This document shows positions 1 through 64,000 of a stretch of 64,000 nt of DNA, piece after piece. This DNA comes from a virus. Location: positions 1-64,000 of the IMG/VR virus record IMGVR_UViG_3300028840_004626; one strand, 5' to 3'. The translations under genes and the position numbers were made by a program. How positions within the stretch are numbered: position 1 is the stretch's first letter; every line of letters starts with the position of its first letter. Below the pieces are notes generated by a model. The model saw only the letters and a list, made by a program, of their open reading frames with translations, was not told where the DNA came from and did not search any database.

Positions 1-285
1 TCTCTTCAGGATACTCCTGGGTCTATGAATCCAATCTCAGCATACGTTCTCGCTGCCCAGAGCGTCCTCCAGCTGCTTAAAATGGGTGAGGTGGTGCTCG
101 TACACTGTCAAGCTGGAATAAGCCGTTCTACGGCCATCTGCTGCCTCGTACTGGCTATCCTGCATGGACGTACTCTTCAAGAGGCTTTCAACCATATTTC
201 TTCCATTCGGCCGGGTGTTTATATCATGACACACCATTTACCCCTACTCAGACCATCACTTGACCTTCTTAGGGAACTGTTCTAA
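1..285 (+). CDS. Dual-specificity / tyrosine protein phosphatase (5'-truncated by window edge)
   Basis: Catalytic VHCQAGISRS (HCx5R) motif, followed by a typical DSP C-terminus (AFNHISSIRP); frame is open from base 1 (SLQDTPGS..., likely the general-acid Asp loop). Confidence 0.85.
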   Translation, partial: SLQDTPGSMNPISAYVLAAQSVLQLLKMGEVVLVHCQAGISRSTAICCLVLAILHGRTLQEAFNHISSIRPGVYIMTHHLPLLRPSLDLLRELF

Positions 286-328
286 CACCGTTCTAACTCT
301 TTCTCTTTATTTATGAAAAAAAATTCAC

Positions 329-358
329 TTGACAAACCCCCGAACTGCTTGGTATATA
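329..358 (+). promoter_or_regulatory. Putative sigma70-type promoter
   Basis: Perfect TTGACA at 329-334, A-tract upstream, TG-G-TATATA at 350-358 (18-bp spacer), within an AT-rich intergenic region upstream of the accessory block. Confidence 0.55.
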
Positions 359-491
359 TATATTAGTTGGTTTATATAACTGCTTCTATATATACCTGGT
401 ATGTATATATTAAAGATATCTAGATAGTATTACTCCTTTTTACTTTTATTTACCCAAGATACCCACTAGACTAAAAAATGGAGATAAATTA

Positions 492-1577
492 ATGGCAAAT
501 AATGATACTGAAGAGCTTCTTTCTCGCCTCGAACCTCGATCCGCCAAACCCTTATCCGGACCAGAAGAGACCATGGAGGCTATTCGAGCTAATTCTTCTC
601 TTCAAAGGGAGTTCGAGTCAATTTCTAGCCAACAATCTACTCCATCCTCTTCAAGCGCCGCAGATTTAGATATGCGAGATGTGCGCACACTTGATTTTTT
701 TTTCTTAAGGAATTCAGAGATAGACCGAGGTCACGTAGAGAGAAGCCTGGGTGATATCTTTTGTATAGATGGAGAATGGCACAGAAGATTTCCTTCTTCA
801 GGAGAATTAGAAGAACAGACAATAGAACCCTGGAATTCTGTACAGTTCTGGGGATTAGTCAGATGTCTAGACCAAGCACTCATTAATCTTCGTCGACCCA
901 TAGAGCCAATTACCCGATACACATCTATTTCTATGCAGGAACTCCAATGGCTCCTAGAGGACTACACTCGAGAAAGAGAACAGCGACAACAACCCCAAAG
1001 AGATCCAACGACGAATACAGATCACGAAATTACAGATCGTGGAATGCGGCAGACCGTACAGATTTTACAGAACAGGGTGCACAGGCTCGAGAATAGGTCA
1101 GAGTGGAGCCAACCAGAGATGATATATCCCGCGCACCACGCCTGCCCGGATTCATACCCAGAAGGGACAAGATTTGCCACAATTCTGCGTATACCGAATG
1201 AATTTTTTAACAGAATCAACCGGCCCGAGTTATTTCCGCGACATTTAGCAATGGGGTGGTTATACAATAGGAATCTAGGAATGGTTCGTGGCAATTCAAA
1301 AGAGTATTATTTAGATCAGATGGAATATCCACACATCAATGTTGCAGACCAAGAAGAATTTGACAGAGATTGCAAATTGATCAGAATAAAGGCAGATAGA
1401 TGGTGGAGTGGATTGCATGCACGCGCCGAAGGTGCGACATTTGTGTATCAGAATATGTTTGATTATTTAGATTTCGAAATGGCCGCGAATATGTATCCGG
1501 CCTACGAAGCAGATATGAGAAGAAGGGAGAATGAAAGAGAACGAGAGAGAGAACAAGGCCAAGAGGAGAGCAAGTAA
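492..1577 (+). CDS. Hypothetical protein (361 aa)
   Basis: Long ORF with GGAG RBS; overlaps next gene by TAATG; no recognisable motif. Confidence 0.75.
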   Translation: MANNDTEELLSRLEPRSAKPLSGPEETMEAIRANSSLQREFESISSQQSTPSSSSAADLDMRDVRTLDFFFLRNSEIDRGHVERSLGDIFCIDGEWHRRFPSSGELEEQTIEPWNSVQFWGLVRCLDQALINLRRPIEPITRYTSISMQELQWLLEDYTREREQRQQPQRDPTTNTDHEITDRGMRQTVQILQNRVHRLENRSEWSQPEMIYPAHHACPDSYPEGTRFATILRIPNEFFNRINRPELFPRHLAMGWLYNRNLGMVRGNSKEYYLDQMEYPHINVADQEEFDRDCKLIRIKADRWWSGLHARAEGATFVYQNMFDYLDFEMAANMYPAYEADMRRRENEREREREQGQEESK

Positions 1578-1972
1578 TGGATCCACACGAGAAGGAAGCA
1601 AAAAGTAAAATCGCGGAAATTAAGGCGCGAGAAGAACAAGAAAAACGAGGATGGGGAAGAATTTATAGAATAAGTCCACAGATTTGGGCACAGTACAGGA
1701 AGAATATCGAGTACGTAGGTACGCGAGGAAATAATCTCGACCTGTTGGCGCACAAGATTGTAGTGACGCACGGGGCTAAGCCCTACATTATCCCACCCTC
1801 TCATCACTTTAGCTGTTATATTATCCAGGTTAATGCACCGTGTATCTATGTCCTCGCCAAATTTCCAGGAGAATGGGAAGGGTTTGAGCCGATTCCGTCA
1901 GATACGGGTGATGTAGAATTGATAGATCTCCTACCGATGAGCGAGATTAGGCCAGAGTTATACAATGAGTAA
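1577..1972 (+). CDS. Hypothetical protein (131 aa)
   Basis: Translationally coupled (TAATG) with GAGGAG RBS. Confidence 0.7.
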   Translation: MDPHEKEAKSKIAEIKAREEQEKRGWGRIYRISPQIWAQYRKNIEYVGTRGNNLDLLAHKIVVTHGAKPYIIPPSHHFSCYIIQVNAPCIYVLAKFPGEWEGFEPIPSDTGDVELIDLLPMSEIRPELYNE

Positions 1973-2255
1973 AAAAGAGAGATCGAAGCCCAATGAGCCC
2001 GTAGATTATGTTTTAGATGGCCTATGGGACTTGATCACGCGAATTAATACACACGACAAGAAACACCTCGGCAATAATATGCTAGAGAAGTATGATTACT
2101 TTGCCCGACATGGCAAACAGGGTCGAAATTGTACATATGGCCTGAAGGCCAAACAGATGTTTATGATTTACGATTGGCCCGATGTAAAAAAGCAATTGAA
2201 GAAGATTGTCGAATATATTAGGACAATCCCCGGAAGTGAGAATTTCGCCAAGTAG
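1965..2255 (+). CDS. Hypothetical protein (96 aa)
   Basis: Overlapping operon-style arrangement. Confidence 0.65.
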   Translation: MSKKERSKPNEPVDYVLDGLWDLITRINTHDKKHLGNNMLEKYDYFARHGKQGRNCTYGLKAKQMFMIYDWPDVKKQLKKIVEYIRTIPGSENFAK

Positions 2256-2259
2256 TGAA

Positions 2260-2442
2260 GTGTCACAAGCAATCGAAGATGCACTAGTAGCTCTAAGACA
2301 GGTAATGGAAGAAAATGAGAAGAGCAGGTATAGCCAGATATTCTACGAGCACGAACAGCGCAGACTGGCTGCCATCAGACAGGTTGGCGAGCAGTGTATC
2401 TTTTTGTTCGCATATCAAGGAGTTATAGATGTTGGCGTATGA
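2260..2442 (+). CDS. Small protein with shared C-terminal tag (cassette member A); start uncertain (2206/2236/2260)
   Basis: Ends in YEHEQRRLAAIRQVGEQCIFLF, which aligns without gaps to the three downstream ORFs. Confidence 0.65.
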   Translation: MSQAIEDALVALRQVMEENEKSRYSQIFYEHEQRRLAAIRQVGEQCIFLFAYQGVIDVGV

Positions 2443-2872
2443 TGTGTCAGAACCAAGGACGAACCAACCAGAGGAAGAGGGTTGGGAACGGGGGTATGGG
2501 TTCGAGTATAGGCTGACGTATCCGGTTCAGCCAGCAGCGGGGAGCTATACGATTACCTACTCGAATGGGACGAGAGAATATACACAAGAAGAATGGGCAG
2601 AAATGTCTAGACAAAGACAGCCGGAACAGATTTACTATCTCTACCCACATCCCACAGATGGATATATCCGAGATGAGCACACTGGGCTTAATATGGTTGG
2701 TGATCAGTGGACAGAAGAACAACTCACCGAGATGGATCAGAGGTTCATAGAGAGATATGGGAGGAGTAATCCACATTTACATTTTCCAACCTATATCGAA
2801 GTACAGAGAGAGATGAATAAGAAAATGAAAAAGGGTAGACAGCTTGTCTTTGCCTTTATAAGAGAACTATAG
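2429..2872 (+). CDS. Small protein with shared C-terminal tag (cassette member B)
   Basis: AGGAG RBS; C-terminal YIEVQREMNKKMKKGRQLVFAF. Confidence 0.75.
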   Translation: MLAYDVSEPRTNQPEEEGWERGYGFEYRLTYPVQPAAGSYTITYSNGTREYTQEEWAEMSRQRQPEQIYYLYPHPTDGYIRDEHTGLNMVGDQWTEEQLTEMDQRFIERYGRSNPHLHFPTYIEVQREMNKKMKKGRQLVFAFIREL

Positions 2873-2879
2873 GAGATTT

Positions 2880-3236
2880 ATGCCATTAGAGCCAGCCTAC
2901 AGAGATAACTATTTAGTGGTAGGTAGTGGATACATTCAGTCAGAGGTTCCGACGCTAGAGAGTATTGGCGAGCGTGATTTCATACTGGAGACTGTTGTCT
3001 CATCTGGTGTCATCTATTACGATGATATGAATGATTGGCTAAATCCGAATTTCCGAACGGTTAGCAGCGCTGAGATTTGGATACCAGCACACGGAGATAT
3101 TGTACACGGTAGTGGAACGTTCTATGGCGTGAATAGAAGGAAAGAGCCTAGCTATCTAGAATTACAGAGAAAGATGAATAAAAAGACTAGAAAAGGGAGG
3201 CAGCTAAGGTTATATTTGGGGGAAGAGAGTGCCTAA
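2880..3236 (+). CDS. Small protein with shared C-terminal tag (cassette member C)
   Basis: AGGAG RBS; C-terminal YLELQRKMNKKTRKGRQLRLYL. Confidence 0.75.
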   Translation: MPLEPAYRDNYLVVGSGYIQSEVPTLESIGERDFILETVVSSGVIYYDDMNDWLNPNFRTVSSAEIWIPAHGDIVHGSGTFYGVNRRKEPSYLELQRKMNKKTRKGRQLRLYLGEESA

Positions 3237-3693
3237 TTACGAAGATACTCCACAACCTCAGCGACCCTGTGTGTTGCTCCGTAATGAAACTGGTGGACTA
3301 GAACGATTTTTCGCAGATGACGATGGGGTTATTCGTGTGCCTCCTGGCAACTGGGAGACAATGCAGGCAGAATATAGTATTCCAGAGGATGTTCGAGTGA
3401 TTTCGGGTAGCGGCATCAACGAAACAGTCATACAGGACTATAGAGAGGAAGTAGAGCTCGAAGAGGCGATCCGGGATGCATTCAATAGGATCGTTCAGGC
3501 ACCAGCGCGTCCGAATACACTATTTCTGCATCCAAGCGTAGCAAGAGAGTTGAATTTATTGAGTGATGAGCGGAGAGCATTGAAGTATGCAAGAAAACAG
3601 CGTAAGATAGGAAAGAGAATGGAAGTGGGAAAGCAGATCCCGTTTTTATTTATTACCCGACCCCAAAGTGCACGGGAGTTGGCGATCACTTAA
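3229..3693 (+). CDS. Small protein with capsid-like peptide and shared C-terminal tag (cassette member D)
   Basis: IRDAFNRIVQAPARPNTLFLHP matches the MCP segment; C-terminal YARKQRKIGKRMEVGKQIPFLF. Confidence 0.75.
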   Translation: MPNYEDTPQPQRPCVLLRNETGGLERFFADDDGVIRVPPGNWETMQAEYSIPEDVRVISGSGINETVIQDYREEVELEEAIRDAFNRIVQAPARPNTLFLHPSVARELNLLSDERRALKYARKQRKIGKRMEVGKQIPFLFITRPQSARELAIT

Positions 3694-3705
3694 GTGGGGA
3701 AGTAC

Positions 3706-4569
3706 ATGTCTGAAGAAAACACTACTGATAAATTAATGAAGCTCAACGGAAGCATAATTAAGTCTGATGGAAGCCACGTAAAGTCTGATTTTTTCAAGTT
3801 TCTTGAGATCAATCTAGATGATTACTCAGATATTGAGTACACCCCAGAAGAGGCCCAGAAGATTCGCTCTCATATGTCTCATCTCTCAACGGGGGCTACA
3901 GCCGTATTGCCCCTCAAGTGTGCGGGGCCTGTTCGCTGCCCATTTGCTGCAAGGTGTCCATTCGTAAAGATAGATAAAGAAAGAAAGAAAAAAGACCCTA
4001 ATGCGAAACAGATGACCCCGGTGACCAAGGATTGCTTAGTGGAGATTAATCTGTTGAACGAGTGGACTAGATTGTATGTAATGGAGTTTGATGTCCCCGA
4101 GAAGAGCTTTTTAGAGCTAATGATGTGTAGAGAGCTGGCAGAGATCGAAGTGATGCTTTGGCGGCTCAACAACAATTTGTCCAAAGAAGGAAATGCAAAT
4201 CTGGTAGACAATGTGGTGATGGGCGTAGATAAAGAGGGCAACCCATTGATGCGCCTAGAGAAGAGCGCTTTCCTAGCAGCAAAAGAGCAACTGACCAATA
4301 GGAAGTCAAAAATCATAAAGGCGATGGTTGGAGATCGACAGGAGAAGTACAAGAAGGAAGCAGCATTGAAGATCAGGGAAGAGAAAGATCCGAGTGTATC
4401 TTCTGCTAAGTTGCGCGGCGAAATCAATCGTCTGCTGAAACAGGCGGAAAGCAAGGTGTTGGCGCTGAAGGAGAGCGAAGGGGATGTCATCGATATCACG
4501 ATGGATCAAATGGACAAGGAGAAGACCGTAACGCCAGAGTCGATAATTGACGAAGTGTCTGAGGAGTAG
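3706..4569 (+). CDS. Cys-cluster protein, putative terminase small subunit
   Basis: CAGPVRCPFAARCP...CLVE Zn-type cluster followed by a helix-hairpin-helix oligomerisation-like region; first gene of the packaging/structural block, upstream of TerL. TerS role is inferred from position and architecture. Confidence 0.5.
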   Translation: MSEENTTDKLMKLNGSIIKSDGSHVKSDFFKFLEINLDDYSDIEYTPEEAQKIRSHMSHLSTGATAVLPLKCAGPVRCPFAARCPFVKIDKERKKKDPNAKQMTPVTKDCLVEINLLNEWTRLYVMEFDVPEKSFLELMMCRELAEIEVMLWRLNNNLSKEGNANLVDNVVMGVDKEGNPLMRLEKSAFLAAKEQLTNRKSKIIKAMVGDRQEKYKKEAALKIREEKDPSVSSAKLRGEINRLLKQAESKVLALKESEGDVIDITMDQMDKEKTVTPESIIDEVSEE

Positions 4570-4577
4570 TGAGTTAG

Positions 4578-7500
4578 TTGCCAATTCGGGATTTCCTGAA
4601 TCTTTCTCAAATCCGACAAGCGACAAGCCCTGACGAATTGCTGAAACGTTTGCAGCTTGGGGCTCAGGCACTTTCTGTACAATTTAGCGAAGAATTCGAG
4701 CCGGAATGGCGCGAACGTGCTGGCAAGTGGGGTATTAGCTACAATCCTAATACTCGAGTACTTAGCGCACCAACCTGGGCCATCCGGTCTAATTTCGAAA
4801 GCCCAGAGGCCATAAAAGAATTATGGGGAGGGCAGAGGCCTGGCGCCGACCGGATTACTCGCTTAGCGCGCGCAGTACAAGCACACGAATTAGCTGAAGC
4901 TTTTTATCTAGAACAATACGGCGCTACTCATCCTCGATTTAGCTCGCATGTGGCGCGTGATGTTATTCGAGCTGAAATAGGCGTAGCCGCGCAGATGGGT
5001 AAGCAAACCCTGTTCGATATGTTGAAATTCAGACAGGTTGAGCTGGATTATATGCAGCAGTCAGGAAGATTCAATCCATCGTTTAGCCCGCCGCGATTTA
5101 CAACATACAAGACAGACATGTTAAGGATCATGCAGGATGTTAGAAATTGGGCAGGAAAGCAATCTGGAACCACGTTTTCTCAACAGCAATTAGCCGAGCT
5201 AAACAAAAATATCATTAGCAATTTTTCTGATTTGCCTATTCACAGATATTACACATCGATGAGCAAAAGACGTATTGGTAAAATCGGGCTGGGAATGGCA
5301 GCAATAGCCGCTGGCTACTATTCTCTTTTTTCTGGATCGGACGATCAATCCAATGTTGTTCAGGGTATGCAGGAGGGCGGCTTTGCATCCCAACTCCGCA
5401 AGCTTGAAACAGACTTTGGTAGCGGATATCAGGGACAAGAGGGCCCATCGTCTTCAACAGCCACCAATATGGCTTTTGGTGCAGTGTTGGGTGGAGCGGC
5501 AGGATTTGGAATGTCTCGTATGCAGGCTCAGGCCATTATCGAAGAAGACCTGAGTGCATATCCTAGATTGCAGGAATTAAGAAAGATGGGCGCCCGTGGG
5601 GGGTTCGCTCTATATGCGCCCGAGTTTACGGAAATTCAGCAAATTCGTAAGCGTATGCCATGGTGGTCTAGGCTCGATCCACAAATGTACAATCCTATTG
5701 AGGCAATGAAGATCCTAAAGACGCCCGAAGAGTTGTTGAGATTTAAGGGTGTTGCCTATCTACATGAACCCCCGAATTTTTCAGAAGAGATTTGGAAACA
5801 GGCGCTTCGATCTAAAAACATCCTGGGTATGTTTGAACCCGAAGTGGGCACAAACAAGTTAGCAACCTATGAGTGGCTGTCTGAACGCCTGGGTGGAGAC
5901 CAGCTCGCATCTCGAATTCATCCACATACGGTTGGATTTGATCGCTTACCTATTGTGCCATCGGCTCATAGGTCTACCCTATTGGCGGAAATTAAAAAAC
6001 TCAATCAGGAATGGCCCCTCATCATAAAACATGCCGAGGGATCTTTACAGAAAGATGTTTATCTAAATGTGGCAAATATTCCCGATGAGGCTCTCGATGA
6101 CATGCTGAAAAACCCCAAAGACTGGGTTGCACAAGCTAAGCTAGATCTTGCGGATGAATTTCGTGTTGTGACAGTAGGGGACAAGCCGGTTTTCACAGTA
6201 CATCGCTGGGGAACCGAAAGAATGAAGCCTTTTACGGAATTTGCCAAGAAGATTCCTGGCCTAGGTCGAGTTCTGGAAGCCAATCGTTTTCCAGAGAACC
6301 TTTTCGGCGTTAGAGACGAAGAACTACGTGGTCGTCTTGAAACTTTCGCAAGCAAGGTATCGAAGCAGCTACCATATGAGGTTGGCGCATTTGACATTGG
6401 ACTTACTACCGAGGGGCAGTTAAAAGTCATTGAGGCCCAGAGATACTTTGGAACAATTAGAAATCCACTAGTTATTGAGCGCATGACCCAGACTCTTACC
6501 GGAGGCCCTTCGTTTTATGGTCGATTAGCTCGGGGTATGGGTGCTGTAGGTGCAGGCATTCTCGTTGGGGCCGGGATGGCAGCACTATTGAGTAGTGATA
6601 CGAATACTGCTGAAATTACCTCAGATCCAAAATTTATTCTGGCCGAAAATAAGAATTTCGATGGGTTTTGGGAAGATGGTATTGCGGCGCAACTTCGCAA
6701 GGCAAATACCCCCTTTGGTTCTGGCGTTAATCAATTTAAAGTATTGCGCGGATTAGTGCGTGGAGCACTGCAGCAATCCAAGGGCGCTGGGCAGAAAATT
6801 AGACAAAAGATTATAGAGAGAGTTGTCACACCCTTTAAAGAAGGTATGCGCGAGAGCATGGGGGCCCCCGCAACTTTTGAAGAAGCGCTACGTCGCGGCA
6901 AGCAAGTGTCTGTTCTTGGCGAAGGTCTGTATGCGGAATCATCTCTTATGAGAACGGTGTTCCAAGGTCAAGAATATCAGTATGTTCGTAAAAGATTGTT
7001 GCCAGATGCTCGTAAACGAGTCGAGGAAATGATTCGTAATCCTAGGGGACGCTATGAGCCCGGGGCCACAGATCTGATGGGTCGTGCAGAGGTTCCGCTT
7101 GAAACATGGCGCAGGTATCTGCGGGGACTGAACCTGGAGACCGAGGCCAATGTAATGCGGCGCATTGAGGACCTCAATATCGCCCCTAAAGTCTATGCCT
7201 CGTCTCGTCGCGAAATATTTATGGAATATATTCCTCATAAAACCCTTGGTAAGGCGATTATGGATGGTGATGACGTTACCCAGGGAATTATGCAGATTCG
7301 CAAGGCTATGGGGCGTCTATCAGAAGAACATAAAATTTGGAACCTAGACCCAACAGAATTTAACATCATGTTTGACCCCAAAAATAAAAAAGCCTTCTGG
7401 TTGGATTGGGGTTTGGCTGAAAGATATGCAAGATATGGGTTTAAGGCACCTCAGGCAACTACGCGGATGCATCAGGTATTTGGCACGTATCTTAAAAGAG

Positions 7501-7859
7501 CTAGAGGGCGCGTTGTATCTAAATCGGCTGCCACAGTTGTTCCTTCTGGCGGGGCTACTGTGGGAGCTGTTCCGGCTGCCCGTACTCAAGCTACAGTTGA
7601 CCTGATGGGGCCAACACAACGTCTTGAGGGGGCAACTGTGCGCGCCATGCCAGTGGGCGAAAACACGGCAGCGCGAGAAGCAGCCGCATTAGCTAAAACT
7701 GTACGTCGCGCAGAAGCATTTCGTGGACACCAGGCAGCTCTATGGGATGCGGCACATAATGGCGGGCAAAAACATACTACTTCGTATGCCAGAAGATTGG
7801 CGCAAGCCCGCGATCCTTTAGGACAAATGCATGATCCGCTTGGGGTAACCAAGAGATAA
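4578..7859 (+). CDS. Polyvalent multi-enzyme protein: HExxE domain + RimK-like ATP-grasp + RIO/Bud32-like protein kinase, separated by repeated linkers
   Basis: HELAE..SSH..E; ATP-grasp motifs NKLATY, PLIIKHAEGS, WVAQ, EFRV, FDI, KVIEAQ; kinase motifs LGEGLYA, VRK, E(alphaC), APKVY, FMEYI, NLDPTEFNI, LDWGLA; two QLRKxxTxFGSG linkers. Confidence 0.8.
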   Translation: MPIRDFLNLSQIRQATSPDELLKRLQLGAQALSVQFSEEFEPEWRERAGKWGISYNPNTRVLSAPTWAIRSNFESPEAIKELWGGQRPGADRITRLARAVQAHELAEAFYLEQYGATHPRFSSHVARDVIRAEIGVAAQMGKQTLFDMLKFRQVELDYMQQSGRFNPSFSPPRFTTYKTDMLRIMQDVRNWAGKQSGTTFSQQQLAELNKNIISNFSDLPIHRYYTSMSKRRIGKIGLGMAAIAAGYYSLFSGSDDQSNVVQGMQEGGFASQLRKLETDFGSGYQGQEGPSSSTATNMAFGAVLGGAAGFGMSRMQAQAIIEEDLSAYPRLQELRKMGARGGFALYAPEFTEIQQIRKRMPWWSRLDPQMYNPIEAMKILKTPEELLRFKGVAYLHEPPNFSEEIWKQALRSKNILGMFEPEVGTNKLATYEWLSERLGGDQLASRIHPHTVGFDRLPIVPSAHRSTLLAEIKKLNQEWPLIIKHAEGSLQKDVYLNVANIPDEALDDMLKNPKDWVAQAKLDLADEFRVVTVGDKPVFTVHRWGTERMKPFTEFAKKIPGLGRVLEANRFPENLFGVRDEELRGRLETFASKVSKQLPYEVGAFDIGLTTEGQLKVIEAQRYFGTIRNPLVIERMTQTLTGGPSFYGRLARGMGAVGAGILVGAGMAALLSSDTNTAEITSDPKFILAENKNFDGFWEDGIAAQLRKANTPFGSGVNQFKVLRGLVRGALQQSKGAGQKIRQKIIERVVTPFKEGMRESMGAPATFEEALRRGKQVSVLGEGLYAESSLMRTVFQGQEYQYVRKRLLPDARKRVEEMIRNPRGRYEPGATDLMGRAEVPLETWRRYLRGLNLETEANVMRRIEDLNIAPKVYASSRREIFMEYIPHKTLGKAIMDGDDVTQGIMQIRKAMGRLSEEHKIWNLDPTEFNIMFDPKNKKAFWLDWGLAERYARYGFKAPQATTRMHQVFGTYLKRARGRVVSKSAATVVPSGGATVGAVPAARTQATVDLMGPTQRLEGATVRAMPVGENTAAREAAALAKTVRRAEAFRGHQAALWDAAHNGGQKHTTSYARRLAQARDPLGQMHDPLGVTKR

Positions 7860-7884
7860 TGCGACTAGATTTCACACTTTAATA

Positions 7885-7893
7885 TGTTAGTAT
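7885..7893 (+). promoter_or_regulatory. Putative extended -10 promoter (TGtTAGTAT)
   Basis: TGn-TAnnnT in the intergenic gap just upstream of the AGGAGG RBS; same motif recurs at four other intergenic sites. Confidence 0.45.
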
Positions 7894-7915
7894 ATGTGAT
7901 TAGGAGGAGTATACT

Positions 7916-8308
7916 TTGGTTGGATGGGCTTTAAAGCGCGCTTTTGGATTAGGCCTGAGTGCCGCTAAGGTTGGCGGTGAGGTTGCGTGGCAGGGTGGCA
8001 AAGCGGGAGTAAAAGCAGCCCCTTATGCTATCCGTGCTGGAATATGGAATGTGGGTCAGTATGCTTCTTTTGCGCTTAAGCATCCAAGAGCTACCATGGG
8101 TATTGGGGCGGCTGGTCTTGGGGCTTACGCCCTGAGTGAAACAATGCCTCAAGATTCCGAGTGGACTGGAGAACAACGCATGGCAGCCGCAGTGGGTCTT
8201 GGCACTCCTTCTACTGGATTTCCTGTAGGACAGGGTGCTACACGGGAAGCTTTTCAGCAAAGTACAGAGGGGTTGGTTTTAGCGCTACACAGAGGGAGAC
8301 GTAGCTAA
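7916..8308 (+). CDS. Gly/Ala-rich membrane-type protein, putative internal virion/ejection protein
   Basis: AGGAGG RBS with TTG start; hydrophobic GxxxG helix MGIGAAGLGAYAL. Confidence 0.65.
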   Translation: MVGWALKRAFGLGLSAAKVGGEVAWQGGKAGVKAAPYAIRAGIWNVGQYASFALKHPRATMGIGAAGLGAYALSETMPQDSEWTGEQRMAAAVGLGTPSTGFPVGQGATREAFQQSTEGLVLALHRGRRS

Positions 8309-8910
8309 TGGCTAGTGCGTGGACATCCTGGGGCAAGGTGCCCGGATCTATTAAGGGCGCAGGTTCCACAATTAAGGGTGGTATCCAACAATATCTAGGC
8401 AGTGCTGCTCATGCCAAGGGAATGAGCTGGGCAGCTGGCGGATATGGGTTTGGCAAAGATATCGCATCTATCCAGAGTAAGGGATGGAGATATTTTGGGC
8501 GCGGAGTAGGCTTTGCCTTTTTAGGGTATGAGGCTTATGCAGGATACCAAAGAGGCGGAATTCTTGGTGCAGCTACGGGGGTTGCTACCCAAGCAGCCAT
8601 CAATTATGGGATTGGGGCAGCATGGGGAGCTATTGGCGGAACTGCTGCGCTAGGAGCTATCGGAACAGCTGCTGCAGTTGCAGCTCCTATCGCCGGAGCG
8701 TGGGCCTACAATAAATATGGGTCACAAGTCGGCAGGGAGACTTTTATGCGACATGCGAGAACTGAGCTTGGGGCTGGGGTTGCAGACCCATTTGGCACCG
8801 TTTCTACGATGAGGCGCAGAAGTGTATCTGCCCTCAATAGTTCAAGATTAAATGGACAAACAGCTCTTGGCAATGAAGCCGCTATGAGCTACAGTCCTTA
8901 TTTTCGCTAG
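8308..8910 (+). CDS. Glycine-zipper membrane-type protein, putative ejection protein
   Basis: Long G/A-rich hydrophobic hairpin (GGILGAATGVA...AAVAAPIAGAW) and basic C-terminus; coupled by TAATG. Confidence 0.7.
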   Translation: MASAWTSWGKVPGSIKGAGSTIKGGIQQYLGSAAHAKGMSWAAGGYGFGKDIASIQSKGWRYFGRGVGFAFLGYEAYAGYQRGGILGAATGVATQAAINYGIGAAWGAIGGTAALGAIGTAAAVAAPIAGAWAYNKYGSQVGRETFMRHARTELGAGVADPFGTVSTMRRRSVSALNSSRLNGQTALGNEAAMSYSPYFR

Positions 8911-8921
8911 GAGGATTTTAA

Positions 8922-9467
8922 ATGCTAACTAAAATGATTCAGGGAGCATTTAGTCGAGGTGCTGTTCAAGCAGCTATAGGTTCTACTGTGGTGGGACGAG
9001 GGACTACGTGGGGCGCAGCAATTGGTAGCGATGCTCTCCGCTATGCTTCTTCTGGGCTAAGTGGATTAGCGGGCATGGGCCCAACAGCTCTGTATTCCAC
9101 CCTTGGCGCAACAGCCGGTGGCGCATGGGGCATGGTATCTGACGATACTTCGGTTTTAGGTGGAGCATTGGCTGGTGCTGCGATTGGTGCTGGTGGATAT
9201 GGCTTGACAAGACTTGCAGCCGGTGGGCTGACCAAGGCTCTCAATCCTATCAAGAGCACGCTAAAGGGTGGCGCTAAGGCTGCTGCTGCTCCTACTGCCG
9301 GTGCTGCCGTAGCAGGTCCAGGTTTTGAGATGAGTGCTTCACGCAGTATGCAACAGAAACAAACGCTTTTAAATTATCTTCAGGGTGAAGCAGCTGCAGC
9401 ACAACAGATGACTTCTCCCAGATATGCAGTTCCCAAGCGGCGCGGATGGTTTAGTCGCAACCGCTAA
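8922..9467 (+). CDS. Glycine-zipper membrane-type protein, putative ejection protein
   Basis: LGATAGGAWG...VLGGALAGAAIGAGGYG glycine zipper; AGGAGG RBS. Confidence 0.7.
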   Translation: MLTKMIQGAFSRGAVQAAIGSTVVGRGTTWGAAIGSDALRYASSGLSGLAGMGPTALYSTLGATAGGAWGMVSDDTSVLGGALAGAAIGAGGYGLTRLAAGGLTKALNPIKSTLKGGAKAAAAPTAGAAVAGPGFEMSASRSMQQKQTLLNYLQGEAAAAQQMTSPRYAVPKRRGWFSRNR

Positions 9468-9487
9468 GATAATAATGCTGGGTAATT

Positions 9488-11509
9488 ATGTCGATTAACC
9501 TCAATCAATGCACATCCGAGTGTAGTAGTTGTATTCGTAGATATATTTCCAAACATCGCCTCAAAAGAGGCGATTCCTTTGATATACCCTGTCACGGTAT
9601 TCCTCTCGAATATTTGCCAGCAGATGTCCGCTCTAGCGTGAGCGGAGATCCAGAACTGGCTATTTCTATGATTGATGCTGTTACGTGGGCTGGTAAATTT
9701 TTAGATTGGCATTGTTATGATCCGATAGGAGAACACTGGAAGCGCAAAAGCTTAGAAGGAAGTATGCCAACTGGCTTAGCACAATACGAAGAGGGGGTGG
9801 CACTAGCAGGGAAATCTGTTTTTAATCGGCCCTATCAGGGAGAGATGCTTAGATGTTCGGCAAAATATAAAGTTTTTCGTATTGGGCGGCAAGCGGGCAA
9901 AACAGAAGTGCTGTGTGTTTCGGTTTTACACAATGTTTTTACTCACAAAAATTTTCGTTGCGTAATTATTGCCCCTTATGATTCTCAGGTTGAGTTGATT
10001 TTTGAACGTTTGCGCACCTTTATTGATAACAATGCAATGTTAAGTAATTCAGTGCGGCGCAAGGTTAAAAAACCTACTCATCAAATTGAATTGCATAATG
10101 GTTCTATTATTATCGGTTTTACAGCCGGTACTAAGTCGAAGCAAGAAGCTGGAGCTTCTCGTGGACAACCTGCACACATGTTGGTATTTGACGAGGCAGA
10201 TTACTTATCTGCTGGCGACTTGAATGCTGCCTTAGCTACCATCACAAACTTTCCCGAAGCAACTGTATGGATGTCATCTACTCCAGCCGGTAAACGAGAA
10301 AAGTTCTTTGAATCATGTCGCGACCCGATGTATCGCGAATTTCATTTTCCATCTCAGATTAACCCGAATTGGACAGAAGAAAGAGAGAGATTCTTTAGAA
10401 GTCAATTGACAGAAGACGGATATAAACATGAAATTCTAGCTGAGTTTGGGGAACAAGAAGAAGGGGTTTATCAGAACAAGTATATTGAATTGGCTCAAGA
10501 TGATTATGACTACGGCGACTATAAGCCCAATCCAAACTGGATTTATATGATGGGGGTTGACTGGAACGACGTCAAGATCGGCACAACTTTAGCCGTAGTT
10601 GGATTTGAGCCTGCTTCTGGCTTATTTCGTTTAGTTGACAAAGTCGTTATGACTCGATCTGAGCGTACCCAATTGTCTGCATGCCAAAAGGTAGCCGAAT
10701 TAAACAGGTTTTGGAATCCAACAATGATTTATGTAGATAAGGGATTTGGCACGACACAGATTGAGGTATTGCAGAAGTTCGGTTACGACTCTCTTGCTGG
10801 CGAAGGAGCAAATTCTCCTAATGCTAGATTGCGTAATATCGTTAAGGGATATGACTTTGGTGGTTCTATTGAAATACGAGATCTGTTCACCAAGCAGCCG
10901 ATTTCTAAAAAGGCGAAGCCATTTCTGATTGAGAATTCGGTGCGTCGTTTTGAACAGCTTACATTTAAGTATCCATCGTCAGATGAGTTATTTACAAAAG
11001 CTCTCCAGGGCTATATAGTTAAAAGGATTACAACTACAGGAGTTCCTGTTTATGAGATGCAGGACGAATCTGTTGGAGATCACTTCCTGGATGCGGTAAA
11101 CTTAGCTCTTGTAGCTTTTACTTTAGAGAAGTCAGCATTTGGGGCTCCGAAGCACGAGGCGCGTATTTCATTTTCTGCTGAGATTGGAGCTATACTTAGG
11201 GGAGACAAAGATCCACGCAAAGCATTGCAAGAAAAAGAAGCTCATCGCCCTAAGATGGGGCGTGCCGCAGCCGTAGAGGGTGGATCGGATAGACTAGTGG
11301 TTCCGGAACATGGCGAATTGCCAATGAATACTGCATCTGTTGATGGGGCCAGGGGGCCAGTAAAGCTATGGTCTTGGCCGGGTTTTGGCAGGGATGCTCC
11401 TAGGCCTAGAGTTAGAAGCCTAAGGGAAGCAATGTCAGATGCATCACAGCGGCTTAATAGACAACCTTCTCGCAGGGGTTCATCCCGTCCGAGGAGAAAA
11501 AATATTTAA
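9488..11509 (+). CDS. terL: Terminase large subunit
   Basis: RPYQ Q-motif, Walker A GRQAGKT, Walker B MLVFDEAD, motif III SSTP, nuclease GVDWN...VDKG...DHFLDA. Confidence 0.95.
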   Translation: MSINLNQCTSECSSCIRRYISKHRLKRGDSFDIPCHGIPLEYLPADVRSSVSGDPELAISMIDAVTWAGKFLDWHCYDPIGEHWKRKSLEGSMPTGLAQYEEGVALAGKSVFNRPYQGEMLRCSAKYKVFRIGRQAGKTEVLCVSVLHNVFTHKNFRCVIIAPYDSQVELIFERLRTFIDNNAMLSNSVRRKVKKPTHQIELHNGSIIIGFTAGTKSKQEAGASRGQPAHMLVFDEADYLSAGDLNAALATITNFPEATVWMSSTPAGKREKFFESCRDPMYREFHFPSQINPNWTEERERFFRSQLTEDGYKHEILAEFGEQEEGVYQNKYIELAQDDYDYGDYKPNPNWIYMMGVDWNDVKIGTTLAVVGFEPASGLFRLVDKVVMTRSERTQLSACQKVAELNRFWNPTMIYVDKGFGTTQIEVLQKFGYDSLAGEGANSPNARLRNIVKGYDFGGSIEIRDLFTKQPISKKAKPFLIENSVRRFEQLTFKYPSSDELFTKALQGYIVKRITTTGVPVYEMQDESVGDHFLDAVNLALVAFTLEKSAFGAPKHEARISFSAEIGAILRGDKDPRKALQEKEAHRPKMGRAAAVEGGSDRLVVPEHGELPMNTASVDGARGPVKLWSWPGFGRDAPRPRVRSLREAMSDASQRLNRQPSRRGSSRPRRKNI

Positions 11510-11521
11510 GGGGGAAGGCTA

Positions 11522-11959
11522 ATGGCCCTCAAGCTTTATAAAACTGCTGATAAAGACGATTATTTTGATTCTCTAGACCCATTCACTGTTACGGTAGATG
11601 GGCGCATAGGCGGTATCCAGGATCACAAGATTTATTTGCGTAATGACGATGCCAGTTACTGGTATGATAACGTTTCTGTGTCATTATCAGACACTTCTCC
11701 TTCAAGCCATGTAGATAGCACTCAAGAGGGCTGGTACTGGAAGCTGTCTCAGCGAGATATTGAACTGACCCATGAAGAATGGACAGCCATTACTCCTGGG
11801 ACTACACTTACGCTCACAGAGTCAATAGGAAATTCGCAATTGGGAGATGTTGTGACATTTATTCCAATCTGGGTTCGGGTTGCAATTCCTCGTGGGCAGG
11901 ATATCGAAACTCTGACAACTATCACATTCCAGATTACTGCTACGGAGTATTTGATTTAA
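11522..11959 (+). CDS. Beta-rich putative virion protein (paralogue of 55590..56135)
   Basis: KIYLRNDDAS / IWVRVAIP resemble TIYLRHDGAS / FQLRVQVP of 55590..56135. Confidence 0.65.
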   Translation: MALKLYKTADKDDYFDSLDPFTVTVDGRIGGIQDHKIYLRNDDASYWYDNVSVSLSDTSPSSHVDSTQEGWYWKLSQRDIELTHEEWTAITPGTTLTLTESIGNSQLGDVVTFIPIWVRVAIPRGQDIETLTTITFQITATEYLI

Positions 11960-12684
11960 TGGCTAAAAAAGAAAAAACACATCTGCCCCTCTCTGACGAT
12001 ACCGGACGAGATTTTGCAGATGATGATTTTATTCTCAACTATCGACCCAAGATTGATTTTGTGGCCCCAGAACACGTGCCATCCGAAAAACAACTATCTT
12101 CAGAAGACGTAGATGATGTTCAGCAAAGCTTGCGGGAGAGAACTCGTAATTTGATCGCTGGATTTGAGGCGCTTGGGAAGCTAGCCGAATTGGCAGAAAC
12201 ACGGATTGATCAGAGAATGCAGGCACTTGGAGGCCTGGATATTCATCTTGACCCGTATAAGGACGCAGGGGTTATTATGGCCCTTAAGCGTCGTTTTCCG
12301 GATAAGGTTGATACCTCTGTTATAACTTATGAAGATTACAAAGAATGTGTTAAGGGGCAAAAGAATGCAACAGCGGCACAGCCCGGATTAACAGTGCAAG
12401 ATATGCGTAATGCTCAGGCCGATCCCCTGCGAACAGATTTTGGTGGTTTGGGGCTACGCCCAGGCGAAGCGCGTCCCGAGATTAATTCAACCGGGACAAC
12501 TGTTGAGCCCGTCAACCTGGTTGAGTTTCAGGCGAATGCACTTATCACATTATTTGGTATGCTTAAGGATATGATTACAGATTTGGTTCTCTCATTGATC
12601 CCTGGTGGCGGCGGTGGCGGCGGAGACGACGAGGGTAGCAATGAAGAGGGCGAAGGGGAAGGCGAAGGAGAAGGGTTGCCTTAA
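11959..12684 (+). CDS. Hypothetical protein with poly-Gly and (EG)n acidic tail
   Basis: Likely start is the coupled ATG at 11959 (TAATG), not 11779; ends GGGGGGGDDEGSNEEGEGEGEGEGLP. Confidence 0.75.
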   Translation: MAKKEKTHLPLSDDTGRDFADDDFILNYRPKIDFVAPEHVPSEKQLSSEDVDDVQQSLRERTRNLIAGFEALGKLAELAETRIDQRMQALGGLDIHLDPYKDAGVIMALKRRFPDKVDTSVITYEDYKECVKGQKNATAAQPGLTVQDMRNAQADPLRTDFGGLGLRPGEARPEINSTGTTVEPVNLVEFQANALITLFGMLKDMITDLVLSLIPGGGGGGGDDEGSNEEGEGEGEGEGLP

Positions 12685-14219
12685 TGGAAATTAAGCGCGT
12701 TGTTAAAACACAGAGTCAGTTGCGCAGAGAACTACATGTTCAAAGCCTTGATGACCTCAAGAATGTTGATATCAACGCTGTTCTTGCGGTTGACCCAGAG
12801 CGTACCGACCTAGGAACAAAATTTCCTGATTGCGCATTAATTGCACGCACTTATGAGCGTGGAGCCCACTTTACACCTACCGAAGCGGCTGTTTTTGCCC
12901 CGTTCAATAGACATATCGAAAATCACAAGATTATGAGTCAGTCTGTTGCTAAGATGCTGAGCACCTACATGTTTAATCCAGAAGATATTGTATCTTCGGA
13001 TGTGCAGAAGCTTGCTGCCAAGGCGGGAATCGAGGTGCCCGGAGGTGCTGATTCGGGAACTGGCGGCAAGACAGACGAAGATCTTCAGTCTCTTAATATC
13101 GGCAAGGAGCAGCACTCGACCAAAAATACCGACAAAGGCGGCGGTGGCAGCAATGCCTTTATGGATTGGCTAAGTGAGTGTATTCCTTGCGATTTACGTC
13201 TTGGGGCATGGATAGAATTTAATCCAAATCTTGATTTGCTTGGTATGCTAGAAAACTTTTTAATGGAGGCTCTCAAGTTTTTGACGGGCATCGGTAATAT
13301 TTTGAGTAACCTAGATCTGTTTGGTGATTTCTGTAAACTCTTAGATCTATTGTCTTTTATGTGTATTCCTGACTTACAGCGTATTATTATGTTGTTTATT
13401 TCTCTTCTTACCCTCGAGGCTCCGAATCTAGATTTCTTAATTGGATTCTTGATGTCCCTAGTGGGCCCGTTATTTAGTGCTATTTTTAGTGGCATCATTG
13501 GGCTCTTTGATCAATTCGTACTGCTTGTTGTTAATCCACTAGATTGCATTGTGGATGCTATCAATCAGCAGTTGGCTAAGTTGCCACATGATCCCACTCA
13601 GCCACCACCACAAATTGGCAAAGATAGCATTTTAGCAGAGACTGCTGCAGGATTAGATAACGCATTACGTACACTTAAGCGCACTCTTGAGGGCGGAATT
13701 GCCACAATCAAAGAAAAACTCGATATGTATCTGGGTGAATTTAAGGCCCTTCTGGGCGAAGTTGGCGGTGGAGATTTTAACTATTTGGTGAAAACTTTCG
13801 AAAAATTAACCATGGTGCGCTTGATTGGTTTTATTATTGCCTTGATTTTGGCTTTAACGAAAGGAGATGTGCAGTGTTCCGGAGGTAAAGCCGAAAAACG
13901 GGAAATTGATGCTTTCTTTGAGAACTATCTAAGTCCTAATGGAGCTTTTGATATTTCTATGGATGATGAGGGGAATATCAACATTTCTGAAAGAGTTCCA
14001 GAACAGGCTGATACGCTAGCATCGATTCCTCAGGCCTTGTCAAATATCGAAAATGTGTTTGAATTTGAGGGGGAGGATGTTATCGTTACCGATGCCATCC
14101 GAGACACTGTATCCGCTCTAATTGAACCAGTTAGAGTGAAGACACCATGCAGGTTAGAGGTTTCTGCTGATGAGGCAGACAAGGTCAATCAATATATTTC
14201 GGAACTGAATATGACATGA
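12684..14219 (+). CDS. Helical, Cys-containing, partly hydrophobic protein (putative virion protein)
   Basis: 511-aa coupled ORF between TerL and portal; CIPCDLR/MCIPDL motifs and hydrophobic helices. Confidence 0.7.
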   Translation: MEIKRVVKTQSQLRRELHVQSLDDLKNVDINAVLAVDPERTDLGTKFPDCALIARTYERGAHFTPTEAAVFAPFNRHIENHKIMSQSVAKMLSTYMFNPEDIVSSDVQKLAAKAGIEVPGGADSGTGGKTDEDLQSLNIGKEQHSTKNTDKGGGGSNAFMDWLSECIPCDLRLGAWIEFNPNLDLLGMLENFLMEALKFLTGIGNILSNLDLFGDFCKLLDLLSFMCIPDLQRIIMLFISLLTLEAPNLDFLIGFLMSLVGPLFSAIFSGIIGLFDQFVLLVVNPLDCIVDAINQQLAKLPHDPTQPPPQIGKDSILAETAAGLDNALRTLKRTLEGGIATIKEKLDMYLGEFKALLGEVGGGDFNYLVKTFEKLTMVRLIGFIIALILALTKGDVQCSGGKAEKREIDAFFENYLSPNGAFDISMDDEGNINISERVPEQADTLASIPQALSNIENVFEFEGEDVIVTDAIRDTVSALIEPVRVKTPCRLEVSADEADKVNQYISELNMT

Positions 14220-16750
14220 AATTTTTAGGCCTAAATATTTCTCTTGACCGGGCAGTTGGGGACCGGGTCACAGTATCTTCAGTCAAGCCAGAATCTGGTA
14301 CGATTCCTGTATCTCAGATTCCTTCTGTCAGGCCACGTGTTTTAAAATACGGACAAAGTTATTCGTCTGGCAGAGGGTCGTTTTCTGCGGGCGAATATGA
14401 TTTGGCCGAAATTGGCAAGATTGAGGACACCGATGGTTATGTGCGGCAGGCTTTTAAGAAGAAAGTCGGCCTCATGTTTAAGGAGGGGGTAGGCTATTCT
14501 GGGCCCGATAAGCGTACAGCGCGCTATGTAAAAACTCGTTTTGCTCAGATCAGTCGCGCCACAGGTATTCCCCACGTTCAGCTCTTAAAACGTGTTGCTC
14601 AAAGTCTCATTCGGGTATCTAACGCTTTTATAATCAAAGTTCGTGACGAAAAGGCATCTGGTGGACGTAAGCGTGTGACTGCAGACGGCAAAGAGCTTAA
14701 GCCGATTGCCGGTCTCTTTCCTGCAGCGCCAGAAACAATGCGTTTTGAGATGAATGAGAATACTGGCAAAATCCTTCGCTGGAAGCAGATGCTTCCGGAC
14801 GGCAAGTTTCGGTTTTTCTCAGTTGATGACGTTGTTCATTTTTGCATTGATAGACGCGAAGGCTTTATTTTTGGCGTGCCTACGCTGATTCCGGTTATTG
14901 ATGACATTCGAGCACTTCGTCAAATCGAAGAAAATGTCGAACTGCTGTTATATCAGTATCTCTTTCCCCTGTTTCATTACAAGGTTGGAACAGAAACAGC
15001 CCCAGCAGGTTTTACAGAAGATGGTCTGCGTGAGATTGAGGTTGTTGAGGAACAGATTCAGTATATGCCAGCTGAGGGAGCTATTGTTACACCGGAACGT
15101 CATGAGATTACCGCCATTGGTGCAGAGGGTAGAGCACTAAGAGCAGAAGGATATCTAGAACATTTCAAAAAGCGTATTTTTGCTGGCCTTGGTGTTTCGC
15201 AGGTGGATATGGGCGATGGGGATACCACTAATCGGGCTACAGCACAAACCATGTCTCGTGCTCTGATTGATACAGTTAAAGATGTTCAGGATGAGCTAGA
15301 AGCGCAATGGGATCACGAGGTTATTTCTGAACTTCTTCTTGAATCTACTTTTGGCGACAGGGTTCTCGATGAAGAGTTTATGGTGCATCTGCAGTTTAAG
15401 GAAATCGATCTCCAGAATAAAATGGAATCGGAAAAACATTCTGTAGAGCTGTTTGAGGGGAATGCGATTACGTGGGATGAGCTTAGGGCTGAGATGGGTC
15501 GCGAACCAATTGAGGTTCCAGAAGACCCGGAAGACCAAGATCCGTCCAAATATCCAGATTGGTTCAATACCCACTGGAAGCTCTTTAAGGAACCAGAAAC
15601 TATTATCAAGGCTGTTGACGAGCCCTATTCTGTAGCCGCAAAAATGGCTGCTGAGGCACGTACACTTGGTGTTGTAACTGGTCAGATTGTGAAATCTAAA
15701 GAAGAAACCGAGGCCTCGCAGCGCGCTCAGGCCGAAGCCGATAGGCAGACCAAGATGGCTGTGGCACAATCACGTCCACGTACACGACAAGACAATTTTG
15801 TAGCTGCTTCTTTTAAACAGCTTGAAGAGGATACGGTTCGTCGCGTTCGGGCAAACTTGATTACGCGTGGCCATATGGGGCCAGAACATATCTTGTCGAT
15901 GGCACGTATTTGGGCTGCCGACACCACAGAGCGTCTGTATTCGGTTGCGGTTACTGAATTAATTCGAGGGTTTAATCTGCAGACCGGTAATCGTTCTTCC
16001 GAGAGCCCAAATCTGATTAGTCAGGGCCGCTATGAATTGCGCGAGCGTATTGAGTTTTTTGTCAATAAGTTGATTCACAATATGGTTGCTTTAGCGGAAC
16101 GTAGAATTGACGCTATCAATGGAAATGTTAAACTACCAGAAGTACAGAAAAAAGCGATGGAAGAAGTACACCTTGCTTTTGATTCTGTACGATGGCGCAC
16201 GAAGCTTATTTGGGATATCGAGCTTCGCAAGGCATATAACTACGGTCGAGTTCTGGGCATGAGATTTCTGGGGCTTGATTATTTGCGACTGGATGCTGCT
16301 AATGGTGCCTGTGAGCAGTGTCAGGCTGTTAATGGCCGTTTGATTGAGGTGGCGGCAGCCAACATTAATGATGTTCCGCCGTTACACCCACATAGTCGAA
16401 TGTCAATGACGGCACTGGTTGCAGAGGATGGTTCGAAATTTGTTCCGCCCCGCAACAAGGGCAAGCCGGCCGTTGAGCAAAACGATCCGTCTCTCAGTAA
16501 GAAAACAGGCGTATGTCCCCAGTGTGGCAATACTGTTACTTTGCAGCCACGATCTGGGGCATATTATTGCATGAAGTGCGTTAAAGCATTTCCCCCAGAA
16601 GACGTTGAGGGGGATGTCGATGATGCGACAAAACTTGAACGTTGTGTATTGTCAGTCAAAGCCCAATTGAGAAAAAAGAATCCAGGCATGAGTGAAAAAG
16701 AGATTAAGACTAGGGCCTTTAAGATTTGCAATGCCCAATTGAAAGGATAG
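14216..16750 (+). CDS. Portal protein fused to a C-terminal MuF (SPP1 gp7-like) domain and Zn ribbon
   Basis: Portal motifs (SNAFIIKVR, DDVVHF, FGVP.LIPV, IFAGLGVS, NRATA, ITWDELRAEMGREP); CEQC...VPPLHPHSR MuF motif; CPQCG..CMKC. Confidence 0.85.
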   Translation: MKFLGLNISLDRAVGDRVTVSSVKPESGTIPVSQIPSVRPRVLKYGQSYSSGRGSFSAGEYDLAEIGKIEDTDGYVRQAFKKKVGLMFKEGVGYSGPDKRTARYVKTRFAQISRATGIPHVQLLKRVAQSLIRVSNAFIIKVRDEKASGGRKRVTADGKELKPIAGLFPAAPETMRFEMNENTGKILRWKQMLPDGKFRFFSVDDVVHFCIDRREGFIFGVPTLIPVIDDIRALRQIEENVELLLYQYLFPLFHYKVGTETAPAGFTEDGLREIEVVEEQIQYMPAEGAIVTPERHEITAIGAEGRALRAEGYLEHFKKRIFAGLGVSQVDMGDGDTTNRATAQTMSRALIDTVKDVQDELEAQWDHEVISELLLESTFGDRVLDEEFMVHLQFKEIDLQNKMESEKHSVELFEGNAITWDELRAEMGREPIEVPEDPEDQDPSKYPDWFNTHWKLFKEPETIIKAVDEPYSVAAKMAAEARTLGVVTGQIVKSKEETEASQRAQAEADRQTKMAVAQSRPRTRQDNFVAASFKQLEEDTVRRVRANLITRGHMGPEHILSMARIWAADTTERLYSVAVTELIRGFNLQTGNRSSESPNLISQGRYELRERIEFFVNKLIHNMVALAERRIDAINGNVKLPEVQKKAMEEVHLAFDSVRWRTKLIWDIELRKAYNYGRVLGMRFLGLDYLRLDAANGACEQCQAVNGRLIEVAAANINDVPPLHPHSRMSMTALVAEDGSKFVPPRNKGKPAVEQNDPSLSKKTGVCPQCGNTVTLQPRSGAYYCMKCVKAFPPEDVEGDVDDATKLERCVLSVKAQLRKKNPGMSEKEIKTRAFKICNAQLKG

Positions 16751-16753
16751 CTC

Positions 16754-19039
16754 ATGGCAAAGTCGTTTAAAAATTTCATTAAGTTCGTGGATTCGGTAAG
16801 TTTTAACCCAGAGATTAAATCTGAGGTTAAAGACTATTTTGCCAATCCACAGAACAGCGCTCAGACGTTGCGTATCAGAATTGCTGCAACGCATGCGGGC
16901 AAGATTACCCGTAACAATGGGTTTTACCTACCCCATAAGATGAGATCTGGCGCAGCCTCTTTTACGGATCAGTATCCCAAGCCAATTCAGGTTCACCACG
17001 AATCTCATGAAGATCCAGTTGGTCGAGTGATTCAGGCCAGATACGTTGATCTGAGTGGTGGCTTCCGGGACTCGGTAAAGGATTCGTTCTCAGTATCTAA
17101 AGATAAGCAACTTCAGGATTTTGTTGCTGGCAATATGTCCAACGAAAAACTTATTGATTTTGCGCGAAAAACTTTTATTAACGACGAATCTATCGTTGAT
17201 GATCCCGATTATGAGGGTTTGGGTTATATTGAATTGGTTGCTGATATTTCCGATCCTGCTGCCATTCAAAAGGTATTAGACAAGCGTTATCTGACTGGTT
17301 CAGTTGGGGCTACGACTGACAGCGCTGTATGTTCTGTTTGTAAAACGGATTGGGCTGGGGATGATGGTCGTTGTGAGCATATTCCGGGAAAAGTTTACGA
17401 TAAGAAGAAGTGCGTTCTTATTGCGGGTGATCTCAGGTATGACGAGTGGTCTTTTGTGAACAAGCCCGCAGACACACATTCTTCTGTCATCGAAGTCCAT
17501 AATGGTGGCATGCAGGACTTTGTTAAAGTCGAAAAGGGTTCTCAGGGCGAAGTACCTGAAGTGAACCTCGTAATTGATACTAAGGAGGAAAAAGGTATGT
17601 TGTTTAAAGATGCATTTGCTTTGGTCTCCAAAGACGAGAGATTTCAAGGTCTCGAGAACTTGGAAGACTGCGTGAAGCAACTTCTGGACAGCCAAGAGGA
17701 CCTCAACGAAGAAAGGCTGCTTGAACTGATGTCCGAGCAGCTCACGCAGGAAGAACCTGCCAAGGACGAGGTTCAGGACGAGGCTACCGAGGATGCTTCC
17801 GAAGAATCGGCAGCTCAAGAGGGCACAGACGACACCCAGTCGGTTGAAGATGAAGATCAATCGAATGAGGACGCTTCCGATGAGGAATCAGAAGAAGATG
17901 TGCAAGATGAGGCTGGCGACCAGACTGAAGAGTCTGATGAAGAGGTTGAGGATGATGTTGAAGAGGAGGTTCAAGACGAAGAGGAAGAGGAGTCTGAAGA
18001 AGAGGATACTGATCCTGTAGCAGATTTCTTTGGCGATTCCTATCAAGAACTCATTGAGGACGATGCTTCCGGGCGCGAATATGCTGAAATGCTGTTTGGG
18101 CTTTTGGATGGCGTTGAAGATGAGGGTCGCGACGAAGTCGTTAAAATGATTAACGATGCCAAGCTCTCGTCTAAGCAGCGCAAGGCGTTGCCGAGCTCCT
18201 CGTTTAGTGGACCAGAACGCTCGTTCCCGGTTCCTGATTGTGCCCATTATACTGCTGCTTTGCGTTTGCTGGGGCGCTACAAGGGACCCGGCGACAAGTC
18301 TCGTATTCGTGCATGTATTGAGCGCAAGGGCAAGCGGCTTGGTTGTTCGGGGGCCAAGGATGAAGCGCAAGATGCCGAGCAGATTTTAGACCAATTTTCA
18401 GTTGAATACTTTGATGGGTATTCTGACGATGAATTGATTAAGATGCTAGAAGGCCTTATGGCTTGTCTAGATGAACGAAAATTAGATTGTAAGTGTCACG
18501 ATGAAGATGAAGAAAAGTCTAGATTGCAAGATCGTGTAAGCTCTCTTCAGAAGGAGATTAAGTATCTGCATGAAGACATCGACAATTTGAGCAACGTGTT
18601 GGCTGATTCCGAGAAGACTCTTAGGGGGCTTAAGGTCGAAAAGATTATTGATCTTAAGAAGTTAACCGGTGTTGAGGTAGACCCAGTTAATATCTCCGAC
18701 GAGCTACAGGATAAGTCGTCCTCTGACGTGGACGAAATCCTTAAGGATCTCACGGGTCAAGTTGACATAGATAAAATCGCTGATAAACTAAACTCTGGTT
18801 TGTCAAATAATCCTCAGGGTACCGTGGAAGATCCCACGGCCCAAGTAGACAACACGACAGAAAAAAACAGTGAAGGTAGTAAGCCAAAGTACGATCCGAA
18901 GGTAGCGGAACAAGCTTTGGCGAATTATGTGGAGCTAAGATTTAAGAAAGGTCAGCAAGTAGCAGATGCCTATCTCGCGGATTTGCAGACGCGAGGAGTC
19001 CTGCCGGTGGGCGGGAAAAAAGTTGAGGATAAATCCTAA
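16754..19039 (+). CDS. Prohead protease / scaffold fusion
   Basis: AATHAG, HEDPVGRV, RYLTGSVG (catalytic-Ser region), CSVC..CEH, EWSFVNKPAD; then a long acidic region and coiled coil; lies between portal and capsid genes. Confidence 0.8.
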   Translation: MAKSFKNFIKFVDSVSFNPEIKSEVKDYFANPQNSAQTLRIRIAATHAGKITRNNGFYLPHKMRSGAASFTDQYPKPIQVHHESHEDPVGRVIQARYVDLSGGFRDSVKDSFSVSKDKQLQDFVAGNMSNEKLIDFARKTFINDESIVDDPDYEGLGYIELVADISDPAAIQKVLDKRYLTGSVGATTDSAVCSVCKTDWAGDDGRCEHIPGKVYDKKKCVLIAGDLRYDEWSFVNKPADTHSSVIEVHNGGMQDFVKVEKGSQGEVPEVNLVIDTKEEKGMLFKDAFALVSKDERFQGLENLEDCVKQLLDSQEDLNEERLLELMSEQLTQEEPAKDEVQDEATEDASEESAAQEGTDDTQSVEDEDQSNEDASDEESEEDVQDEAGDQTEESDEEVEDDVEEEVQDEEEEESEEEDTDPVADFFGDSYQELIEDDASGREYAEMLFGLLDGVEDEGRDEVVKMINDAKLSSKQRKALPSSSFSGPERSFPVPDCAHYTAALRLLGRYKGPGDKSRIRACIERKGKRLGCSGAKDEAQDAEQILDQFSVEYFDGYSDDELIKMLEGLMACLDERKLDCKCHDEDEEKSRLQDRVSSLQKEIKYLHEDIDNLSNVLADSEKTLRGLKVEKIIDLKKLTGVEVDPVNISDELQDKSSSDVDEILKDLTGQVDIDKIADKLNSGLSNNPQGTVEDPTAQVDNTTEKNSEGSKPKYDPKVAEQALANYVELRFKKGQQVADAYLADLQTRGVLPVGGKKVEDKS
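17597..19039 (+). CDS. Putative nested in-frame scaffold protein (internal start)
   Basis: Perfect SD TAAGGAGG at 17581-17588, 8 nt before an in-frame ATG located just after the protease domain. Confidence 0.55.
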   Translation: MLFKDAFALVSKDERFQGLENLEDCVKQLLDSQEDLNEERLLELMSEQLTQEEPAKDEVQDEATEDASEESAAQEGTDDTQSVEDEDQSNEDASDEESEEDVQDEAGDQTEESDEEVEDDVEEEVQDEEEEESEEEDTDPVADFFGDSYQELIEDDASGREYAEMLFGLLDGVEDEGRDEVVKMINDAKLSSKQRKALPSSSFSGPERSFPVPDCAHYTAALRLLGRYKGPGDKSRIRACIERKGKRLGCSGAKDEAQDAEQILDQFSVEYFDGYSDDELIKMLEGLMACLDERKLDCKCHDEDEEKSRLQDRVSSLQKEIKYLHEDIDNLSNVLADSEKTLRGLKVEKIIDLKKLTGVEVDPVNISDELQDKSSSDVDEILKDLTGQVDIDKIADKLNSGLSNNPQGTVEDPTAQVDNTTEKNSEGSKPKYDPKVAEQALANYVELRFKKGQQVADAYLADLQTRGVLPVGGKKVEDKS

Positions 19040-19053
19040 GGAGGAAATTTTAC

Positions 19054-20457
19054 ATGTCTTTCAACGCTGAGAATCAATATTCTGCAAGCCACAAGGTGTG
19101 GGATCACGTAGGTAATATTATCCCTGACATTGAACATTCAGAGGGCGAACGTCCAGCTTATGAGTTTAAGCCTGCTGAATGGCTTCCGGTGCAGTTTTAC
19201 GACAAGCACTATGAAGTATGGCAGTCGGTAATGCCTGGTAAGGTTGTTGCCTTAGATCCTGATGGTCGTGTAATGCCCGCTCAGTACGGTCTTACTGGCC
19301 AAAGTGTTGTGTATGTGCAGAATGATATTGACGCTGGTGTGACCGATATTGCAACCGGTCTTGCAGTTACCACTGCGAAAACTGTTGTGCTCACGCAGCT
19401 CAACGGTACTCGTGGTAGTGCTTGGACGCGTGCAGTAGCCGGTACGGCTGGTGTAAATAATACCTCGGGCTTTATGGGTAAGCATGGTATCGCCTTTAAC
19501 GATGCCAATGAGAAATTCCCTATTGGTATAGCCCCTTATGCCTACAATCAGTGGGCTGGCGGAGATGGCAGCAATCCTGCTAATCTGCGACATCACAATC
19601 ACATCCTGCAGCATCAGGTTGCAGTTCTTTGTGACTATGTAATTAAGCTTCCGTGGGTACCTGGTCAAGCAGCTACCGAGAGTGTCTCTGGCACGTTCTC
19701 GGGTGGGTTGCCGACTTTCGGAACCTCTGGAACCTATCGGCGTAATGCGATTCAGAACAACAGTACGGGTCGTTATAACGCTAGCACGGGTAGCAATCCG
19801 GTTCTCGGAACCTATCCTGTGATCGCTTTCTGTCTGGATGAGTTTCCTGTTGCCAAGAATACGGCGCGGACAACTGTTACCATGCAGAGCTCGAATGCCA
19901 ATGATGATGTCTCTGGCATTCTGGTGAACGAGCGCACTTCTTTGTCTGCGGTAACGCAATCAGGCGATTACTATGTGGACTATGAAGTTGGCATGCTGTT
20001 CATCTTTAGTTCGAACCAGACTGTACCGACCGCCATTTCTGGCGCTGCCGGCACCGTTTCGGTTACTTACTATCACTACGCTGGTGTGCCAGGCACAGTA
20101 AGTCGTTTTGCTTCTGTTGTCAGCACGAGCGTAGACCCTGGTGACTTTTTGGTATGCACCACGAATAGTAACCTGGTTGTCGACAATACTGCCGACTTCA
20201 AAAACATTGTTGGCCAGGTTCTTGCCGTGGATGACAATTTCCCTAAAGATGCCTTGGATCAGGTTCGTACTGCGTATGATCCGGCGATTAGTTCTAATTC
20301 GGCTGGTTCGATGGCTAATGCGACCCTGGGCTCAGCGAGTGCTAATCTTGGTCAATTAGATCAAATGCCGGGTTCGGCCACTGGTGGTTATCCAGATATT
20401 CTGCATTACTCCGGTGCAGCCGATAAATTAGTATTGGTGAACCTGGTAAGTCGATAG
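19054..20457 (+). CDS. Capsid-associated / head decoration protein
   Basis: Immediately upstream of the MCP, TAAGGAGG RBS, beta-rich; VMPGKVVALD and GDFL...IVGQVL decoration-like termini. Confidence 0.65.
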   Translation: MSFNAENQYSASHKVWDHVGNIIPDIEHSEGERPAYEFKPAEWLPVQFYDKHYEVWQSVMPGKVVALDPDGRVMPAQYGLTGQSVVYVQNDIDAGVTDIATGLAVTTAKTVVLTQLNGTRGSAWTRAVAGTAGVNNTSGFMGKHGIAFNDANEKFPIGIAPYAYNQWAGGDGSNPANLRHHNHILQHQVAVLCDYVIKLPWVPGQAATESVSGTFSGGLPTFGTSGTYRRNAIQNNSTGRYNASTGSNPVLGTYPVIAFCLDEFPVAKNTARTTVTMQSSNANDDVSGILVNERTSLSAVTQSGDYYVDYEVGMLFIFSSNQTVPTAISGAAGTVSVTYYHYAGVPGTVSRFASVVSTSVDPGDFLVCTTNSNLVVDNTADFKNIVGQVLAVDDNFPKDALDQVRTAYDPAISSNSAGSMANATLGSASANLGQLDQMPGSATGGYPDILHYSGAADKLVLVNLVSR

Positions 20458-20484
20458 TCGATTTGCATAGGAGGAATACAACTA

Positions 20485-21738
20485 ATGTCTAATCAAGTCG
20501 AAATTAAAGACGCAAGCGAGTTTCGTTGCCTTTGGGAAAACAATGGCCAGACTGGCGCAGGGGAAGTTAAGCTTCAGGACGCTCTTAGCGTGCCGAACGC
20601 TCATATGCTGTTCCCCAAAGTCATCTCGAACATTGTAAAAGAAGCCCAAGAGCCACTGCTCGTAGCAACGTCTCTGCTTCAACGGATCAATTTCAGCTTT
20701 GGCCAGACCATTACCTTCCCGGCGGTTGGTGCTCTGGTAGCGGCTGATATTGCCGAAGGTCAAGAGTATCCGGAACGCAGCCTCCAAATGGGTGGAGCGA
20801 CTGTGACGGCTACCATCGGTAAGAGCGGTATTGCCGTTCGCGTTACCGACGAAATGGTACGCTATTCGCAGTTTGACGTAATCGGTATGCATCTCCGTGC
20901 AGCCGGTCGCGCTCTTGCTCGCCACAAAGAGGTTAAGTGTTTCAACTATATCCGCTCAATGGGCGTAACGGCGTTTGATAACCTCAATCCGACTAGCTCT
21001 TTGTTCGGTGTTTGCACCGGTCGCGATCTTAATGGTGCGGCTAACGGTGCCGTAACCATGGACGACATTTTTGATGCTTTTGCACAAATTGTTACCCAGG
21101 GTTATATGCCTAATACTTTGCTTATGCACCCCCTCACCTGGACCATGTTCATTAAGGACGCTCAACTGCGTGCTTTTGTACAGGCCAATGGTGGCGGCGT
21201 GTTCTTCGCAAGTTGGACTGGCAATCCTGCTGGCAAGGCTCCTTGGAGCAATAGCTCGCAGGGTGGTCTTGGTGTGGCTTCTGGTCAGACCATTACCCCG
21301 GGACAGACTTCTGCTGGAGAGACAGCTCCCAGTGGCTTGGCTGCTTCCCAATCTGGTGACTATTCTCAGGTACAAACGGGCGCTCCGGTTCTCCCGAGCT
21401 ACATGAATGTTCCTTTCCGGATCATCGTGAGCCCGTTCGTAACCTTTGACGCTCGTCGCAAGCTTACGGACATTTATATGTTCGATAGCAGCGAACTTGG
21501 CGTTCTCGTCGTAGACGAGGAAGTCATGGTTGAAGAGTTCGACGATCCCAAGGTCGACATTCGGAAAATTAAGCTAAGAGAACGTTATGGTATCGGCATT
21601 CTGAACGAAGGCCAGGCTATTGCAGTTCTGCGGAACGTACACTGCGTGCCCAACGAAATTGCACTGCCTGCTCAAGCTAGTGTTGATGTCTCTGGTTCTA
21701 TTGCTAAGATTCCGCCTGGCAATGCCTTGAGTCTGTAG
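20485..21738 (+). CDS. Major capsid protein (HK97 fold)
   Basis: IAEGQEYPE, KSGIAVRVTDEMVRYSQFDVI..HLRAAGRALAR, PNTLLMHP, KLRERYG; strong RBS; followed by a terminator. Confidence 0.92.
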   Translation: MSNQVEIKDASEFRCLWENNGQTGAGEVKLQDALSVPNAHMLFPKVISNIVKEAQEPLLVATSLLQRINFSFGQTITFPAVGALVAADIAEGQEYPERSLQMGGATVTATIGKSGIAVRVTDEMVRYSQFDVIGMHLRAAGRALARHKEVKCFNYIRSMGVTAFDNLNPTSSLFGVCTGRDLNGAANGAVTMDDIFDAFAQIVTQGYMPNTLLMHPLTWTMFIKDAQLRAFVQANGGGVFFASWTGNPAGKAPWSNSSQGGLGVASGQTITPGQTSAGETAPSGLAASQSGDYSQVQTGAPVLPSYMNVPFRIIVSPFVTFDARRKLTDIYMFDSSELGVLVVDEEVMVEEFDDPKVDIRKIKLRERYGIGILNEGQAIAVLRNVHCVPNEIALPAQASVDVSGSIAKIPPGNALSL

Positions 21739-21771
21739 TGACTGAGAGTAATCTCTAACTTAGCTTAAAGG

Positions 21772-21806
21772 GTGCCCCCGGGGACTTTCCTCGGGGGCAT
21801 TTTTTT
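21772..21806 (+). terminator. Rho-independent terminator after the MCP
   Basis: GTGCCCCCGGGGA-ctt-TCCTCGGGGGCAT hairpin followed by a T run. Confidence 0.9.
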
Positions 21807-21814
21807 GCTACACT
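21806..21814 (+). promoter_or_regulatory. Putative extended -10 promoter (TGcTACACT)
   Basis: Directly after the terminator, upstream of the AGGAG RBS; matches the recurring motif. Confidence 0.5.
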
Positions 21815-21833
21815 ATCACAAGCAGGAGAAATC

Positions 21834-22511
21834 ATGATTGTTTCCATTAGCCTCGCGGAAGATTCCGTTCCTTTCTGGTTTTTAGGAGAGCCACGCAACA
21901 TCAAGAAAACACTTAACTTTTCAGAGCCGGGTCCTGTCCAGGTGGACTTTACTCAGTTAACTAAGCTGGAACAGAAGAAAATCCTTACTGATTTAGCGGG
22001 CGAGGTCATTGAATGTGATAGAAGTTTCAATGATCTTCGACAGGTGCATCTTCATATGTTCCCAGAAGAGTCCCCGGATAATCAAAAGGCTCCGGATATT
22101 CCTGTTGCAGAGGCGCCTGAACCAAAAAAGGAAGTCGACCAAAGAGCCAAGCTTGAAGAAAGATGTGCTCTTATCTCAAAACAAGGCGTAAGGGCCATCA
22201 AGGCCGTCCTGAAGGACGAGAAGGATACTACTCTCCTAAGGCTTATCCGGCGTGCAGAAGGGCTTAGAAAGAAGCCTAGAGCGTCTGTGATATCTTTTTT
22301 GGACTCATTATTGGTTAAGCTGTCCCTTGAAAAGGCTGAGCAGATTGAGGCATCTATTGAGAATGATGATACTCCATTGCCTCGTATGCCCAGCACTAGC
22401 AGGGGGGAGACAATCAACTATGATGTGGTAGAATCAGAAAGAGAAACTGTTGCTCTTACAGCTGAGCAATTAAATCAATTCGCACTTGGCGAGCCCTTGG
22501 GTGGTGATTAA
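21834..22511 (+). CDS. Hypothetical head-completion-region protein
   Basis: AGGAG RBS; helical E..RKKPRASVISFL motif; follows the MCP. Confidence 0.65.
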   Translation: MIVSISLAEDSVPFWFLGEPRNIKKTLNFSEPGPVQVDFTQLTKLEQKKILTDLAGEVIECDRSFNDLRQVHLHMFPEESPDNQKAPDIPVAEAPEPKKEVDQRAKLEERCALISKQGVRAIKAVLKDEKDTTLLRLIRRAEGLRKKPRASVISFLDSLLVKLSLEKAEQIEASIENDDTPLPRMPSTSRGETINYDVVESERETVALTAEQLNQFALGEPLGGD

Positions 22512-22514
22512 TAG

Positions 22515-24341
22515 GTGCCAGGCTTAAATAGTATTGTCGATCTGGTACACCCAACTGTATCTGGAATTAATGTTATAACGTCCGATACAATCTGGGTGTT
22601 ATTTGATCGCGAAATTGACGAGTCAACCGTTAGTAACGGAAACTTTTTTATTACCGGTCCAGATTATGATACCTGGACTGCTACAGATACGACCCTTTTT
22701 CAAGACTCTCCCAGTACAACCGGAAGTGGCAGTGAAGATATATTAGAATCTCCAGGCTATGAAGGATTGCTGCAGGGAACAGTCACATTTACGCGCGTCG
22801 ATAACGATGATGCTTCGACGACAGTAACTGGCGTTTATGACACTACCGGTTCTGGTTTTGTATTCAGAACGAAGGCGATCTTTACTCCAGAAAATCGTCT
22901 GCAAGCCAGCACTACTTATACGGTCCATTTGTCTGGTGACGAAGATGACTCGGATGATCTTGTAACCGGCATTTCGGAACGGACAGTTTTTGACCCTATT
23001 TCTAGCGGCAATAATACAAGTGTGGGTACGGTTGAATTTGAGGGTGGGTACGTAGCTTCTTACAATGATATTTATCACCTAACCATCACAACTGCTGGTG
23101 ATGTTGGTGATTCTAGGTTTACCTTTTTCCGCGAAAGCGACCCCACTTCTGTTTTTGGTCCATTTAGAACCAAGAGGAGTGGAGTCTTACTTTCCGACGG
23201 TGTTACTGCCGTATTTGACGACGGCAACTATGCGCTCAATGATAAATGGTCAGTTGTTACCAAGGCACCTAGTATTTTTACCGGCAACATTTTTTGGCCA
23301 TTTAAAACTGGTAGCGGAAGTATTTCAACGTTACCTACAACTACATCTACAACTGTCTTGGGAGATATTCCAACTTCAGAAACAGTTGTATCACAATCGT
23401 CTAGCACTGCTTTTTCAGTAAGTTCTACTTCGCCGACTGATGGCGCGACTAATCAAAGCATTAGTGCACTCACAGATTATACGATTACAGCTACTTTTAA
23501 CGCGGCCATTGATGCAGCTACAGTTGTGAGTGGCGTTGATCTAACAGTGCGTGCAGATTATGCTACTGGCGAAGCAGAAGATGGCAACGGTGCGCTTGGC
23601 GAGCTTAATGCCTATCCATCAGTTGCAGGAAGCACACTATCAATTATTGTTGGCTCTGGTCAGATTCGGGACAACAATATTATTACGGTTACGCTTGATA
23701 GCACGATAGCGAATCAATCTGGAACAGCACTAGGAACGGATTACGAATGGTCTTTTTCAACTACTTACGATCCGTTGTACTGCACGGTGCGTCGACTTAG
23801 GCTGGCAATTGGGGCTTTTATTTCTGATGTTCCCGATGACACGTTGAACCTAGCGATCCACGTAGCCTCATTGGCTGCAGATGAATTAACCTGGAACAGC
23901 GAGAACAACGATGATAGCTATTATCAATTTGCTCGCGAGATGTGGACCTGTTGCAGGGCACAAGAGATTCTACTCACTAATACGTTGGGTGGATCTGGTT
24001 CACTCAAGTCCAAAAAGTTGGGCGATTTGCAAGTTGAATACAATACCTCAAGTGATACCAATTTCCCCCTCCAGAGAGCCCTAGATTGTCAGGCAAAGTG
24101 GGAGGGAGTCCTACTGGCCGGAGGCCAGCAGGTTCAGAAGGCCGTGGGCGTTACCAAGGGCCTTTTGGATACAGATCGACCTCCTGTTGGCAGAGGATGG
24201 TATCATTCGGCAGACAATGTTACCCACCAAGTTCCTGTTGGTAATGCTAGGGTACTATTTAACAATCACAGTAGATATCGCAAGCATTATAGGGAATCTC
24301 TGCGGACCAGTCGTGGTCGACGCGGATGGTGGGAGCGTTAA
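22515..24341 (+). CDS. Ig-like (Big_5/SbsA-type) domain protein with C-terminal head-tail adaptor-like domain
   Basis: IWVLFDREIDESTV, VSSTSPTDGATN..ITATFNAAID..YEWSFST Ig motifs; YCTVRRLR...SKKLGDLQVEY adaptor-like tail. Confidence 0.7.
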   Translation: MPGLNSIVDLVHPTVSGINVITSDTIWVLFDREIDESTVSNGNFFITGPDYDTWTATDTTLFQDSPSTTGSGSEDILESPGYEGLLQGTVTFTRVDNDDASTTVTGVYDTTGSGFVFRTKAIFTPENRLQASTTYTVHLSGDEDDSDDLVTGISERTVFDPISSGNNTSVGTVEFEGGYVASYNDIYHLTITTAGDVGDSRFTFFRESDPTSVFGPFRTKRSGVLLSDGVTAVFDDGNYALNDKWSVVTKAPSIFTGNIFWPFKTGSGSISTLPTTTSTTVLGDIPTSETVVSQSSSTAFSVSSTSPTDGATNQSISALTDYTITATFNAAIDAATVVSGVDLTVRADYATGEAEDGNGALGELNAYPSVAGSTLSIIVGSGQIRDNNIITVTLDSTIANQSGTALGTDYEWSFSTTYDPLYCTVRRLRLAIGAFISDVPDDTLNLAIHVASLAADELTWNSENNDDSYYQFAREMWTCCRAQEILLTNTLGGSGSLKSKKLGDLQVEYNTSSDTNFPLQRALDCQAKWEGVLLAGGQQVQKAVGVTKGLLDTDRPPVGRGWYHSADNVTHQVPVGNARVLFNNHSRYRKHYRESLRTSRGRRGWWER

Positions 24342-24343
24342 TC

Positions 24344-24946
24344 ATGCCCGAAGACCTATACGAAAAAACAACCGGAAACCTCAATTATTATGGTACTTCA
24401 ACTACCGGTTCTGAGCCCAATATGCGCAATGAGCTCATCAATACGCTCGATGGCTCGTTTCCAGAGGTCGCCAAGAAGCAGACTGGGTTACTGCGCCAGA
24501 TGCGCTTGGATAGCGATGGAGAGTTAATTCCCTGTGAATGTGTTGATGAAATTACCCATGAGCCCGACAAAGACCGGTTTTGTCCTGTCTGTTTTGGAGA
24601 GGGTTATATGTGGGATGAGGCTCAAATTACCTTTTACAGAACCTTGGAAGATTCTGATATTGATAACATTTTGCGCGACAAGCTCTATAAGCCGGGCTTG
24701 ATAAATCACCCACTTGTAGTATTCTATGTTAGATACAGCGATACTATTCGCAAACATGACAAGATAGTTGAGTTAGAGCTGGATGATGATGGGTCTGTTT
24801 CAGATCCAATGACACGCAGGGCCATCCACAAGATATCTGTTGTTTGGGATTATCGTTCAGATAATGGGAAACTTGAGTATTATAAAGTATTTGCGCACGA
24901 TCAGGATGTGAAGTACTTAAATGCTCCGTCATATGAGGATGTATAA
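24344..24946 (+). CDS. Neck / head-closure protein
   Basis: CECV...CPVCFGEG Zn motif; position between adaptor and tail terminator; ATG at 24344 preferred. Confidence 0.6.
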   Translation: MPEDLYEKTTGNLNYYGTSTTGSEPNMRNELINTLDGSFPEVAKKQTGLLRQMRLDSDGELIPCECVDEITHEPDKDRFCPVCFGEGYMWDEAQITFYRTLEDSDIDNILRDKLYKPGLINHPLVVFYVRYSDTIRKHDKIVELELDDDGSVSDPMTRRAIHKISVVWDYRSDNGKLEYYKVFAHDQDVKYLNAPSYEDV

Positions 24947-25674
24947 TGCCTTTCGAATCGGTGCTCAGAACAGACATCCTGTCGGAGGATCTTACAACTG
25001 ATCAGCGTAGGGTTTCAGTAGTTGCGGAACATCAATTTAAGAATATCGTTTCGCATGCAGAACGTTTTACAAGAACTACCTCGCCAGAGCCTGCCAAAAC
25101 GATTGTGGAGACTATGGCGTTAATTAAACAAGCAATTGAGGATTATGACAACCAACATCATACAACAGAAGATGCTAAAGTTGTTCTGCTGTATGAAGAG
25201 CCAGCAAAGTTAAAGCAATTAGAAGCCATTACTATCAAACTGATCAAGAGAGAGCCAGGAATGTATGGGCAAGGAAGCCCATTCGAAAACTCAACCAGAC
25301 AGTTGAAGCCTATTTTGCGTGAAGTAAAAGACGACACCGAGGAACCGGGCTATAAAAGGGCGGTCTTGGGTCAATTTTACGATAACATGCTTCGACTAAC
25401 TTGTTGGGCTCGAACAAACAAGACAGCGAACGATAGGGCGTTGTGGTTGGAGACTGTAATGGAGGACTATGCATGGTTCTTTGTGTACAGTGGGGTAAAT
25501 AGGATCTTGTACCAAGGTCGAGGTCCTGAAGAAACAATCAAGGTGGAAGACAATTATGTATATGGTCGAGCAATCGATTATTACGTTAGGACGGAGAAAT
25601 TGCGCAGTATTAGCCAAAAAGAACTTGAGGAAATCGTGGTAAGACTAGCATTGTCTGCAGGGATTTCCACTTAA
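24946..25674 (+). CDS. Neck / tail-terminator-like protein
   Basis: GQFYDNMLRLTCWARTNKTANDRALWLE; immediately upstream of the sheath. Confidence 0.55.
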   Translation: MPFESVLRTDILSEDLTTDQRRVSVVAEHQFKNIVSHAERFTRTTSPEPAKTIVETMALIKQAIEDYDNQHHTTEDAKVVLLYEEPAKLKQLEAITIKLIKREPGMYGQGSPFENSTRQLKPILREVKDDTEEPGYKRAVLGQFYDNMLRLTCWARTNKTANDRALWLETVMEDYAWFFVYSGVNRILYQGRGPEETIKVEDNYVYGRAIDYYVRTEKLRSISQKELEEIVVRLALSAGIST

Positions 25675-25692
25675 ACAAGGAGGCAACCTTAC

Positions 25693-27579
25693 ATGTCGTT
25701 TGAAAATTTGCCTGGCATTTTTCCAAATTGGATTGATGGCAATCTGCAAATTGCATCCGTCAACGAGAATCCCGTAGTGTTGGTTCTCGGTACGTCTCCT
25801 CGGGGAGACACGGAAACGCTTTATAAGGTCAACAGTGTATCTGATGCAGCCCGTGTATTCGGGCGTAGCGATGGTACCCTGGTTCGTGGTCTTTATGAAG
25901 TTGTTGCCGGTGGAGCCGAGAATCTACGTTTATTGCGTGTGGGTGCAACGGCTGCTTCTTTGAGCAATGTTGGTGGCGGTATTACCATCACCACCGTATC
26001 GAAAGATTATGATTCTGGTACTGACTATAATGTATTCTGGGATGATGCAGCAGGTCGGTTGCGTGTATGGCGTGCGTCTGACGACGAACTCGTATACGAC
26101 AACAACCCGACGTATCCTTCTGCAGCAATAGATCTATATGAGGTATCTGTAACTGGATCAGCATCTGGAAATCCGGGGGATATTGGTACCCTGTCATCGC
26201 CGTTGACTCTCAAGGCGGCCCATGGTGTTAGTGGCGCTTCTTATAGTGCCGGCACCGATGGCATTACCTTGAGTCGCATGGAGCTTTTTGAAGCCCTGTA
26301 TCGTGCATATGTAGTATTACAGAATGAAGATCTAGATGTTGTTGTTCCTCGGAACGTATATTTAGATGATTCAAATGTAAAAGATATGACTACGGCACAG
26401 GTTGTGACGCTGAATACGAGTGCTCCATGGGCCCTCACGTCTGCTTATCCAGAACCCGGTTCGTCCTACGATGCTCTTGGCAAAGTATTTGCTCAAGAGT
26501 ATGAGGGCGAATGGTACTTCTGGTGGGATATGGATAATGACGGCGTAGCCGAAATTTTTCCTTCGGCCGGTTCGGCATCCGCATCAACGGATGCTAACGG
26601 TACGGCTCTTGAGGCTGCAGATTTTCACGAAGCTAACTTCGGCTATCAATTAGCGGATTTTTGCTACACTCAATCAGAAGATAACGCTGAGATGATCGGT
26701 GTTATCGGTATGTTGCCGCCAGCTAGCTGGGCTTTGAAGGATGTAAGTAATTGGATCGGTGAACTTCCAACTTATACGGAAGACTCTTCGGGCAACTCTG
26801 TAATCTCTGCTGCTGCCGATAATGGTTCGGGTCTACTTGGTAACAAGTGGATGGCGGGTCGTAAAGGCAATAGTAGCACTGGATTACCTGGCCATATCGT
26901 CAGCGGTATCGATGGACTTGCTTATGGTGGGTTTATCGCAACTGATAATGGTTGGCCAGATGGTTCTCAGCAAGAGGATCGCAATGAGCATCTGATCGAC
27001 ATTGGTAAGTATATCTCTGTCGTAGGTGCACAGGCGGTACTTGCCAATCCAACGAATCCAACTTCATATGCTGCTAGTGGCGCGTCTGTTTATGCCGGAT
27101 TGATCGCATCACTGCCGGCTAACAGTGCTCCAACCAACAAGCTCCAGCCCGGAGTCAGGCTTCCCTTTAGGATTAGCGTGGCCAAGCTGGATAGTCTTGC
27201 TGGATTGGGCTATGTAATGTTTCAACGTAAGACCAAGGGTATCGTCGTTGCTGACGCTCCGACGGCATCCCGCCCAGATAGCGATTATCAACGGTTGACC
27301 ACCGTACGTATTGTTAAGGCGACTATCGACGCAATACGTAATGTTGGCGACAAGTTTATTGGAGAACCGATTACTGGTGCGAGGCTTGCGGCTCTGGAGA
27401 CCGCAATTAATCAGTCCCTGGTGAAATTGCAGAAACTTGAGTTCCTGCAAAGATTCCAGGTTGCTGTAACCTCGACACCTACGCAGCAAGTACAGGGTAA
27501 AGCGGACGTCGAGATGATCCTCGTCCCGGCCTTTGAGCTGCGTCAAATCACCGTGTACGTGTCGCTCGCGGCACAATAG
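25693..27579 (+). CDS. Tail sheath protein
   Basis: N-terminal LPGIF, VLVLGTSPRG; C-terminal LTTVRIV..IRNVGDKFIGEP..VPAFELRQITVYV. Confidence 0.9.
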   Translation: MSFENLPGIFPNWIDGNLQIASVNENPVVLVLGTSPRGDTETLYKVNSVSDAARVFGRSDGTLVRGLYEVVAGGAENLRLLRVGATAASLSNVGGGITITTVSKDYDSGTDYNVFWDDAAGRLRVWRASDDELVYDNNPTYPSAAIDLYEVSVTGSASGNPGDIGTLSSPLTLKAAHGVSGASYSAGTDGITLSRMELFEALYRAYVVLQNEDLDVVVPRNVYLDDSNVKDMTTAQVVTLNTSAPWALTSAYPEPGSSYDALGKVFAQEYEGEWYFWWDMDNDGVAEIFPSAGSASASTDANGTALEAADFHEANFGYQLADFCYTQSEDNAEMIGVIGMLPPASWALKDVSNWIGELPTYTEDSSGNSVISAAADNGSGLLGNKWMAGRKGNSSTGLPGHIVSGIDGLAYGGFIATDNGWPDGSQQEDRNEHLIDIGKYISVVGAQAVLANPTNPTSYAASGASVYAGLIASLPANSAPTNKLQPGVRLPFRISVAKLDSLAGLGYVMFQRKTKGIVVADAPTASRPDSDYQRLTTVRIVKATIDAIRNVGDKFIGEPITGARLAALETAINQSLVKLQKLEFLQRFQVAVTSTPTQQVQGKADVEMILVPAFELRQITVYVSLAAQ

Positions 27580-27592
27580 GGAGGATAACTAG

Positions 27593-28303
27593 ATGCCTAC
27601 TCAGGGAAGTCCTTATGCAAGAAGTTATAACAGTTTCTCTGGCGTGGATATTAAGGCTGTCTTCGCTAACAAGGTGATTGGTGAACTCCAGGCCATCAGT
27701 TACTCCATTACTCGCGAAAAAGCACCGGTTTATACGATGGGCTCTTCAGATCCACGTTCTTTCTCTCGTGGAAAGCGCGGAATCGCTGGCACGCTCGTAT
27801 TTATCGTGTTTGTTTGCCATGTACTACTGTCAACGCTTGGTGGATACAGCACTGACGGTGGATTGAAGTTTCAGTCCGATATCGATGATATTAGACCGGA
27901 ATTTCGCGACCAGACAGAGGTCGGCGGAACCGTGGGTTCTGCAGGCGGGCTTTCGTCCGTATTGCAGGGAACCAGCGGAACCTCGGCTGCTGATACGATT
28001 GATAACCAAGAGAGTCCTCTCACTAGCGTGGGTTCGGACCAAGAAATTGCTACCGCATGGTATGCTGACCAAATCCCGCCCTTCGACGTGACTTTGGCAG
28101 CTGCTAACGAATACGGTGCTCTCGCTGTAATGCGTATCTTTGGCGTCGAGCTACTCAACGAAGGCTATGGCGTTTCGATTGATGATATCGTTTCGGAACA
28201 GCAACATACATATGTTGCCCGGACAATTATCGGTTGGACCCCAGTGCCGAGTGCTAACGCTGAGACCATTGCATCGCAGGGCGGAGTGAACACTAGTTCC
28301 TAG
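27593..28303 (+). CDS. Tail tube protein
   Basis: SFSGVDI, ELQAISYSITREKAPVYTMG..PRSFSRGKRGIAGTL, DQIPPFDVT, SIDDIVSE..YVAR; follows the sheath; followed by a terminator. Confidence 0.85.
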   Translation: MPTQGSPYARSYNSFSGVDIKAVFANKVIGELQAISYSITREKAPVYTMGSSDPRSFSRGKRGIAGTLVFIVFVCHVLLSTLGGYSTDGGLKFQSDIDDIRPEFRDQTEVGGTVGSAGGLSSVLQGTSGTSAADTIDNQESPLTSVGSDQEIATAWYADQIPPFDVTLAAANEYGALAVMRIFGVELLNEGYGVSIDDIVSEQQHTYVARTIIGWTPVPSANAETIASQGGVNTSS

Positions 28304-28328
28304 TGCTAACTCAGCAACAGTCTAGAAT

Positions 28329-28364
28329 AGCCCCCTGGGGATTGACCTGGGGGGCTTTTCTTTT
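28329..28364 (+). terminator. Rho-independent terminator after the tail tube gene
   Basis: AGCCCCCTGGG...CCTGGGGGGCT hairpin followed by TTTCTTTT. Confidence 0.85.
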
Positions 28365-28396
28365 AATATAGAAGAGGTAGCTTTTCCACATTTTAT

Positions 28397-28405
28397 TGCT
28401 ATCCT
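28397..28405 (+). promoter_or_regulatory. Putative extended -10 promoter (TGcTATCCT)
   Basis: Downstream of the terminator, upstream of the GGTGG RBS; recurring motif. Confidence 0.5.
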
Positions 28406-28421
28406 AAACTTGGTGGTGTAA

Positions 28422-29378
28422 ATGGGCTTTAGCTTTGGTAAAATCAGCAAAAGTAACTATGATTACTTAATTGGCGACGAATATAAGTTTACGGGCACTG
28501 TAGTTGCAAACGGAATCAGCTACAGCGGCGCTGATATTAAAGTCGTAGTTAATGTATATCAGGAAGCACTACAGCGACTCAGAAAAGAAAGCGATGAGCT
28601 ACTAGCTGAACGTCAAGAATATCAAGACTTTGCAGATCAAGAGTGGCAGAACCGCAAGAGAGCTATCAGGGAGCTTCAGGCTCTTAAGCCGGGAACCCAG
28701 GAGCGAAACCGTAAAGCGGGAGAAGTAGCTGCCCATGATTCAAACTATGAAAATGCCAAAAAGGCTGCAGATGCCCTAGATTCTCAACATAAAAGTAAAT
28801 ATCAAGACTTAGATAAGCCTCCCACTAAGGTTTTGGCTGAAGCGCAAACGTTGTCTATTTCAACTTATCGCGAAAAGGTTGGCGTAAGGTCATTGGGATC
28901 AACATACCCTAAAGCGTTTACCCGTGGGCCGCGTCAAATCGCAGGCAGTCTTATTTTTACAGTATTTGATCGAGATGTGCTTTATGATTTTCTAGAAGCG
29001 CATCCGTCAGATTTTGATTCAAATACAGCGTCCTCAGCCATCATGGACCAGCTACCACCTGTTGATATTATTGTATCGTTTGCTAACGAGATTGGGTCTG
29101 TCTCGCGCATGGCCCTTTATGGAGTAGAGTTTATGAGCAGCGGACAGGTGATGTCGATTGAAGATATGCTAACTGAAAACACTGTTAATTATGTGGCGCG
29201 CGATTTTGATCCAATGAGTCATGTTGGCGTGGTTGATCTTACCAAGAGCAACGAAGATCAATTTATTTGGCATAGCAAAAAGGCCAGTGACCTTTTGTAC
29301 GAGGATGACTATGAGGAGATTCGATCTGCCGTAGATCCTTTTGAGCGTTTTCGTCGACGGCGCAACCCATTCTTATAG
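28422..29378 (+). CDS. Tail-tube paralogue 2 (tube initiator-like) with coiled-coil insertion
   Basis: YSGADIK, QTLSISTYREK, FTRGPRQIAGSLIF, DQLPPVDI, MSIEDMLTE..YVAR all align to 27593..28303. Confidence 0.8.
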   Translation: MGFSFGKISKSNYDYLIGDEYKFTGTVVANGISYSGADIKVVVNVYQEALQRLRKESDELLAERQEYQDFADQEWQNRKRAIRELQALKPGTQERNRKAGEVAAHDSNYENAKKAADALDSQHKSKYQDLDKPPTKVLAEAQTLSISTYREKVGVRSLGSTYPKAFTRGPRQIAGSLIFTVFDRDVLYDFLEAHPSDFDSNTASSAIMDQLPPVDIIVSFANEIGSVSRMALYGVEFMSSGQVMSIEDMLTENTVNYVARDFDPMSHVGVVDLTKSNEDQFIWHSKKASDLLYEDDYEEIRSAVDPFERFRRRRNPFL

Positions 29379-29389
29379 GAGTGTCTTAA

Positions 29390-30226
29390 ATGCCTAGACC
29401 GCCATTTACAGCCATACATGATATGGACTACTTTTCTGGTAGCCAAACATTTCTATATATTGGTGACGTTTTGGTTGATGAGGTCACCTCTATTCAATAT
29501 AGCTTAAGTCAGACTAAGGCTCCTATCTATGGTTATGCTTCTCAGATGTTTGACACTGTTGCTGTTGGACAGGTTGGCGTGTCGGGAAACTTTACAGTGA
29601 ACTTCAAAGAGGCTGGATATCTCTGGGCAGTATTGCGGCGCTATTTTCAAATTGCAGATTCAGGTATTACATTTGGGGGACCCAAATCTGGATCTGGAAA
29701 AGCTGAGGATCGCCTATTAAAGAATTATGAAAATGCACGGGTTGAGGCAGGGGGCTCACGGTCCCAGTTAGACGAAACACGTCGTGGTGTTTTGGGTTTA
29801 AATAAGCCCCTAGTTGGATCCAGGGGTAGTCGTATATCTCTGGCATCTATTGAGCGCCTATTATCTGGCGACGCCAATCGCGATGAGCGTTATGATTTTT
29901 ATCAAAGCATTGCTGGCTATGCAACGTTTGACCAGGATAGTCCCCGAGATAAGGCCTTCGAAGATCTAATGGAGGTTTTTGAAGACCAGGTATGGGGTTC
30001 CAGTACGAGCAATGAGGACCTGATCAATCAATTGCGCAGGGCAGACGATAACAGGTTTGATGGCTTTGATATCTATATTGTGTACGGCAACTACCAAAAC
30101 GAGATGGCCAACCATACTGTGCGTAAGATCGTAGGGGCCCATATTACCGGACAAGCACAAATGGTACAGATTGATGGACAGCCACTACAGGAACAATATA
30201 CATTTTTGGCCCAAACTATTGTATAG
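29390..30226 (+). CDS. Tail-tube paralogue 3
   Basis: YFSGSQ, IQYSLSQTKAPIYGYAS, VSGNFTVNF, FDIYIVYG, EQYTFLAQ. Confidence 0.75.
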   Translation: MPRPPFTAIHDMDYFSGSQTFLYIGDVLVDEVTSIQYSLSQTKAPIYGYASQMFDTVAVGQVGVSGNFTVNFKEAGYLWAVLRRYFQIADSGITFGGPKSGSGKAEDRLLKNYENARVEAGGSRSQLDETRRGVLGLNKPLVGSRGSRISLASIERLLSGDANRDERYDFYQSIAGYATFDQDSPRDKAFEDLMEVFEDQVWGSSTSNEDLINQLRRADDNRFDGFDIYIVYGNYQNEMANHTVRKIVGAHITGQAQMVQIDGQPLQEQYTFLAQTIV

Positions 30227-30235
30227 TTATTTTAT

Positions 30236-30264
30236 TTGCATAAGTTAGCGAAAAATGCTACTTT
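30236..30264 (+). promoter_or_regulatory. Putative sigma70-type promoter TTGCAT-17-TACTTT with TG extension
   Basis: -35 at 30236-30241, 17-bp spacer, TGc-TACTTT at 30256-30264. Confidence 0.55.
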
Positions 30265-30298
30265 GTTAGAACCAAACTACGGAATACAGGAGAATATA

Positions 30299-30715
30299 AT
30301 GAGCGAAGAAGCAACCGTGCAAGAGCAAGAAGCACCACAAGAACAGGCACCTAACCTTATGGCATTACTCAAAGAATTCAAGGGTGCCCCAGACCAGGCG
30401 CAGATTGATGCTTGGAAACAGCAGTACGGCGAAGTATTTATTTCTGGCTTTTCAGAGGATGAGGTTTTTATTTGGCGTCCCATCTGTAGACCAGAGTATA
30501 TTGAGGTACAGACAAAGCTGCAGGATCCAAAGAACGATCTCAATCAGTGGGATCTAGAGGAGCTGATTTGTGACACGGCTGTGCTCTGGAAGTCCAAAGA
30601 TGTTGATTGGAAAACCGGAAAAGCTGGCACCCCACAGAGCCTTTCAGAACAGATTATGTCTAACTCGAACTTTATGTCGCCTCAAGCTGCCAGCATGTTG
30701 GTTGCAAAACTGTAA
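30299..30715 (+). CDS. Tail assembly chaperone
   Basis: QIDAWKQQYGEVF..FIWRPICRPEY..EELICDTAVL..KAG; AGGAG RBS supports ATG 30299; lies between tubes and tape measure. Confidence 0.7.
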   Translation: MSEEATVQEQEAPQEQAPNLMALLKEFKGAPDQAQIDAWKQQYGEVFISGFSEDEVFIWRPICRPEYIEVQTKLQDPKNDLNQWDLEELICDTAVLWKSKDVDWKTGKAGTPQSLSEQIMSNSNFMSPQAASMLVAKL

Positions 30716-30718
30716 TGA

Positions 30719-31609
30719 TTGATGTCATATCGTCAACTAGTCGATACGCGCCGTCACTACGGCGGTGTTTATACTACATCTTTTGAGGATGGGTTAATAG
30801 TTCCTTGGAAACCCCTATCCCTAGGGGATTATATTCAATATGATGTAGATATTCAGCGCAAGTTTATCCCTCCATCTGTAATTGAGGATGAGATCTTTCG
30901 CAAATGTGTCCTCGACCCGAGGATCGTAGAAGACATTCATACCTATCGAGCTGGACTAGTATCCACAGTCGTTCAGACTATCTGGCAGTTTTCTGGTCCT
31001 ACTAGTGGGCCTAGTTTTCAAGAAGATATTGAACAAACGCGTCTCCTTATGGCTGGTGGCAATTCAGCTATCTTGCATCAGTGTAGCGAAATTATAGCTA
31101 CAGCTTTTCCGTATAAGCCAGAAGAGATCTATGCCATGGACTATCGTACATTTTTGACCAGACTCGTACAGGCTGAATCCAAAATGTTAAAAGTTGGTCT
31201 ACTTAAAGAGCCCGTATCTATCACACAGCTTGACCAGGAGCCCCAAACAAAACAGGCTCCGAAATTTGCCAATCTTAATAAGCCAGACATTGATGCCAAG
31301 AGACTATGGGAGCAGCAGCAGCCAAAGCCTGTAGTCCAGAAACCCAAGAGTGAGCCTAAAGCTGCAGGCGGCAAATGGTGGAAGGTATCCCCTATCTTAG
31401 AAGCTAAAAAGAAACACAATGTGAATTTTGGGGCAGAAACCAAGATGACAGAACAATTCTTGTTAGATAGCCACGAAGCCCGTGAGCCTGAAGAAATGCG
31501 TCGTTACCTCATAGACTCCAAAATTGGCAAAGTTCGTGATAAGATGATAAAACAGGCTCAGGATATGTATTCTGATGTCATCAAGCAGCTGGAATCTAAA
31601 AAGAAGTAG
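30719..31609 (+). CDS. Second tail assembly chaperone (paralogous N-terminus, extended C-terminus)
   Basis: YGGVY..VPWKPLSLGDY..EDEIFRKCVL..RAG aligns with the upstream chaperone. Confidence 0.65.
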   Translation: MMSYRQLVDTRRHYGGVYTTSFEDGLIVPWKPLSLGDYIQYDVDIQRKFIPPSVIEDEIFRKCVLDPRIVEDIHTYRAGLVSTVVQTIWQFSGPTSGPSFQEDIEQTRLLMAGGNSAILHQCSEIIATAFPYKPEEIYAMDYRTFLTRLVQAESKMLKVGLLKEPVSITQLDQEPQTKQAPKFANLNKPDIDAKRLWEQQQPKPVVQKPKSEPKAAGGKWWKVSPILEAKKKHNVNFGAETKMTEQFLLDSHEAREPEEMRRYLIDSKIGKVRDKMIKQAQDMYSDVIKQLESKKK

Positions 31610-31618
31610 GTGTCGTGA

Positions 31619-34600
31619 TTGCCTCCATTTCAGCCCTATACATATGGACTCAGTTCCAACCAGCCGGTAGCGCTGGCTGAGGACAGTTTAACTAGGGCTG
31701 AGGCAAGTACGCGTACGTATTGGGATGCCGGCCCGCAGCCACTATCTAACCCTCTAGAAGACCAACTATCTGGCTTAGCTTCTTTTGGTCTGGGCGTTGG
31801 GGCATTAGCTGCCGCTGGTCGTATGCAGTTCGGCCAGCAGCGTGGATGGGACTTTTATGCCCGTTTTATTCGGACAGTTGAAGAGTTTTCTCCTGGTCGC
31901 GTTTTACGAACCTTTCAGCTAAGCCACCTAATTTCTCCCCTTGAGACGGCCTCAAGGCAACAAAGGTATATTTCTGGCGCAGTTTTACAAGACCTGGCTC
32001 AGCGCAAGGGAGGGAAAGACTTCCTGCGTTATATTGCCAGGTTGACAGGCAGAGATCCGCAATTCCTTGATGATATTCTAAGCTACGGTATCCGATTTGA
32101 GGGCGGCAAGCTTTTTCTAGGCAAAACGAATAAGGTCATTCTGAAACATGCTGCTGTTATCAGATCTCCTGCATTTGCAGCTCCTGCGTTCCAGATGGGT
32201 TATGTGAGATCTGCATTAGGTGGCCCTGCCGCTGACGATATTTTCAAGAGCATGATTAAGTTTCGGGGGGTCACGGGCCGACCCGAGCACGAGTCATTTC
32301 TCTTTATTGGAGGCAAAACAAGAGCACAGGCATGGCGTCGTTATCTTTTTGGATATGGCACAACTCTAGTTGAGAGAATGAACCAGTTGGCACGAGCACC
32401 CTTCGAGCTCGAGCCCTTTGCTACCATCATGCACAAGGTGCCTATTTTGCGTAGTTTGCGCCTGGGTGTGGTTCCGTCGAGTGGCCTCAAGACACTTGGT
32501 AAACTAACTGGAAAACTGGGCATCCTTGGTTTTGCCGCAATGCTGGCCTATAAGGAACTCGATTATCAGGCTAGAAAGTCTGAATTTCTTGACAAGACTC
32601 TTCTTGGGGAAGGTATCACAGCTGGCATTGGTAAGCTAGTAACGCAATCTAATCTTGCTGCTTCGCGCATCGCAGAATACACGGGACTACAAGATTATCG
32701 GGAATGGCAAGAAAAGATTGCTCCTGGCAGTACCAGCCTAACTAAATTGGCCGCTTTTCCGATTATGGGTGCATTGGGTGCCTCCTGGATGGGGTATGGA
32801 AGGCGCATACATGAACAATTGAAGTTTCAGCGCATGGGCCTGTCCATGAATGAAGCCGCTATGGCCACAGCAGCCCAAAGCGATGCCTTTATGGCTGCTA
32901 TTTATGGAAGGAAAAAGAAGCGTCCATCATATCTACCCTCTCAGGCACAGCAGATCATACATCAACAAACAGAGAAGCGAGTAGCTGGCTGGGAAGGCAA
33001 GATGGCCAAGTTGGTTGCAAGTATGCAGGATGGGCGACGAAAGGGCCTGACCGGTACTTTAGCCCGTATGATGGGACAAATGACCCCTAGCAAAGTTCAT
33101 GCGATCTTGGGCATAGGTGTGGGTTTTGGACTTATACTTCCATTTTTGCCTGGAGCATTGTTGCCATCAGAAAGACCAGAAGAACTAGAGGCCCTTTACG
33201 CTGGCCGCAAGAGGGTTCCGGTTCGCAAGGGTCGATGGTGGGAATTTGGACGTTCCCCGTATGAAGGTAAACGGGTCCAATACTATAGGCAGCACTGGTA
33301 TCCGCGCATGCTTACCCGGGCTAGAGAAAAAGCTATTTATGGCGAAGATATGTCGCCGTTTGAGAGATTTTTTCACGAGAATTTCACCTATGAGCTTGAA
33401 AAGAAACATTATTATGAAAGGCCCTATCCGGTAACGGGAACAGCATTTGAGGATATTCCATTCATAGGGCCGGTATTGGCAGCCACCATTGGGCGTTTCT
33501 TTAAGCCCCCTAAGTTAATGCATACAGAGGACTGGATGCGCGTAGGGGCAGAAGGTGAAGAATTAACCGTTAGAATGCCTGAAAAATATGGTTATGAGCC
33601 TGTTGCTGAAGAGGTCGGCGGAGAGCTACCCCAGGGATCTCCTATCTCTCCCTACGGGGCCAAGGGGGTTGTCGGCGAGCAGATTTACCGTATGACAGAA
33701 ATGATTGGTTTGCCTGGTTTTACCATGACAGCCATAAAAGAGGCCATCACAGGAGAATCTGATACTTTTGCCCAGGAGATGCAATTAGAGTCTGCTCGTA
33801 GACTGTACGGCGCAGAGAGGGCTTATTGGGATCTTGAATTAGGTGGCGGGATAGGCACCACAGAGCTTGTGCGACGCCTGTATCCACATAGGCGACGTCA
33901 GATACCCATGTATAATCCGATCCGGAACCGTATGCCAGAATGGCTCCCAGGGGCCGGAGAACGCGCTCCAGACTTCTTAAAGGGTGATCCGTATGCGAAG
34001 GTCCAAGAAGGGGAATTAAGGCTTCCTGGGCCGGGCTACGCAGCCCTATACCCAGAGTTGGAAGGGGTTGCATATGAGGATTATCCTCTGATCCATAGAT
34101 TTGCTATTTTGGCAGACGTGGCCCCATATACAGAACGATTCAAACAGATTGAGCGTCAAGTAAGGGCAAGCATCAAAAGGAATGAGCTTTCTGAGCAAGA
34201 AATTGCTATATATCGCGAGCGGATGGAAGAAGTTAAGGCTCGCAAAGTAAGAAAACAATTTTCCCCCTACAAGTACAGGGAGAGAAAACTGAGTGTTCCC
34301 GAGATGATACTGGCTGAAGCCAATGAATTAGAGAAGGAGAAGGCTGAGGAGGTTTCACTAATGGAAGAGGTCTTTGGTAGTTATTGGGAGACCTTGGCTC
34401 ATGAATCTGAAACCCCACTTGAATACCTGACTCCAATTAGTCCAGGAGCAAAGCTAATTCATATGAGGACTGCGGTCGAAGATTATGAAAGAACAGTAGC
34501 ATACGGAACAGAAAATGCATTCTGGGGACATCCCATCAGAGACTTCTTTAAGCCGTTTGCTGACACCATGAAGCATGCTCTTGGCTGGGAGGGCGAGCCC

Positions 34601-35497
34601 AGTCAAGTATCGCAAATGCGTGAATTAGAAGAGTATTTTGACATTTTAGAATATGTGAAGTACACCGCCCTCAAGCGACAGGCTGCGCGCCAACAGGATG
34701 AGGAAACTGTTGCCGACATGGAGCAAAAACGTCGCGAAACTCTATTTGGGATTAATCCATATACGTATAAGTTTTCCCAAATTTTTCGAGCACTTCCAAG
34801 ACGCGAGCGAGACTATTTCAATGCTTTTGTAGAAGCAGATATGGAGGAGCGTGCCCAGATTATTGGCATGGTCCCGGAAAATGAACAGGCACTTTATATA
34901 GCGCGGTGGCAATTGCGTGATGCAGATAACCTACGCAAGGCTATTAAAAAGGGCCTTTTGACTGAAGATCAGGTTGAACAGGCCAGGCAGACACTCAACG
35001 AATTATATCGCAGTCGCGATGTTGAGGGAATGCCAACCAGCAAAGAACTATGGGTGGAGTATCTGGCGACGCGCTTAGACGGAGAGAGTTATGCTGACTG
35101 GTATAGGCGCCGATATTTGTTGGCTGAAAAGTTGGATGGACGCATGCTTCCAGGGCCCGATTGGAAAGGATGGCATCCATCAGTTGACCTTGAGGATATC
35201 AAGTTAAAGATTGTTCAAGATGAAGGACGCAATATGTTTGAATACGATTTATGGCCAGATCGTGCCAGGATGGTTGCAAGGCGCCCAGCAGTAGAAGAGG
35301 CCGCAGAAGAATTACGTGGTACACTGAGTGAATCTGATGTGCGCTCTCGTATGCAGAATATCTTAGAAGCACACGGACTTGGCACGTCGCATGTGTCAGT
35401 ATTACCGACACTTGGAGAATCTGTGGTAGATTTAGATATTACAGAGAACAGAGATGCGGAGCTTATTAGTATTGCAAGAAAGCAATTACTAAATTAG
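31619..35497 (+). CDS. Tape-measure-position large helical virion protein
   Basis: 1292 aa, helical with several hydrophobic segments; located after the chaperones and before the hub. Function inferred from position. Confidence 0.55.
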   Translation: MPPFQPYTYGLSSNQPVALAEDSLTRAEASTRTYWDAGPQPLSNPLEDQLSGLASFGLGVGALAAAGRMQFGQQRGWDFYARFIRTVEEFSPGRVLRTFQLSHLISPLETASRQQRYISGAVLQDLAQRKGGKDFLRYIARLTGRDPQFLDDILSYGIRFEGGKLFLGKTNKVILKHAAVIRSPAFAAPAFQMGYVRSALGGPAADDIFKSMIKFRGVTGRPEHESFLFIGGKTRAQAWRRYLFGYGTTLVERMNQLARAPFELEPFATIMHKVPILRSLRLGVVPSSGLKTLGKLTGKLGILGFAAMLAYKELDYQARKSEFLDKTLLGEGITAGIGKLVTQSNLAASRIAEYTGLQDYREWQEKIAPGSTSLTKLAAFPIMGALGASWMGYGRRIHEQLKFQRMGLSMNEAAMATAAQSDAFMAAIYGRKKKRPSYLPSQAQQIIHQQTEKRVAGWEGKMAKLVASMQDGRRKGLTGTLARMMGQMTPSKVHAILGIGVGFGLILPFLPGALLPSERPEELEALYAGRKRVPVRKGRWWEFGRSPYEGKRVQYYRQHWYPRMLTRAREKAIYGEDMSPFERFFHENFTYELEKKHYYERPYPVTGTAFEDIPFIGPVLAATIGRFFKPPKLMHTEDWMRVGAEGEELTVRMPEKYGYEPVAEEVGGELPQGSPISPYGAKGVVGEQIYRMTEMIGLPGFTMTAIKEAITGESDTFAQEMQLESARRLYGAERAYWDLELGGGIGTTELVRRLYPHRRRQIPMYNPIRNRMPEWLPGAGERAPDFLKGDPYAKVQEGELRLPGPGYAALYPELEGVAYEDYPLIHRFAILADVAPYTERFKQIERQVRASIKRNELSEQEIAIYRERMEEVKARKVRKQFSPYKYRERKLSVPEMILAEANELEKEKAEEVSLMEEVFGSYWETLAHESETPLEYLTPISPGAKLIHMRTAVEDYERTVAYGTENAFWGHPIRDFFKPFADTMKHALGWEGEPSQVSQMRELEEYFDILEYVKYTALKRQAARQQDEETVADMEQKRRETLFGINPYTYKFSQIFRALPRRERDYFNAFVEADMEERAQIIGMVPENEQALYIARWQLRDADNLRKAIKKGLLTEDQVEQARQTLNELYRSRDVEGMPTSKELWVEYLATRLDGESYADWYRRRYLLAEKLDGRMLPGPDWKGWHPSVDLEDIKLKIVQDEGRNMFEYDLWPDRARMVARRPAVEEAAEELRGTLSESDVRSRMQNILEAHGLGTSHVSVLPTLGESVVDLDITENRDAELISIARKQLLN

Positions 35498-35507
35498 GGG
35501 GATCATT

Positions 35508-36089
35508 ATGAATGTTATGGACCATGTATTTGGAAAACATGCTTCAGATATCTCCAGATACTTTTCAGAGTCGCGTAATTGGTTCTCTGAGGTTACAGAC
35601 AAGACTTTAACTGCAGCGAATAAGGCAGTCCAGATGGGCAAGTCTCCCATTTTGGGAGTAAAACCAGTAGCATTAGGCGGCGCAGCAGCTGTAGCGCTAG
35701 CTGTCGCTTTGAGCGATCCTCCAGTAACGGCTGGTTCTGCTCCACGCGTGCAACCAGACCTTAAGAGTGGCACTGGTGGTTCTAGCCTAAAGCTGAATAT
35801 GGGTGTTCATCCAGGTTCAGCCAACTCGCCCAGGGCACCAATTCCTCCAAATCCAGCTCGCATGGGCAATACGGCTCGTATAGCTGGTCCGGATACTGCT
35901 GGTCGAATGCGCGATGAACGGTACCGGGTTAATGTGCGTGGAACTTCAGAGGGCAGCGTAAACTATAATGTCTTGGCAAACGATATTAACAACTCTTTGG
36001 GCGGCAATGTCACCGTTAATACTAGGATTTCTGATTCAAGAAGGTCTTTGACCGCACAGAACATCAGTGATATTCTAGCAAGAGGATAA
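35508..36089 (+). CDS. Hypothetical protein with a single hydrophobic helix and Pro/Gly-rich region
   Basis: VALGGAAAVALAVAL segment; GGGGG RBS-like element. Confidence 0.65.
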   Translation: MNVMDHVFGKHASDISRYFSESRNWFSEVTDKTLTAANKAVQMGKSPILGVKPVALGGAAAVALAVALSDPPVTAGSAPRVQPDLKSGTGGSSLKLNMGVHPGSANSPRAPIPPNPARMGNTARIAGPDTAGRMRDERYRVNVRGTSEGSVNYNVLANDINNSLGGNVTVNTRISDSRRSLTAQNISDILARG

Positions 36090-36102
36090 TCGAGGGGTCT
36101 AG

Positions 36103-39100
36103 TTGGCTAATCCTAAAGAAGTATCACAAGTTACTGACTTAATGGTTCCGGCATCACGACCTGGTGTGGTTGCGGGAGAACAAGATACCTGCATCATTAA
36201 CGACGTTATGCTACAGATTCCCCCTCAGAGAATCAGGGTTAGCAAACAATCGTTGAACTATGAATGGCATACCCTTCGGACCACATTTGCCCAGAAAGCC
36301 AAATCGGGTCACGGCAAGGTATTGATTACGCTAGATCTAATTTTTGAGGGCAATGCTGCAATTAACGGGCAAATGCGTCCGTTAATCGCCGGCCTGAGGG
36401 CCACGCCCTTTTGTGTCTGTTATAACAAATATCTACAAGATTCTCTTATGGGTATGGAGAATGCGAAATACCTTTCAGAAAGCAAAACTCAATATAAGCA
36501 CCTGAGACCGTTAGCATTGGCTGTCACCGGGATGCATGTCCAGACTATTGAAGGGCATCCCGAAAGTGTCCGCGTAGTATTAGAGTTTATATGGTTTAAT
36601 TACTCTCCTTATATGCCAGTGTGGGCGTATAAAGTAGGAGAGCTGCATGATAGGCCAGGTACTGCGAATAAGTCTAGTCTCTGGAAGAAATTTTATGAGC
36701 CTTTTATGTACTCACGCCATAAAATTGACTGGCCTCATCAGCCCGGATCTCGGAATAGCAAGACATCTATTTTCTTTCGCGAATTCGCTACATTTCCACG
36801 AGTTAATGCATCAGGCTATCGTGCCGTAAGACAGCTTCTTGAATTACTCAAGAACAATCCGACTGTAGTTATTCAAACACTTAACAAGGTATTGGCTGAT
36901 GAAGAGATTGAGTGGACTGATCAGAATATTTTTGATGTTGTATATCGAGAACTAGCTAACAACAAAAATGTCAACGAGGAAATTCGCAAACGAATGAAAC
37001 AAAGTTCGCTGCGCAACGGGATGATCACTCGTGCTGCAGAGGGCAAGGCCAAAGATGCCCTGAGCGCTATCGCAAGAGACACATACAACGATTCTGTTAC
37101 CGGACAACACTCTTGGTCTCAGATGAGAGAAAAAGAAGTTGAGGATGCTATTCGCGAGCTCACAAAGAGACAGGAGGATGCTGCTCAGCAGGAAAAGATG
37201 TTGCAGTATCTTGGAGTTAGCAGCGAGAACTCGAGCGAATATAAAAAACTAGATACCTTTAGTTTATCTGGAGAGGTGCCCCATCGTGGAAGCCAGCTAT
37301 TCATTGGAGGGTTTGATGTATATGGGCGCAAGAACAAGCTAGACATTGTCCCTGAAACCGGCTTTATTATTGAATCTATTGCTGTGACATTTTCTAATGC
37401 TTTGGCTGTAATTCCGATGATGGCCTATAGATATCCTACAGCCCAACATATTGGCAGTAATGACGTAGAAGTATCGATGGTACTTAATTGCACTAATGAT
37501 GCTGCGCGTAGGCTGCAGGCATTATATGATGTCATAGAGGCTACGTCACTCAAGTATAAGATGATCCCGCAGGGATTTTTAAATCCGTGGATTTATAACG
37601 ACCTTATTAATTTCTTTGGCCTAAAAGAGTTCTTGACCAAAAATTTAGTTATCGAAACTTACCCAGGTCAGCCCGGGCGCAGTCGTGCTATCTTAACCCT
37701 TTCTCATGCCGGAGTACTCAGTTCCTCTGGCCTTAGGGACCCAGAAGCTTTAGTGCAGGAATACATTTCTACCTCTAGTACAGTTCAGGGGCGCATGAAT
37801 AAAGTATTCAGTTCCCTGATTCGAGAAAAGGGCCAGACCGATAGTTTGCTGACACCTGCTTCTTTAAAATACTACTTTATTGAACCCAAGATCAATAAGT
37901 TCAATCCTCGTTATGCTGCAATAGGCAATTTATTGCAAGACTATTGTGATGAGTATAACGGGTTTCTAAAGAGGGTTCACGGCGTGATGTGGGAAATGCC
38001 AGAAGAGGGCACTGGTGCTGGATCTTATGCTCCAGTGGAAGCTGAAGCTGAGGGCCTGGATCAAGCTAATTATAATGCACTCATGGATCTGGTTGAGTTT
38101 TCTTCAGAGCATGGTTTTATTGCCAATATCAATAGAATTCAAAATTCAGTTACTGATCGAGATTCAGCTATGAACGCTGAGGCTCAGTCTAGGGCTCGTA
38201 CACGAAGGGCTCAAAGCGTAGACCAGATTACGAAACAGAGACGTCGATATCGGTCACTTAAAAGAGTATTCGGTATTGATGACAAGGGTCGGAAGGATTG
38301 GATTGAGCTTAATAAGCAGGCATATAATGTTGCTGATCCGAATTTTGATTTTCTCAAGAAGGTCTATCTCAACAAGTATCAGGAAGGCATCCAGCGTGCA
38401 TTTGATACCATTATGAAGCAATATCCGGATCATCCAGATTTTGCTTCTGTGTTTCAGGTTATTGAAGATTCTCCTTTACGCAAGGGAACGATGACATATA
38501 TGGATTTTCGTCCACAGATCAAATCTGTATATGGATATGTTAATCCATCAGAAGGGATTACCCCCTCAAAAAATAGGCGTGGCGGCACTGTCAAAGAAGA
38601 GGAACTGATCCAGTTTAATCCAGATCTATATTTGTACTACCCCGTATTTGATGGGGGGATTGTTAATCTATCTGAAGGCAAGATTATTGATTCTGATGTC
38701 ATCAACAAAGCTAGAAAACTTAGTTTAAAGACATTTGACGAGGCGCAGCAATCTACCAATGATTGGTTTAAGGGTAACTACTTATCTAGCTTACGTAATG
38801 CATCGATTTCTCAGCCATACGATAATCTCGAAAAGCGACTAAAGAATGGAGAGTTGCAGGCTCCTTTTTATGAGGGGGAGTCTTGGAAGAACTCAACAAG
38901 AACCACAGATATCCAGAAGACTGTTGTTGTAGATGATCTTAAGCAGGGGCATATCAACTATCCTCGACCCGGTATCATGCGTGGTCAAAACGAGATCAGC
39001 GTAGCCAATACGATGTCAGCATTGTGGCAAGGCGCGGATGCTGGAGCTAAACCCTATAAGCCAAGCGATAGACAACGTTCATCGCCACCAGTCTCCGGAA

Positions 39101-42051
39101 CAACTAAAGAGAGAGCGAAACGCATCTTTCCTTATGTAAAGCAAGCAGCACAGAAATGGGATTTAGATCCTGGGCTTATTTATGCTGTTATCGAAAAAGA
39201 AAGTGGCGTTGGTCGCAATATGGGACCTAACCAGGTAACCGCTACTGGGTATATGCAGTTATTGCAATATGAGATCAATCCGCGAACCAGGAAACGAGAT
39301 GTTCCAAGTGAAGCACAGCAATTTGCTACGCAAAGAGGACAGACCCTATTGGATCCTGGAACCAATATAGATCGAGGCTGTTTTCTCTTGAATCGCTATT
39401 CTAAGAGGGCCTCCAAGAAGGGATTGCGCAGAGGTAGTAACGAGCATACAGAGCTGTTATTGGCATATTATAATATGGGTCCCGGTATCGTTGACCAATG
39501 GCAAAGCGCAAAAAAGAAAACAGCTCGTGGACAATCTTTGTCTAGCAAAGAAGAGCGTCGCATTGGCGAACCCCCCGAGACTGGTGGACAATCAGGTGGT
39601 TTCGGATCTGTAGCATCCCCTACGGGGCTTATTCCGCTGCGCACATACAAGCGCTACACAAACAAGATTATGTCTAATGTGCCTAAGTGGCGCAAGTTTG
39701 TAGCTGAGCAGAATGCGAAGTCTGGGACCCCGTCTGCGTCACAACAAGCACGCATAGATCGTGGTAGGGAACAGGCGCTTAATACAGATGTCACCTCTAG
39801 TACCCTGTCTCCTATTACTGAGGCCATTAAATCATTCGAAGAAGACCTCTATCATGGTCAGGCTCAGAGCCTGATACGTGCCTATCCAGCATTTAAGTTA
39901 TATTTTATCGAAGATGATAGCCAGGAAAAGCGTTTAGCCTTCGATGATTTTTTCAGCTATAACGCTGTGCAGTCTATTCGTGTAGTGAGAAGTCGCAATA
40001 TCCCCGCCGACATGTGCGAGATCGTATTAACTAATATATCTGGCACCCTTACCAATCGTAAATTTCGCCAGGGCCGCGATGGTGGCTCCGCCCCAAGGGA
40101 TTCTTCTGGTCGTATCGTACAAGAAAGTATTAACCCTAGTCTTTCTGGAACCTCCATGGAGAATCCGATTGCATCCCTATTGCTTCGCGAGGGAACACAT
40201 ATTTCTTTAAGGTTGGGTTATTCTAATGATCCAGATAGGCTTGAACTAGTCTTTACTGGCGTTATTACAGAAATCGAATTCTTGGGCTCAGAAGATTTGA
40301 TTCGCATTTTAGCTCAAAGTTACGCCATTGAGCTCGTACAAGATATCAAGGGCTTTGAAAAGCCGAAAAAGGTAGGCTCTTGGGAAATACTCGGCTGGGG
40401 ACCTGCTGGACTTCAGGATGCATCGACATCTAAAGTTCTAGAAGAGATGATTACACAGCCAGAGGTTGTCCACTTTGGGCGATGGAAAGCATTGGCACAA
40501 AATGCGACGCCTCTACGCGAGTTGCTTACGAACAAATATCACTATGTGCCCACACCACAGGACGATAATATTTTCGCACCACCTCCAGAAATGGAGTCTG
40601 AGGTGCTTTTGAATGAGGGCTGGTTTATTGATTCAACTAGTTATGTAATCTACCGAACAACCATTTGGGATATCTTTCAGGAAATGACGCTCCGTCATCC
40701 CAATTTTGTTGCTTTGCCTGTTCCTTACAAGGGTAGGGATACAGAGCGAATGACTATGTTTTATGGTTTACCTAATCAGTTGTATTTTGCACGTGATGCC
40801 GACTATAAAGAAGAGAGCGCATCTAATGTCCTTAGGGACCGCATCTCATATCTTGAGCGTAAACAGAAAGAGGCAAAGGCTGTTTCTAGTGGACTCTATA
40901 GGATGGAGGGATCTAACTGGGGCCCTGGCAAGCGCAAGGCTACCGATGATGAAGAGGCACGCGAATTAGCGGCGAAGTTTACAGCTGAATCTATCGGGCG
41001 TACCATAGATCGTATTAAAAATCAGAGATTGAGACTTGCCAAGAGGTCTGGGTATATTAAGCCATTTAGAAACTACCATTTATTAACCAGCGACTATCAT
41101 ATTATCTCTAACAATATTCAGGCTAATGCTCGTGATGTGGCCAATACGATTGTTGTTCAATATGGTGCAGACGCCGATCCTTCTGAGATAACCAGCAGTA
41201 TTGGTGGAGGGGAAGTTGCTGTGGCGGGTGCAGACGAAAACGTAACTGTTAAACTGGATTCTGCTCTGCCAACAGAGGAGATTCGGACGCAAATCGCCCA
41301 CTTTCTTAACGTGACAACGGAGGATATGGCCAAGCGCTATGGGCTTGGAATGCTGCTCAGGAATGTGCGCGATATCTATAAGGGCGAAATTGCGCTAATT
41401 GGCAATCCCAAGATTAAGCCTTGTGATATCTGCTATCTTTTTGATCAATACAACGACATGATTGGTCCAGTGGAAGTTGAGCAGGTTACACACGTGTTTG
41501 ATTTTCAACACGGATTTCGCACAGAGGTCAAGCCAGATATGTTTGCCCAAGTAGGAGAATGGGCCCTATTAAGTACAGCTGATGCAATGGGTGTAGTTAT
41601 GGAAGGGGCCCTCAAGCATGTCTTTGGAAGTAGTGTGCTAGGAAGTGGGGCTGGTCGCGCTGTTTTATCTGGGCTCAAATATGGCTCTCGGGCGGCAGCA
41701 TTCTTTGGTCCAGCGGGCCTTATTGCTGCTGGTGCGGTACACTATATAGGCGGGTTTATGAGCCAGGCCATTGTAAACTTTACACAAATGGGTTATCCGC
41801 TGGTACTCAGTCCACTACAACATCGCGGACGCGTATTTGCGGGTGGCGTGCCTACTAGTAAGTTGCCAAAATCTATGTGGAATCGTATGTTTGGCGAATG
41901 GACGCCAATGGCAGAACAGGGTTTTGCGATGTGGGCAGAAGATAAAGTTGATGAAGTCATGGTTGGACTCAAAAAGCTGGGTGGTCTTTGGGGTGGTGGC
42001 TATTCTGAGGGCGATTTCTGGAATGATGGGAATACTTTAAAAGTTAAGTAG
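36103..42051 (+). CDS. Baseplate hub / tail-associated lysin with internal lytic transglycosylase (SLT) domain
   Basis: AAQKWDLDPGLIYAVIEKESG..ATGYMQL..DPGTNIDRG..LAYYNMGPG (about 39130-39490); hub-like LRLGYSND..VFTGVITEI, TIWDIF, YKGEIALIGNPKIKPCD. Confidence 0.8.
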   Translation: MANPKEVSQVTDLMVPASRPGVVAGEQDTCIINDVMLQIPPQRIRVSKQSLNYEWHTLRTTFAQKAKSGHGKVLITLDLIFEGNAAINGQMRPLIAGLRATPFCVCYNKYLQDSLMGMENAKYLSESKTQYKHLRPLALAVTGMHVQTIEGHPESVRVVLEFIWFNYSPYMPVWAYKVGELHDRPGTANKSSLWKKFYEPFMYSRHKIDWPHQPGSRNSKTSIFFREFATFPRVNASGYRAVRQLLELLKNNPTVVIQTLNKVLADEEIEWTDQNIFDVVYRELANNKNVNEEIRKRMKQSSLRNGMITRAAEGKAKDALSAIARDTYNDSVTGQHSWSQMREKEVEDAIRELTKRQEDAAQQEKMLQYLGVSSENSSEYKKLDTFSLSGEVPHRGSQLFIGGFDVYGRKNKLDIVPETGFIIESIAVTFSNALAVIPMMAYRYPTAQHIGSNDVEVSMVLNCTNDAARRLQALYDVIEATSLKYKMIPQGFLNPWIYNDLINFFGLKEFLTKNLVIETYPGQPGRSRAILTLSHAGVLSSSGLRDPEALVQEYISTSSTVQGRMNKVFSSLIREKGQTDSLLTPASLKYYFIEPKINKFNPRYAAIGNLLQDYCDEYNGFLKRVHGVMWEMPEEGTGAGSYAPVEAEAEGLDQANYNALMDLVEFSSEHGFIANINRIQNSVTDRDSAMNAEAQSRARTRRAQSVDQITKQRRRYRSLKRVFGIDDKGRKDWIELNKQAYNVADPNFDFLKKVYLNKYQEGIQRAFDTIMKQYPDHPDFASVFQVIEDSPLRKGTMTYMDFRPQIKSVYGYVNPSEGITPSKNRRGGTVKEEELIQFNPDLYLYYPVFDGGIVNLSEGKIIDSDVINKARKLSLKTFDEAQQSTNDWFKGNYLSSLRNASISQPYDNLEKRLKNGELQAPFYEGESWKNSTRTTDIQKTVVVDDLKQGHINYPRPGIMRGQNEISVANTMSALWQGADAGAKPYKPSDRQRSSPPVSGTTKERAKRIFPYVKQAAQKWDLDPGLIYAVIEKESGVGRNMGPNQVTATGYMQLLQYEINPRTRKRDVPSEAQQFATQRGQTLLDPGTNIDRGCFLLNRYSKRASKKGLRRGSNEHTELLLAYYNMGPGIVDQWQSAKKKTARGQSLSSKEERRIGEPPETGGQSGGFGSVASPTGLIPLRTYKRYTNKIMSNVPKWRKFVAEQNAKSGTPSASQQARIDRGREQALNTDVTSSTLSPITEAIKSFEEDLYHGQAQSLIRAYPAFKLYFIEDDSQEKRLAFDDFFSYNAVQSIRVVRSRNIPADMCEIVLTNISGTLTNRKFRQGRDGGSAPRDSSGRIVQESINPSLSGTSMENPIASLLLREGTHISLRLGYSNDPDRLELVFTGVITEIEFLGSEDLIRILAQSYAIELVQDIKGFEKPKKVGSWEILGWGPAGLQDASTSKVLEEMITQPEVVHFGRWKALAQNATPLRELLTNKYHYVPTPQDDNIFAPPPEMESEVLLNEGWFIDSTSYVIYRTTIWDIFQEMTLRHPNFVALPVPYKGRDTERMTMFYGLPNQLYFARDADYKEESASNVLRDRISYLERKQKEAKAVSSGLYRMEGSNWGPGKRKATDDEEARELAAKFTAESIGRTIDRIKNQRLRLAKRSGYIKPFRNYHLLTSDYHIISNNIQANARDVANTIVVQYGADADPSEITSSIGGGEVAVAGADENVTVKLDSALPTEEIRTQIAHFLNVTTEDMAKRYGLGMLLRNVRDIYKGEIALIGNPKIKPCDICYLFDQYNDMIGPVEVEQVTHVFDFQHGFRTEVKPDMFAQVGEWALLSTADAMGVVMEGALKHVFGSSVLGSGAGRAVLSGLKYGSRAAAFFGPAGLIAAGAVHYIGGFMSQAIVNFTQMGYPLVLSPLQHRGRVFAGGVPTSKLPKSMWNRMFGEWTPMAEQGFAMWAEDKVDEVMVGLKKLGGLWGGGYSEGDFWNDGNTLKVK

Positions 42052-42059
42052 GTGACAAA

Positions 42060-42491
42060 ATGTCTAGTACTGGTACAGTAAATAGAAGGGTAATTGCCGG
42101 CACAACGCTGATGAGTGAGCGTCAGCGCAGCGTGGACGGAGAGATGGTTTCTAATCCAGCGATGCTGGAGGGGCTACACGCTCAATTTGGAAATATCTCA
42201 GAAGTGCATCCGGCAATGTCGTGGGTGAAAGCGAAAGATAATAAAGGCATTCCAATTGGGGATCCTCGCAAATGGATTCCCCTTAATCATTCGGCCAAAG
42301 AATTGGCGGAGAGATTTGGCAAAGTAACTATTGGGATGAGGGTGCTAGTTATCTACAAGGGACCCAATGTAAAAGACGCGAGCGCATTTATTGTTGCCGA
42401 AACTGCTATCAAGAAACCGGTGGCCAATTTTGTGCCCAACGTCGCAAGTATTGGAATTCAAAAGATTTTTCCACCAGGAAGTGGAATATAG
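42060..42491 (+). CDS. Putative baseplate spike N-terminal (OB-fold) protein
   Basis: WIPL..IGMRVLVIYKG gp5/gpV-like pattern; follows the hub. Confidence 0.5.
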   Translation: MSSTGTVNRRVIAGTTLMSERQRSVDGEMVSNPAMLEGLHAQFGNISEVHPAMSWVKAKDNKGIPIGDPRKWIPLNHSAKELAERFGKVTIGMRVLVIYKGPNVKDASAFIVAETAIKKPVANFVPNVASIGIQKIFPPGSGI

Positions 42492-42500
42492 GAGGCTGTT

Positions 42501-42839
42501 ATGGCTTTAGTCCCGTCGCCAACTACTCGATTATTTAGAGCGTCTGAGCTATCTCCTGCGTCAATTGAGATTCAAGAGACCCAGGTAACTATTTCAAGCG
42601 ATCCGAGCAAATTCATTGCTATCGATGAAAAGGGCATTTATGTCAGGGGGCCAACAAGTGAGATTAATCTGGGTCCCCAAAGACGCAGAGCGGGACTATT
42701 TATTGAGGAATTTGACCTATTAAGGATTATTCCCAAGACCATTGTGACTCCATTTCCCTTAAATTATTTATCGCCACCCTTACATGTGGCGCCTAATTTC
42801 CAAATGGACATGGCTCTGTTTGCAGCCAATCTAAGGTAG
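42501..42839 (+). CDS. Small baseplate/spike-associated protein
   Basis: Beta-rich (FIAIDEKGIYVRGP); AGGAGG RBS; position. Confidence 0.5.
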   Translation: MALVPSPTTRLFRASELSPASIEIQETQVTISSDPSKFIAIDEKGIYVRGPTSEINLGPQRRRAGLFIEEFDLLRIIPKTIVTPFPLNYLSPPLHVAPNFQMDMALFAANLR

Positions 42840-42854
42840 TGTGGGTGATTTAGA

Positions 42855-43328
42855 ATGGCAGGACTTTATGATGACATCGATATTAGGTTCTACTGGAATG
42901 GTGATTTTGGTCTGGGACATGATGGCGATTTCGCTGATACCCTAGAAGATGGACTACTATCGTTGCGTCAGGAATTACATGATATATGTGCTAGTGCTTT
43001 AGGCGACTGGGAACTATATCCGAATCGGGGAGCCGGATTAGAGGACTATATCGGAGAGCCCAATACACGCAGCGTTTCTGAGTCGATCCACGATAGGGTA
43101 CGTATGGCCATTATTGCTGCTGCTTTGGTAGCTGAAGATGACCTAGAGGTTCGGGTTGTTCCGGTACATCGTCACAAGGTGCTAATTTTACTCAGTGTCC
43201 ATGTTATGCCGAGTGCTTTTAATAAAATGAATGCAGAATCAAGTTATCTGAAAACTGCATTATTATTTGATTTTGTCGAGCAAGGAATGCTATTTTTTGA
43301 TAAAATTCCAGAGTTGACTAATATTTAA
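42855..43328 (+). CDS. gp25/GpW-like baseplate wedge (sheath initiator)
   Basis: GDWELYPNRGAGLEDYIGEPN..LEVRVVP motif; directly upstream of the J-like gene. Confidence 0.75.
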   Translation: MAGLYDDIDIRFYWNGDFGLGHDGDFADTLEDGLLSLRQELHDICASALGDWELYPNRGAGLEDYIGEPNTRSVSESIHDRVRMAIIAAALVAEDDLEVRVVPVHRHKVLILLSVHVMPSAFNKMNAESSYLKTALLFDFVEQGMLFFDKIPELTNI

Positions 43329-43342
43329 CTGGAGGTAGCTTA

Positions 43343-44572
43343 ATGCCCCTTTTCTCTCGCAACCTTACGGACCTGACAGCAGACACCCTTGAAGAGCTGT
43401 CAACCACCACCAATATTACCAGGCTATCTGCCGGATCTAAGGCCAGAGCTCTTCTGGACGCTGTTAATAAGCGTCTTGAGGAAGCCTATGAGAGTTTTGA
43501 TCTCAATATGGCGCGCGCGTTTGTGTCGGCAGCGCCTGGCCAATACTTAGATCTCATTGGAGATCTGTTGGGTGTAACCAGAACTTCTTCAGTAGCTGCA
43601 ACTATTGATGGCGACCTGGAAATCGTAAAGTTTTATGTAGATACGGGTACTTTTGGAGATATCAACGGGGGCAATGCAATTGTAGTCAATGAAGGCAGCG
43701 TTATTTCAACTCAGCCTAATCAGAATGGAATCACTTATCGTGTTACTTCTACAGAAACCCTGCTTGCTAGCGCCAGTGCGGGGTTTGTGTCAGCTGAGGC
43801 AATTCAGCCTGGCACGGCAGGCAACGTGGGTGCGGATTCTTTAGTTTATCATAATGTTATTGATTATAGCGACGTAGATAATGGCACCTTAAAGGTTACG
43901 AATGTTCACCCAATTGCCAACGGGGCGAACCTAGAATCCGATGCCAACTTTAGGTATAGGATTTCCAATAGGGTTCTTGAGGCACAGGCTGCGAATGAAA
44001 CTTCTATACGCCTATCGGTATTGTCGACTCCAGGAGTATCAGATGTTTTAATTGTTCCACGTTATCGTGGCATTGGTACTTTTGGGCTGATTATTGAATC
44101 AGTGACTCCGACTGTAACCCAAAATCTACTAGACGATGTAACGGCTCGAGTTGAGCTAATGCAGGGTCTCGGTACTATTGCCTATATTCGTGGCCCCAAA
44201 GAAGCTGGATTGACTATTCGCACCACTGTCGAATACGGGCAACAATATGATCAGGATGCGCTTGATGATATTGAAGATGAGCTGGATAATACCATTCGTA
44301 GCTTTGTATCAGATCTCGGTATTGGTGACGAGTGGTCAGTTAATAGGATGGTATCGGAAATGTTCAGAGTATCCTCCAAAATCAAGAATTTTGGAATTGC
44401 AGGCACTCCGCTTGAAGAGGTGTATGTCTATACCGAATCCAAGGTTCAGGATAACCGTGTCAAAGAACGCTTGTTAGGAGACTATTCTCCCGATAGTGAC
44501 GAGAGGGTTATTATTGAGCCGTCAGTAACCAATGCAATTACATTTGATCGAAAATTCTCTAGGCGGTTATAA
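43343..44572 (+). CDS. Baseplate J-like (gp6/gp47) wedge protein
   Basis: SAAPGQYLDLIGDLLGVTR, AEAIQPGTAGNV, NGANLESDANFRYRI, PGVSDV. Confidence 0.9.
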   Translation: MPLFSRNLTDLTADTLEELSTTTNITRLSAGSKARALLDAVNKRLEEAYESFDLNMARAFVSAAPGQYLDLIGDLLGVTRTSSVAATIDGDLEIVKFYVDTGTFGDINGGNAIVVNEGSVISTQPNQNGITYRVTSTETLLASASAGFVSAEAIQPGTAGNVGADSLVYHNVIDYSDVDNGTLKVTNVHPIANGANLESDANFRYRISNRVLEAQAANETSIRLSVLSTPGVSDVLIVPRYRGIGTFGLIIESVTPTVTQNLLDDVTARVELMQGLGTIAYIRGPKEAGLTIRTTVEYGQQYDQDALDDIEDELDNTIRSFVSDLGIGDEWSVNRMVSEMFRVSSKIKNFGIAGTPLEEVYVYTESKVQDNRVKERLLGDYSPDSDERVIIEPSVTNAITFDRKFSRRL

Positions 44573-44574
44573 TC

Positions 44575-46203
44575 GTGGCAACCAAGGCTCTTAGCGCACA
44601 GCGTATCGTCAATGCTTTTCCTATGTGGTCTGAAACCCGTATGAACGAGCAAAGTCTTGGTTATCAGTTTGCCAACGTCATTGGCAATCGCATGGACGAT
44701 ATGCTGAAGCAAATTCAGAAGATTCGAGATAGCTATTATATAGCGTTAGCTAATGTGGCCGATATCGATCTGTATTACTATATGAGGTTGCCAGATACCT
44801 ATGAGTTTACCAAGGATGATGATGATACCACTGAGTGGATATATACTCCACCAACAGCAAGCGGACTCGTTGATGGCACTTATTTTTCAGTTTCGGCGCC
44901 AACAGAAAATACAGTTGAGAACTTTTGGTATTTGACTCCACCGAGTCGCATTTCTCTTGGCACTACAGCGTCTGGCGCTTATCTTATGGCTAGCGGATAC
45001 GCATGGCAATCACCACTTTCTCCGGTCGTGGTATCTGGGACTATTGATGTTCCCAATCGTCTCTATGTAACTGTTTCGGGCGGTTCACAATACCTATATG
45101 TTGATGATTACAATATTACGTCTCGCACTATTGTGCAGCTTGATGGGGAGGATCGACCTGGGGGCGAGCTTATTGAAGAGATGTATTATGTCTATGATGA
45201 GATTCAGCGCAGTATCCATGAGTTTAGCCAGCTTGATAAAGTTAATATATATACTCCCAACAATAATAGTGACATTTTTGTGACTGTTCAATCGGCCAGC
45301 TACAATCTTCCCGAGCTGCCTCACGCATGGAGAGACATGACCCAGACATCTTATCGAGATGACATGGAACTGTTTTGGGGCATTGGGCAGGGTGATGTCG
45401 ATGGCCAGTGTACGTTAGAATTGCGAAAATATAATGCTGACGATCCAACAATTCGCTTAGGAGGATTTACGGCGACCAGTGCTTTTCAGAGTTATGAATT
45501 GTTAAATACCAGCAGTCAGCGCATCCAGGCTAGAGACTTTGCAGTTGAGCCGCATTCTGACAATATATGGGTGGTTGATTCTGGGGTGCTTTACCTCTAT
45601 GACGGAAATCTATATTACCCGAATATGCAAGGTATGACTGGGAGAAATTATGATGCACCGTCAGTTATTGAACCCAGCAGCTATTGGGTAGTCCAAAACG
45701 AAGAAGTCAAACTGTATTACACCTGGAAAAGGCCAACAAGCGAAATCACCCAATATCGTATTTGGGTAGAGAAGCCTGATGGCAACAAATATAGTATTGT
45801 TGGTGGTGTTGAGGGCGCATATCAAACAGGGGCCGGTTCCTGGAATGCTGCGTCGTTTATGACTAATAGAAGAATTCAGCAACCTGACACCTTTACGATG
45901 GATCAGCGGGGCGACTATGTATATGCGCTCGAGGTCCAGTATGCTGACGAGACGTCGTCGATAGACAAGAGGGTTATTTCGGTGCTGTCGAAAACGCCTG
46001 AGGCCCAATTTGGTTTAGCTTCAGCCATAGGTAGCCATAATGAGATTATAGGAATTGATATTGACAGCGAACAGAAACTATGGGTCCTAGATACTTTGGG
46101 CTATAAGTATCAAGTCAATCTGCATTACGATGTGATGATTGTTGATTTTGATCAAAAGATTGTCTATTTCCGGGAGCCATACGAACAGGTCAGGGTATAT
46201 TAA
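44575..46203 (+). CDS. Baseplate wedge-associated structural protein
   Basis: AQRIVNAFPMW gpI/gp7-like N-terminus; beta-rich; follows J. Confidence 0.55.
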   Translation: MATKALSAQRIVNAFPMWSETRMNEQSLGYQFANVIGNRMDDMLKQIQKIRDSYYIALANVADIDLYYYMRLPDTYEFTKDDDDTTEWIYTPPTASGLVDGTYFSVSAPTENTVENFWYLTPPSRISLGTTASGAYLMASGYAWQSPLSPVVVSGTIDVPNRLYVTVSGGSQYLYVDDYNITSRTIVQLDGEDRPGGELIEEMYYVYDEIQRSIHEFSQLDKVNIYTPNNNSDIFVTVQSASYNLPELPHAWRDMTQTSYRDDMELFWGIGQGDVDGQCTLELRKYNADDPTIRLGGFTATSAFQSYELLNTSSQRIQARDFAVEPHSDNIWVVDSGVLYLYDGNLYYPNMQGMTGRNYDAPSVIEPSSYWVVQNEEVKLYYTWKRPTSEITQYRIWVEKPDGNKYSIVGGVEGAYQTGAGSWNAASFMTNRRIQQPDTFTMDQRGDYVYALEVQYADETSSIDKRVISVLSKTPEAQFGLASAIGSHNEIIGIDIDSEQKLWVLDTLGYKYQVNLHYDVMIVDFDQKIVYFREPYEQVRVY

Positions 46204-46224
46204 CGCACATGAGGGGTTTCTTGG

Positions 46225-47169
46225 ATGGCAGCAACGATATCTGGATTCGGACATAAGTTCAACGTCCACGAGATAGCTACGGTTGCTGTTCCTTCTGCAC
46301 GTACTACTTGGAACCAATTTGACGAACACGGCCTAGTCTTATCTCTAGAACGCCTAAGAGGGGAAACCAACTGGGAATACAAGCGTCGTCTCCAGGATGT
46401 TTTTGTCAATATGGCAAATTCATCCTATCGCGGAATGGTGAATGGCATAACCCGCGAGTTGGGCCTGGCTCTTTTTGAGCCCCTGGTCATTAATCCTAAG
46501 GTTGACCATGCAGGCAACTTCCTAGCCCCAGATCCATATATCAGATTTGATGGAGCATATCTGTACCTTTACTCAGATTATGGCAACGATATGCTTGATT
46601 GGGCTATCGACCGATACGAACCAGGTGGCAATTATGAGCATCTTTATCGGCTTGCTGAATTCGTCAATACAACTGCATTTTTCGAAGCCCATATTATTGA
46701 GGGCATTGATCCATATACGCGTTCCATGACGATAGTAAATCAGTCTAATCGAACAATGGTAATCAGCGAAGATGCCCAGGAAAGCACACGATTTAATCTA
46801 GAAAATGATAAGATCGTTCCGGGATCCATATCATTTTCGGATACAAAAACGTTTCGTCGAGAGATGTCTTCGGCATCTAGTGTTGCGGCAGCTGGACAGT
46901 ACCATATTAACTATAAATCTGGCATGGTTACCGTTGGCAGCGTTCCGCCCCCAGGAGTCACTATTAGATATCAACATAGCGAATATCCGTTTTTGCCCAA
47001 GGCAAGCCCTGTAATTGTTCACGATATTACGAGCGAGGGGTTTAGGTCTAAGATGTTTGCTCAAGAATTACAGGAAGATGGAACGTATGAATTAGCGCTA
47101 CCAACTGAGGTTGGCGTTGATATAATGAATGAATTATTGTCAGTAATTCCAATGTATTGGGGAGTCTAG
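46225..47169 (+). CDS. Baseplate structural protein, tandem paralogue 1
   Basis: FDEHGLVLSLERLRGETNWEYKRRL (gpI-like); highly similar to the next gene. Confidence 0.7.
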   Translation: MAATISGFGHKFNVHEIATVAVPSARTTWNQFDEHGLVLSLERLRGETNWEYKRRLQDVFVNMANSSYRGMVNGITRELGLALFEPLVINPKVDHAGNFLAPDPYIRFDGAYLYLYSDYGNDMLDWAIDRYEPGGNYEHLYRLAEFVNTTAFFEAHIIEGIDPYTRSMTIVNQSNRTMVISEDAQESTRFNLENDKIVPGSISFSDTKTFRREMSSASSVAAAGQYHINYKSGMVTVGSVPPPGVTIRYQHSEYPFLPKASPVIVHDITSEGFRSKMFAQELQEDGTYELALPTEVGVDIMNELLSVIPMYWGV

Positions 47170-47170
47170 T

Positions 47171-48139
47171 GTGGCAAGTAGCCTAGTACAGACAGGACAT
47201 CAGTTTCATGTTCATTCTGTTGAGATAGTTGCTGGTCCTATTGGCAGCACAGATGGCTTGCGTCGAGTCAAATTTCCCAATCAATTCGACGAGTTCGGAT
47301 CCCTGGTATCACTGGAGCGTTTGCAAGATGAGACTAATTGGGAGTATCGCAGACGAATCCAGGACGTCATGGTTAATCTGGCTAATGCGAGCTATCGTGG
47401 AATGGTTAACGGCATTACTCGTGAGCTTGGCTTAAGCCTATATGATTCTCTAATTATCAATCCCAAAATCAATATGAATACGGGGCGATTTCTGGCCCCA
47501 GACCCCTATATTAAGTTTGATGGGGTGTATTTGTATCTGTATTCTGATTATGCTAATGGCGTTCTAGACTGGGCTATTGATCGCTATGAACCGGGAGGAA
47601 ACTATGAACACGTTGGCAGACTGGCTTCAATGGTGAATACCACCTCATTTTTTGAGGCACATGTAGTAGAAGGTATTGATTTATATGACAAATCTATGAC
47701 AATATTAAATCAATCTAATCGCAATATTGTTAGATTTGAAAGAATCCCCAGTAGCACGAAGTTCGCACTCAAGAATACGAGGATTGTTCCCGGAACTCTA
47801 TTTTTTGCTAATCGCACCACATTTAAAACAGAGGTAGAATCTGCAGACTTAGTTTTACAAAAGGGACAGTACTATGTAGACTATCATAAGGGGATTGTTG
47901 TTGTATTCAGTGTGCCTACGTCGGGCGAAATTGCCCGCTATCAATATGTAAAATATCCTTTTTCTGCAACGGCAAGTCCTGTTATACTACACGATATCAA
48001 TAAAGACAGTTTCAAAGTTAAGATGTTTTCACAGGTATTACAAGACGATGGAGGATATGAGCACGGGAAGGTTACAGAATTAGGGGTAGATATAATTAAT
48101 GAGCTAATGTCGGTTATCCCTATGTATTGGGGAACATAG
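47171..48139 (+). CDS. Baseplate structural protein, tandem paralogue 2
   Basis: FDEFGSLVSLERLQDETNWEYRRRI...ELMSVIPMYWG; colinear with the previous gene. Confidence 0.7.
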   Translation: MASSLVQTGHQFHVHSVEIVAGPIGSTDGLRRVKFPNQFDEFGSLVSLERLQDETNWEYRRRIQDVMVNLANASYRGMVNGITRELGLSLYDSLIINPKINMNTGRFLAPDPYIKFDGVYLYLYSDYANGVLDWAIDRYEPGGNYEHVGRLASMVNTTSFFEAHVVEGIDLYDKSMTILNQSNRNIVRFERIPSSTKFALKNTRIVPGTLFFANRTTFKTEVESADLVLQKGQYYVDYHKGIVVVFSVPTSGEIARYQYVKYPFSATASPVILHDINKDSFKVKMFSQVLQDDGGYEHGKVTELGVDIINELMSVIPMYWGT

Positions 48140-48155
48140 TAGAAACAAAAAATAG

Positions 48156-48164
48156 TGCTACTAT
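48156..48164 (+). promoter_or_regulatory. Putative extended -10 promoter (TGcTACTAT)
   Basis: Intergenic, A-rich upstream; recurring motif. Confidence 0.45.
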
Positions 48165-48180
48165 AAGACATTAGCGGAGG

Positions 48181-50643
48181 TTGTCTTTGGCTTTATTAGC
48201 GTCCACAGCATCTGGTGTTTTAAGTTTGAATATACCCGTTACCTCAGCTCGTACTGAGGCTTATGGGCCTGCTGCGCCTGCCGCTATTGGCACCCTATCT
48301 CACTATGTGTCCACCGAGCATCCCAATACGGGCAACTTTATCAAGGGTTTCCAGTGGGATGCCAGGGTATGGTATAGCGAAGAACAGGAAAACATCGATC
48401 AGGTTGTTCCCGTCCTTTGGGACCCAACAATCTCTGGCATCACCAGTACTCGTTTTCAGTCTGGCATCGGCTCTAATCGGGATCTCGAATACCAGAGATC
48501 GGTATTTATTCCATCGTCCGGTCTTGCGTCCGCAGGAATGTACCGTGTCTGGGCTCCTGAAATTCGTCATGGATATTATTATGACTATGCTACAGAGGGG
48601 TATCTCTACAGCGATGACTCAGAGGTAGTATATCCAACCTATAGCGGCGTTGTGCCGGGAATGGCCCTAACATCAGCAGCCGATGGGTTTAATCAGGTTG
48701 AATTATTGTCTGTTCCTAAGGTTGGTGTTCCAGTTACAGCTCAACGTTATCGGTGGAACAGTGCGCAGGGTAAGTATGAAGTCGATTTAGATATTCAAAA
48801 GAAGGTTAATTTCACAGGATTGCGTGATGCTGATAATGTGCGCCAAAATACCTGGAGCACGCAGAAAAATACTGTTTTATGGGATTTGGTTGATCCCGAG
48901 GAGCCAGAATTTATTGTCGTGGACAGTGGGATTTATCCGACTATCCCTACTGCGCTATTTAATAAGCAGTTCGTAGATCAATATCCCTCCACTAGTGCCC
49001 TGGAAGAATTGGGCACTATGACTGGCGGGTCTGCCGAACAGTTTCATCTTAGCTATGCTCCCATTGATAATAGTATGCCCGTGGACGTTTATGCTTATCT
49101 GGTCGCATCAGGCACCCAGACCAAGTATGAGGCTATTCCTTTCAGTCAGACTATCGCCACAGGAGTTAATCAAGCTAAGATTGATTATGACATGGGCATT
49201 GTCGAATTTGGGGATCCGACTACTTCAGGCGTTGTGGTGCCGGCAGCTGGGTATACTGTAGCTGCACGCTACTGGAGAACAGTGCGCGTTGAATATGAAC
49301 CAGAAGAGTCTACAGATTTGGTCCTAGCAACAGAGGCTAATACGAACCCCATATATAGAACTTCTGGTCGCGGATTTGTATATCTCTCGACAACGGCTGA
49401 TGATCCTGCTTCCATTACCCTATCAGCAGAGGCACCGTCGTTACAGCTTAATGTTTTTGGCCCAGTATATGTTGGCAACGCTTATGTTCCGGTGGTAGCT
49501 ACGGTCAAAGATGCGTTGGGTCGTCCGCTAGAGGGACAAACTGTTCAGATTTTTACAACTAGTGAGCCTGTGATAGGGAGCTTTGGTGCATTTGGTGATA
49601 CGGCCACGACTATTACAGACCATCTTGGCGAGGGCCGCACCTATTATACTCCGCCCCGTAGCGTTGCAGATCTCGGGGAATACATTACAGCTTCTGGTTA
49701 TCGTATTGACGATTCGCCTACATATACGGGGGTAAACCGCACAACGATCTTAAGCTCAGAGGATTTACTTCTTGAGGGCAATCTCGATGATATCTTTTTA
49801 TACGAAGTGCATACCGATGATCCGTCTCAAGGATACAAGCGCAATGAGTTAGCTGATAGTTCTGAGGTTCAACTCAATGAATACTACAGGGATTATTTTG
49901 ATAGCGAAGATATCCAAGGGCCAACAGGATTAACCAGTGGTGTTTTATCTACTGTGCTCGATAATCTAACTTCTAGAGACTGGGAATATAACTATCGTGA
50001 AACATGGGGCATGTTACAACCTACGTTATTTAATGCATCGACTAGCAATGGTCGAAAAGTGTTAGTAACAACTTATGATTCGGACATTTATAATCCCCAT
50101 ACTTTCAATCAGGGGGCTGTCGCGCCATTTCAGCCCATTGATGTTCTGTCAACGGATGCAGGTTATGATGTTGTATTTGATACAACCCAGTACAATCTGA
50201 CATATCCAAGCGGAACAGCTGGAATTGCTCCTAGTGGAACCCTTCATTCATATTTCCTCGTAGCTCCCACGGCCGTTACGATGCAAGCGTCAGTGTACAA
50301 TCAGAGACTCAATCAAAGCATTTTGAGCAACACAATTCAGATAAAACTGGATATTCCGCCATATCTTAGCGGCATGTGGACAGTAGATTCAATCAATCAA
50401 ACACACATTGATGAAATTAATAGTGTGCTAGCTACAGGCATTGCGTCTGGTGCGCGCGTGGCACTGGGCTATAGGCTTAGGTCATCGAATGTGACTTTGG
50501 CTGGCGCGCTTAATGGAGTGACTTTCCTGGATGTGAATCCAGAATATAATGCGCCTATATGGACAGCAGTGGAGCCAGAGGTGCCTGGATCTGGAGTATT
50601 GGCATCTGGCACTTATGCGCAACATAGTTTTACTATTACCTAA
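48181..50643 (+). CDS. Virion structural protein with Big_1-type Ig domain
   Basis: VATVKDALGRPLEGQTVQIF..TITDHLGEGRTYY; IDYDMGIVEFG module; Ser-Gly rich. Confidence 0.7.
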   Translation: MSLALLASTASGVLSLNIPVTSARTEAYGPAAPAAIGTLSHYVSTEHPNTGNFIKGFQWDARVWYSEEQENIDQVVPVLWDPTISGITSTRFQSGIGSNRDLEYQRSVFIPSSGLASAGMYRVWAPEIRHGYYYDYATEGYLYSDDSEVVYPTYSGVVPGMALTSAADGFNQVELLSVPKVGVPVTAQRYRWNSAQGKYEVDLDIQKKVNFTGLRDADNVRQNTWSTQKNTVLWDLVDPEEPEFIVVDSGIYPTIPTALFNKQFVDQYPSTSALEELGTMTGGSAEQFHLSYAPIDNSMPVDVYAYLVASGTQTKYEAIPFSQTIATGVNQAKIDYDMGIVEFGDPTTSGVVVPAAGYTVAARYWRTVRVEYEPEESTDLVLATEANTNPIYRTSGRGFVYLSTTADDPASITLSAEAPSLQLNVFGPVYVGNAYVPVVATVKDALGRPLEGQTVQIFTTSEPVIGSFGAFGDTATTITDHLGEGRTYYTPPRSVADLGEYITASGYRIDDSPTYTGVNRTTILSSEDLLLEGNLDDIFLYEVHTDDPSQGYKRNELADSSEVQLNEYYRDYFDSEDIQGPTGLTSGVLSTVLDNLTSRDWEYNYRETWGMLQPTLFNASTSNGRKVLVTTYDSDIYNPHTFNQGAVAPFQPIDVLSTDAGYDVVFDTTQYNLTYPSGTAGIAPSGTLHSYFLVAPTAVTMQASVYNQRLNQSILSNTIQIKLDIPPYLSGMWTVDSINQTHIDEINSVLATGIASGARVALGYRLRSSNVTLAGALNGVTFLDVNPEYNAPIWTAVEPEVPGSGVLASGTYAQHSFTIT

Positions 50644-50658
50644 TTAGGAGGAACCCTT

Positions 50659-53289
50659 ATGGCTGACAAGTTTAGGCAAACCTTTCCAATTTCCATTTCG
50701 TTTTCGGAGGGTGAGCTACCAACAGCTAGCAAGATGAATGGTCTTGCAACCCAGGCTCGCAATGGGCAGGGCGTCATTCAATACGCGCTAGGAGATTTAT
50801 GGAATCAGGGCGGAGATAGTCTGTTGTCTTCTACCTCTACCTCTGAAAATGCGTTAATGATTCCGAGTTTGGCCAGGTATATTGGCGGAGCTCGTTACAC
50901 AAGTCCGCGCATACCATACCTTGCCAATATTCAGGAGTATACCTATGCATTTACTTCTGATGCTGGCGCCTATGAGGCCACGCTTACTTTTCCTCCTGAT
51001 AGCGGTGCGCCTGCTTATACATGGTCTGCCGTAGGTGGAGAACCCAATAATTCAGTTGCTAGTCGCGGATTGGTAGTGGCAGCCGGAGACTATTATGTAG
51101 ATACCGATACTGGGCAAATTTATACCTATGATGCTATTAATGCCAACTGGACCTTAACATATAAGCCTGTGGTAGCTGGCGATATAAGTGCAACAGCCAC
51201 CTATAATATTATTCCTGACTTAGACACCAATAGCTCATATGCATTTCAGGGAGTCAAAATTAGATATGCGAATGGCGTTGATAATAGTCAGGGCTATGAA
51301 ATTTGGCTTCCTCCTCGTGGCCCACTCAACACTCGTCGAACAGACAGGGCCCCACATGATATTTCAGGCAACTATCAAACTAATCCTTCGGGTGGCTCAA
51401 GAACATTTTGGCAATCTGGTGCTGTTGCGGCTCCGTCAACCGACGCAACAAATGCGGCACATTATAGGTATGTGCTTCCGGATGCTATCACGGGTGCTGC
51501 CGGATGGGGTTCTGGAACACAGTTACCTCGCGGCTTTGCATATCTATGGGATTCAAATAATACGGGAACCGTTATTGAGGGCGTAACTCTAGCTGCAGAA
51601 TCAGCGGCTAGTCCGCGAACCTATCTTTTAATCGCATCTGGAACTAGTTTGGATACCTGGTTAACTTCGAGCTATGGCTCTTTGCATTATCCAGATGCAA
51701 ACTTGAAGAGCTCGTCTCATGCATCCGGATACTATCCTGCAGCTGGATTGAAGCTAGTTATTGTAGGGTCTGATATCTCGCAATTCGTATCAGAGCTGAT
51801 GGCGCAGTTTATTAATCACGATCACAGTGATTCGCACTCAATGCCTGCTGCGCCTATCAAGCATGGTAAGCTTGAAGACCTATTTGAGCCAAGTGGAAAC
51901 ACTCCAGAGCTGGTGGCCTCTAAGCTTGATAATGATGGACACCCACAATACCTGCATCGTGGCGGGTTTGGCGCCGGGACTCTTCGTGACACATATCGCA
52001 ATGGCATGATGCGCGATATGTTGATGATGAGCTCCAACAGTACGAGCAACTACTACAATGTTGACGACGATAGTCGCACTCTATTTTTTGGTCAGGAAAG
52101 TCGAACTGCTGGTGGTGTAGTATATTTTAGTCCATACGATGCAGCGACTAATGCCGATGGTCTTGACCGCCTAGTAGTTTATGGAAATAATAGCGGCAAT
52201 ACTGCTGGCGGAATTCGTGTTGGTGATGCGGGCTACACCAATAATACATATCTAGATATTGGTTACGATACTTCGACTAAGTATATTACGGTCAAAACTG
52301 AGCAAAACAATTCAAATCTATATTTTCAGACTGATGGTGGTAGCGCTCCGTTATATGTAAAAACTACCGGTTCATCAAGCGATATTTTTGTTACTACCGA
52401 AGGTGAAGATTCAGATATTTATATTAGCACCGAAGGTGTCAATGAGACGATCTTTATTACGGCCGGCAGTAGTGCTGTTGCGCCTCCCACCACTGGTGGA
52501 GGATATGATTCTGTGGTTATTCGTGCTGGAGAAGACATCTATGGAAGAGCTTTTGACGATATCGTTTTTCAGTGCGCCTATGACATTCCAGGAGGTGCAG
52601 GAACTGCAGGTACTGCTTTGTCACTAGGTGGCGGGGCACAGATTGCTTGTGCGGGTGAAATCGACCTAACAACAACGGGTAGCGATATTGATATCAATGC
52701 GGACGACGATATCTACATAAACGCCTATGATAAATTTCATCTCGACAGCGATACGGAAGATATTGTTATGTATATCGGTGCGGTCGACCGCGAATATATG
52801 ATGCCCCTCATTCCGTTGCCACATGGTACCTATAGGGGCGGAAATTCAAGGGAGTTCTTGGAATCCGGATGGTATGCATGGGATCCATCAGAATATAATT
52901 TCTATGGTGCCACACGCGTACTGAAGACAGGCCCAGGTATGTTTTATGCCGCAGGTCAACTTCCATGGAACTGTGAAATTGATGGAGCATATCTAGGAAT
53001 CAGACAATTCGACTCAGGCACCAATCAGCGAATTGAATTTGGTATACGCTATATTGATTACTATAATGCAGAGTTGACAGCCGAAACTTCTCGCGATAGT
53101 GGTCTATTTAATTATGGTGATGTAGTTTGGCATTGGCACTATTTCAACCTTAATGGTGGAAATATGTATAACCCGGCATGCCTTTGCAGAATTGCACTGA
53201 CGGCAGGCGAAATTGAATTTCGTCACGCCATACGGCTCGAAGTAGAAGATTGTCGTAATTTTGGAGAATGGTATAGTGCATATATTTAA
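50659..53289 (+). CDS. Tail fibre / baseplate-associated protein
   Basis: FSEGELPTASKMN N-terminus, HDHS and DGHPQYL fibre motifs, beta-helix-like repeats (SDIFVTTEGEDSDIYISTEG). Confidence 0.65.
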   Translation: MADKFRQTFPISISFSEGELPTASKMNGLATQARNGQGVIQYALGDLWNQGGDSLLSSTSTSENALMIPSLARYIGGARYTSPRIPYLANIQEYTYAFTSDAGAYEATLTFPPDSGAPAYTWSAVGGEPNNSVASRGLVVAAGDYYVDTDTGQIYTYDAINANWTLTYKPVVAGDISATATYNIIPDLDTNSSYAFQGVKIRYANGVDNSQGYEIWLPPRGPLNTRRTDRAPHDISGNYQTNPSGGSRTFWQSGAVAAPSTDATNAAHYRYVLPDAITGAAGWGSGTQLPRGFAYLWDSNNTGTVIEGVTLAAESAASPRTYLLIASGTSLDTWLTSSYGSLHYPDANLKSSSHASGYYPAAGLKLVIVGSDISQFVSELMAQFINHDHSDSHSMPAAPIKHGKLEDLFEPSGNTPELVASKLDNDGHPQYLHRGGFGAGTLRDTYRNGMMRDMLMMSSNSTSNYYNVDDDSRTLFFGQESRTAGGVVYFSPYDAATNADGLDRLVVYGNNSGNTAGGIRVGDAGYTNNTYLDIGYDTSTKYITVKTEQNNSNLYFQTDGGSAPLYVKTTGSSSDIFVTTEGEDSDIYISTEGVNETIFITAGSSAVAPPTTGGGYDSVVIRAGEDIYGRAFDDIVFQCAYDIPGGAGTAGTALSLGGGAQIACAGEIDLTTTGSDIDINADDDIYINAYDKFHLDSDTEDIVMYIGAVDREYMMPLIPLPHGTYRGGNSREFLESGWYAWDPSEYNFYGATRVLKTGPGMFYAAGQLPWNCEIDGAYLGIRQFDSGTNQRIEFGIRYIDYYNAELTAETSRDSGLFNYGDVVWHWHYFNLNGGNMYNPACLCRIALTAGEIEFRHAIRLEVEDCRNFGEWYSAYI

Positions 53290-53306
53290 TTGATTGAGGA
53301 ATTAAC

Positions 53307-55586
53307 GTGTCATTATCTGTAGGTGGACATAAATTTAAAGTTAGCCAAGTTCCCTTCTCGGCCGAGGTTCCTTGTCGTGTTAATGTCAAGAAACGTCGAG
53401 AGAAGGTAGTATATCGCGCACTGAGTGACAACGACAATATAAATATTGAATATCTGATTGGAAATACAATTTCGCCAGATGATAATGTATATATTTCTGA
53501 TCGCAGCACCTCTCTTGTTCAAAATCGTGTTCCTTCAGCTGATGATATTACTACAGAGACGACATCTTCATTTACTCTGAACGTTGACCAATTTTTAGTT
53601 ACAGATATCTTTACTTCACCAACACCGACACAGCCATCCCAGCCATTGTTCTACGTACATACACTAGAAAACTTTAACAGCACAGTAGATAACTTTGCGT
53701 ATAAAGAGTTGATCTCTATTGAGTTTGCTAACTACGATCTGCAATCCACTGAGCTGTCAGCGTACGTCTTAGATTCAACCACCGGAGAGTTCTTTAATAA
53801 CTTAGAAAATTCGTATAATGAAGATACCGGCGAAGCCAATGTAACGTTTATTAAATATGCTGTTCGCACCACTCTAACAAATTCATCTACTATTGAGGTA
53901 TTCCATGAGTTGTTGGATAATGAGCCCATATATCAAGAGGCATCTTTTGACGACATTGATGAGTTTGGTATTTTGCTTCCAAGCGTTAAGCGCTACCTGA
54001 TTGATGAGCTTTTGGGGGGCACACAGTTTCTTATTACCATGCCGTCTAAACAGGTATACGCCTACAAGGAATTGCCAGAATCTCGTATTCGTCTGTTGCC
54101 GCCGACTGCCACAAGTGTGTCTGATCTATGGAATGTTCGAGTTACAAATGGCAAGTTTATTACTTCGCTCAATTATACCTCTACTGTATTTCGCAATTAT
54201 AAGTATCAGATTGCTGAGTTCGATTCACAAACATTTACCCCATATCCGCCTTATAAATCACAGGTAGAAGAAACAGCAACATGGATTACCCCTGGGCTAT
54301 GTCAAGTAGCCAAGAATGTTGTTGATGACGTAAACTTGAATTTCTATGTTGACGTTATTGTGCTGAGTCGTACCGGAACAGTCAAATATGCCTACAGCAC
54401 TGATCCACAAAAAATAGGAACCCTATACGGGATTAGTTCGGTATCCTATACTGCCGGCATACTAAGTGTTGATCAGCCTAATGGATTTATTGAATTATCT
54501 GGAACTACGCGCGACGATGACGAGATTTTAGTCAGTTACGTGACGAAAGAAGAGGAGTATGAGTTCACCTCTTTAGACTTTAATCCTGTTAGTAACCTCG
54601 ATATCCTTAATCAGCGTATTGTTCTTTATATTTCTCCCGAGAGTGTGGGAACTGGTAGCTTAGATAGGAGTTTGTATTATCTGGTTGTTGATCCCCTAGG
54701 CAAGATTATCTATTCAAGTCAGGCGGACGAGAATGCTGCTGGGCTCGATCCAGCGACCCAGAAGCTTCTAGCAGAGGACTTTGATACCACTGGCACCCCA
54801 ACCCACACATTTTATTATGATAAGACATCTACTACTGCGGGGTTAGCTAGTAGGGCCAGTGGTGTTAATCCAAGCAGTGTTGAGGATTTTTCGTTTATCG
54901 ATAAATATACTGTTGAAAGTCAACTGTTTAGTTCTCTTACAACGGTCTCTGGTACTACCCTTGAGAACCTGACCGAGAACGGTCGTTTCCTGGTTCTCGG
55001 AGATGTATATGTCGGAGAAAGTCAACGACCAACTGCTTTTACTGAATTTGATGTTCGCATAGAAGGCGGCGGGATTAAAGATGACCAGGTCACAGATGCC
55101 TTGGCAGAGCAGCCAGAGGCTGCGTGGTATTGGGATTTCATTGCCAGGAGGCCCTATCCTGCTACAACGGCATTTTATGTTGAGGTTCCACAAACTCTTT
55201 TATCAACTCATGGTGGAAGATTTACACGTAGCGAAATCAAAACTCTAATTGATAAACATATGCAGCTAGGTGGATATGCTGCGTTAAATACCTATGGGGT
55301 AGATCCAACAGTTACTGGTGTATCAACCTCGTCTGGCTCAGCACTGATTGCATGGCCGAGCTATGGATCATCAACTACGTACGCTATTTTCCAGTCAAAA
55401 AATATTGATGGCCCATTTAGCCAGTACAATAATGTTACCTATAATGATAGGTCTGCGGGCAATTGCGTGCTGATGACTGGTTTCATTCCGAATACCAAGT
55501 ACTATTTAGAAGTAAGGGCAACAAAGGATAGCGATGTATCGGCTGGTCCTCTAGTAGCCATTACTACGACAGCCTTAGGGGGATAA
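53307..55586 (+). CDS. Baseplate/virion structural protein with C-terminal FN3-like domain
   Basis: DVRIEGGG motif; ALIAWP..YAIFQS..GFIPNTKYYLEVRA FN3 pattern. Confidence 0.65.
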   Translation: MSLSVGGHKFKVSQVPFSAEVPCRVNVKKRREKVVYRALSDNDNINIEYLIGNTISPDDNVYISDRSTSLVQNRVPSADDITTETTSSFTLNVDQFLVTDIFTSPTPTQPSQPLFYVHTLENFNSTVDNFAYKELISIEFANYDLQSTELSAYVLDSTTGEFFNNLENSYNEDTGEANVTFIKYAVRTTLTNSSTIEVFHELLDNEPIYQEASFDDIDEFGILLPSVKRYLIDELLGGTQFLITMPSKQVYAYKELPESRIRLLPPTATSVSDLWNVRVTNGKFITSLNYTSTVFRNYKYQIAEFDSQTFTPYPPYKSQVEETATWITPGLCQVAKNVVDDVNLNFYVDVIVLSRTGTVKYAYSTDPQKIGTLYGISSVSYTAGILSVDQPNGFIELSGTTRDDDEILVSYVTKEEEYEFTSLDFNPVSNLDILNQRIVLYISPESVGTGSLDRSLYYLVVDPLGKIIYSSQADENAAGLDPATQKLLAEDFDTTGTPTHTFYYDKTSTTAGLASRASGVNPSSVEDFSFIDKYTVESQLFSSLTTVSGTTLENLTENGRFLVLGDVYVGESQRPTAFTEFDVRIEGGGIKDDQVTDALAEQPEAAWYWDFIARRPYPATTAFYVEVPQTLLSTHGGRFTRSEIKTLIDKHMQLGGYAALNTYGVDPTVTGVSTSSGSALIAWPSYGSSTTYAIFQSKNIDGPFSQYNNVTYNDRSAGNCVLMTGFIPNTKYYLEVRATKDSDVSAGPLVAITTTALGG

Positions 55587-55589
55587 GCA

Positions 55590-56135
55590 ATGTCAGTTAA
55601 TGTAATTTGGTCTTATACAAATGGAGGTACCGCAATTAGCGACTTGATTAATCATGGGAATATCGCTAATGGGAATACGTCGACTGCTAAAACGATTTAT
55701 TTACGTCATGATGGCGCAAGTGAGATTACTAATGTTGGCGTATATATTAGGCAATATTCTGGTACATATAATGGGGATGCTACTGCAGCTTCCGATTTTG
55801 CTGAAATAATTGCCTGGGGAGATAATAGTGCCTCAAATACATTTGGGGGTATACATATTAATTGGGATGCAGTAGGAGCATTTCCTGCGGCATCATGGCC
55901 CCTATATAATGACAAAGATCCCTCGAATGGTTTTACTCATCGGACGGGCGTGGGTGATAGCGAAGGCAATGCGGTTACTATACCTACAGCTACTGGAGCT
56001 ACGACGGCTGGTGAAATTGAGGCTGGCGCTTCCCCTAACGTACGGTTTCAACTACGGGTTCAGGTTCCAACAGCCGAAGATACGACCGGAACACGGCAAT
56101 TTGACCAGGTGATACGATATAGCTTTACAAGCTAA
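55590..56135 (+). CDS. Beta-rich virion protein (paralogue of 11522..11959)
   Basis: TIYLRHDGAS..VRFQLRVQVP. Confidence 0.65.
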   Translation: MSVNVIWSYTNGGTAISDLINHGNIANGNTSTAKTIYLRHDGASEITNVGVYIRQYSGTYNGDATAASDFAEIIAWGDNSASNTFGGIHINWDAVGAFPAASWPLYNDKDPSNGFTHRTGVGDSEGNAVTIPTATGATTAGEIEAGASPNVRFQLRVQVPTAEDTTGTRQFDQVIRYSFTS

Positions 56136-56145
56136 AGGAGAACTT

Positions 56146-56574
56146 ATGAACGGCTGGACCAAATATTATGCAGATGGCAGAACATATATTGGAACTGACC
56201 AGGATGTTCAGGCTGGGACCGCAAGTTGGCGCAAAAGTCCACAGAGGGGCATGATTGCAGCCTCTATGCAGCATGGCAACTGTTGTGTCCGTATCAATGG
56301 CATGGGCACATTCTGGCAGTCAGATGGTTATGAGTCGTCTTATCCTGGGACAACTAAGCTTATTAAGCGAAGCATCATGAAGCAGATTGCTCCTGGGGAT
56401 AAATTCTATAGAATGGCTCGTAGTGATTACAGGTTAGAAATCACTTTCAATGGCGAGCTAGCTAACGGAAAGTTTATTAAGGTGCCACAGTCATATCAGG
56501 GTAAATGGCTTGTAGCAGAAATAGACCTGTTGATCAATAAAGTGAAAATTTTTATATCGGATATCAGAGTATAA
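56146..56574 (+). CDS. Hypothetical protein (142 aa)
   Basis: AAGGAG RBS; coupled to the next gene. Confidence 0.65.
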   Translation: MNGWTKYYADGRTYIGTDQDVQAGTASWRKSPQRGMIAASMQHGNCCVRINGMGTFWQSDGYESSYPGTTKLIKRSIMKQIAPGDKFYRMARSDYRLEITFNGELANGKFIKVPQSYQGKWLVAEIDLLINKVKIFISDIRV

Positions 56575-58631
56575 TGGCAAGTAATTATCTGGATAAATTT
56601 CGCAGCACACTGCCCGTTACACAGGGCAACCAATTGCTCAAGCGCCTTCTGGCCAAGAGAGACTCGGGCGAGATACGTACTGTCGACGAGTTTAAGGCTC
56701 GCTTGCGAGAATTGACTGCTGAGCTTCTCGAAAAGAGAATTAAGCCTACTTTTAAGTTATTCGAGGCAGTAGCAGGAGAAGACATTAGCTCCGAGCAATA
56801 CAACGAGATGCTTGAGCGCATTCACGATGATCTTGAGGCCGCATTTTCTGAAGCTGACAATATTGATGAAATTGTCTCAGCACATCGCAACCTTATTGAT
56901 GATGTGGCATTGAAAGCAATTGAATTTGGGGTCAACGAACTAGAATCTAGAATTAATCTTTACGAATTTCTCAATCGCAGCGGAGATGGATTTGACAGCG
57001 CCCTTTTCAACACCTTTAGGGAATCTGAAACATTTGCTTTATCCCGGTCTTCTGATGATGCCACTCTAGTCTATATTGATCCTCGTGCTACCGAAAGCAT
57101 TGGTCCAACCGAAGAGGCGTTAATTGATCTGGTGGGAGAACGATTGACCATGGGAACCTCTTCAGCTGCTTATGTATCTGTGCGAGAAGCCGAGTGGCTT
57201 TTCAATCGCAACAGTGTTCAGAGTGAGCTGGATGTGAGGTTTGATGGGTCCGACGTTAATAATATTATTGATGGTACAAGCAACACATACTGGGTTGTAC
57301 CAGTATTAAGTAGCACCATTCGTACGGGGGGTATGCCCATGGAGGTTGCCCTCAAGACTAATGCGTCTCAGGATATCAACTTTATTGATATTGAGCCTGC
57401 CACTGAATTTCCTATGTATCTGGCACAGATTGATTATTTAGATAGCAATTATACGAGACAAACAGTTAGTAGTGACCTGATAACCTTGTCTGGGCCCACG
57501 CGAGTTAACTTTGAGCGCATTACCACTAAAACACTTATCTTGCGTTTTCGACAAGATAACTATAAAGAGGTACAGTTTAAACCAAAGCTTGGCACTTCTA
57601 ATTTCCATCGGGCAGTTTTGAGCAAAAACAATTTCACGGTGGATATGGAATCGGTAAGTGACGATTTGTACGAGATGTTATCGTCTGATTTCATGCTGAG
57701 CGACATCATGAATGTGCCCACCAACACCAATACGGTACAGAAGTATTTTGAATACGTATTGGGATTTGATAACATTCGACCAGGATTTAATAGGTATAAC
57801 AATAGGGCGATCTTCGTGAGCGTCAAAAAAGAAGTAGATTATCCTGGACAGTTTGGACTGCGTGTAGACGAGCAGAGGCCCGTACAAGTCGGAGGGTCAA
57901 CCTCCGTTACTATCGCAGATCATTCTTATCCATCCCGTTCGACAGACGAAGACAATCGTTTTTACCATAGCGTGCCAGAGTATTGGTTGACTCTTAAATT
58001 TTATAGTGATGATGATTATCTTATTGCCACTGATACTGTCCCTATCCTCCCCATTGGGGCTAAACGGATATATCACGAGCAACTAATCTTTACACATAAA
58101 AGCGCACCAACCGAACTCAATCCAAATCAGGGTTCGTTACGTTTTTATTGTGACGAAGATTCATCGGATGTAAGGGTTTATCGAAATAACACACTTCTAA
58201 CTTATGGCGACACTGAGCAGTGGAGATTTGTTCCTGCTACAGGAGCAGATGCTAACAGTGATCTGACACTGGAAGTTGCTGCAGGTGGTAGCAGAATGAA
58301 GAGAGGCATTTGGATTGTGGGCGGTGTACGCCCACTGGATATTTATACTGTGAGCTATACCCCTAAAACATCTAATACGCGGATATTGCCCGCCGACAGT
58401 ACATTATTTGATCTTGTAGATCTTGTTGGGGATCAGTCTATTCGGATGATTAGAGACAACTTAATCACGGTTGACGGTGTTCGCAAATCGCAGGCAGTGG
58501 CTAGGGCAGATGTTTATTTAAGTATTCTAATGAGACTTAACTCGGCCAATGATAACTTTTCTACTATCATTGAGGAATATATGTTATTGACTGGATCGCG
58601 AAATCTAGAAAAGTTTGTGAGTGATGTCTAA
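56574..58631 (+). CDS. Tail/baseplate structural protein, family member 1 (coiled coil + discoidin-like)
   Basis: SSEQYNEMLERIHDDL; NNIIDGTSNTYW; related to the two following genes. Confidence 0.65.
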   Translation: MASNYLDKFRSTLPVTQGNQLLKRLLAKRDSGEIRTVDEFKARLRELTAELLEKRIKPTFKLFEAVAGEDISSEQYNEMLERIHDDLEAAFSEADNIDEIVSAHRNLIDDVALKAIEFGVNELESRINLYEFLNRSGDGFDSALFNTFRESETFALSRSSDDATLVYIDPRATESIGPTEEALIDLVGERLTMGTSSAAYVSVREAEWLFNRNSVQSELDVRFDGSDVNNIIDGTSNTYWVVPVLSSTIRTGGMPMEVALKTNASQDINFIDIEPATEFPMYLAQIDYLDSNYTRQTVSSDLITLSGPTRVNFERITTKTLILRFRQDNYKEVQFKPKLGTSNFHRAVLSKNNFTVDMESVSDDLYEMLSSDFMLSDIMNVPTNTNTVQKYFEYVLGFDNIRPGFNRYNNRAIFVSVKKEVDYPGQFGLRVDEQRPVQVGGSTSVTIADHSYPSRSTDEDNRFYHSVPEYWLTLKFYSDDDYLIATDTVPILPIGAKRIYHEQLIFTHKSAPTELNPNQGSLRFYCDEDSSDVRVYRNNTLLTYGDTEQWRFVPATGADANSDLTLEVAAGGSRMKRGIWIVGGVRPLDIYTVSYTPKTSNTRILPADSTLFDLVDLVGDQSIRMIRDNLITVDGVRKSQAVARADVYLSILMRLNSANDNFSTIIEEYMLLTGSRNLEKFVSDV

Positions 58632-61600
58632 TGAATAAGGAACGCACTGAAGTTAAAAGCCGTATGTTGCGCAATAAGTTGGGCACTTTAGCGACTCGAC
58701 TGCAACAGGCTGCTGATCCTAAGGGCGCAAATCCAGACTATCAAACGCTTGAAAAAATTATTGCTCAATCCGTAAAGATTTTGAGTGATTTTTATAAGAG
58801 ACTGTCTGAGCCAATTCATAAGCCTAACGAGATTAAGGCTGATACTTTACCTGATCCAGATGACTATAATGACAATTTTCAGGCTATCGCCGATGACCTT
58901 GAAGTCGTTTTCGCAGAGTTTGAGAACCTAGAGAGTCTTGTATTGGGCAACTTTAATTATATTGTATCGCGGCTCAATCGATTGAATCGCAAGCTGAAAT
59001 CTACTTACTCTTCGCTTGGTGACTTTATTCTATATGCCGATTTGCCGCTCAAAGACGCATTCTATTTTCAGGACTCATTTACCAATCTGGCGCGAGTGGA
59101 AACCAACTCTCCACTGCTCAATGGAGAGCAATGCGAGATTAACCAGGTTGAAGGTATCGCAACGCTACCAGTTGATAGGGAGTCACAAGAAGTTATTTCT
59201 GTAACAGAACTGCCTGTTATCAATTCTAACAGCAATGGCGTGAATGGTAACAACCAAGAGGCGGGTGCAGCTACAAACTCGGATATTTCAACCATTACCG
59301 ATAATAATGCGGATACCTGGTTTGAATACGAACGGGTTGTCGCTGTAGATGATGGAGTAACTCTTGTACTGGATTTCACCATCAATCTGGGTGATATAAA
59401 GGTGATTAATTTTGTCCGCATTAATCCCAATAATTTTGGTACAAAAACCCAGGTTAAAATTGTCAATATTGATACGTCGTCAAATGGTAATGACTTCATA
59501 AGCATTAAAGACGACATTCCCATTGCTGACTTTGTAGTGGAAGACGAAGAGAATGTTTTTACGTTGGCCCCTAGCACATCTAAGTACGCAGGACAGGGAC
59601 TATATACTTTTACTGCGCGCGAAGCTAAATATATTCGTTTTACCTTAGAACAGCAGACCCCTTATACCATCGTTACTTCGGCTGGTTTAACGAAGTCTAG
59701 GTACGCTATTGGTATTCGAGATGTCGAGGTTGCTGCTTTGCCATACAAAACCAAGGCTGAATTGATTTCTACAGAATATCTCGCATATGATGATATCCGG
59801 AAAGTAGCGCTGCTAAGCAATCAGAATCCTGATGCGGCCACCACATCTGCACTAGTATCTATTGACCATTATGTGTCTCCAGACAATGGTATTACTTGGC
59901 ATCAGATCCGACCACTTGTGTCTGGGGGACTAATAGCGGTAGATCAGACTGTGCCCGAGGTGTTAGATTTTAATGGGGTGGGAGAGAATTCTATCGAGAC
60001 TACTAATCCGGTTTATACCTTGCGCTACAAAGCTGTCATGGAGAGGTATACTGAAGCCTTTGTAGATGATGCCTCTGAATTGGCCCAGCGGATTCAGGAC
60101 GGCACAGAACTTCACTCGGTGCCTGGCTCCACTCCATTTGAACTTACACTACAGCAACGTCCCATTACTGGCACAATTAAATTGATTGATCCTAATATGG
60201 GAAGTCGTGGCAAGGATGATATTCGCTATAAGATTGCAAAAGGAACAGGTTCGCAGCTTCGCATTGTGCTATCTGCATTTAAGCCGTTAGTCAAAGATAA
60301 GTCTAAGGTGTTATCTGGCGGCAAGTATTATATTCAAGAGAGTGACCCTCAAACCATTTATATCAATGGTATTGCGTGGAGTCGCGGAGCTTTATCGGGT
60401 GCTAGCACCAAAAACTACAAACTTAATTTTGAAGAGGGAACCCTTGAGTTTGGCGATGGAACTAATGGCAAGGCGGTACCCAATGATTCATTGATCGAAA
60501 TGTCTTTATCAGAGGAGAGGGTTTTTCCTGGACGTGGCGAGGGGCATTATGCGACCCTGCAATATCCTACGGCAAGAGACCAGAAGCGCGTTGCCTTGCG
60601 TGTACGCCATCCAGAAAAAACAGTTACCAAAGTTCTCAATAAGGGTGCAACCCGCAACCTGCTTGATGCAGACATTGTTTCTGGTAGCGCCCTACGTTTT
60701 AGCTCTAGTGCTGCTGCCACTAGTTTTGTGACCGAGATTGATTTTGATAATTGGGATGAAGATAGCCAGTCAGATGGGGACTGGTCTGTAGATAGGACCA
60801 ATGGGGTGCTTTACAATAAGTTGCGCACAAGCGAACAGGAGGATATGACTGTCACATATACCTATTATCCCTCTACCGTGCTAACAGAGAACCAGTGGTC
60901 GTTTGCAGAGGGGACCGAGGGAAGCAATGTCATTTCGATATCTGCGGATGCTTTCCAGACCTTTACAGCATCCACTATGGATGTTCCAAAAAATGCGAAG
61001 TACTTTAATCTTGCGCATATGGCTATTGTTAAAGGAACGATTGAGTTTAAGAATTCTATTACAGGCAATGTTCCAGCGACCCTGTCTCAGGAGGTCGAGT
61101 TTGTTGATGGTCGAACAGAATTGCTAGGGGCCATCTCGACAACCGAAGAACTGTCCCCCATTACATCAGTGGGGTTTCATAGCATTCCTTTTCGCATGAA
61201 GGTAATCGATAATACTAGTTATGCGGTCACTTTTTCCAATACGACTATTTTCTCACAAGAGGTTGTGGGAGAACCTTCATCTCCTGGCGAATATCGTGTG
61301 CGCCGTGATTATGGGCTCAAGGGTTCTGTGGAAGTATATGTGGGACAAACCTATGAGGATCCGGGAGAAATTAACTATTACTATCGAGACTACCAAATCA
61401 ATCGGGCTGGGCGATATTCAGTCAACTACGAAACTGGAGAGGTTTATTGCGTTGAACGTCCTGGCATTAATGTTACAGTGGATTATGAGTACACCGACTA
61501 TCGCGTCAAGTATGATATAGCGCGCCTGGTGAATGCTGATGACTGGGATCATGACAATGATACCAACAAGATTACGATTAAAGATCGGGAAATCATGAAG

Positions 61601-61771
61601 AATTTAGCTGTGCGGCAGACTGGTGCCGAGGGGGCAGCTAAGAGATATTATCAGGTTTCTTACCAGTATATCGAGGAGCCGAGAGATAATGTAACTAATC
61701 TGGAGCCATATTTTACTCCGGTTCTCAAGGACTATGCACTCAAGGTTGTGACTAAGAGCAGGTTAATTTAA
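58631..61771 (+). CDS. Tail/baseplate structural protein, family member 2
   Basis: DPDDYNDNFQAIADDL; TITDNNADTWF; LEFGDGTNGKAVP wedge motif; C-terminal TPVLKDYAL. Confidence 0.65.
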   Translation: MNKERTEVKSRMLRNKLGTLATRLQQAADPKGANPDYQTLEKIIAQSVKILSDFYKRLSEPIHKPNEIKADTLPDPDDYNDNFQAIADDLEVVFAEFENLESLVLGNFNYIVSRLNRLNRKLKSTYSSLGDFILYADLPLKDAFYFQDSFTNLARVETNSPLLNGEQCEINQVEGIATLPVDRESQEVISVTELPVINSNSNGVNGNNQEAGAATNSDISTITDNNADTWFEYERVVAVDDGVTLVLDFTINLGDIKVINFVRINPNNFGTKTQVKIVNIDTSSNGNDFISIKDDIPIADFVVEDEENVFTLAPSTSKYAGQGLYTFTAREAKYIRFTLEQQTPYTIVTSAGLTKSRYAIGIRDVEVAALPYKTKAELISTEYLAYDDIRKVALLSNQNPDAATTSALVSIDHYVSPDNGITWHQIRPLVSGGLIAVDQTVPEVLDFNGVGENSIETTNPVYTLRYKAVMERYTEAFVDDASELAQRIQDGTELHSVPGSTPFELTLQQRPITGTIKLIDPNMGSRGKDDIRYKIAKGTGSQLRIVLSAFKPLVKDKSKVLSGGKYYIQESDPQTIYINGIAWSRGALSGASTKNYKLNFEEGTLEFGDGTNGKAVPNDSLIEMSLSEERVFPGRGEGHYATLQYPTARDQKRVALRVRHPEKTVTKVLNKGATRNLLDADIVSGSALRFSSSAAATSFVTEIDFDNWDEDSQSDGDWSVDRTNGVLYNKLRTSEQEDMTVTYTYYPSTVLTENQWSFAEGTEGSNVISISADAFQTFTASTMDVPKNAKYFNLAHMAIVKGTIEFKNSITGNVPATLSQEVEFVDGRTELLGAISTTEELSPITSVGFHSIPFRMKVIDNTSYAVTFSNTTIFSQEVVGEPSSPGEYRVRRDYGLKGSVEVYVGQTYEDPGEINYYYRDYQINRAGRYSVNYETGEVYCVERPGINVTVDYEYTDYRVKYDIARLVNADDWDHDNDTNKITIKDREIMKNLAVRQTGAEGAAKRYYQVSYQYIEEPRDNVTNLEPYFTPVLKDYALKVVTKSRLI

Positions 61772-63963
61772 TGTCGATTTATAATACCTACGCAGAAATT
61801 ATTACTGAAGATATTATCCGGCAGCTACTGGAAGACGGCACTGCGCCCTCTGTAGGCGAAATAGCCGACCAGCTCGACACCTTTCTGGAAGATAATGATA
61901 TTTCTCAGCCCCTATTTAACAATAATAGCTACAATGTGGCCTGGAATGAAAATGCTAGTGCTCTAAAGTGGAACAATTGCAATGAAGCTATCAATAAAGA
62001 TATAAGAGTGTTGTATAAACATCTCATTAGCACCACTGATCAAAGCATCCAGGACTTTGATAGATGGCGTATTGGTGCCCGGCTATTAGAGGGTCGCCTC
62101 GATGATCTCCAGGAACGCCTGACGTCATTGCTATTGATTGCCCAGGACACTGCTGGGTACTTTAACTTTATGCAGGACAACTTTGTTAATACAAGCAAGG
62201 TGGACCTATCGGCCACTACGGCATATGTCAATATCGATAAGGGCATTGTAACCCTGGGTACTTCTAGTACTGGAGCTACACGTATTGACACCTCTGATAT
62301 TCCAGCAGAAGATATTGAATTTACAGTTTTGAGTCGCAATGAGCGGATCACGGAGGTTCCAGCCAAACAATCCAATATCGAGAATGTTCTAAGCGATGTT
62401 ACCAATTTCTGGCAGACCACCGTGTTTGCCCGCAGACCCCAGGCCGTTACTGCTGAGCTTAAAATCAATCTTCCTAGTGCACAAAGTCTATCGCGCATTG
62501 ACATAGATTTGCATCAATCAAATCAAAATAGCTCAATGCAGATTACGCCAATGTTGTCTACCGATAATTACAATTTTTCGCAGCTGGCCACCAATACCTT
62601 TACCCGGTCAGTTATGGATAAAACTACATTTTATTTCACTCCAACCTCAGCACAGTATGTCAAGCTGATCTTGACTAAGACGGGCTACGATACCTTCGAG
62701 GATAGCCAGTATGGATATGAGTTTGGTTTCGATGAAATTGCGTTATATAATGAGGGGTTTGCTGCCAATACTGACTCTCAGGTTGTATCTGAAGCACTGT
62801 CTGTTACGGGCAATGATGGACAGCCAGAGGAATTTAGTAAGCTTGTTTTAGAGGTGTGCGAGGATGTGCCCGAGGACACCACTATTGATTACTCTGTGGC
62901 TGTTTTCAACAGCGCTACAACCGCAGTGAGCGATCTAACTTTTGTGCCAATCGATCCGCTAGACCGTTCGCAGACCAGCAAGCCAACCGTGTTGGACTTT
63001 GGCGACATTTCATCTGTAACCGTGTCTGGTATTCAGCTATCGTACAATACGACAGCGACCAGTGGTGTATTTTCCAATCCGGCACAAGATTATATCTATG
63101 TTCCATCTGTACAAGGAACCACTATTGCGACATCTAGCGGAACTGCTTCTGCGGTAAGATATACTTTCTCTGCCAGTAATGAACGTATTCTAGATCACAC
63201 ATTATCTTCGGGGATTAATATTGCCCAGGGCACCCTCGAGGTCTGGAGAAATGTAAATCGCAAGGGATATGACGATACCAAGGTGAGGGGTTATCAGAAC
63301 GGCTGGGGCTTTGAGGATCCTTATTACAAAACAACGATTTACGCAGAAAACAAGTCTGGCGTGGACATTGATTTCGGGAGCAACCCTGTTATTATTGATG
63401 GAGCTGCTGTTACTGGAAAAGTTAATATTGCAGCTGGTCGCCATACAGTTATGGTGCATAAAGACAACTGGAGGGCCATCAACAGGAGTGCCGTGGTTGG
63501 TAATGGATTATCAGGACTAAAAGACAACGATCCTCTATATCCTTACAACCATCGTTATCTTATTGAAGGATTTGCTTATCCCGGAAACTGGCCCACCGCC
63601 GAAGAAAAAGTTTATCAAGGGTTTGATATTGTTGCAGAATTCTTCATGAGCGAGGTTAGTCCATTTGATATGGCCAATAATGTAGCTTCAGATAACTATA
63701 GTGTTTATGCCATAGATCAGGACGCAGAAGATGCGACAGCCACATTAGTTGGGGTTGTAACCCAGACGGGAAAAGAGCCGTCTAGGGTTTTTGTTATGAA
63801 AGTTAATGAGAATAATTCCGATTTTATTAATGAGGAATTCTTGATAAAATTTAAAGCAGCCAATTCGCTTTCCAAATATGTAAGACTGAAAGCGGTTTTG
63901 AGCACAGAAGATACAGCAGTGGCACCATCATTAGACAGTTATAGAATCAAAATAAGTAGCTAG
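61771..63963 (+). CDS. Tail/baseplate structural protein, family member 3
   Basis: KWNNCNEAINKDI; NVLSDVTNFW; C-terminal VRLKAVL..APSLDSYRI. Confidence 0.65.
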   Translation: MSIYNTYAEIITEDIIRQLLEDGTAPSVGEIADQLDTFLEDNDISQPLFNNNSYNVAWNENASALKWNNCNEAINKDIRVLYKHLISTTDQSIQDFDRWRIGARLLEGRLDDLQERLTSLLLIAQDTAGYFNFMQDNFVNTSKVDLSATTAYVNIDKGIVTLGTSSTGATRIDTSDIPAEDIEFTVLSRNERITEVPAKQSNIENVLSDVTNFWQTTVFARRPQAVTAELKINLPSAQSLSRIDIDLHQSNQNSSMQITPMLSTDNYNFSQLATNTFTRSVMDKTTFYFTPTSAQYVKLILTKTGYDTFEDSQYGYEFGFDEIALYNEGFAANTDSQVVSEALSVTGNDGQPEEFSKLVLEVCEDVPEDTTIDYSVAVFNSATTAVSDLTFVPIDPLDRSQTSKPTVLDFGDISSVTVSGIQLSYNTTATSGVFSNPAQDYIYVPSVQGTTIATSSGTASAVRYTFSASNERILDHTLSSGINIAQGTLEVWRNVNRKGYDDTKVRGYQNGWGFEDPYYKTTIYAENKSGVDIDFGSNPVIIDGAAVTGKVNIAAGRHTVMVHKDNWRAINRSAVVGNGLSGLKDNDPLYPYNHRYLIEGFAYPGNWPTAEEKVYQGFDIVAEFFMSEVSPFDMANNVASDNYSVYAIDQDAEDATATLVGVVTQTGKEPSRVFVMKVNENNSDFINEEFLIKFKAANSLSKYVRLKAVLSTEDTAVAPSLDSYRIKISS

Positions 63964-63977
63964 CGAGGAGGAGCACC

Positions 63978-64000
63978 TTGGCTAATGACAGGCTAAATAA
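63978..64000 (+). CDS. Start of next gene (3'-truncated)
   Basis: GAGGAGGAG RBS followed by TTG GCT AAT GAC..., open to the window end. Confidence 0.5.

Follow-up and report, generated by a model that had tools for sequence, protein, structure and literature searches.

A short shared tail on dissimilar phage proteins is already known in kind. In phage T4, gp43 carries a C-terminal tail that binds gp45. The unrelated T4 proteins gp33 and gp55 also dock on the clamp by a common peptide (PMC9690074), and MuC and Mor of phage Mu are regulators using a clamp-docking motif (PMC12867686). The hexapeptide form of the beta-clamp-binding motif is Q-phi-x-L-x-L (bioRxiv 10.64898/2026.05.27.728225). Bacterial motifs of this type include the pentapeptide QL[S/D]LF and the hexapeptides QLVLGL of Pol IV, QLSLPL of Hda and QVELEF of Pol III alpha. 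The capsid-targeting sequences known in phages are N-terminal and cleaved; that of the T4 type is a short peptide removed by the prohead protease. Cassettes of small ORFs have been described in the head-morphogenesis region beside genes for polyvalent proteins, which are large multi-domain proteins predicted to be packaged and delivered with the virion; these small ORFs encode recognisable polyvalent-protein domains, and a recombination role has been suggested for those beside kinase-bearing polyvalent proteins (Iyer, Burroughs, Anand, de Souza and Aravind 2017, PMC5512222).

The locus analysed here belongs to an uncultured myovirus (IMG/VR record IMGVR_UViG_3300028840_004626). The window, i.e. 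the whole stretch of 64,000 nucleotides that was analysed, represents the first 64 kb of one virus contig of 94,548 bp, all genes of which are oriented on the + strand. The 5' end of the contig falls within a gene and a terminal overlap is absent; CheckV gives a completeness of about 50%, and the whole genome is estimated to be near 190 kb. The virion genes found in the contig encode a large terminase, a portal, an HK97-type capsid protein, a tail sheath and a baseplate J protein. The terminase best resembles those of phages of about 180-230 kb, such as Moorella phage MTATph1 and Bacillus phage 0305phi8-36 (identity 28-33%). The 3' 30 kb of the contig is occupied by glycan-synthesis genes and an actin homologue; this actin-family gene (L011:11518-12558, contig positions 75518-76558; Pfam Volactin, E 1.6e-57) adjoins an island of about 18 kb that encodes glycosyltransferases, sugar-nucleotide enzymes, methyltransferases and an acetyltransferase. 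No tRNA genes were found within the window. Identical sequence occurs in metagenomes from sediment and seawater, and a marsh metagenome has a piece of 222 nt, in every case as DNA contigs. Besides these, 32 nt of window positions 2185-2220 are matched by a separate 285-nt contig in two metagenome runs; this contig has a 4-nt deletion relative to the window, unrelated flanks and an approximately four times higher depth, and is probably the sequence of an unrelated organism.

Four consecutive small genes of this phage, here called A to D, encode proteins with dissimilar bodies and one common segment of 22 residues, the tag (Table 1). For gene A, the gene caller picked the GTG at 2236, with TTG 2206 and GTG 2260 as alternatives; the earlier sequence-only reading of this DNA had begun the gene at 2260, which this call does not bear out. 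Genes A and B overlap by 14 nt and C and D by 8 nt, B and C are separated by a gap of 7 nt, and D is followed with a gap of 0 nt by a gene for a 291-aa protein; the four genes are translationally coupled. In all four, codon usage in the annotated frame matches that of the phage and gives a coding signal. The bodies are acidic, with pI values of 4.5-4.7, and their lengths upstream of the first residue of the tag, a Tyr, range from 36 to 121 aa.

Table 1. Positions of the four tag-carrying genes and of the two genes that flank them (window coordinates)
Feature	Position	Strand	Protein	Body	Tag	Net charge of tag	Residues after tag	Remarks
Gene A	2236..2442	+	68 aa	short, acidic, helical	2344-2409	0	10
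Gene B	2429..2872	+	147 aa	acidic, net -11	2792-2857	+4	4
Gene C	2880..3236	+	118 aa	acidic, net -7	3153-3218	+7	5
Gene D	3229..3693	+	154 aa	acidic, net -9	3586-3651	+6	13	GTG start
Left flank of slot	1965..2255	+	96 aa					conserved; hhalign probability 73%, E 3e-5
Right flank of slot	3694..4569	+	291 aa					unassigned function; 36-60% identical in 28 IMG/VR and metagenome loci

The tags of the four proteins align without gaps to the motif Y-x3-QR-x8-G-x-Q-h-x-h-x-h, in which Y, Q, R, G and Q are invariant, and end in the hexapeptides QCIFLF (A), QLVFAF (B), QLRLYL (C) and QIPFLF (D). The strict pattern Y...QR........G.Q[h].[h].[h] has exactly four matches in the six-frame translation of the 94,548-bp contig, all on the + strand and inside the real ORFs A to D, whereas a rough estimate from typical residue frequencies gives an expectation of about 0.001 matches in six frames. 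The similarity sets in abruptly at the invariant Tyr. When local scores were compared with those of shuffled sequences, tag pairs reached z values of 3.8-12.4 with the exception of A and C (z = 0.4), but similarity of the bodies upstream of the Tyr was undetectable for every pair (z = -1.5 to 1.7). BLASTP within the genome connected the four proteins via the tag alone. The sequence-only reading, which had reported four consecutive ORFs with one ungapped motif, dissimilar bodies and the Gln of the terminal hexapeptides at positions 2392, 2840, 3201 and 3634, was therefore correct in these points. In a leave-one-out HMM search over 4,778 six-frame ORFs, B, C and D were found at 2e-9, 4e-6 and 3e-4, respectively, but A was not recovered. 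By these comparisons A is the weakest member, and its membership rests on the strict pattern and on the score of its tag against that of D (z = 8.5). The description of the tag as terminal proved wrong, since in each protein a few more residues come after it (Table 1). These residues are coded by DNA that contains the Shine-Dalgarno sequence or the start of the next gene, which probably accounts for the residues beyond the tag.

The conserved tag positions 1, 8, 15 and 22 fall on a heptad, and the half from Tyr to Gly reads as an amphipathic basic helix. Structure prediction added little. The AF2 model of A is one long helix (pLDDT 80, pTM 0.39), and that of D (pLDDT 52) places the first nine residues of the tag at the end of a helix. 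With a single sequence as input AF2 tends by default toward long helices, and for this reason we gave the model of A little weight. The ESM Atlas models of B and C (pLDDT 0.43 and 0.34, respectively) had no usable neighbours. Since the predictions for the bodies are too low in confidence to inform on this point, the bodies of A to D may share one fold.

Comparison of the tags by codon position showed that the segment is kept by selection on the peptide and not on DNA or RNA. The mean pairwise identity within the tag at codon positions 1, 2 and 3 is 0.57, 0.57 and 0.39, respectively, and that of the 66 nt directly upstream is 0.21-0.24. The invariant Arg is coded by CGC, AGA, AGA and CGT and the invariant Gly by GGC, GGT, GGG and GGA among the four tags; over the whole tag, identical residues are coded differently in 24 of 48 pairs. 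Two changes set the tag of D in the marsh contig apart: one is synonymous, and the other replaces V by A at a position that is not conserved. RNAalifold found no pairs in the tags and thus predicted no conserved RNA structure, and promoter-like and terminator-like sites were no commoner than in shuffles. Because the synonymous sites in the tags are saturated, the copies are considered to be old. The similarity of the B and C copies at the DNA level, which had been put forward as a further observation, is indeed present; it does not add evidence, however, because it follows from amino-acid identity and not from recent gene conversion. Between these two tags the identity is 0.77 and 0.82 at codon positions 1 and 2 and 0.45 at position 3, and 6 of the 12 codons for identical residues differ.

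We then looked at how far the four proteins and their tag extend beyond this locus. Models of Pfam, PHROG and NCBIfam gave no match for A to D. No homologue of B, C or D was found among proteins of similar length in a word-indexed set of 5.8 billion proteins; the sole matches within this set were letter-identical copies of the three proteins in other assemblies. A comparison of gene B with GenBank phages gave no homologue either. By these searches A to D all class as ORFans. The tag profile detected no carrier beyond A, B, C and D among 1.84 billion representative proteins, and its three further weak matches were false positives (repeat proteins and an FN2-like protein). The tag HMM and regular expressions, applied to the six frames of the contig and of 28 related loci, gave no fifth carrier; back-translated tag patterns found nothing beyond A to D in IMG/VR, and the profile found nothing among PDB sequences. 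Judged by sequence, the tag is new, no like motif being present in the databases searched. The half of the genome that is missing is unlikely to hold more carriers, as the protein collections include the samples that hold this phage. The address-tag system that the sequence-only reading had put forward thus shrinks to four genes. Against the docking explanation given below, the tag occurs in this phage only and gains no support from comparison.

The genes on either side of the cassette are conserved. In all other relatives in which both flanks can be seen, the homologue of the 96-aa gene lies directly upstream of that of the 291-aa gene and the slot between them is empty, with the exception of L013 and L030, which have inserts. 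In L013, the closest relative (60% identity), the slot holds one unrelated 86-aa ORF (L013:901-1161), and in L030 it holds three unrelated small ORFs, one of them a Cys-rich ribbon (L030:4213-4968). As it is either empty or filled with unrelated ORFs between two conserved genes, we regard the slot as hypervariable and accessory, and as the same two flanking genes are adjacent in relatives, A to D (window 2236-3693) represent an insertion. Where the locus extends far enough, the 291-aa homologues are followed by the gene for a polyvalent protein, small Gly-rich genes and the large terminase gene. By eye, the layout of the 86-aa ORF of L013 resembles that of the tagged proteins, with an acidic body, a basic stretch led by Tyr and a Gly-hydrophobic end; it was rejected as a fifth member, as it is without the invariant Q, R and Q and its hhalign probability is 0.3%.

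Several other features of this region were observed. Gene D ends with TAA at 3691-3693, and the GTG listed as the start of the 291-aa gene comes next in that frame; comparison with L013 suggests that the true start of this gene is likely ATG 3707, preceded by GGGGAAG. Upstream of the slot, window positions 1-285 belong to a gene for a dual-specificity protein phosphatase (Pfam DSPc, E 5e-10), which is also found upstream of the slot in the closest relative (L013:184-672); compared with L013, only this phage has the ORFan genes 492-1577 and 1577-1972 between the phosphatase gene and the slot. The N-terminal module of the polyvalent protein varies among the relatives. In most of them it is exonuclease-like with F-D-I-E-A-G-G (L002:3417, L003:8789, L006:1736, L007:2495, L008:3832 and L009:3227), and window 4578-5177 and L013:2028-2837 share another module with a conserved H-E-x-A-E. 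A linker consisting of a hydrophobic helix and S-G-x-D-D-x-x-N-x-I-x-G occurs in the polyvalent protein at window 5280-5450 and 6650-6730 and in up to five copies in relatives, as in L002:4500-7007; it may mark a boundary between modules or a site of processing. The terminases encoded at L001:12324-15509, L007:7790-10459, L009:7714-10842 and L010:11741-14320 are interrupted in frame near residue 130-135 by about 350 aa that look intein-like; the terminase of the window (673 aa) is without this insert.

The explanation that we tentatively favour, with slightly less than even confidence, is that A to D form an accessory cassette whose shared module docks or assembles the four proteins on a common partner or on each other, with the sliding clamp as the leading candidate for that partner. 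The cassette is a lineage-specific one and occupies the hypervariable slot that shortly precedes the module for the polyvalent protein and packaging. Each gene joins an acidic body, either fast-evolving or unrelated to the others, to the same 22-residue module, which is envisaged as a basic amphipathic helix starting from Tyr-x3-Gln-Arg, followed by the invariant Gly, the invariant Gln and phi-x-phi-x-phi. Whereas the architecture, the conservation of the peptide, the uniqueness of the tag and its place in the slot are observed, we infer that this module serves as a docking or assembly element, and the 4-13 residues that trail it are probably by-products of the overlap with the ribosome-binding site or start of the next gene.

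The DNA sliding clamp is the leading single candidate partner because the final hexapeptide has the spacing of a clamp-binding motif. As in the bacterial beta-clamp motifs, the hexapeptides of A to D have an invariant Gln with hydrophobic residues at +1, +3 and +5 and sit close to the end of proteins that are otherwise unrelated. Among the 76 proteins of the contig, five have a hexapeptide with this spacing in their last 25 residues, and four of the five are A to D. Position 1 is Q in all four; position 2 is L, L and I in B, C and D and Cys in A; position 6 is F, F, L and F. The hexapeptide of C fits the bacterial clamp consensus exactly. The proposal of the sequence-only reading that the segment is clamp-binding-like thus stands as regards the Q-phi-x-phi-x-phi spacing, but does not extend to the whole tag: position 4 is L in C only and F in A, B and D, and, unlike in the bacterial motif, 16 of the 22 tag positions, the invariant Y, QR and G among them, are not part of any clamp-binding motif, and further residues come after the tag. 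The other partners named in that reading, a capsid-packaging receptor or a protease, are equally hypothetical. No clamp gene was found in the contig, about 50% complete as it is, or in five relatives, and PF09116, PF02768 and PF00705 are absent from the contig. The arrangement proposed for A to D is like that of the gp45-binding tails of T4, in which unrelated phage proteins reach one hub by one short hydrophobic tail. The T4 gp33 and gp55 tails, however, are of the LDFL type and stand at the extreme C-terminus, whereas the tags of A to D differ in sequence and are followed by trailing residues. A gp45-like clamp was not found in the 94.5 kb in hand, and by their sequences the tags are not members of the T4 gp45-binding tail family.

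The strongest competitor, which we hold to be rather doubtful, is that A to D are one diverged family of paralogues that arose by an old tandem duplication of a small, A-like helical gene. The tag would then be the sole constrained part, with no external address; it could be a self- or hetero-oligomerising helix, while the bodies would have changed by drift, growth or shrinkage until their relation was no longer recognisable. The four genes are adjacent and co-oriented, arrays of ORFans are common in plastic phage regions, and the saturation of synonymous sites agrees with old copies. The heptad spacing of the conserved tag positions, together with the AF2 models of A and of the first nine tag residues of D, would also suit an oligomerising helix. 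However, a long helix is what AF2 gives by default for a single sequence, and the Pro in the last part of the D tag makes an uninterrupted helix less likely. The wide range of body lengths, the body scores, which do not exceed z = 1.7 for any pair, and the sharp boundary of identity at the tag also speak against this explanation.

Another explanation, which seems to us quite improbable, is that the tag is a virion-loading signal which binds the procapsid interior, the scaffold or the portal, so that A to D would enter the particle and leave it along with the polyvalent protein encoded nearby. A single gene separates the cassette from the downstream gene for this 1093-aa polyvalent protein, and the genes for terminase, portal and capsid protein follow about 6 kb downstream; such a position would suit this role, as does the packaging and delivery predicted for polyvalent proteins (PMC5512222). 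In this position the four genes also resemble the small-ORF cassettes of that report, which cluster by a large, probably virion-delivered multi-domain protein in the head-morphogenesis region; unlike those, A to D do not encode recognisable polyvalent-protein domains, and they share a tag that is absent from the polyvalent protein. Two weak local matches were found as well. Between gene B and the N-terminal module of the polyvalent protein, 111 residues can be aligned (pairwise E 9e-6), the alignment ending in a tag-like G-K-Q stretch, and in gene D 12 of 22 residues are identical to a segment of the capsid protein. The former match, with a shuffle p of about 0.03, is lost once the closest homologue of the module is added (hhalign probability 0.3%), and the latter is real but marginal, as D scores equally well against two or three other unrelated proteins. 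A and C showed no similarity to the structural or polyvalent proteins, and the notion that A to D might be scraps of structural proteins is unproven. Moreover, all structural proteins, like the polyvalent protein, are without the tag, and relatives package their genomes without the cassette. The N-terminal position of the known capsid-targeting sequences is a further difference: the shared segment of A to D lies near the C-terminus, and their N-termini share nothing.

We regard it as very improbable that the small ORFs are recombination cassettes, i.e. spare N-terminal modules of the polyvalent protein, with the shared segment as a homology patch for swapping, along the lines of the published suggestion (PMC5512222). 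That module does vary between relatives, the window and L013 having the other form, and the weak match of B with its G-K-Q end concerns the same module. On the other hand, the third-position identity of only 39% leaves no usable DNA homology, the tag HMM does not match the polyvalent gene, the conserved gene between the cassette and its target would be lost in a swap, and contigs from three studies are without rearranged joints. A nucleic-acid element (attachment-site-like, a regulatory RNA or a translational signal), to which the location of the repeats 12-39 nt before each stop and near the start of the next gene might point, is effectively refuted by the different codon families of the invariant residues, the low conservation of third positions, the lack of RNA pairs and the shuffle-level promoter and terminator matches, and with the number of strict-pattern matches far above expectation chance resemblance is hardly credible either.

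A bolder form of the docking explanation, which we consider unlikely as it stands, would take the tag as a private address of this lineage by which four acidic effectors, themselves unrelated, are connected to one hub; the most attractive hub would be the sliding clamp of the host or of the phage. The helix of the tag would add lineage-specific affinity to a minimal clamp-binding hexapeptide, and the accessory functions of A to D would be linked to DNA under replication shortly before the late genes are expressed. The general weight of the observation is limited, as it comes from one genome and the relatives are without the tag. If the tag is a docking peptide, A to D would provide a small and clean case of unrelated accessory proteins of a phage that bear a tail specific to the genome and recognised by one hub. 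As there are only four carriers and the unit has 22 residues, this case would be readily testable, and it could reveal the hub that is targeted by an uncultured sediment phage.

What the first reader, a model, noticed from the sequence alone, without database searches (positions are those of the whole stretch)
3469..3534. Accessory protein carries a copy of the phage's own major-capsid peptide: possible capsid decoy
Seen: IRDAFNRIVQAPARPNTLFLHP (3469-3534) aligns without gaps to IFDAFAQIVTQGYMPNTLLMHP of the MCP (21067-21132), 12/22 identical. It sits just upstream of the shared C-terminal tag, in a 154-aa protein that otherwise does not resemble a capsid. Known: this helix-strand element belongs to the HK97-fold A-domain region, and some anti-phage systems (e.g. 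CapRel, Lit) are triggered by major capsid proteins. Inference: a captured capsid epitope acting as a decoy/sponge against capsid-sensing immunity, or a modulator of capsid assembly (own or competitor).
Basis: partly seen in the sequence, partly recalled or inferred. Interest (0 to 1): 0.8.

Follow-up and report, generated by a model that had tools for sequence, protein, structure and literature searches.

The report
Accessory protein carrying a capsid-protein piece
A small optional gene of an uncultured marine-sediment jumbo-type phage keeps a roughly 35-residue piece descended from the phage's own major capsid protein. The piece is joined to a short tag shared with neighbouring mini-genes, a design no paper I found describes, and its purpose (immune decoy or assembly interference) is untested.

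Summary
ORF154 (3229-3693) residues 81-102 match MCP residues 195-216 at 12/22 without gaps. Alone the match is borderline: pair E is 6e-5, but P is about 0.035 against the window's proteome and the DNA shows no likeness.

Relatives settle it. Two related phages have a small gene in the same slot, between a ~90-aa gene and a 291-aa Cys-rich gene. It carries the same MCP piece and the same terminal tag. One matches MCP at 17/37 (E about 1e-8). The other was found by synteny alone. The family profile against the MCP profile gives hhalign 95%, E 2.7e-8, over MCP 189-222. Synonymous sites are saturated, so the likeness is held in the protein, not in the DNA or RNA.

Tagged mini-proteins elsewhere in this phage group carry pieces of other virion proteins. 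One in a relative's cassette has pieces of the tail-tube protein and a head-module protein. One in a more distant relative, outside any cassette, has the tail-tube N-terminus.

ORF154 has no other homologues and is not an MCP-family member. Its function is unproven. I favour mimicry of an MCP surface to occupy a host capsid sensor (about 0.35) over assembly interference (about 0.25).

This scan has noted the same design (core-protein fragment plus shared tag) on other phage DNA with different tags.

The parts
3229..3693 (+). ORF154, the accessory protein (154 aa, GTG start overlapping the stop of the previous ORF, purine-rich RBS-like run just upstream)
   Evidence: The same 154-aa product is on record as P0001. 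No Pfam or PHROG family.
3451..3552 (+). MCP-like segment of ORF154 (residues 75-108).
   Evidence: hhalign of family alignment A4 against MCP alignment A2: 34 columns, Prob 95.2%, E 2.7e-8. Coordinates.
3580..3657 (+). C-terminal tag of ORF154: a basic stretch, then the core Q-I-P-F-L-F (3634-3651)
   Evidence: The tag core recurs at 2392-2409, 2840-2857 and 3201-3218.
2206..3236 (+). Three upstream cassette mates (2206-2442, 2429-2872, 2880-3236). Their bodies are unrelated, and each ends in the same kind of tag (QCIFLF, QLVFAF, QLRLYL).
1965..2255 (+). Left anchor gene of the variable slot (96 aa). Its homologue lies directly upstream of the 291-aa gene in distant relatives.
3694..4569 (+). 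Right anchor gene of the slot (291-aa Cys-rich protein, no known family), conserved at 40-60% identity in relatives
20485..21738 (+). Major capsid protein
   Evidence: PF25209 at 9e-20 and phrog_3922 at 2e-26. 34% identical to the Bacillus phage 0305phi8-36 major head protein.
21049..21150 (+). The MCP segment (residues 189-222) that the accessory family resembles
   Evidence: At least one of the three family members matches 23 of the 37 positions of MCP 188-224.
19087..19134 (+). Residues 12-27 of the 467-aa head-module protein, copied in a tagged mini-protein of a relative (L069:2658-2705)
   Evidence: 12/16 identical. Ortholog profile: E 1e-4 in the 19-sequence set, 0.0026 in the blind scan of 459 small ORFs, 0/3000 shuffles.
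27608..27670 (+). Residues 6-26 of the 236-aa tail-tube-type protein that follows the sheath gene, copied in the same relative's mini-protein (L069:2574-2636)
   Evidence: 13/21 identical, BLASTP E 7e-5, 0/3000 shuffles. Tube assignment.

Best explanation
SHOWN: ORF154 belongs to a tiny, fast-evolving family of accessory proteins. The family fills one variable slot at the head of the packaging and structural gene block in a sub-clade of 0305phi8-36-like phages. The members share only two things. One is a ~35-residue segment descended from the clade's own major capsid protein (MCP 189-222). The other is a short terminal tag (Q-x-E/h-F-x-F) that neighbouring, otherwise unrelated mini-proteins also carry. 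The likeness is held at the protein level while synonymous sites are saturated.

INFERRED (about 0.6): the segment works as a mimic of that MCP surface and competes with the MCP for something that binds it. By HK97-fold topology the segment is the helix-strand-helix that follows the spine helix, in the A-domain.

MY COMMITMENT (about 0.35): the partner is a host immune sensor of capsid protein. The mini-protein would occupy the sensor without switching it on, and the shared tag would be a common handle for localisation, packaging or turnover. In relatives, tagged mini-proteins with tail-tube and head-protein pieces would do the same for other sensors.
For: - Relatives keep the piece in the same slot. 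L069:4150-4638 matches MCP at 17/37, 40.8 bits, pair E 9e-9. L082:333-581(-) was found by synteny only.
- The family profile against the MCP profile gives 95.2%, E 2.7e-8.
- The MCP ortholog profile hits the same region in all three proteins, with 0, 1 and 0 of 3000 shuffles reaching the real score.
- At least one member matches 23 of the 37 MCP positions.
- The piece resembles this clade's MCP wording (MDDIFDAF, FAQIV), not that of distant MCPs.
- pS is 0.75-1.07 against pN 0.20-0.48, so DNA or RNA is not what carries the likeness.
- The gene is dispensable. Relatives with 55-77% MCP identity lack it, and the slot holds other genes or none. That fits an arms-race gene better than an assembly factor.
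- One 98-aa tagged protein of a relative strings together a tail-tube N-terminal piece and a head-protein N-terminal piece. A blind scan of 459 small ORFs also found a 119-aa tube-piece protein in another relative, with 2 reversed-sequence hits in total, both at E above 0.015.
Against: - No partner is known and the host is unknown (sediment and seawater metagenomes).
- A fragment that binds a sensor could just as well trigger it.
- No published precedent for a capsid-mimic decoy turned up in two literature searches and a November 2026 review.
- ORF154 is the least MCP-like member (12/22) and would not pass a blind scan on its own.
- The MCP segment is only moderately conserved within the MCP: 35% of windows of equal length are more conserved.
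- The A-domain placement is by topology only, because both models failed.
- The family is known from three or four contigs of similar samples.
Confidence: 0.35

Rival explanations
1. Assembly interference or chaperoning. The MCP-like helix-strand-helix docks on MCP subunits, or on their scaffold or protease partner. It either holds the phage's own subunits back until assembly starts, or poisons capsomer formation of a co-infecting related phage. The tube and head-protein pieces would do the same for other assemblies.
For: - The gene sits directly upstream of the packaging and head genes on the same strand, with no terminator-like site between 1437 and 4654 on that strand.
- The pieces come from virion proteins, two of them from N-terminal stretches.
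- From general knowledge, fragments of oligomeric proteins are classic dominant-negative inhibitors.
Against: - The gene is dispensable across close relatives that build the same capsid.
- One mini-protein mixes tail-tube and head pieces, although heads and tails assemble on separate pathways.
- A competitor's MCP segment would be nearly identical to the phage's own, so self-poisoning would be hard to avoid.
Confidence: 0.25
2. The roles are reversed: the piece is the address and the tag is the business end. The MCP, tube or head-protein piece lets the mini-protein ride on or in assembling virions. The tag then acts, for example as a sliding-clamp-binding peptide or another hub-binding peptide, after delivery or at late times.
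For: - The tag sits at the extreme N- or C-terminus: 8 terminal against 1 internal occurrence in L069's record, and 4 against 1 in G001.
- It is kept as a peptide, not as DNA.
- One window copy reads QLRLYL, which fits the bacterial clamp hexapeptide QLxLxL as I recall it.
Against: - Most copies read Q-x-E-F-x-F, which is not the canonical clamp motif.
- No DnaN-type clamp is encoded in this record or in two complete relatives.
- Most tagged cassette mates show no virion-protein piece.
Confidence: 0.12
3. Relic. A fragment of the MCP gene was copied into a hyperplastic region by illegitimate recombination and survives in an ORF without any function tied to the MCP likeness.
For: The slot is a hot spot with different occupants in different lineages. 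The three members differ greatly in length and in their N-terminal parts.
Against: - The segment is retained in frame in three lineages after complete synonymous turnover, while the flanks diverged beyond recognition.
- It always sits just before the tag.
- Similar pieces of other virion proteins occur in tagged mini-proteins of relatives.
Confidence: 0.08
4. Chance resemblance of a generic helix-loop-strand motif.
For: The ORF154-MCP pair alone is not significant after correction for all pairs in the window. There is no Pfam MCP hit. hhalign of ORF154 alone gives only 18%.
Against: - The syntenic homologues match the MCP much better (E about 1e-8) and in the same register.
- Reversed-sequence controls gave 2 weak hits against 51 real ones.
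Confidence: 0.03

Closest known systems
Gol peptide of phage T4 major capsid protein gp23 (Gol / EF-Tu / Lit exclusion; from my own knowledge)
   Same: A short internal stretch of an MCP is by itself active towards a host defence protein.
   Different: Gol is part of the capsid gene and triggers the defence. Here the piece is a separate, dispensable gene with a tag, from another region of the fold, and any effect on defence is untested.
T4 internal proteins IPI-IPIII with their capsid targeting sequence (from my own knowledge)
   Same: A hypervariable row of small, mutually unrelated proteins shares one short terminal peptide and lies next to head genes.
   Different: The T4 tag is N-terminal and is cut off by the prohead protease. 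Here the tag is C-terminal in the window and N-terminal in a relative, with an unrelated sequence. Packaging is unknown, and T4 internal proteins carry no capsid-protein pieces.
HK97-fold major capsid proteins (Pfam PF25209 Phage_capsid_4, PF05065)
   Same: About 34 residues align with the helix-strand-helix that follows the spine helix.
   Different: ORF154 has no N-arm, E-loop, spine helix or P-domain, and no profile hit. It is not a capsid protein.
Satellite capsid-redirecting MCP homologues such as SaPIbov5 Ccm (from my own knowledge)
   Same: A non-essential gene derived from an MCP and used in a conflict.
   Different: Ccm is a whole HK97-fold protein that co-assembles with the capsid. 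ORF154 holds only a 35-residue piece.
Phage inhibitors that compete with a structural-protein trigger, such as DSAD1 against the tail-tube-activated DSR2 (from my own knowledge)
   Same: The proposed logic is the same: block a sensor of a virion protein.
   Different: As far as I recall, DSAD1 is not a sequence copy of the tube protein. Here the likeness to the trigger is the defining feature, and inhibition is unproven.

Membership tests
HK97-fold major capsid protein (PF25209 / PF05065) | Whole-protein match to the family profile above its cut-off | tested here: not met
   ORF154 hits no Pfam or PHROG family at E up to 1, whereas the window MCP scores 72 bits on PF25209.
HK97-fold major capsid protein (PF25209 / PF05065) | E-loop, spine helix and P-domain segments present | tested here: not met
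   Only MCP 189-222 aligns. Nothing else in ORF154 matches the MCP profile.
HK97-fold major capsid protein (PF25209 / PF05065) | A-domain helix-strand-helix segment | tested here: met
   Family profile against MCP profile: 95.2%, E 2.7e-8. Naming the domain rests on fold topology, because no usable model was obtained.
T4-type internal proteins with a capsid targeting sequence | Short shared terminal peptide on otherwise unrelated small proteins in a variable locus | tested here: met
   There are four C-terminal copies in the window. L069 holds six N-terminal and two C-terminal copies. The motif is kept at the peptide level, not the DNA level.
T4-type internal proteins with a capsid targeting sequence | Tag at the N-terminus and removed by the prohead protease; protein present in virions | not testable with these tools
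   The tag is C-terminal in the window. Cleavage and packaging need proteomics of virions of an uncultured phage.
Beta-clamp-binding proteins (QL[SD]LF / QLxLxL motif) | Canonical motif at a terminus | tested here: inconclusive
   QLRLYL (3201-3218) fits. QLVFAF, QIPFLF, QCIFLF and the relatives' Q-x-E-F-x-F only approximate the motif.
Beta-clamp-binding proteins (QL[SD]LF / QLxLxL motif) | A clamp partner | tested here: not met
   PF00712 and PF02768 were not found in this record, in G001 or G016, or in two complete relatives. A host clamp cannot be tested because the host is unknown.
Known anti-defence protein families | Sequence membership in a described anti-defence family | not tested
   No anti-defence library was on hand. 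PHROGs gave nothing, and the full-database HMMER search gave only repeat-protein noise.

The most novel reading that the evidence does not exclude
This phage lineage keeps a small library of tagged mini-proteins that display short pieces of its own virion proteins: capsid, tail tube and a head-module protein. They would act as decoys that blunt host pattern-recognition immunity (sensors of the Avs, CapRel or Thoeris type). The shared terminal tag would be the common handle that places or delivers them. If so, this is a separate instance, with a different tag, of a design this scan has also noted in unrelated huge phages.
Probability: 0.3. Interest if true: 0.9.

Novelty: categorically new. Interest (0 to 1): 0.72.

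Why it matters
Bacterial immune sensors are now known to recognise conserved virion proteins: the capsid A-domain interface, the tail tube, the portal and others. No phage counter-measure that copies the trigger itself has been described in the papers I could search.

A selected, tagged mini-protein built around a piece of the phage's own capsid protein is a concrete candidate for such a counter-measure. The tagged mini-proteins with tube and head-protein pieces are further candidates. Alternatively they could be natural dominant-negative fragments used between phages.

Either way the idea becomes directly testable with short synthetic genes. It would also give a sequence-based way to find triggers and their mimics in uncultured phages. 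The shared tag points to an unknown common reader.

Tried and rejected
- **Homologue searches for ORF154.** The word-based search found only the protein itself. The full HMMER search of 1.84 billion representatives found only repetitive or TPR proteins. The phage collection gave nothing. Viral and metagenome contig scans with ORF154, the L069 protein and alignment A4 found no further members.
- **Structure.** The AlphaFold model of ORF154 (pLDDT 48.8) and that of the MCP with 26 sequences (pLDDT 33.6) are unusable, so no fold search was run.
- **Solved structures.** Searches with MCP profiles A2 and A5 found no solved relative covering the segment.
- **Complex prediction.** MCP (A6) with the mini-protein core (A4) gave no verdict.
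- **Sequencing runs.** No RNA holder is listed. The holders are a sediment and a seawater metagenome.
- **ORF154 N-terminus against a tail-spike-like N-terminus (65616-67856).** The pair E is 4e-4, but a profile of the three paralogues gives E 0.88, so I rejected it as chance.
- **RNA- or DNA-level copy, or donor cassettes for gene conversion.** Rejected: 45-65% nucleotide identity and saturated synonymous sites.
- **Tag as a DNA junction repeat.** Rejected, because synonymous positions vary.
- **Pieces taken from the most conserved parts of their parent proteins.** Only partly true, so not claimed.
- **Window cassette mates A to C.** They showed no convincing virion-protein pieces.
- **ESM Atlas.** All scores were below 0.9, so these are leads only.

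Full report
**Setting.** The window is the first 64 kb of a 94.5-kb IMG/VR virus record, estimated about 50% complete. Nearly all genes lie on the + strand. The structural block comprises:
- a large terminase (9488-11509);
- a portal (14216-16750);
- a 761-aa head-module protein;
- a 467-aa protein of no known family (19054-20457);
- the MCP (20485-21738; PF25209, phrog_3922);
- a sheath (25693-27579);
- three tube-type paralogues (27593, 28422, 29390).

The MCP is 32-36% identical to those of jumbo myoviruses: Bacillus phage 0305phi8-36, Moorella MTATph1 and Acinetobacter ME3. The DNA occurs in sediment and seawater metagenomes.

**The observation.** It is exactly as written. ORF154 (3229-3693) residues 81-102 match MCP residues 195-216 at 12/22 without gaps, 28.5 bits, pair E 6e-5. 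Taken alone this is borderline:
- against shuffles the pair P is about 5e-4;
- a shuffled ORF154 reaches the score against some window protein in 4 of 150 trials;
- in the all-against-all of 48 ORFs about nine pairs score as high or higher;
- hhalign of ORF154 alone against an MCP alignment gives 18%;
- the DNA shows no copy, at 30/66 identity with only 3 of 12 identical residues on the same codon.

ORF154 has no family and no homologue by ordinary searches.

**What changed the picture.** Scanning viral contigs with the MCP returned 56 MCP loci. It also returned two hits to MCP residues 188-224 only (L068 and L069, the same sequence on two contigs). That hit lies in a small ORF (L069:4150-4638; called as 119 aa, P0128). 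The ORF sits directly upstream of the homologue of the window's 291-aa protein, which is exactly where ORF154 sits. It shares 17/37 residues with the MCP, including an exact eight-residue run, at 40.8 bits and pair E 9e-9. In some comparisons the match runs to 48 residues.

I then looked at the same slot in other relatives, without using any MCP likeness. G001 (128 kb, MCP 78% identical) has an 83-aa ORF there (L082:333-581 on the minus strand, P0129). It again has an MCP-like stretch, sharing FAQIV and MH, and ends in the tag.

The three cores (alignment A4) against 26 MCPs (A2) give hhalign 95.2%, E 2.7e-8, over MCP 189-222. An MCP profile built from about 40 orthologues hits the same region in all three proteins. 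Counts of shuffles reaching the real score are 0, 1 and 0 of 3000. Singly the members match 12, 17 and 10 of the 37 MCP positions. Together they match 23. The wording is that of this clade's MCP, not of distant MCPs. That fits one old capture from a clade MCP followed by divergence.

Synonymous sites are saturated (pS 0.75-1.07) while pN is 0.20-0.48. The alignments were chosen for their amino-acid likeness, so these numbers do not themselves prove homology. Given homology, they show that protein, not DNA or RNA, carries the likeness.

**Distribution.** Relatives with 55-77% MCP identity have nothing, or unrelated small genes, between the two anchor genes (window 1965-2255 and 3694-4569). So the slot is a hot spot, the gene is dispensable, and the family is confined to a sub-clade of three phages on four contigs. 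No further member was found in 5.8 billion proteins or in contig scans.

**The tag.**
- In the window, four consecutive small ORFs (2206-3693) end in a basic stretch followed by Q-h-x-F/L-x-F/L.
- In L069, six small ORFs begin with M-Q-x-E-F/L-x-F, and two, including the ORF154 homologue, end with Q-L-E-F-x-F-V.
- In G001, three or four ORFs end with Q-Q-E-F/L-x-F.
- Occurrences are terminal far more often than internal in these genomes (8:1 and 4:1), and the motif is rare in the other relatives.
- Synonymous positions vary, so this is a peptide motif and not a junction repeat.

What reads the tag is unknown. It fits one copy well and the others loosely, and neither this record nor two complete relatives encode a DnaN-type clamp. 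A capsid-targeting role like that of the T4 internal-protein tag is an analogy I draw from memory only.

**Pieces of other virion proteins.** I searched the cassette proteins of three genomes against all large proteins and against ortholog profiles.
- L069:2532-2828 (98 aa, N-terminal tag) carries two pieces. Residues 15-35 match residues 6-26 of the tube-type protein (13/21, E 7e-5). Residues 43-58 match residues 12-27 of the 467-aa head-module protein (12/16; profile E 1e-4). Both give 0/3000 shuffles.
- The tube-type protein lies directly after the sheath gene. It is the homologue of the 0305phi8-36 virion protein ORF140 and is annotated as a tail tube in phage KLEB27-3.
- L069:3811-4005 shows weaker likeness to MCP 118-136 and to the same tube N-terminus (P 0.003-0.006).
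- In a blind scan of 19 structural profiles against 459 small ORFs from 11 related genomes, reversed sequences gave 2 hits, both at E above 0.015. The non-orthologous real hits below E 0.01 were the L069 MCP piece (1.7e-9), the L069 head-protein piece (0.0026), a 71-aa ORF in G016 (E 0.009, not followed up), and a 119-aa accessory protein in G016. The G016 119-aa protein has a tube-like N-terminus preceded by D-E-F-S-F (1.6e-4).
- ORF154 and the G001 protein do not pass this blind scan alone. Their case rests on synteny, shared register and the family profile.
- The window's own cassette mates show no convincing virion pieces. The exception is 2429-2872, which resembles residues 47-146 of the 1093-aa multi-domain protein.

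**Interpretation.** Three things are shown. There is an MCP-derived piece. It is kept in a dispensable, fast-evolving, tagged accessory protein. Tagged mini-proteins in relatives carry pieces of other virion proteins. Function is inferred.

I favour mimicry that competes with the virion protein for a binder, and within that a host sensor (0.35). The reasons are:
- the gene is optional and turns over quickly;
- one mini-protein combines tail and head pieces, which is odd for an assembly factor but natural for a set of decoys;
- MCP A-domain interfaces and tail tubes are reported targets of Avs sensors.

Interference with assembly, of the phage's own particles or a rival's, is the main rival (0.25). 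A docking-handle reading, a relic and chance follow. Placing MCP 189-222 in the A-domain rests on its position after the E-loop motif and the long predicted helix (residues 129-158) and on known HK97 topology. No usable model or solved relative was obtained.

**Comparison with what is known.** ORF154 is not an MCP-family member, because it fails the profile and domain tests. It resembles the T4 internal proteins in locus logic, the T4 Gol peptide in being an active MCP piece, and trigger-competing inhibitors in the proposed logic, but it is a member of none of them. I found no paper describing phage genes that copy pieces of their own virion proteins.

Notes from this same scan report the same design in other, unrelated phages with different tags: e1-5647044, e1-5364951, e1-5784689, e1-5336094 and e1-5884774. 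Those are unchecked AI notes and I did not test them. If they hold, this window adds a separate lineage and a different tag.

**Verdict.** Interest 0.72.

Noticed in passing
L069:2532-2828 (+): A 98-aa mini-protein of a related phage starts with the tag (MQREFDFIW). It then carries a piece like residues 6-26 of the tail-tube-type protein and a piece like residues 12-27 of the 467-aa head-module protein.
   Followed up: yes
L069:2532-4826 (+): A row of eight small ORFs. Six start with M-Q-x-E-F/L-x-F-V/I-x-x-E/D (at 2532, about 2818, 3111, 3344, about 3546 and 3811). Two end with Q-L-E-F-x-F-V. So the tag is N-terminal here but C-terminal in the window.
   Followed up: partly
L130:13260-13619 (-) (= G016:C1:133260-133619): A 119-aa accessory protein lies far from the structural genes of a more distant relative. 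Its N-terminus copies the tube-type protein's N-terminus (profile E 1.6e-4) and is preceded by D-E-F-S-F.
   Followed up: partly
window 2429-2872 (+) and 4578-7859 (+): Cassette member 2429-2872 resembles residues 47-146 of the 1093-aa multi-domain protein over about 100 residues (24% identity, 0/3000 shuffles). The large protein has a weak ATP-grasp hit (PF18299).
   Followed up: partly
L075 and L081 (G001:C1:104930-106615, minus strand): In G001 the homologue of the 291-aa protein lies in one 593-aa open frame. An in-frame insertion of about 900 bp separates the parts matching residues 10-95 and 110-286. It could be an intein or an inserted domain.
   Followed up: no
window 1-285 (+): An ORF open at its 5' end carries an HCxxGxxRS motif typical of Cys-based (dual-specificity) protein phosphatases.
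   Followed up: no
window 27593-30226 (+) and 46225-48139 (+): Three tube-type paralogues lie in a row after the sheath gene. PHROG 9206 labels the family 'major head protein', probably wrongly. Two adjacent proteins at 46225 and 47171 are 60% identical.
   Followed up: no
L004:7270-7746 (+) and L082 reverse-complement 1255-1638: HNH or zinc-finger endonuclease-like ORFs lie near the variable slot in two relatives. This fits a recombination hot spot.
   Followed up: no
window 3229-3693 (ESM Atlas look-up): Among the low-scoring feature neighbours (0.78, chance level) is a cluster of 81-aa proteins in which 18% of members carry the SU10 MCP Pfam family. This hints that small MCP-piece proteins exist elsewhere.
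   Followed up: no

Follow-up and report, generated by a model that had tools for sequence, protein, structure and literature searches.

Gene neighborhood

The window analyzed here (64,000 nt, from a 94.5-kb record of an uncultured marine or sediment phage) contains a long open reading frame, designated P0001, whose product combines several enzyme-like modules with two copies of a repeated linker. Features referred to below are as follows:

3694..4569, + strand: p291 (291 aa), syntenic upstream gene; homologous to 0305phi8-36 gp112 and ME3_9
4578..7859, + strand: whole P0001 reading frame, 1093 aa; TTG start, Shine-Dalgarno GAGGAG
4830..5072, + strand: core of the HExxE module, residues 85-165; near-invariant H103, E104, E107, H124, E133, R152
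5256..5441, + strand: linker copy 1, residues 227-288; helix 233-253, degenerate motif ending ...R..L.T.FGSG; HMM E 1.6e-25
5592..6521, + strand: predicted ATP-grasp ligase with pre-ATP-grasp domain, residues ~339-648; K427, K484, E527-x-R529, R543, D606, E619-x-Q621
6513..6731, + strand: linker copy 2, residues 646-718; helix 650-673, 13-residue insert, motif ending ...QLRKANTPFGSG; HMM E 1.5e-12
6885..7442, + strand: protein-kinase core, ending after the DFG-equivalent, residues ~770-955; G781-x-G783, K805, E856, D924, N929, D943-W-G
7533..7805, + strand: conserved C-terminal tail, residues ~986-1076; motif ...Q...W..A..GG..H
7916..9467, + strand: three small ORFs (130, 200, and 181 aa) between the P0001 gene and TerL
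9488..11509, + strand: large terminase subunit TerL; phrog_2 E 2.6e-37, Pfam Terminase_6N
16754-19039: protease/scaffold homologue (prohead protease/scaffold match)

The head and packaging block around P0001 is that of a myovirus, with TerL, portal, protease/scaffold, capsid, and sheath genes, confirming the initial annotation in its placement of the gene inside a packaging module. The further suggestion that it lies between the two terminase subunits holds on one side: TerL is solid, but p291, upstream, has no terminase assignment. (Its Atlas leads, YonG and Terminase_4 with scores of 0.80-0.84, are at chance level.) The nearest isolates by TerL are Moorella MTATph1, Bacillus 0305phi8-36, and Acinetobacter ME3.

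The position of the gene is conserved. In 33 IMG/VR loci collected via the linker motif, the order is p291, linker gene, small ORFs, TerL, portal wherever these are reached, many of the loci being cut by contig ends so that order was judged on the genes present. The 200-aa ORF recurs in 24 related loci, and the slot is kept by a relative of only ~30% identity. In 0305phi8-36, the equivalent slot encodes gp113, gp114, and gp116, all virion proteins by mass spectrometry; because the cultured relatives have no P0001 protein, their virion proteomes are informative about the slot only. Promoter and terminator scans gave results at the level of shuffled sequence, with no above-chance signal separating the P0001 gene from its neighbors, and no RNA holder is listed among the public runs.

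The reading frame and its modules

The P0001 frame is uninterrupted across 4578-7859 (+). Its TTG start is the first codon past an in-frame TAG, with the GAGGAG (4561-4566) 11 nt upstream, and is supported by homologue alignments, which begin at residue ~12. The initial annotation described three catalytic-looking modules in this one ORF. All three are present where it had put them: H103 of the HELAE motif is encoded at nt 4884, the catalytic part of the ATP-grasp module spans residues ~400-645, and the kinase spans ~770-955 (D924..N929 in NLDPTEFN; D943-W-G). All three are also non-chance. P0001 alone yields sub-threshold matches only (R2K_2, E 0.0023; Bud32, E 0.01; CK2, E 0.1), and a single-sequence fold of the full-length protein is uninformative (pLDDT 36).

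The HExxE module lies in an N-terminal domain of residues 1-225 (nt 4578-5252). Its six marker residues are near-invariant over 64 copies, which come from 55 of the 150 best relatives; as far as residue conservation goes, this is in keeping with the putative metal site (HELAE...SSH...E) of the initial annotation. The motif is H-E-x-x-E rather than HExxH in 63-64 of 65 aligned copies, so a zincin metallopeptidase was rejected, and the module matched no peptidase model, no Pfam entry or known family, and, as a profile, no PDB sequence. An Atlas look-alike for the N-terminal domain (LPD23, on 44% of one cluster, score 0.82) was at chance level.

The fold of the second module is predicted with confidence. 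Modeling by AlphaFold from a 36-sequence alignment gives pLDDT >90 across residues ~323-653, and Foldseek matches the model to Ddl, LysX, and RimK with probability 1.0 and E ~1e-8. Structural matches to 40 ATP-grasp entries, spanning model residues 116-425, have Z scores from 13.6 to 10; by family these are 13.6 for ArgX, 13.4 for LysX/ArgX, 11.8-12.3 for RimK, and 11-12 for Ddl. Cdc123 gives 9.7. [quoted passage not shown] So is its catalytic set (a lysine between domains, another in RAGNYA strand 2, an aspartate of the kinase-like domain, and a motif at the last strand), with K427, K484, D606, and E619 invariant in 27-36 relatives; in the model, K427 would be the lysine of the inter-domain linker. 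E527-F-R529 is likewise invariant, and the ExR arginine is a feature of the peptide-ligase clade of ATP-grasp enzymes (Burroughs, Zhang, and Aravind 2015, PMC4431377), placing the module with the peptide- or amide-forming ligases. As modeled, then, it is a complete ATP-grasp carboxylate-amine ligase. There are two departures from the usual pattern. The ExN at the last ATP-grasp strand is replaced by ExQ (Q621) family-wide, and the glycine-rich loop, of S-A-L-G-x-G-V type in relatives, has lost both glycines in P0001. This loss of glycines, which looks like a lineage-specific change, could leave the ligase impaired.

The modeled fold is generically LysX/ArgX/RimK/Ddl-like, and closer assignment was not successful. 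The ATP-grasp part of the earlier "RimK-type" label is well founded, but the RimK part is a matter of structural likeness only: neither the Pfam nor the NCBIfam results include a RimK model at E<=1, let alone at threshold. P0001 has in common with LysX/ArgX, RimK, and Ddl the three-domain fold, both lysines, the ExR, and the Asp and Glu metal ligands; it differs from them in sequence (10-16% identity, no Pfam or NCBIfam model match), in its ExQ and glycine-less loop, and in being set between the linkers of a phage multi-enzyme chain. The sole Pfam matches for this region are to R2K models (R2K_2 in two of 27 relatives, best E 2.3e-4; R2K_3 in one, E 0.011). R2K.2 proteins are found in phages and are predicted protein modifiers (PMC4431377), but R2K_2 (PF18299) scores 18.3 bits against a gathering cut-off of 26.2, and Cdc123, of the same clade (CDC123, R2K.2, R2K.3), is a weaker structural match than LysX or RimK. 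The R2K clade has moreover lost the ssxGbGl loop and the lysine before the RAGNYA domain (PMC4431377), and the P0001 family keeps both. Membership in R2K was accordingly rejected, as was membership in RimK.

The third module has the full catalytic set of the protein kinase-like superfamily: glycine-rich loop, VAIK lysine, alpha-C glutamate, catalytic D..N, and DFG aspartate. Of ~125 family copies, 120-125 keep K805, E856, D924, N929, and D943; G783 is kept in 124 of 126 and G781 in 101 of 125. PDB entries for DAPK1 and EGFR are matched by a family profile with E values of 1e-12 to 5e-17, which bears out the proposed kinase fold. These alignments end at the DFG-equivalent, at about chain residue 170 of ~280, and Pfam Pkinase matches span model positions ~3-153 of 263. 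P0001 is therefore not a canonical Hanks-type kinase: its kinase domain stops ~12 residues past DWG, without a C-terminal lobe (activation segment/APE, helices F-I), and is followed by low-complexity sequence and then the family tail, in which H1066 is present in 67 of 67 copies.

The initial annotation likened this module to RIO and Bud32. A kinase with catalytic D..N and DWG it is, but the resemblance to either family is loose: the Bud32 model scores 15 bits on P0001 against a cut-off of 199, and RIO1 gives no match. Among relatives, the Pfam models ABC1, Pkinase, and RIO1 are matched with E values as low as 1e-12 (ABC1 up to 5e-11; RIO1 1.2e-09, above its cut-off), and OspG_kinase is matched as well; on relative P0031, RIO1 scores 38.5 bits against a cut-off of 22, with similar scores for ABC1 and Pkinase. 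The small core and the family catalytic loop (D.H.GN) are in common with RIO, Bud32, ABC1/UbiB, and OspG. P0001 itself differs in falling below the cut-off of every model, in its D-P-T-E-F-N loop, and in the early stop after DWG with a family-specific tail beyond.

The linker and the family

The linker is a segment of about 40-60 residues with the core N..G..G.A...R...T.FGSG and ~10 invariant positions, the Ser of F-G-S-G being 99% invariant. A linker HMM finds 413 copies in 145 of the 150 best relatives, one to seven per protein; P0001 is the sole linker-bearing protein in the 94.5-kb record. The linker is absent from Pfam and PHROGs, and its profile matches no PDB sequence. A common Y-N-T-I-E-G-L-x-H stretch is degenerate in P0001, reading SNVVQGMQE in copy 1 and NKNFDGFWE in copy 2. 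Both P0001 linkers are preceded by an Ala/Gly-rich hydrophobic helix (Kyte-Doolittle means over 19 residues 1.27 and 1.83; Ala/Gly/Leu-rich). Such segments are enriched before linkers generally (40% vs. 7% background at >=1.0), but a transmembrane-like value (>=1.6) is attained at no more than 13% of linkers, and half lack a hydrophobic segment altogether; the invariant part is the polar motif, not the helix.

An exhaustive search found 285 relatives at E<1e-3, all metagenomic, which align to separate modules of the query. No relative turned up in 50,697 deposited phage genomes or in ~185,000 prokaryote species genomes. P0001 found no relative in the deposited phages by tblastn or megablast, or in a word-indexed protein search and PHROGs, and a search for related loci with P0001 alone found none; a more typical family member also failed to match deposited phages. 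The linker DNA pattern has 64 single matches in the ~185,000 species genomes, approximately the chance number, and none encodes a linker by HMM, so that there is no prophage and no host clue.

The cargo of the relatives is shuffled, including nucleases (SNase, DEDD, Cas4-like, and RecE-like), kinase, ATP-grasp, and HExxE modules, although module frequencies are biased, the hit list having been seeded with P0001 and the loci picked by linker pattern. The exchange points are not randomly placed: 53 of 60 internal ends of alignments at >=55% identity fall at a linker, vs. 30% for random positions, and one pair of relatives is 99.2% identical over 491 aa, stops exactly at ...TDFGSG, and is unrelated beyond it. 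Shuffled cargo in orthologues, as anticipated in the initial annotation, is thus what the comparison found, and the shuffling takes place at a conserved linker. At the sequence level, the linker is shown to define the family and to be the site at which modules are exchanged between relatives. P0001 is a member of a large family of cassette-built multi-enzyme proteins, so far known only from uncultured phages related to 0305phi8-36 and ME3.

Possible functions

The comparisons show P0001 to be a chain of independently folding modules (HExxE module, ATP-grasp ligase, and minimal kinase), joined by linkers and encoded in a fixed head-gene slot. The explanation we favor, with moderate confidence, is that this chain is a capsid-loaded polyvalent effector. 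Ligase and kinase are both probably active, given that catalytic residues are kept; the ligase would couple an amino acid or a peptide to a carboxylate, and the kinase would phosphorylate proteins. Judging by the position of the gene, its expression probably accompanies that of the head genes, and the product most likely enters the capsid, travels with the DNA, and would act on macromolecules of the host or of a competitor. The linker may double as a processing or loading signal.

Polyvalent proteins are phage or conjugative-element polypeptides with two to fifteen unrelated domains in variable architectures, which are taken up into the capsid and transferred together with the DNA, often via a MuF head domain; some include kinases that have lost the C-terminal subdomain yet keep the active site (Iyer, Burroughs, Anand, de Souza, and Aravind 2017, PMC5512222). 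P0001 is similar in having several unrelated catalytic domains in one polypeptide, encoded beside the head genes of a portal-terminase phage, with domain content varying among relatives and a kinase lacking its C-terminal subdomain. Unlike the proteins of that survey, its family is defined by a repeated linker (neither "linker" nor "transmembrane" occurs in the text of PMC5512222) and gave no match to MuF, LPD, or any other polyvalent-associated Pfam domain; ATP-grasp ligases are not among the cargo in PMC5512222, where the term is used only for RNA ligases. The polyvalent-protein reading as a whole is thus partly supported, shuffled cargo being its demonstrated component. Polymorphic toxin systems also recombine variable enzyme modules at a conserved boundary, but the P0001 joints are internal and repeated, there are several cargo modules rather than one C-terminal toxin, and the surrounding genes are those of a phage head. 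The 94.5-kb record showed neither immunity genes nor stand-alone spare cassettes.

As to virion association, the observations counted in support are the virion proteins of the 0305phi8-36 slot, the prohead protease/scaffold homologue, and the truncated kinase; neither MuF nor any other known head-anchoring domain was found in P0001 or its relatives.

Alternatively, P0001 could be a polyprotein precursor, with the linkers cut by the prohead protease or cleaving themselves at the G-S that is invariant in FGSG. The enzymes, some of them with a hydrophobic helix, would then be freed individually, inside either the capsid or the host. Such a scheme fits the explanation favored above but adds a step, and we regard it as possible at best. 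The ~40-residue conserved linker is unstructured in the AlphaFold model (copy 1 has pLDDT <50 and no confident fold), as expected of a site read by a partner, and its Ser is nearly invariant. Prohead proteases of the T4 and phiKZ types cut at x-x-E sites, which the common T-I-E-G stretch resembles, and a protease/scaffold homologue is encoded at 16754-19039. The linker core also shows 49% identity between phages that share 35% identity in TerL, a figure biased upward by the choice of loci via the linker. P0001 itself, however, has Q or D for the Glu of T-I-E-G and E for the following His, and ~10 invariant positions are more than a protease site alone would need. No natural gene fission at linkers is demonstrable, since proteins that seem to start inside one may be miscalled fragments. 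A search for T-I-E-G linker-like sites in other head proteins of the same phage was uninformative.

A rather unlikely alternative is an unpackaged enzyme chain, made late and acting in the cytoplasm of the infected cell, for example on DNA ends or on phage or host proteins during packaging. The linker would then be a flexible joint and a homology patch for cassette recombination, nothing more. The module-swap breakpoints at the linker suit this well, as do the many DNA nucleases among the cargo of a gene beside the terminase, the want of any known head-targeting domain, and a gene that no above-chance promoter or terminator signal sets apart. The protein sequence of the linker is, however, conserved among phages that share ~30-35% TerL identity, which is more than a DNA homology patch would require; the conserved C-terminal tail and fixed head-gene slot are left unexplained, and the equivalent slot in 0305phi8-36 encodes virion proteins. 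A multi-pass membrane protein, its linker helices anchoring the enzymes at the host membrane, is improbable in spite of the hydrophobic segments before both P0001 linkers and their enrichment in the family, because few linkers reach transmembrane-like values, the invariant part is polar, and the single helix between ATP-grasp and kinase would place one ATP-dependent enzyme outside the cytoplasm.

The linker might also have two purposes: a plug by which any enzyme cassette is made deliverable, and a recombination joint for cassette swaps. Head machinery would read the linker peptide, leading to procapsid loading and/or a cut by the prohead protease, or to self-cleavage at FG|S. This reading is offered tentatively.

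Implications

Uncultured phages of a marine and sediment clade, which is related to jumbo phages, reserve one terminase-side slot for a chain of interchangeable enzymes. If the plug interpretation is true, phages would have a natural, modular means of delivering cargo unlike any described for them, and the HExxE module and the ATP-grasp protein ligase would be two putative enzyme cargoes. Because the linker is short, with ~10 invariant positions, cargo loading, processing, and exchange are experimentally tractable, and it might be put to use in packaging foreign proteins into capsids. Should the chain reach the host, the ATP-grasp ligase would attach peptide tags to proteins, an activity which to our knowledge has not yet been shown for any phage effector. 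Together with the nucleases, the minimal kinases, and the widespread HExxE enzyme, it would then belong to a new and very plastic arsenal.

Gene and neighborhood

P0001 is a chain of three enzyme-like modules (HExxE, ATP-grasp and kinase) jointed by a conserved linker peptide, in a fixed slot in the head/packaging block, and it belongs to a large uncultured family in which cassettes are exchanged at the joints. The IMG/VR record runs to 94.5 kb, of which the window is the first 64 kb, with completeness estimated at about half; all large genes are on the + strand.

4578-7859, +, P0001, an uninterrupted ORF of 1093 codons (ORF reading)
9488-11509, +, TerL (phrog_2, E 2.6e-37)
14216-16750, +, portal, downstream of P0001
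16754-19039, +, 761-aa product of the gene after portal; match to gp123 of 0305phi8-36 over residues 33-248 (E 1e-22)
20485-21738, +, major capsid protein, downstream of P0001
25693-27579, +, tail sheath, downstream of P0001

The P0001 start codon is TTG, the first after an in-frame TAG and 11 nt downstream of a GAGGAG Shine-Dalgarno sequence (4561-4566), which the stop codon of the preceding gene abuts. Homologues align from residue ~12, making this start credible.

The closest cultured TerL relatives, at 28-33% identity, are from the jumbo myoviruses Moorella MTATph1, Bacillus 0305phi8-36, and Acinetobacter ME3. TerL has a ~110-residue N-terminal extension ahead of its ATPase domain, and in several related loci its ORF is far longer (1056 aa in L033, 1043 in L028, 1018 in L021), possibly through inserts or fusions. 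Judging by sequence, the protein after the portal is likely the prohead protease: its N-terminal part is the counterpart of the protease/scaffold gp123 from Bacillus phage 0305phi8-36, and a long extension follows on the C-terminal side.

Several other ORFs, all on the + strand, lie in these regions. A 181-aa ORF (p181, 8922-9467) adjoins TerL on its upstream side. Its glycine zipper (G62-x3-G66-x3-G70..S73..G80..G85-A86) is invariant in 13 sequences taken from related loci and suggests that a small protein of the packaging block is membrane-bound or forms oligomers. Between the enzyme string and TerL, 24 related loci also encode the 200-aa p200 (8308-8910), with conservation limited to the C-terminal ~25 residues (T167, R169, S172, G188, E190). 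Searches of the TerL regions of 0305phi8-36 and ME3 gave no homologue; p200 could be the small terminase subunit or act together with the linker protein. Directly 3' of TerL, ORFs of 145 aa (11522-11959, kept in related loci) and 301 aa (11779-12684) overlap by 180 nt in different frames, possibly a frameshift or a miscalled start. Very large ORFs in the tail region, 31619-35497 (1292 aa) and 36103-42051 (1982 aa), could be tape-measure or fiber candidates.

P0001 has no PHROG assignment, and a search of 50,697 deposited phage genomes gave no match; the gene was found in public sequencing runs from sediment and seawater metagenomes. An exhaustive phmmer search gave 285 representatives at E<1e-3, 35 of them at E<1e-30, covering separate parts of P0001 (residues ~250-660, ~760-950, and ~12-180); many matches are confined to residues ~235-288.

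The linker

P0001 carries one element twice, at residues 227-288 and 646-718. A linker HMM iterated on 150 listed relatives detected 413 copies in 145 proteins, with one to seven in each. The core consensus is F-S-G-K-D-D-x-Y-N-T-I-E-G-L-x-H-G-G-x-A-x-x-x-R-K-x-x-T-D-F-G-S-G-W/Y, with key positions strongly conserved (N 88%, G 93%, G 95%, R 94%, T 85%, F 98%, G 97%, S 99%). Both P0001 copies retain the N, G, G, A, R, T and FGSG positions, and both have lost the Y-N-T-I-E-G-L-x-H consensus; P0001 is the sole linker-carrying ORF in the 94.5-kb record. A second, shorter half-motif, T.FGS..D, resembling the linker end, is found upstream of the kinase in most relatives, and is degenerate in P0001 (6774-6797, residues 733-740).

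An Ala/Gly/Leu-rich hydrophobic helix precedes each P0001 copy. Such a helix is found ahead of only ~40% of linkers overall, with transmembrane-like hydropathy at only 13% of all linkers, so the constant part is the polar motif rather than the helix. Conventional membrane topology is unlikely: a single helix would part two ATP-dependent domains, and the hydrophobic segment is absent from half of all linkers. No matched Pfam family covers the linker among 60 scanned relatives, and its profile has no match among PDB sequences. In an AlphaFold model its pLDDT is <50, beside a confidently folded neighbor, as would be expected if it is recognized by a partner as a peptide and does not form a domain. 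It may be a processing site or a loading signal.

The modules

The HExxE module comprises ~80 residues with HELAE at the core, and H103, E104, E107, H124, E133, and R152 are near-invariant. Of the 150 relatives, 55 contain it, in 64 copies altogether and at most three in any one protein, most often directly ahead of a linker and kinase. The motif is HExxE and not the zincin HExxH, and a zincin reading was rejected. The putative metal site of the initial annotation stands as a conserved, recurrent module, but one matching neither Pfam models nor, as a profile, PDB sequences; it looks catalytic or metal-binding.

The ATP-grasp module was modeled with AlphaFold (residues 224-722, 36-sequence alignment), with pLDDT >90 over residues ~323-653. 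Foldseek returned D-Ala-D-Ala ligases, LysX, ArgX, RimK, DcsG, and PsnB (probability 1.0, E ~1e-8). A second, independent structure search placed ArgX first (Z 13.6, 238 residues, rmsd 4.0), followed by LysX/ArgX (13.4), RimK (11.8-12.3), glutathione synthetase (11.6), and Cdc123 (9.7). The RimK-type assignment made initially is not supported by sequence, as no RimK model came up in Pfam or NCBIfam (E<=1), and RimK is one of several structural matches, below ArgX. The family itself is undescribed; the best structural matches are enzymes that extend the C-terminal carboxylate of a protein. K427, K484, E527-x-R529, R543, D606, and E619-x-Q621 are invariant across 27-36 relatives: the full catalytic set, with ExQ replacing ExN, plus the arginine that defines the peptide-ligase clade (PMC4431377). 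The only Pfam match of P0001 in this context, R2K_2 (E 0.0023), is sub-threshold. R2K membership was rejected: this family retains two features missing from that clade, the ssxGbGl loop and a lysine ahead of the RAGNYA domain, making the match a nearest-model effect. In P0001 the loop glycines are replaced by Q and D, a caveat for any predicted ligase activity. The module is a complete, probably active carboxylate-amine ligase.

The kinase family profile matches eukaryotic-type protein kinases in the PDB (E 5e-17 to 1e-12), in alignments spanning the Gly-rich loop to the DFG equivalent. The predicted catalytic D..N and DWG are indeed intact: P0001 has G781-x-G783, K805, E856, D924, N929, and D943-W-G, with K805, E856, D924, N929, and D943 kept in 120-125 of ~125 family copies, G783 in 124 of 126, and G781 in 101 of 125. 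Its RIO/Bud32-like label amounts to a loose resemblance: RIO1 is among the relatives' Pfam matches (with ABC1, Pkinase, APH, and OspG_kinase), and for P0001 itself the NCBIfam Bud32 match (E 0.01) is sub-threshold, as is casein kinase 2 (E 0.1), aligned at the catalytic loop and DWG. The domain stops ~12 residues past DWG, in line with the kinases of phage polyvalent proteins, in which the active site persists although the C-terminal subdomain is gone (PMC5512222). After a low-complexity stretch comes a conserved tail, ...Q...W..A..GG..H (His in 67 of 67). It is shared by 66 relatives and lies, where mapped, at or near the C-terminal end.

Slot and cassette exchange

Related loci were fetched by a degenerate DNA pattern of the linker motif, which found 33 in IMG/VR, many with two or three matches inside one ORF; it found no carriers in ~185,000 species genomes. 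Many of these loci end at contig ends, but wherever they reach far enough the order is constant: p291, linker ORF, (p130) p200 (p181), TerL, p145, p511, portal (proteins named by length in aa). Even a relative whose versions of these proteins are only 30-37% identical keeps it. In L023 the p291 homologue (3548-5314, -) reaches 588 aa, double the usual length, immediately upstream of the gene for a linker protein of 759 aa; it may be a fusion or carry an extra domain. The linker protein is missing from the cultured relatives 0305phi8-36 and ME3, although both encode the p291 homologue, TerL, and portal; the equivalent slot of 0305phi8-36 is occupied by gp113, gp114, and gp116, annotated as virion proteins by mass spectrometry.

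The shuffled cargo expected among orthologues was found, linkers being joined to varied nucleases, HExxE, ATP-grasp, and kinase modules. With frequencies biased by a list seeded with P0001, ATP-grasp is in 37 and kinase, usually the final module, in 118 of 150 relatives, and SNase nucleases in 15 of 33 scanned. Other cargo includes DEDD/RNase T and PolB-type exonucleases, Cas4-like and RecE-like nucleases, RNase H-like domains, a zinc peptidase, DnaJ, and the HExxE module.

Of 60 internal ends of local alignments between family members (>=55% identity), 53 fall inside a linker or no more than 15 residues from one, vs. 30% of random positions. The L035 protein and P0081, both relatives, are 99.2% identical over 491 residues, breaking exactly at ...TDFGSG into unrelated sequence up to the common C-terminal tail. 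Linker cores average 49% identity (biased upward by locus selection) between phages with 35% identical TerL. Breakpoints at linkers and core identity above that of TerL together identify the linker as both a constrained peptide and a cassette-swap joint.

The enzymes are probably active, to judge by the catalytic residues that the two ATP-using ones keep, and the gene is probably expressed together with the head genes. P0001 is most likely a polyvalent effector loaded into the capsid and then delivered.

What the first reader, a model, noticed from the sequence alone, without database searches (positions are those of the whole stretch)
5280..6725. Repeated linker (hydrophobic helix + G..E.G.A.QLRK..T.FGSG) punctuates the enzyme modules
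Seen: QGMQEGGFASQLRKLETDFGSG (5361-5426) and DGFWEDGIAAQLRKANTPFGSG (6660-6725) are 13/22 identical without gaps. Each follows a Gly/Ala hydrophobic helix (IGLGMAAIAAGYYSLF; MGAVGAGILVGAGMAALL) and falls exactly between enzyme domains. Inference: a modular cassette boundary acting as a proteolytic processing site, a membrane-translocation or packaging signal, or a recombination anchor that lets effector domains be swapped.
Basis: partly seen in the sequence, partly recalled or inferred. Interest (0 to 1): 0.75.

Follow-up and report, generated by a model that had tools for sequence, protein, structure and literature searches.

The report
Standard junction peptide in phage polyprotein
The repeated "linker" is real: it is a conserved 38-residue peptide that marks almost every junction between swappable enzyme modules in giant multi-enzyme proteins of an uncultured jumbo-phage lineage, and nobody appears to have described it, though what reads it (probably a processing protease or docking partner) is still unknown.

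Summary
Observation confirmed and much enlarged. The two 22-mers (5361-5426, 6660-6725) are 13/22 identical; 100 shuffles never exceed 10/22. They are divergent copies of a 38-aa cassette, FSGkDDxYNTIEGLxHGGhAxxhRKxxTDFGSG[WY]xG. It occurs 2-7 times per protein, 583 copies in 197 proteins. All come from metagenomic or viral contigs up to ~200 kb, with no Pfam, PHROG, NCBIfam, PDB or literature match. In 29 IMG/VR contigs it lies in one giant ORF at the same slot as here: Cys-rich 291-aa gene, polyprotein, small Gly-zipper genes, TerL, portal.

Cassettes separate modules of about 250 aa from about 144 sequence families (RIO-like kinases, ATP-grasp-like, a HExxE domain, DEDD exonuclease, SNase, DnaJ). 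Module order is heavily shuffled. Homology breakpoints fall in or at the cassette.

Conservation is at protein level; synonymous sites are near random. AlphaFold gives the cassette low confidence, with one short helix. Only 36% of copies follow a hydrophobic helix. The cassette never ends a protein but sometimes begins one.

Best reading, about 0.45: a linear junction signal read in trans, most likely for proteolytic processing, which also serves as the in-frame crossover point. No protease was identified. An earlier scan note on this same gene called it a polyvalent enzyme string. I rate it a new variant of a known kind.

The parts
4578..7859 (+). Polyvalent 'polyprotein' gene, 1093 aa, TTG start after GAGGAG. 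Layout: HExxE domain, cassette, ATP-grasp-like module, cassette, kinase, conserved tail.
4578..5282 (+). N-terminal HExxE module (HELAE at 4884-4898). Residues H, E, E, H and E are invariant across relatives. Fold unassigned; possibly a metal-dependent hydrolase.
5283..5330 (+). Gly/Ala-rich hydrophobic helix 1 (aa 236-251), running directly into cassette 1.
5328..5441 (+). Junction cassette copy 1 (aa 251-288), a full-length match to the 38-aa family model.
5466..5516 (+). Second Gly/Ala-rich hydrophobic stretch (aa 297-313), after the polar spacer that follows cassette 1.
5535..6527 (+). ATP-grasp-like module. The Pfam R2K_2 match is weak (E 0.002, below the cut-off). The module as a whole is homologous to 29 modules elsewhere, at varying positions in their proteins.
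6537..6590 (+). Gly/Ala-rich hydrophobic helix 3 (aa 654-671).
6648..6740 (+). Junction cassette copy 2. It is divergent: the FSGxDD head is lost and the core N-x-F-D-G...QLRK..T.FGSG is kept (model positions 11-35, aa 694-718).
6867..7544 (+). RIO1-like protein-kinase-fold module. AF2 pLDDT is above 90. The top Foldseek hit is A. fulgidus Rio1, E 4e-9.
7656..7802 (+). Conserved C-terminal tail helix with the motif ..W..A.NGG+.H (7710-7775). It is found at the C-terminus of nearly all complete relatives and nowhere else in these genomes.

Best explanation
The repeat is a standardised junction cassette. It is a ~38-residue, largely unstructured peptide with one short amphipathic helix (h-A-x-x-h-R-K), bracketed by invariant Gly residues and ending in F-G-S-G. 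It is placed between successive enzyme modules of a giant polyvalent protein encoded in the packaging/head gene block of a lineage of uncultured jumbo myoviruses. Shown here: it is under protein-level selection, it is the best-conserved part of these proteins, it delimits units of about 250 aa that are exchanged as blocks, and exchange breakpoints lie in or at it. Inferred: all copies in a genome are read in trans by one conserved phage factor. That factor is most likely a processing protease that cuts the precursor into its modules, probably near the FGSG end, so that each downstream product starts around G-[WY]-x-G. Because every junction carries the same in-frame peptide, any crossover inside it yields a functional chimera. 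The cassette therefore also acts as the evolutionary splice point for module shuffling.
For: The family is large and the motif repeats within proteins: 177 proteins match even a crude two-copy profile; 212 clusters match the better profile; the family model finds 583 copies in 197 proteins; each of 29 viral contigs carries the copies in one ORF at a syntenic slot; a complete 191-kb relative has them in only that ORF. The cassette is far better conserved than the modules: mean column identity is 66% for the cassette against 16% for kinase modules, and P0002 and P0003 are alignable almost only at cassettes. Selection acts on the protein, not the DNA: identity at 4-fold synonymous sites is 0.44 within a genome and 0.38 between genomes, against 0.33 expected, and the two window copies share 49 of 114 nt. 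The cassette looks like a linear motif: its pLDDT is 34-56 in two AF2 runs, although 11-12 sequences covered its columns, and only a 9-residue helix is predicted, while the adjacent kinase core scores above 90. Module exchange maps to the cassette: modules fall into about 144 families in shuffled orders; cassette columns 1-8 and 14-17 co-vary with the upstream module, columns 34-38 with the downstream module, and columns 18-33 with neither; in 55 junctions a 55-92% identical module abuts an unrelated one, and in the ten junctions displayed residue by residue identity stops in or at the cassette. A common reader is suggested by within-genome co-variation: copies within one protein resemble each other at variable core positions more than copies in other proteins, 0.29 against 0.20, reached by 0 of 500 permutations. 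The cassette is polar in position: never within 38 aa of a C-terminus (0 of 197) but within 27 aa of the N-terminus in 12 of 197 proteins. Two phages provide a natural deletion: they carry a single-module protein in the slot that starts MAGWR[KR].L, which aligns with the ..FGSGWRGL end of the cassette in 87-88% identical two-module relatives. Thirty-three tandem cassette pairs lie only 6-46 aa apart, and in at least one displayed pair (P0018) the spacer is a hydrophobic helix; such segments would be excised as small peptides if the cassettes are cut. The concept that polyvalent phage proteins are processed into units comes from Iyer et al. 2017 (PMC5512222).
Against: No cleavage product has been observed, and no protease can be tied to the cassette. 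Pfam S77 and S78 prohead proteases are absent from this contig and from 5 relatives, one of them complete. A ClpP-like gene occurs in only 2 of 5 relatives and lies far from the head genes. The HExxE domain, a conceivable cis-peptidase, is present in only 50% of complete proteins and has no zincin fold match. Thirty-eight conserved residues is far more than a typical protease site needs. An N-terminal cassette with only 2-11 residues before it has nothing to release. This window's contig is about 50% complete by CheckV, so absences in it are weak evidence.
Confidence: 0.45

Rival explanations
1. Docking or leader peptide without obligatory cleavage. Each cassette is an N-terminal leader for the module that follows. 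Its amphipathic helix binds a common partner, such as a capsid interior or scaffold component, the portal, an ejection-channel protein or a chaperone. This would load or thread the string of enzymes, in the manner of the capsid-targeting sequence of T4 internal proteins.
For: The cassette can head a protein but never ends one, 12 against 0 of 197. It has an amphipathic helix in an otherwise disordered segment. Variable positions co-vary within a genome. The gene lies inside the packaging/head block, next to conserved small Gly-zipper proteins.
Against: Single-module relatives in the same slot lack any cassette yet keep the C-terminal tail. The tail, not the cassette, is therefore the constant feature expected of a packaging signal. 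A complete genome has the motif in no other protein. No partner has been identified.
Confidence: 0.25
2. Pure recombination anchor. The cassette is kept because its DNA provides homology for exchanging modules, and the peptide has no function of its own.
For: Breakpoints map to the cassette. Cassette DNAs share exact runs of median 8 nt, 95th percentile 14 and maximum 29. Random in-frame windows of the same genes share 3, 5 and 9.
Against: Synonymous sites are almost randomised (0.38-0.44 against 0.33 expected), and the two window copies are only 43% identical in DNA. Six residues are invariant and six more are at least 90% conserved across 49 diverse copies. This is amino-acid selection that a DNA signal does not require.
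Confidence: 0.08
3. Membrane-insertion or translocation signal. The hydrophobic helix plus cassette anchors or threads the protein through the host membrane during ejection.
For: A hydrophobic 15-mer precedes 36% of copies against a background of 6%, and 68% of first copies. Some copies sit in a helix-loop-helix arrangement, 19 of 450. Gly-zipper proteins are encoded next door.
Against: Sixty-four per cent of copies have no helix. P0003 copy 3 follows a coiled coil. Three spans in P0002 would separate the ATP-grasp and kinase modules across a membrane. The helices have low AF2 confidence.
Confidence: 0.07
4. Self-acting separator. The cassette cleaves itself, for example through the invariant Asn followed by Thr, or it makes the ribosome skip a bond as 2A peptides do in eukaryotic viruses.
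For: The Asn is invariant, and Tyr or His precedes it with Thr after it. No protease was found. The motif's 38-aa length is broadly that of nascent-chain-acting peptides (own knowledge).
Against: No structured catalytic environment is predicted. There is no Pro-containing arrest motif. The divergent copy 2 lacks half of the motif. No precedent exists in bacteria (own knowledge).
Confidence: 0.05
5. Phospho-acceptor or regulatory site for the protein's own kinase module, using the conserved R-K-x-x-T and F-G-S-G.
For: Eighty-seven per cent of complete proteins carry a RIO-like kinase. Thr28 is 95% conserved and Ser32 is invariant.
Against: Thirteen per cent of complete proteins have cassettes but no kinase. 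Conservation extends well beyond a phosphosite.
Confidence: 0.05

Closest known systems
Polyvalent proteins of phages and conjugative elements (Iyer, Burroughs, Anand, de Souza, Aravind 2017, PMC5512222)
   Same: These are giant single polypeptides that string 2-15 enzymatic domains, including kinases, nucleases and peptidases. They are encoded next to virion or packaging genes. They are proposed to enter the host with the DNA and to be processed into units. Mosaic architectures are typical.
   Different: That paper's text never uses the words linker or interdomain, and the passages I read describe no conserved inter-domain peptide. Its hallmark MuF, SNF2 and HExxH-MPTase domains were not detected here. 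The kinase here is RIO-like with a full core.
Pre-toxin junction motifs of polymorphic toxins: VENN in CdiA, PxxxxDPxGL in Rhs/YD, PT-HINT (own knowledge; concept cited in PMC5512222)
   Same: A short conserved peptide marks the border between a constant part and swappable toxin modules. It coincides with recombination breakpoints, and in Rhs with a proteolytic cut.
   Different: Those proteins have one junction each; here there are up to seven. They belong to bacterial secretion systems, not phages. The sequences are unrelated. Here the motif separates modules on both sides, with no constant region other than a short C-terminal tail.
T4 capsid-targeting sequence with gp21 cleavage, and multi-site processing of phiKZ inner-body proteins by gp175 (own knowledge)
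   Same: A short leader or consensus site decides packaging and cutting of proteins carried in a myovirus head. P1 is Glu in both systems, and the cassette has a well-conserved I-E-G.
   Different: Those sites are 3-10 residues (LxE; S/A/G-x-E) and occur in many head proteins. This cassette is 38 residues and confined to one gene. No S77 or S78 protease was detected.
Polyprotein junctions of eukaryotic RNA viruses: 3C/NIa Q|G sites and 2A peptides (own knowledge)
   Same: The same junction signal is repeated between functionally unrelated products of one ORF.
   Different: Different virus realm and host. No sequence similarity. Cleavage is not demonstrated here.

Membership tests
Polyvalent proteins (Iyer et al. 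2017) | Two or more unrelated catalytic or effector domains in one polypeptide | tested here: met
   Kinase fold. ATP-grasp-like and HExxE modules. Relatives add SNase, RNase_T exonuclease, DnaJ and other domains.
Polyvalent proteins (Iyer et al. 2017) | Encoded by a phage or plasmid, linked to virion or late genes | tested here: met
   The gene lies upstream of TerL, portal, MCP and sheath. The same synteny holds in 29 IMG/VR contigs.
Polyvalent proteins (Iyer et al. 2017) | A processing metallopeptidase (MPTase, HExxH) or MuF anchor domain in the protein | tested here: inconclusive
   No Pfam hit. The HExxE domain with invariant H, E, E, H and E has no significant fold or sequence match and occurs in only half of the complete proteins.
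Polyvalent proteins (Iyer et al. 2017) | Delivered into the host with the DNA | not testable with these tools
   Requires virion proteomics or infection assays.
Protease processing site | Observed cleavage products, or termini at the motif | not testable with these tools
   There is only an indirect hint. Natural single-module proteins begin at the position equivalent to the cassette's FGS|GW end.
Protease processing site | A cognate protease that co-occurs with the motif | tested here: inconclusive
   S77 and S78 gave no hits in G000 or in 5 relatives, one of them complete. ClpP-like genes occur in 2 of 5. Divergent proteases cannot be excluded.
Recombination anchor (VENN-like) | Homology breakpoints between related proteins coincide with the motif | tested here: met
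Recombination anchor (VENN-like) | DNA-level conservation beyond what the peptide requires | tested here: not met
   Identity at 4-fold sites is 0.38-0.44 against 0.33 expected. Only short microhomology is present.
Transmembrane or signal-anchor plus motif | A hydrophobic helix accompanies every copy | tested here: not met
   160 of 450 copies have one: 68% of first copies and 20% of later ones.
Folded protein domain (Pfam, PDB) | Match to a described family, or a confident autonomous fold | tested here: not met
   No Pfam, PHROG or NCBIfam hit on proteins with up to 6 copies. The profile has 0 PDB sequence hits at E<=10. Cassette pLDDT is 34-56, mostly below 50.

The most novel reading that the evidence does not exclude
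These jumbo phages make a true polyprotein with one universal, portable signal at every junction. A dedicated but still unidentified phage factor would release up to eight enzymes, plus small hydrophobic peptides excised from between tandem cassettes, from one precursor. The standard connector would let the phage swap enzymes in frame like cartridges. That would be a dsDNA-phage counterpart of RNA-virus polyprotein processing and a natural plug-and-play effector array.
Probability: 0.4. Interest if true: 0.85.

Novelty: new variant of a known kind. Interest (0 to 1): 0.7.

Why it matters
Multi-enzyme polyvalent proteins are thought to be a phage's first strike on the host, but how one chain becomes several working enzymes is an open question. 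A single, strongly conserved junction peptide present in about 200 such proteins offers three things.

- It gives a concrete handle. It can be mutated, used as bait to find its reader, and searched for in metaproteomes.
- It gives exact module boundaries for more than 100 uncharacterised effector families.
- It documents a mechanism of in-frame domain shuffling.

If it proves to be a portable cleavage or docking tag, it would also be a useful tool for building multi-enzyme fusions in bacteria.

Tried and rejected
- tblastn of P0002 and of a canonical five-cassette relative against 50,697 GenBank phages gave no match, so no cultured carrier is known.
- The first viral-contig scan with the two window copies alone found nothing, because the patterns were too window-specific. 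A hand-made degenerate DNA pattern (YNTIEG, 16 codons, FGSG) then found 29 contigs.
- A GTDB genome scan found no confirmed copy in 185k prokaryote genomes, so there is no prophage or host clue.
- Foldseek and VIA-align on the HExxE N-domain returned only generic helical matches, E above 0.7 and Z up to 6. A profile search against PDB found nothing relevant.
- The 291-aa upstream protein was considered as a protease. It has conserved Cys residues but no invariant His, and no PDB match, so it was rejected as an obvious protease.
- An ESM Atlas search with the cassette segment gave an uninformative hit at 0.76.
- Literature searches for the motif strings and for linkers in polyvalent proteins found nothing relevant.
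- A cis-kinase or cis-HExxE requirement was rejected because neither module is universal.
- A helix-cassette-helix hairpin as the general form was rejected, at 19 of 450 copies.
The gene contexts of proteins that start with a cassette (P0175-P0177, P0182) therefore could not be inspected. Scans for related loci in viral contigs found only cassette-less or internal-cassette relatives.
Full report
**Observation.** The finding lies in one ORF, 4578-7859 (+), 1093 aa. The two 22-mers are at aa 262-283 and 695-716 and are 13/22 identical without gaps. In 100 shuffles of the protein the best ungapped 22-mer self-match was 7-10. Each is preceded by a Gly/Ala-rich hydrophobic stretch, aa 236-251 and 654-671. 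No other copy exists in the 94.5-kb genome. The genome is an IMG/VR virus record that CheckV rates about 50% complete.

**Context.** The window is a myovirus-type structural region. TerL is at 9488-11509, portal at 14216-16750, major capsid protein at 20485-21738 and sheath at 25693-27579. TerL is at most 33% identical to any GenBank phage; the nearest are the 177-kb Moorella phage MTATph1 and jumbo phages of Bacillus (0305phi8-36 group) and Acinetobacter.

The protein has three modules:
- an N-terminal domain with HELAE;
- an ATP-grasp-like module, with a weak Pfam R2K_2 match at E 0.002, below the cut-off;
- a kinase, modelled at pLDDT above 90 and matching A. fulgidus Rio1 by Foldseek at E 4e-9.

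**The repeat is a family-wide cassette.**
- The only word-search relative, P0003 (1773 aa), aligns to P0002 essentially only at the repeat and has three fuller copies.
- A profile of the two window copies, run against 1.84 billion proteins, found 177 proteins at E<=1e-3. Most are 500-2400 aa with 2-6 matched stretches.
- From 309 strict copies the consensus is FSGkDDxYNTIEGLxHGGhAxxhRKxxTDFGSG[WY]xG.
- In 49 diverse copies G13, G18, R24, F30, G31 and S32 are invariant. N9, I11, L14, A20, T28 and G33 are at least 90% conserved. Mean column identity is 66%, against 16% in an alignment of the adjacent kinase modules.
- The window's copy 1 is a full match at 57 bits. Copy 2 keeps positions 11-35 at 30 bits.
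- With the better profile, a word-indexed search of 5.8 billion proteins listed 212 clusters. Their contigs reach about 200 kb, and the sources name them only 'hypothetical' or 'Bud32/Ser-Thr kinase'.
- In all, the model finds 583 copies in 197 proteins.
- No Pfam, PHROG or NCBIfam model covers it. No PDB sequence matches its profile at E<=10. Motif strings are absent from the literature library.
- It is absent from GenBank phages and from 185k prokaryote genomes.

**Genomic setting.** A degenerate DNA pattern found 29 IMG/VR contigs of 17-191 kb. Each has one large ORF carrying the cassettes, and the ORF sits in the same slot as in the window. The order is a conserved Cys-rich protein (291 aa in the window), the polyprotein, small Gly-zipper genes, TerL and portal. 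In a complete 191-kb relative with terminal repeats, all four matches fall in that one ORF.

**What the cassette separates.**
- Cutting the proteins at cassettes gives 703 segments with a median of 250 aa. The segments of 60 aa or more fall into about 144 sequence families.
- The commonest families are kinase modules (133), a HExxE domain (76 modules in 65 of 178 proteins, with the motif kept in 72 of 76) and ATP-grasp-like modules (29). An N-terminal DEDD exonuclease is also frequent.
- Pfam additionally sees SNase, RNase_T, RNase_H_2, DnaJ and an intein.
- The same module family appears at different ranks in different proteins. For example, the ATP-grasp module is first in P0010, second in P0002 and fifth in P0004.
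- Homology to P0002's ATP-grasp module spans the whole inter-cassette segment, residues about 10-376 of 395.
- Nearly all complete proteins also share a C-terminal tail motif..W..A.NGG+.H, which is not found in other ORFs.

**Tests of the proposed roles.**

1. DNA or protein signal. At 4-fold synonymous sites cassette copies agree 0.44 within a genome and 0.38 between genomes, against 0.33 expected. The window copies share 49 of 114 nt. Selection is therefore on the peptide. Cassette DNAs still share short exact runs, with median 8 nt, 95th percentile 14 and maximum 29. Control windows share 3, 5 and 9.

2. Exchange points. I compared pairs of cassettes from different proteins that share only the upstream or only the downstream module. 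Columns 1-8 and 14-17 follow the upstream module, with +0.08 to +0.19 identity. Columns 34-38 follow the downstream module, with +0.07 to +0.48. Columns 18-33 follow neither, apart from column 25, which follows the downstream module at +0.18. Fifty-five concrete junctions join a 55-92% identical module to an unrelated one. In the ten junctions displayed residue by residue, identity ends before, inside or right after the cassette.

3. Structure. Two AlphaFold runs included a cassette, with 11-12 sequences covering its columns. They gave pLDDT 34-56 and only a short helix over h-A-x-x-L-R-K. The neighbouring domains were confident. The cassette behaves as a linear motif, not as a domain or a cap on the modules.

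4. Hydrophobic helix. A hydrophobic 15-mer lies within 35 aa upstream of 160 of 450 copies. That is 68% of first copies and 20% of later ones, against a background of 6%. It is associated with the cassette but is not part of it.

5. A common reader. Copies within one protein are more alike at variable core positions than copies from different proteins, 0.29 against 0.20, reached by 0 of 500 permutations.

6. Polarity. No cassette lies within 38 aa of a C-terminus (0 of 197), but 12 of 197 lie within 27 aa of an N-terminus.

7. Natural deletions. In two viral contigs the slot holds a 300 or 308-aa single-module protein with the tail and no cassette. It begins MAGWR[KR].L, which aligns to the ..FGSGWRGL end of the cassette in 87-88% identical two-module relatives.

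8. Tandem cassettes. Thirty-three pairs are 6-46 aa apart, and in at least one displayed pair (P0018) the spacer is a hydrophobic helix.

**Search for a reader.**
- Pfam prohead proteases S77 and S78 gave no hit in this contig or in five relatives.
- A ClpP-like gene occurs in two of the five, about 45 kb from the head genes in the complete relative.
- The HExxE domain has invariant H, E, E, H and E residues suggestive of a metal site. It has no significant fold or sequence match and is present in only half of 68 complete proteins. The kinase is present in 87%.
- The upstream Cys-rich protein has no invariant His and no PDB match.

**Interpretation.** It is shown that the repeat is a conserved, protein-level junction peptide that delimits swappable modules in a phage polyvalent protein, and that module exchange happens through it.

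It is inferred that a common trans-acting factor reads it. I favour proteolytic processing, at about 0.45, for these reasons:
- the signal sits at essentially every junction whatever the modules are;
- it is disordered;
- it is dispensable when only one module is present;
- module-specific sequence begins immediately after FGSG;
- polyvalent proteins are expected to need separation into units (PMC5512222).

A docking or leader role without cleavage is the main rival, at about 0.25. It is favoured by the N-terminal occurrences and by the length of the motif. A DNA-only recombination anchor, a membrane signal, self-cleavage or ribosomal skipping, and a phosphosite are each unlikely.

**Comparison with known systems.** The protein fits the polyvalent-protein concept. 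It lacks that concept's hallmark MuF and HExxH-peptidase domains. That paper's text never uses the words linker or interdomain, and the passages I read describe no conserved inter-domain motif. Functionally the cassette most resembles the pre-toxin junction motifs of polymorphic toxins, VENN and DPxGL, but it is repeated up to seven times per chain. It also resembles the leader and cleavage signals of T4 and phiKZ head proteins, from which it differs in length, sequence and restriction to one gene. These resemblances rest on my own knowledge.

Another note (e1-6063326) pointed to the Gly-zipper neighbours and a shared C-terminal motif. I confirmed that the tail is family-wide, but not that the 130-aa neighbour shares it.

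**Verdict.** I rate it a new variant of a known kind, with interest 0.7.

Noticed in passing
window 3694-4569 (+); L018:3551-5329 (-): A 291-aa protein with conserved Cys residues (C..G...CPFA...CP...C..E) and a conserved C-terminal DRQEKYKKEAALK block lies immediately upstream of the polyprotein in at least 17 related contigs. It has no Pfam, PHROG or PDB match. In L018 the homologue is 592 aa, with an insertion ending ..THN directly before the invariant Cys, which looks like an intein. It may be a small terminase or another essential packaging factor.
   Followed up: partly
window 7710-7775 (+): The C-terminal tail motif (..W..A.NGG+.H on a confident helix) closes nearly all complete polyproteins, including cassette-less single-module ones. 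It is a better candidate for a packaging or anchoring signal than the cassette.
   Followed up: partly
window 4884-5000 (+): The HExxE domain has invariant H, E, E, H and E residues. It occurs in 76 modules of 65 proteins, often as the penultimate or last module before the conserved tail. Neither Foldseek nor VIA-align gave a fold match. It may be a new metal-dependent hydrolase.
   Followed up: partly
L016:5654-8710, L022:317-3445, L027:2414-5584, L032:10386-13394: The TerL homologues in several relatives are about 1000-aa open frames, against 673 aa in the window. This suggests inteins or other insertions in the large terminase.
   Followed up: no
L031 (G001:C1:114445-114945), L030 (G005:C1:34711-35229): ClpP-like protease genes (E 6e-28 and 3e-41) occur in two relatives, far from the head module. 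They are not found in three other, incomplete relatives.
   Followed up: partly
P0023 (protein): One polyprotein carries an intein with a LAGLIDADG endonuclease inside a module (Pfam Intein_splicing and LAGLIDADG_3).
   Followed up: no
window 8308-8910 (+): The 200-aa Gly/Ala-rich protein downstream of the polyprotein is conserved in 14 related contigs at the same position. The 130-aa and 181-aa neighbours are much less conserved.
   Followed up: partly
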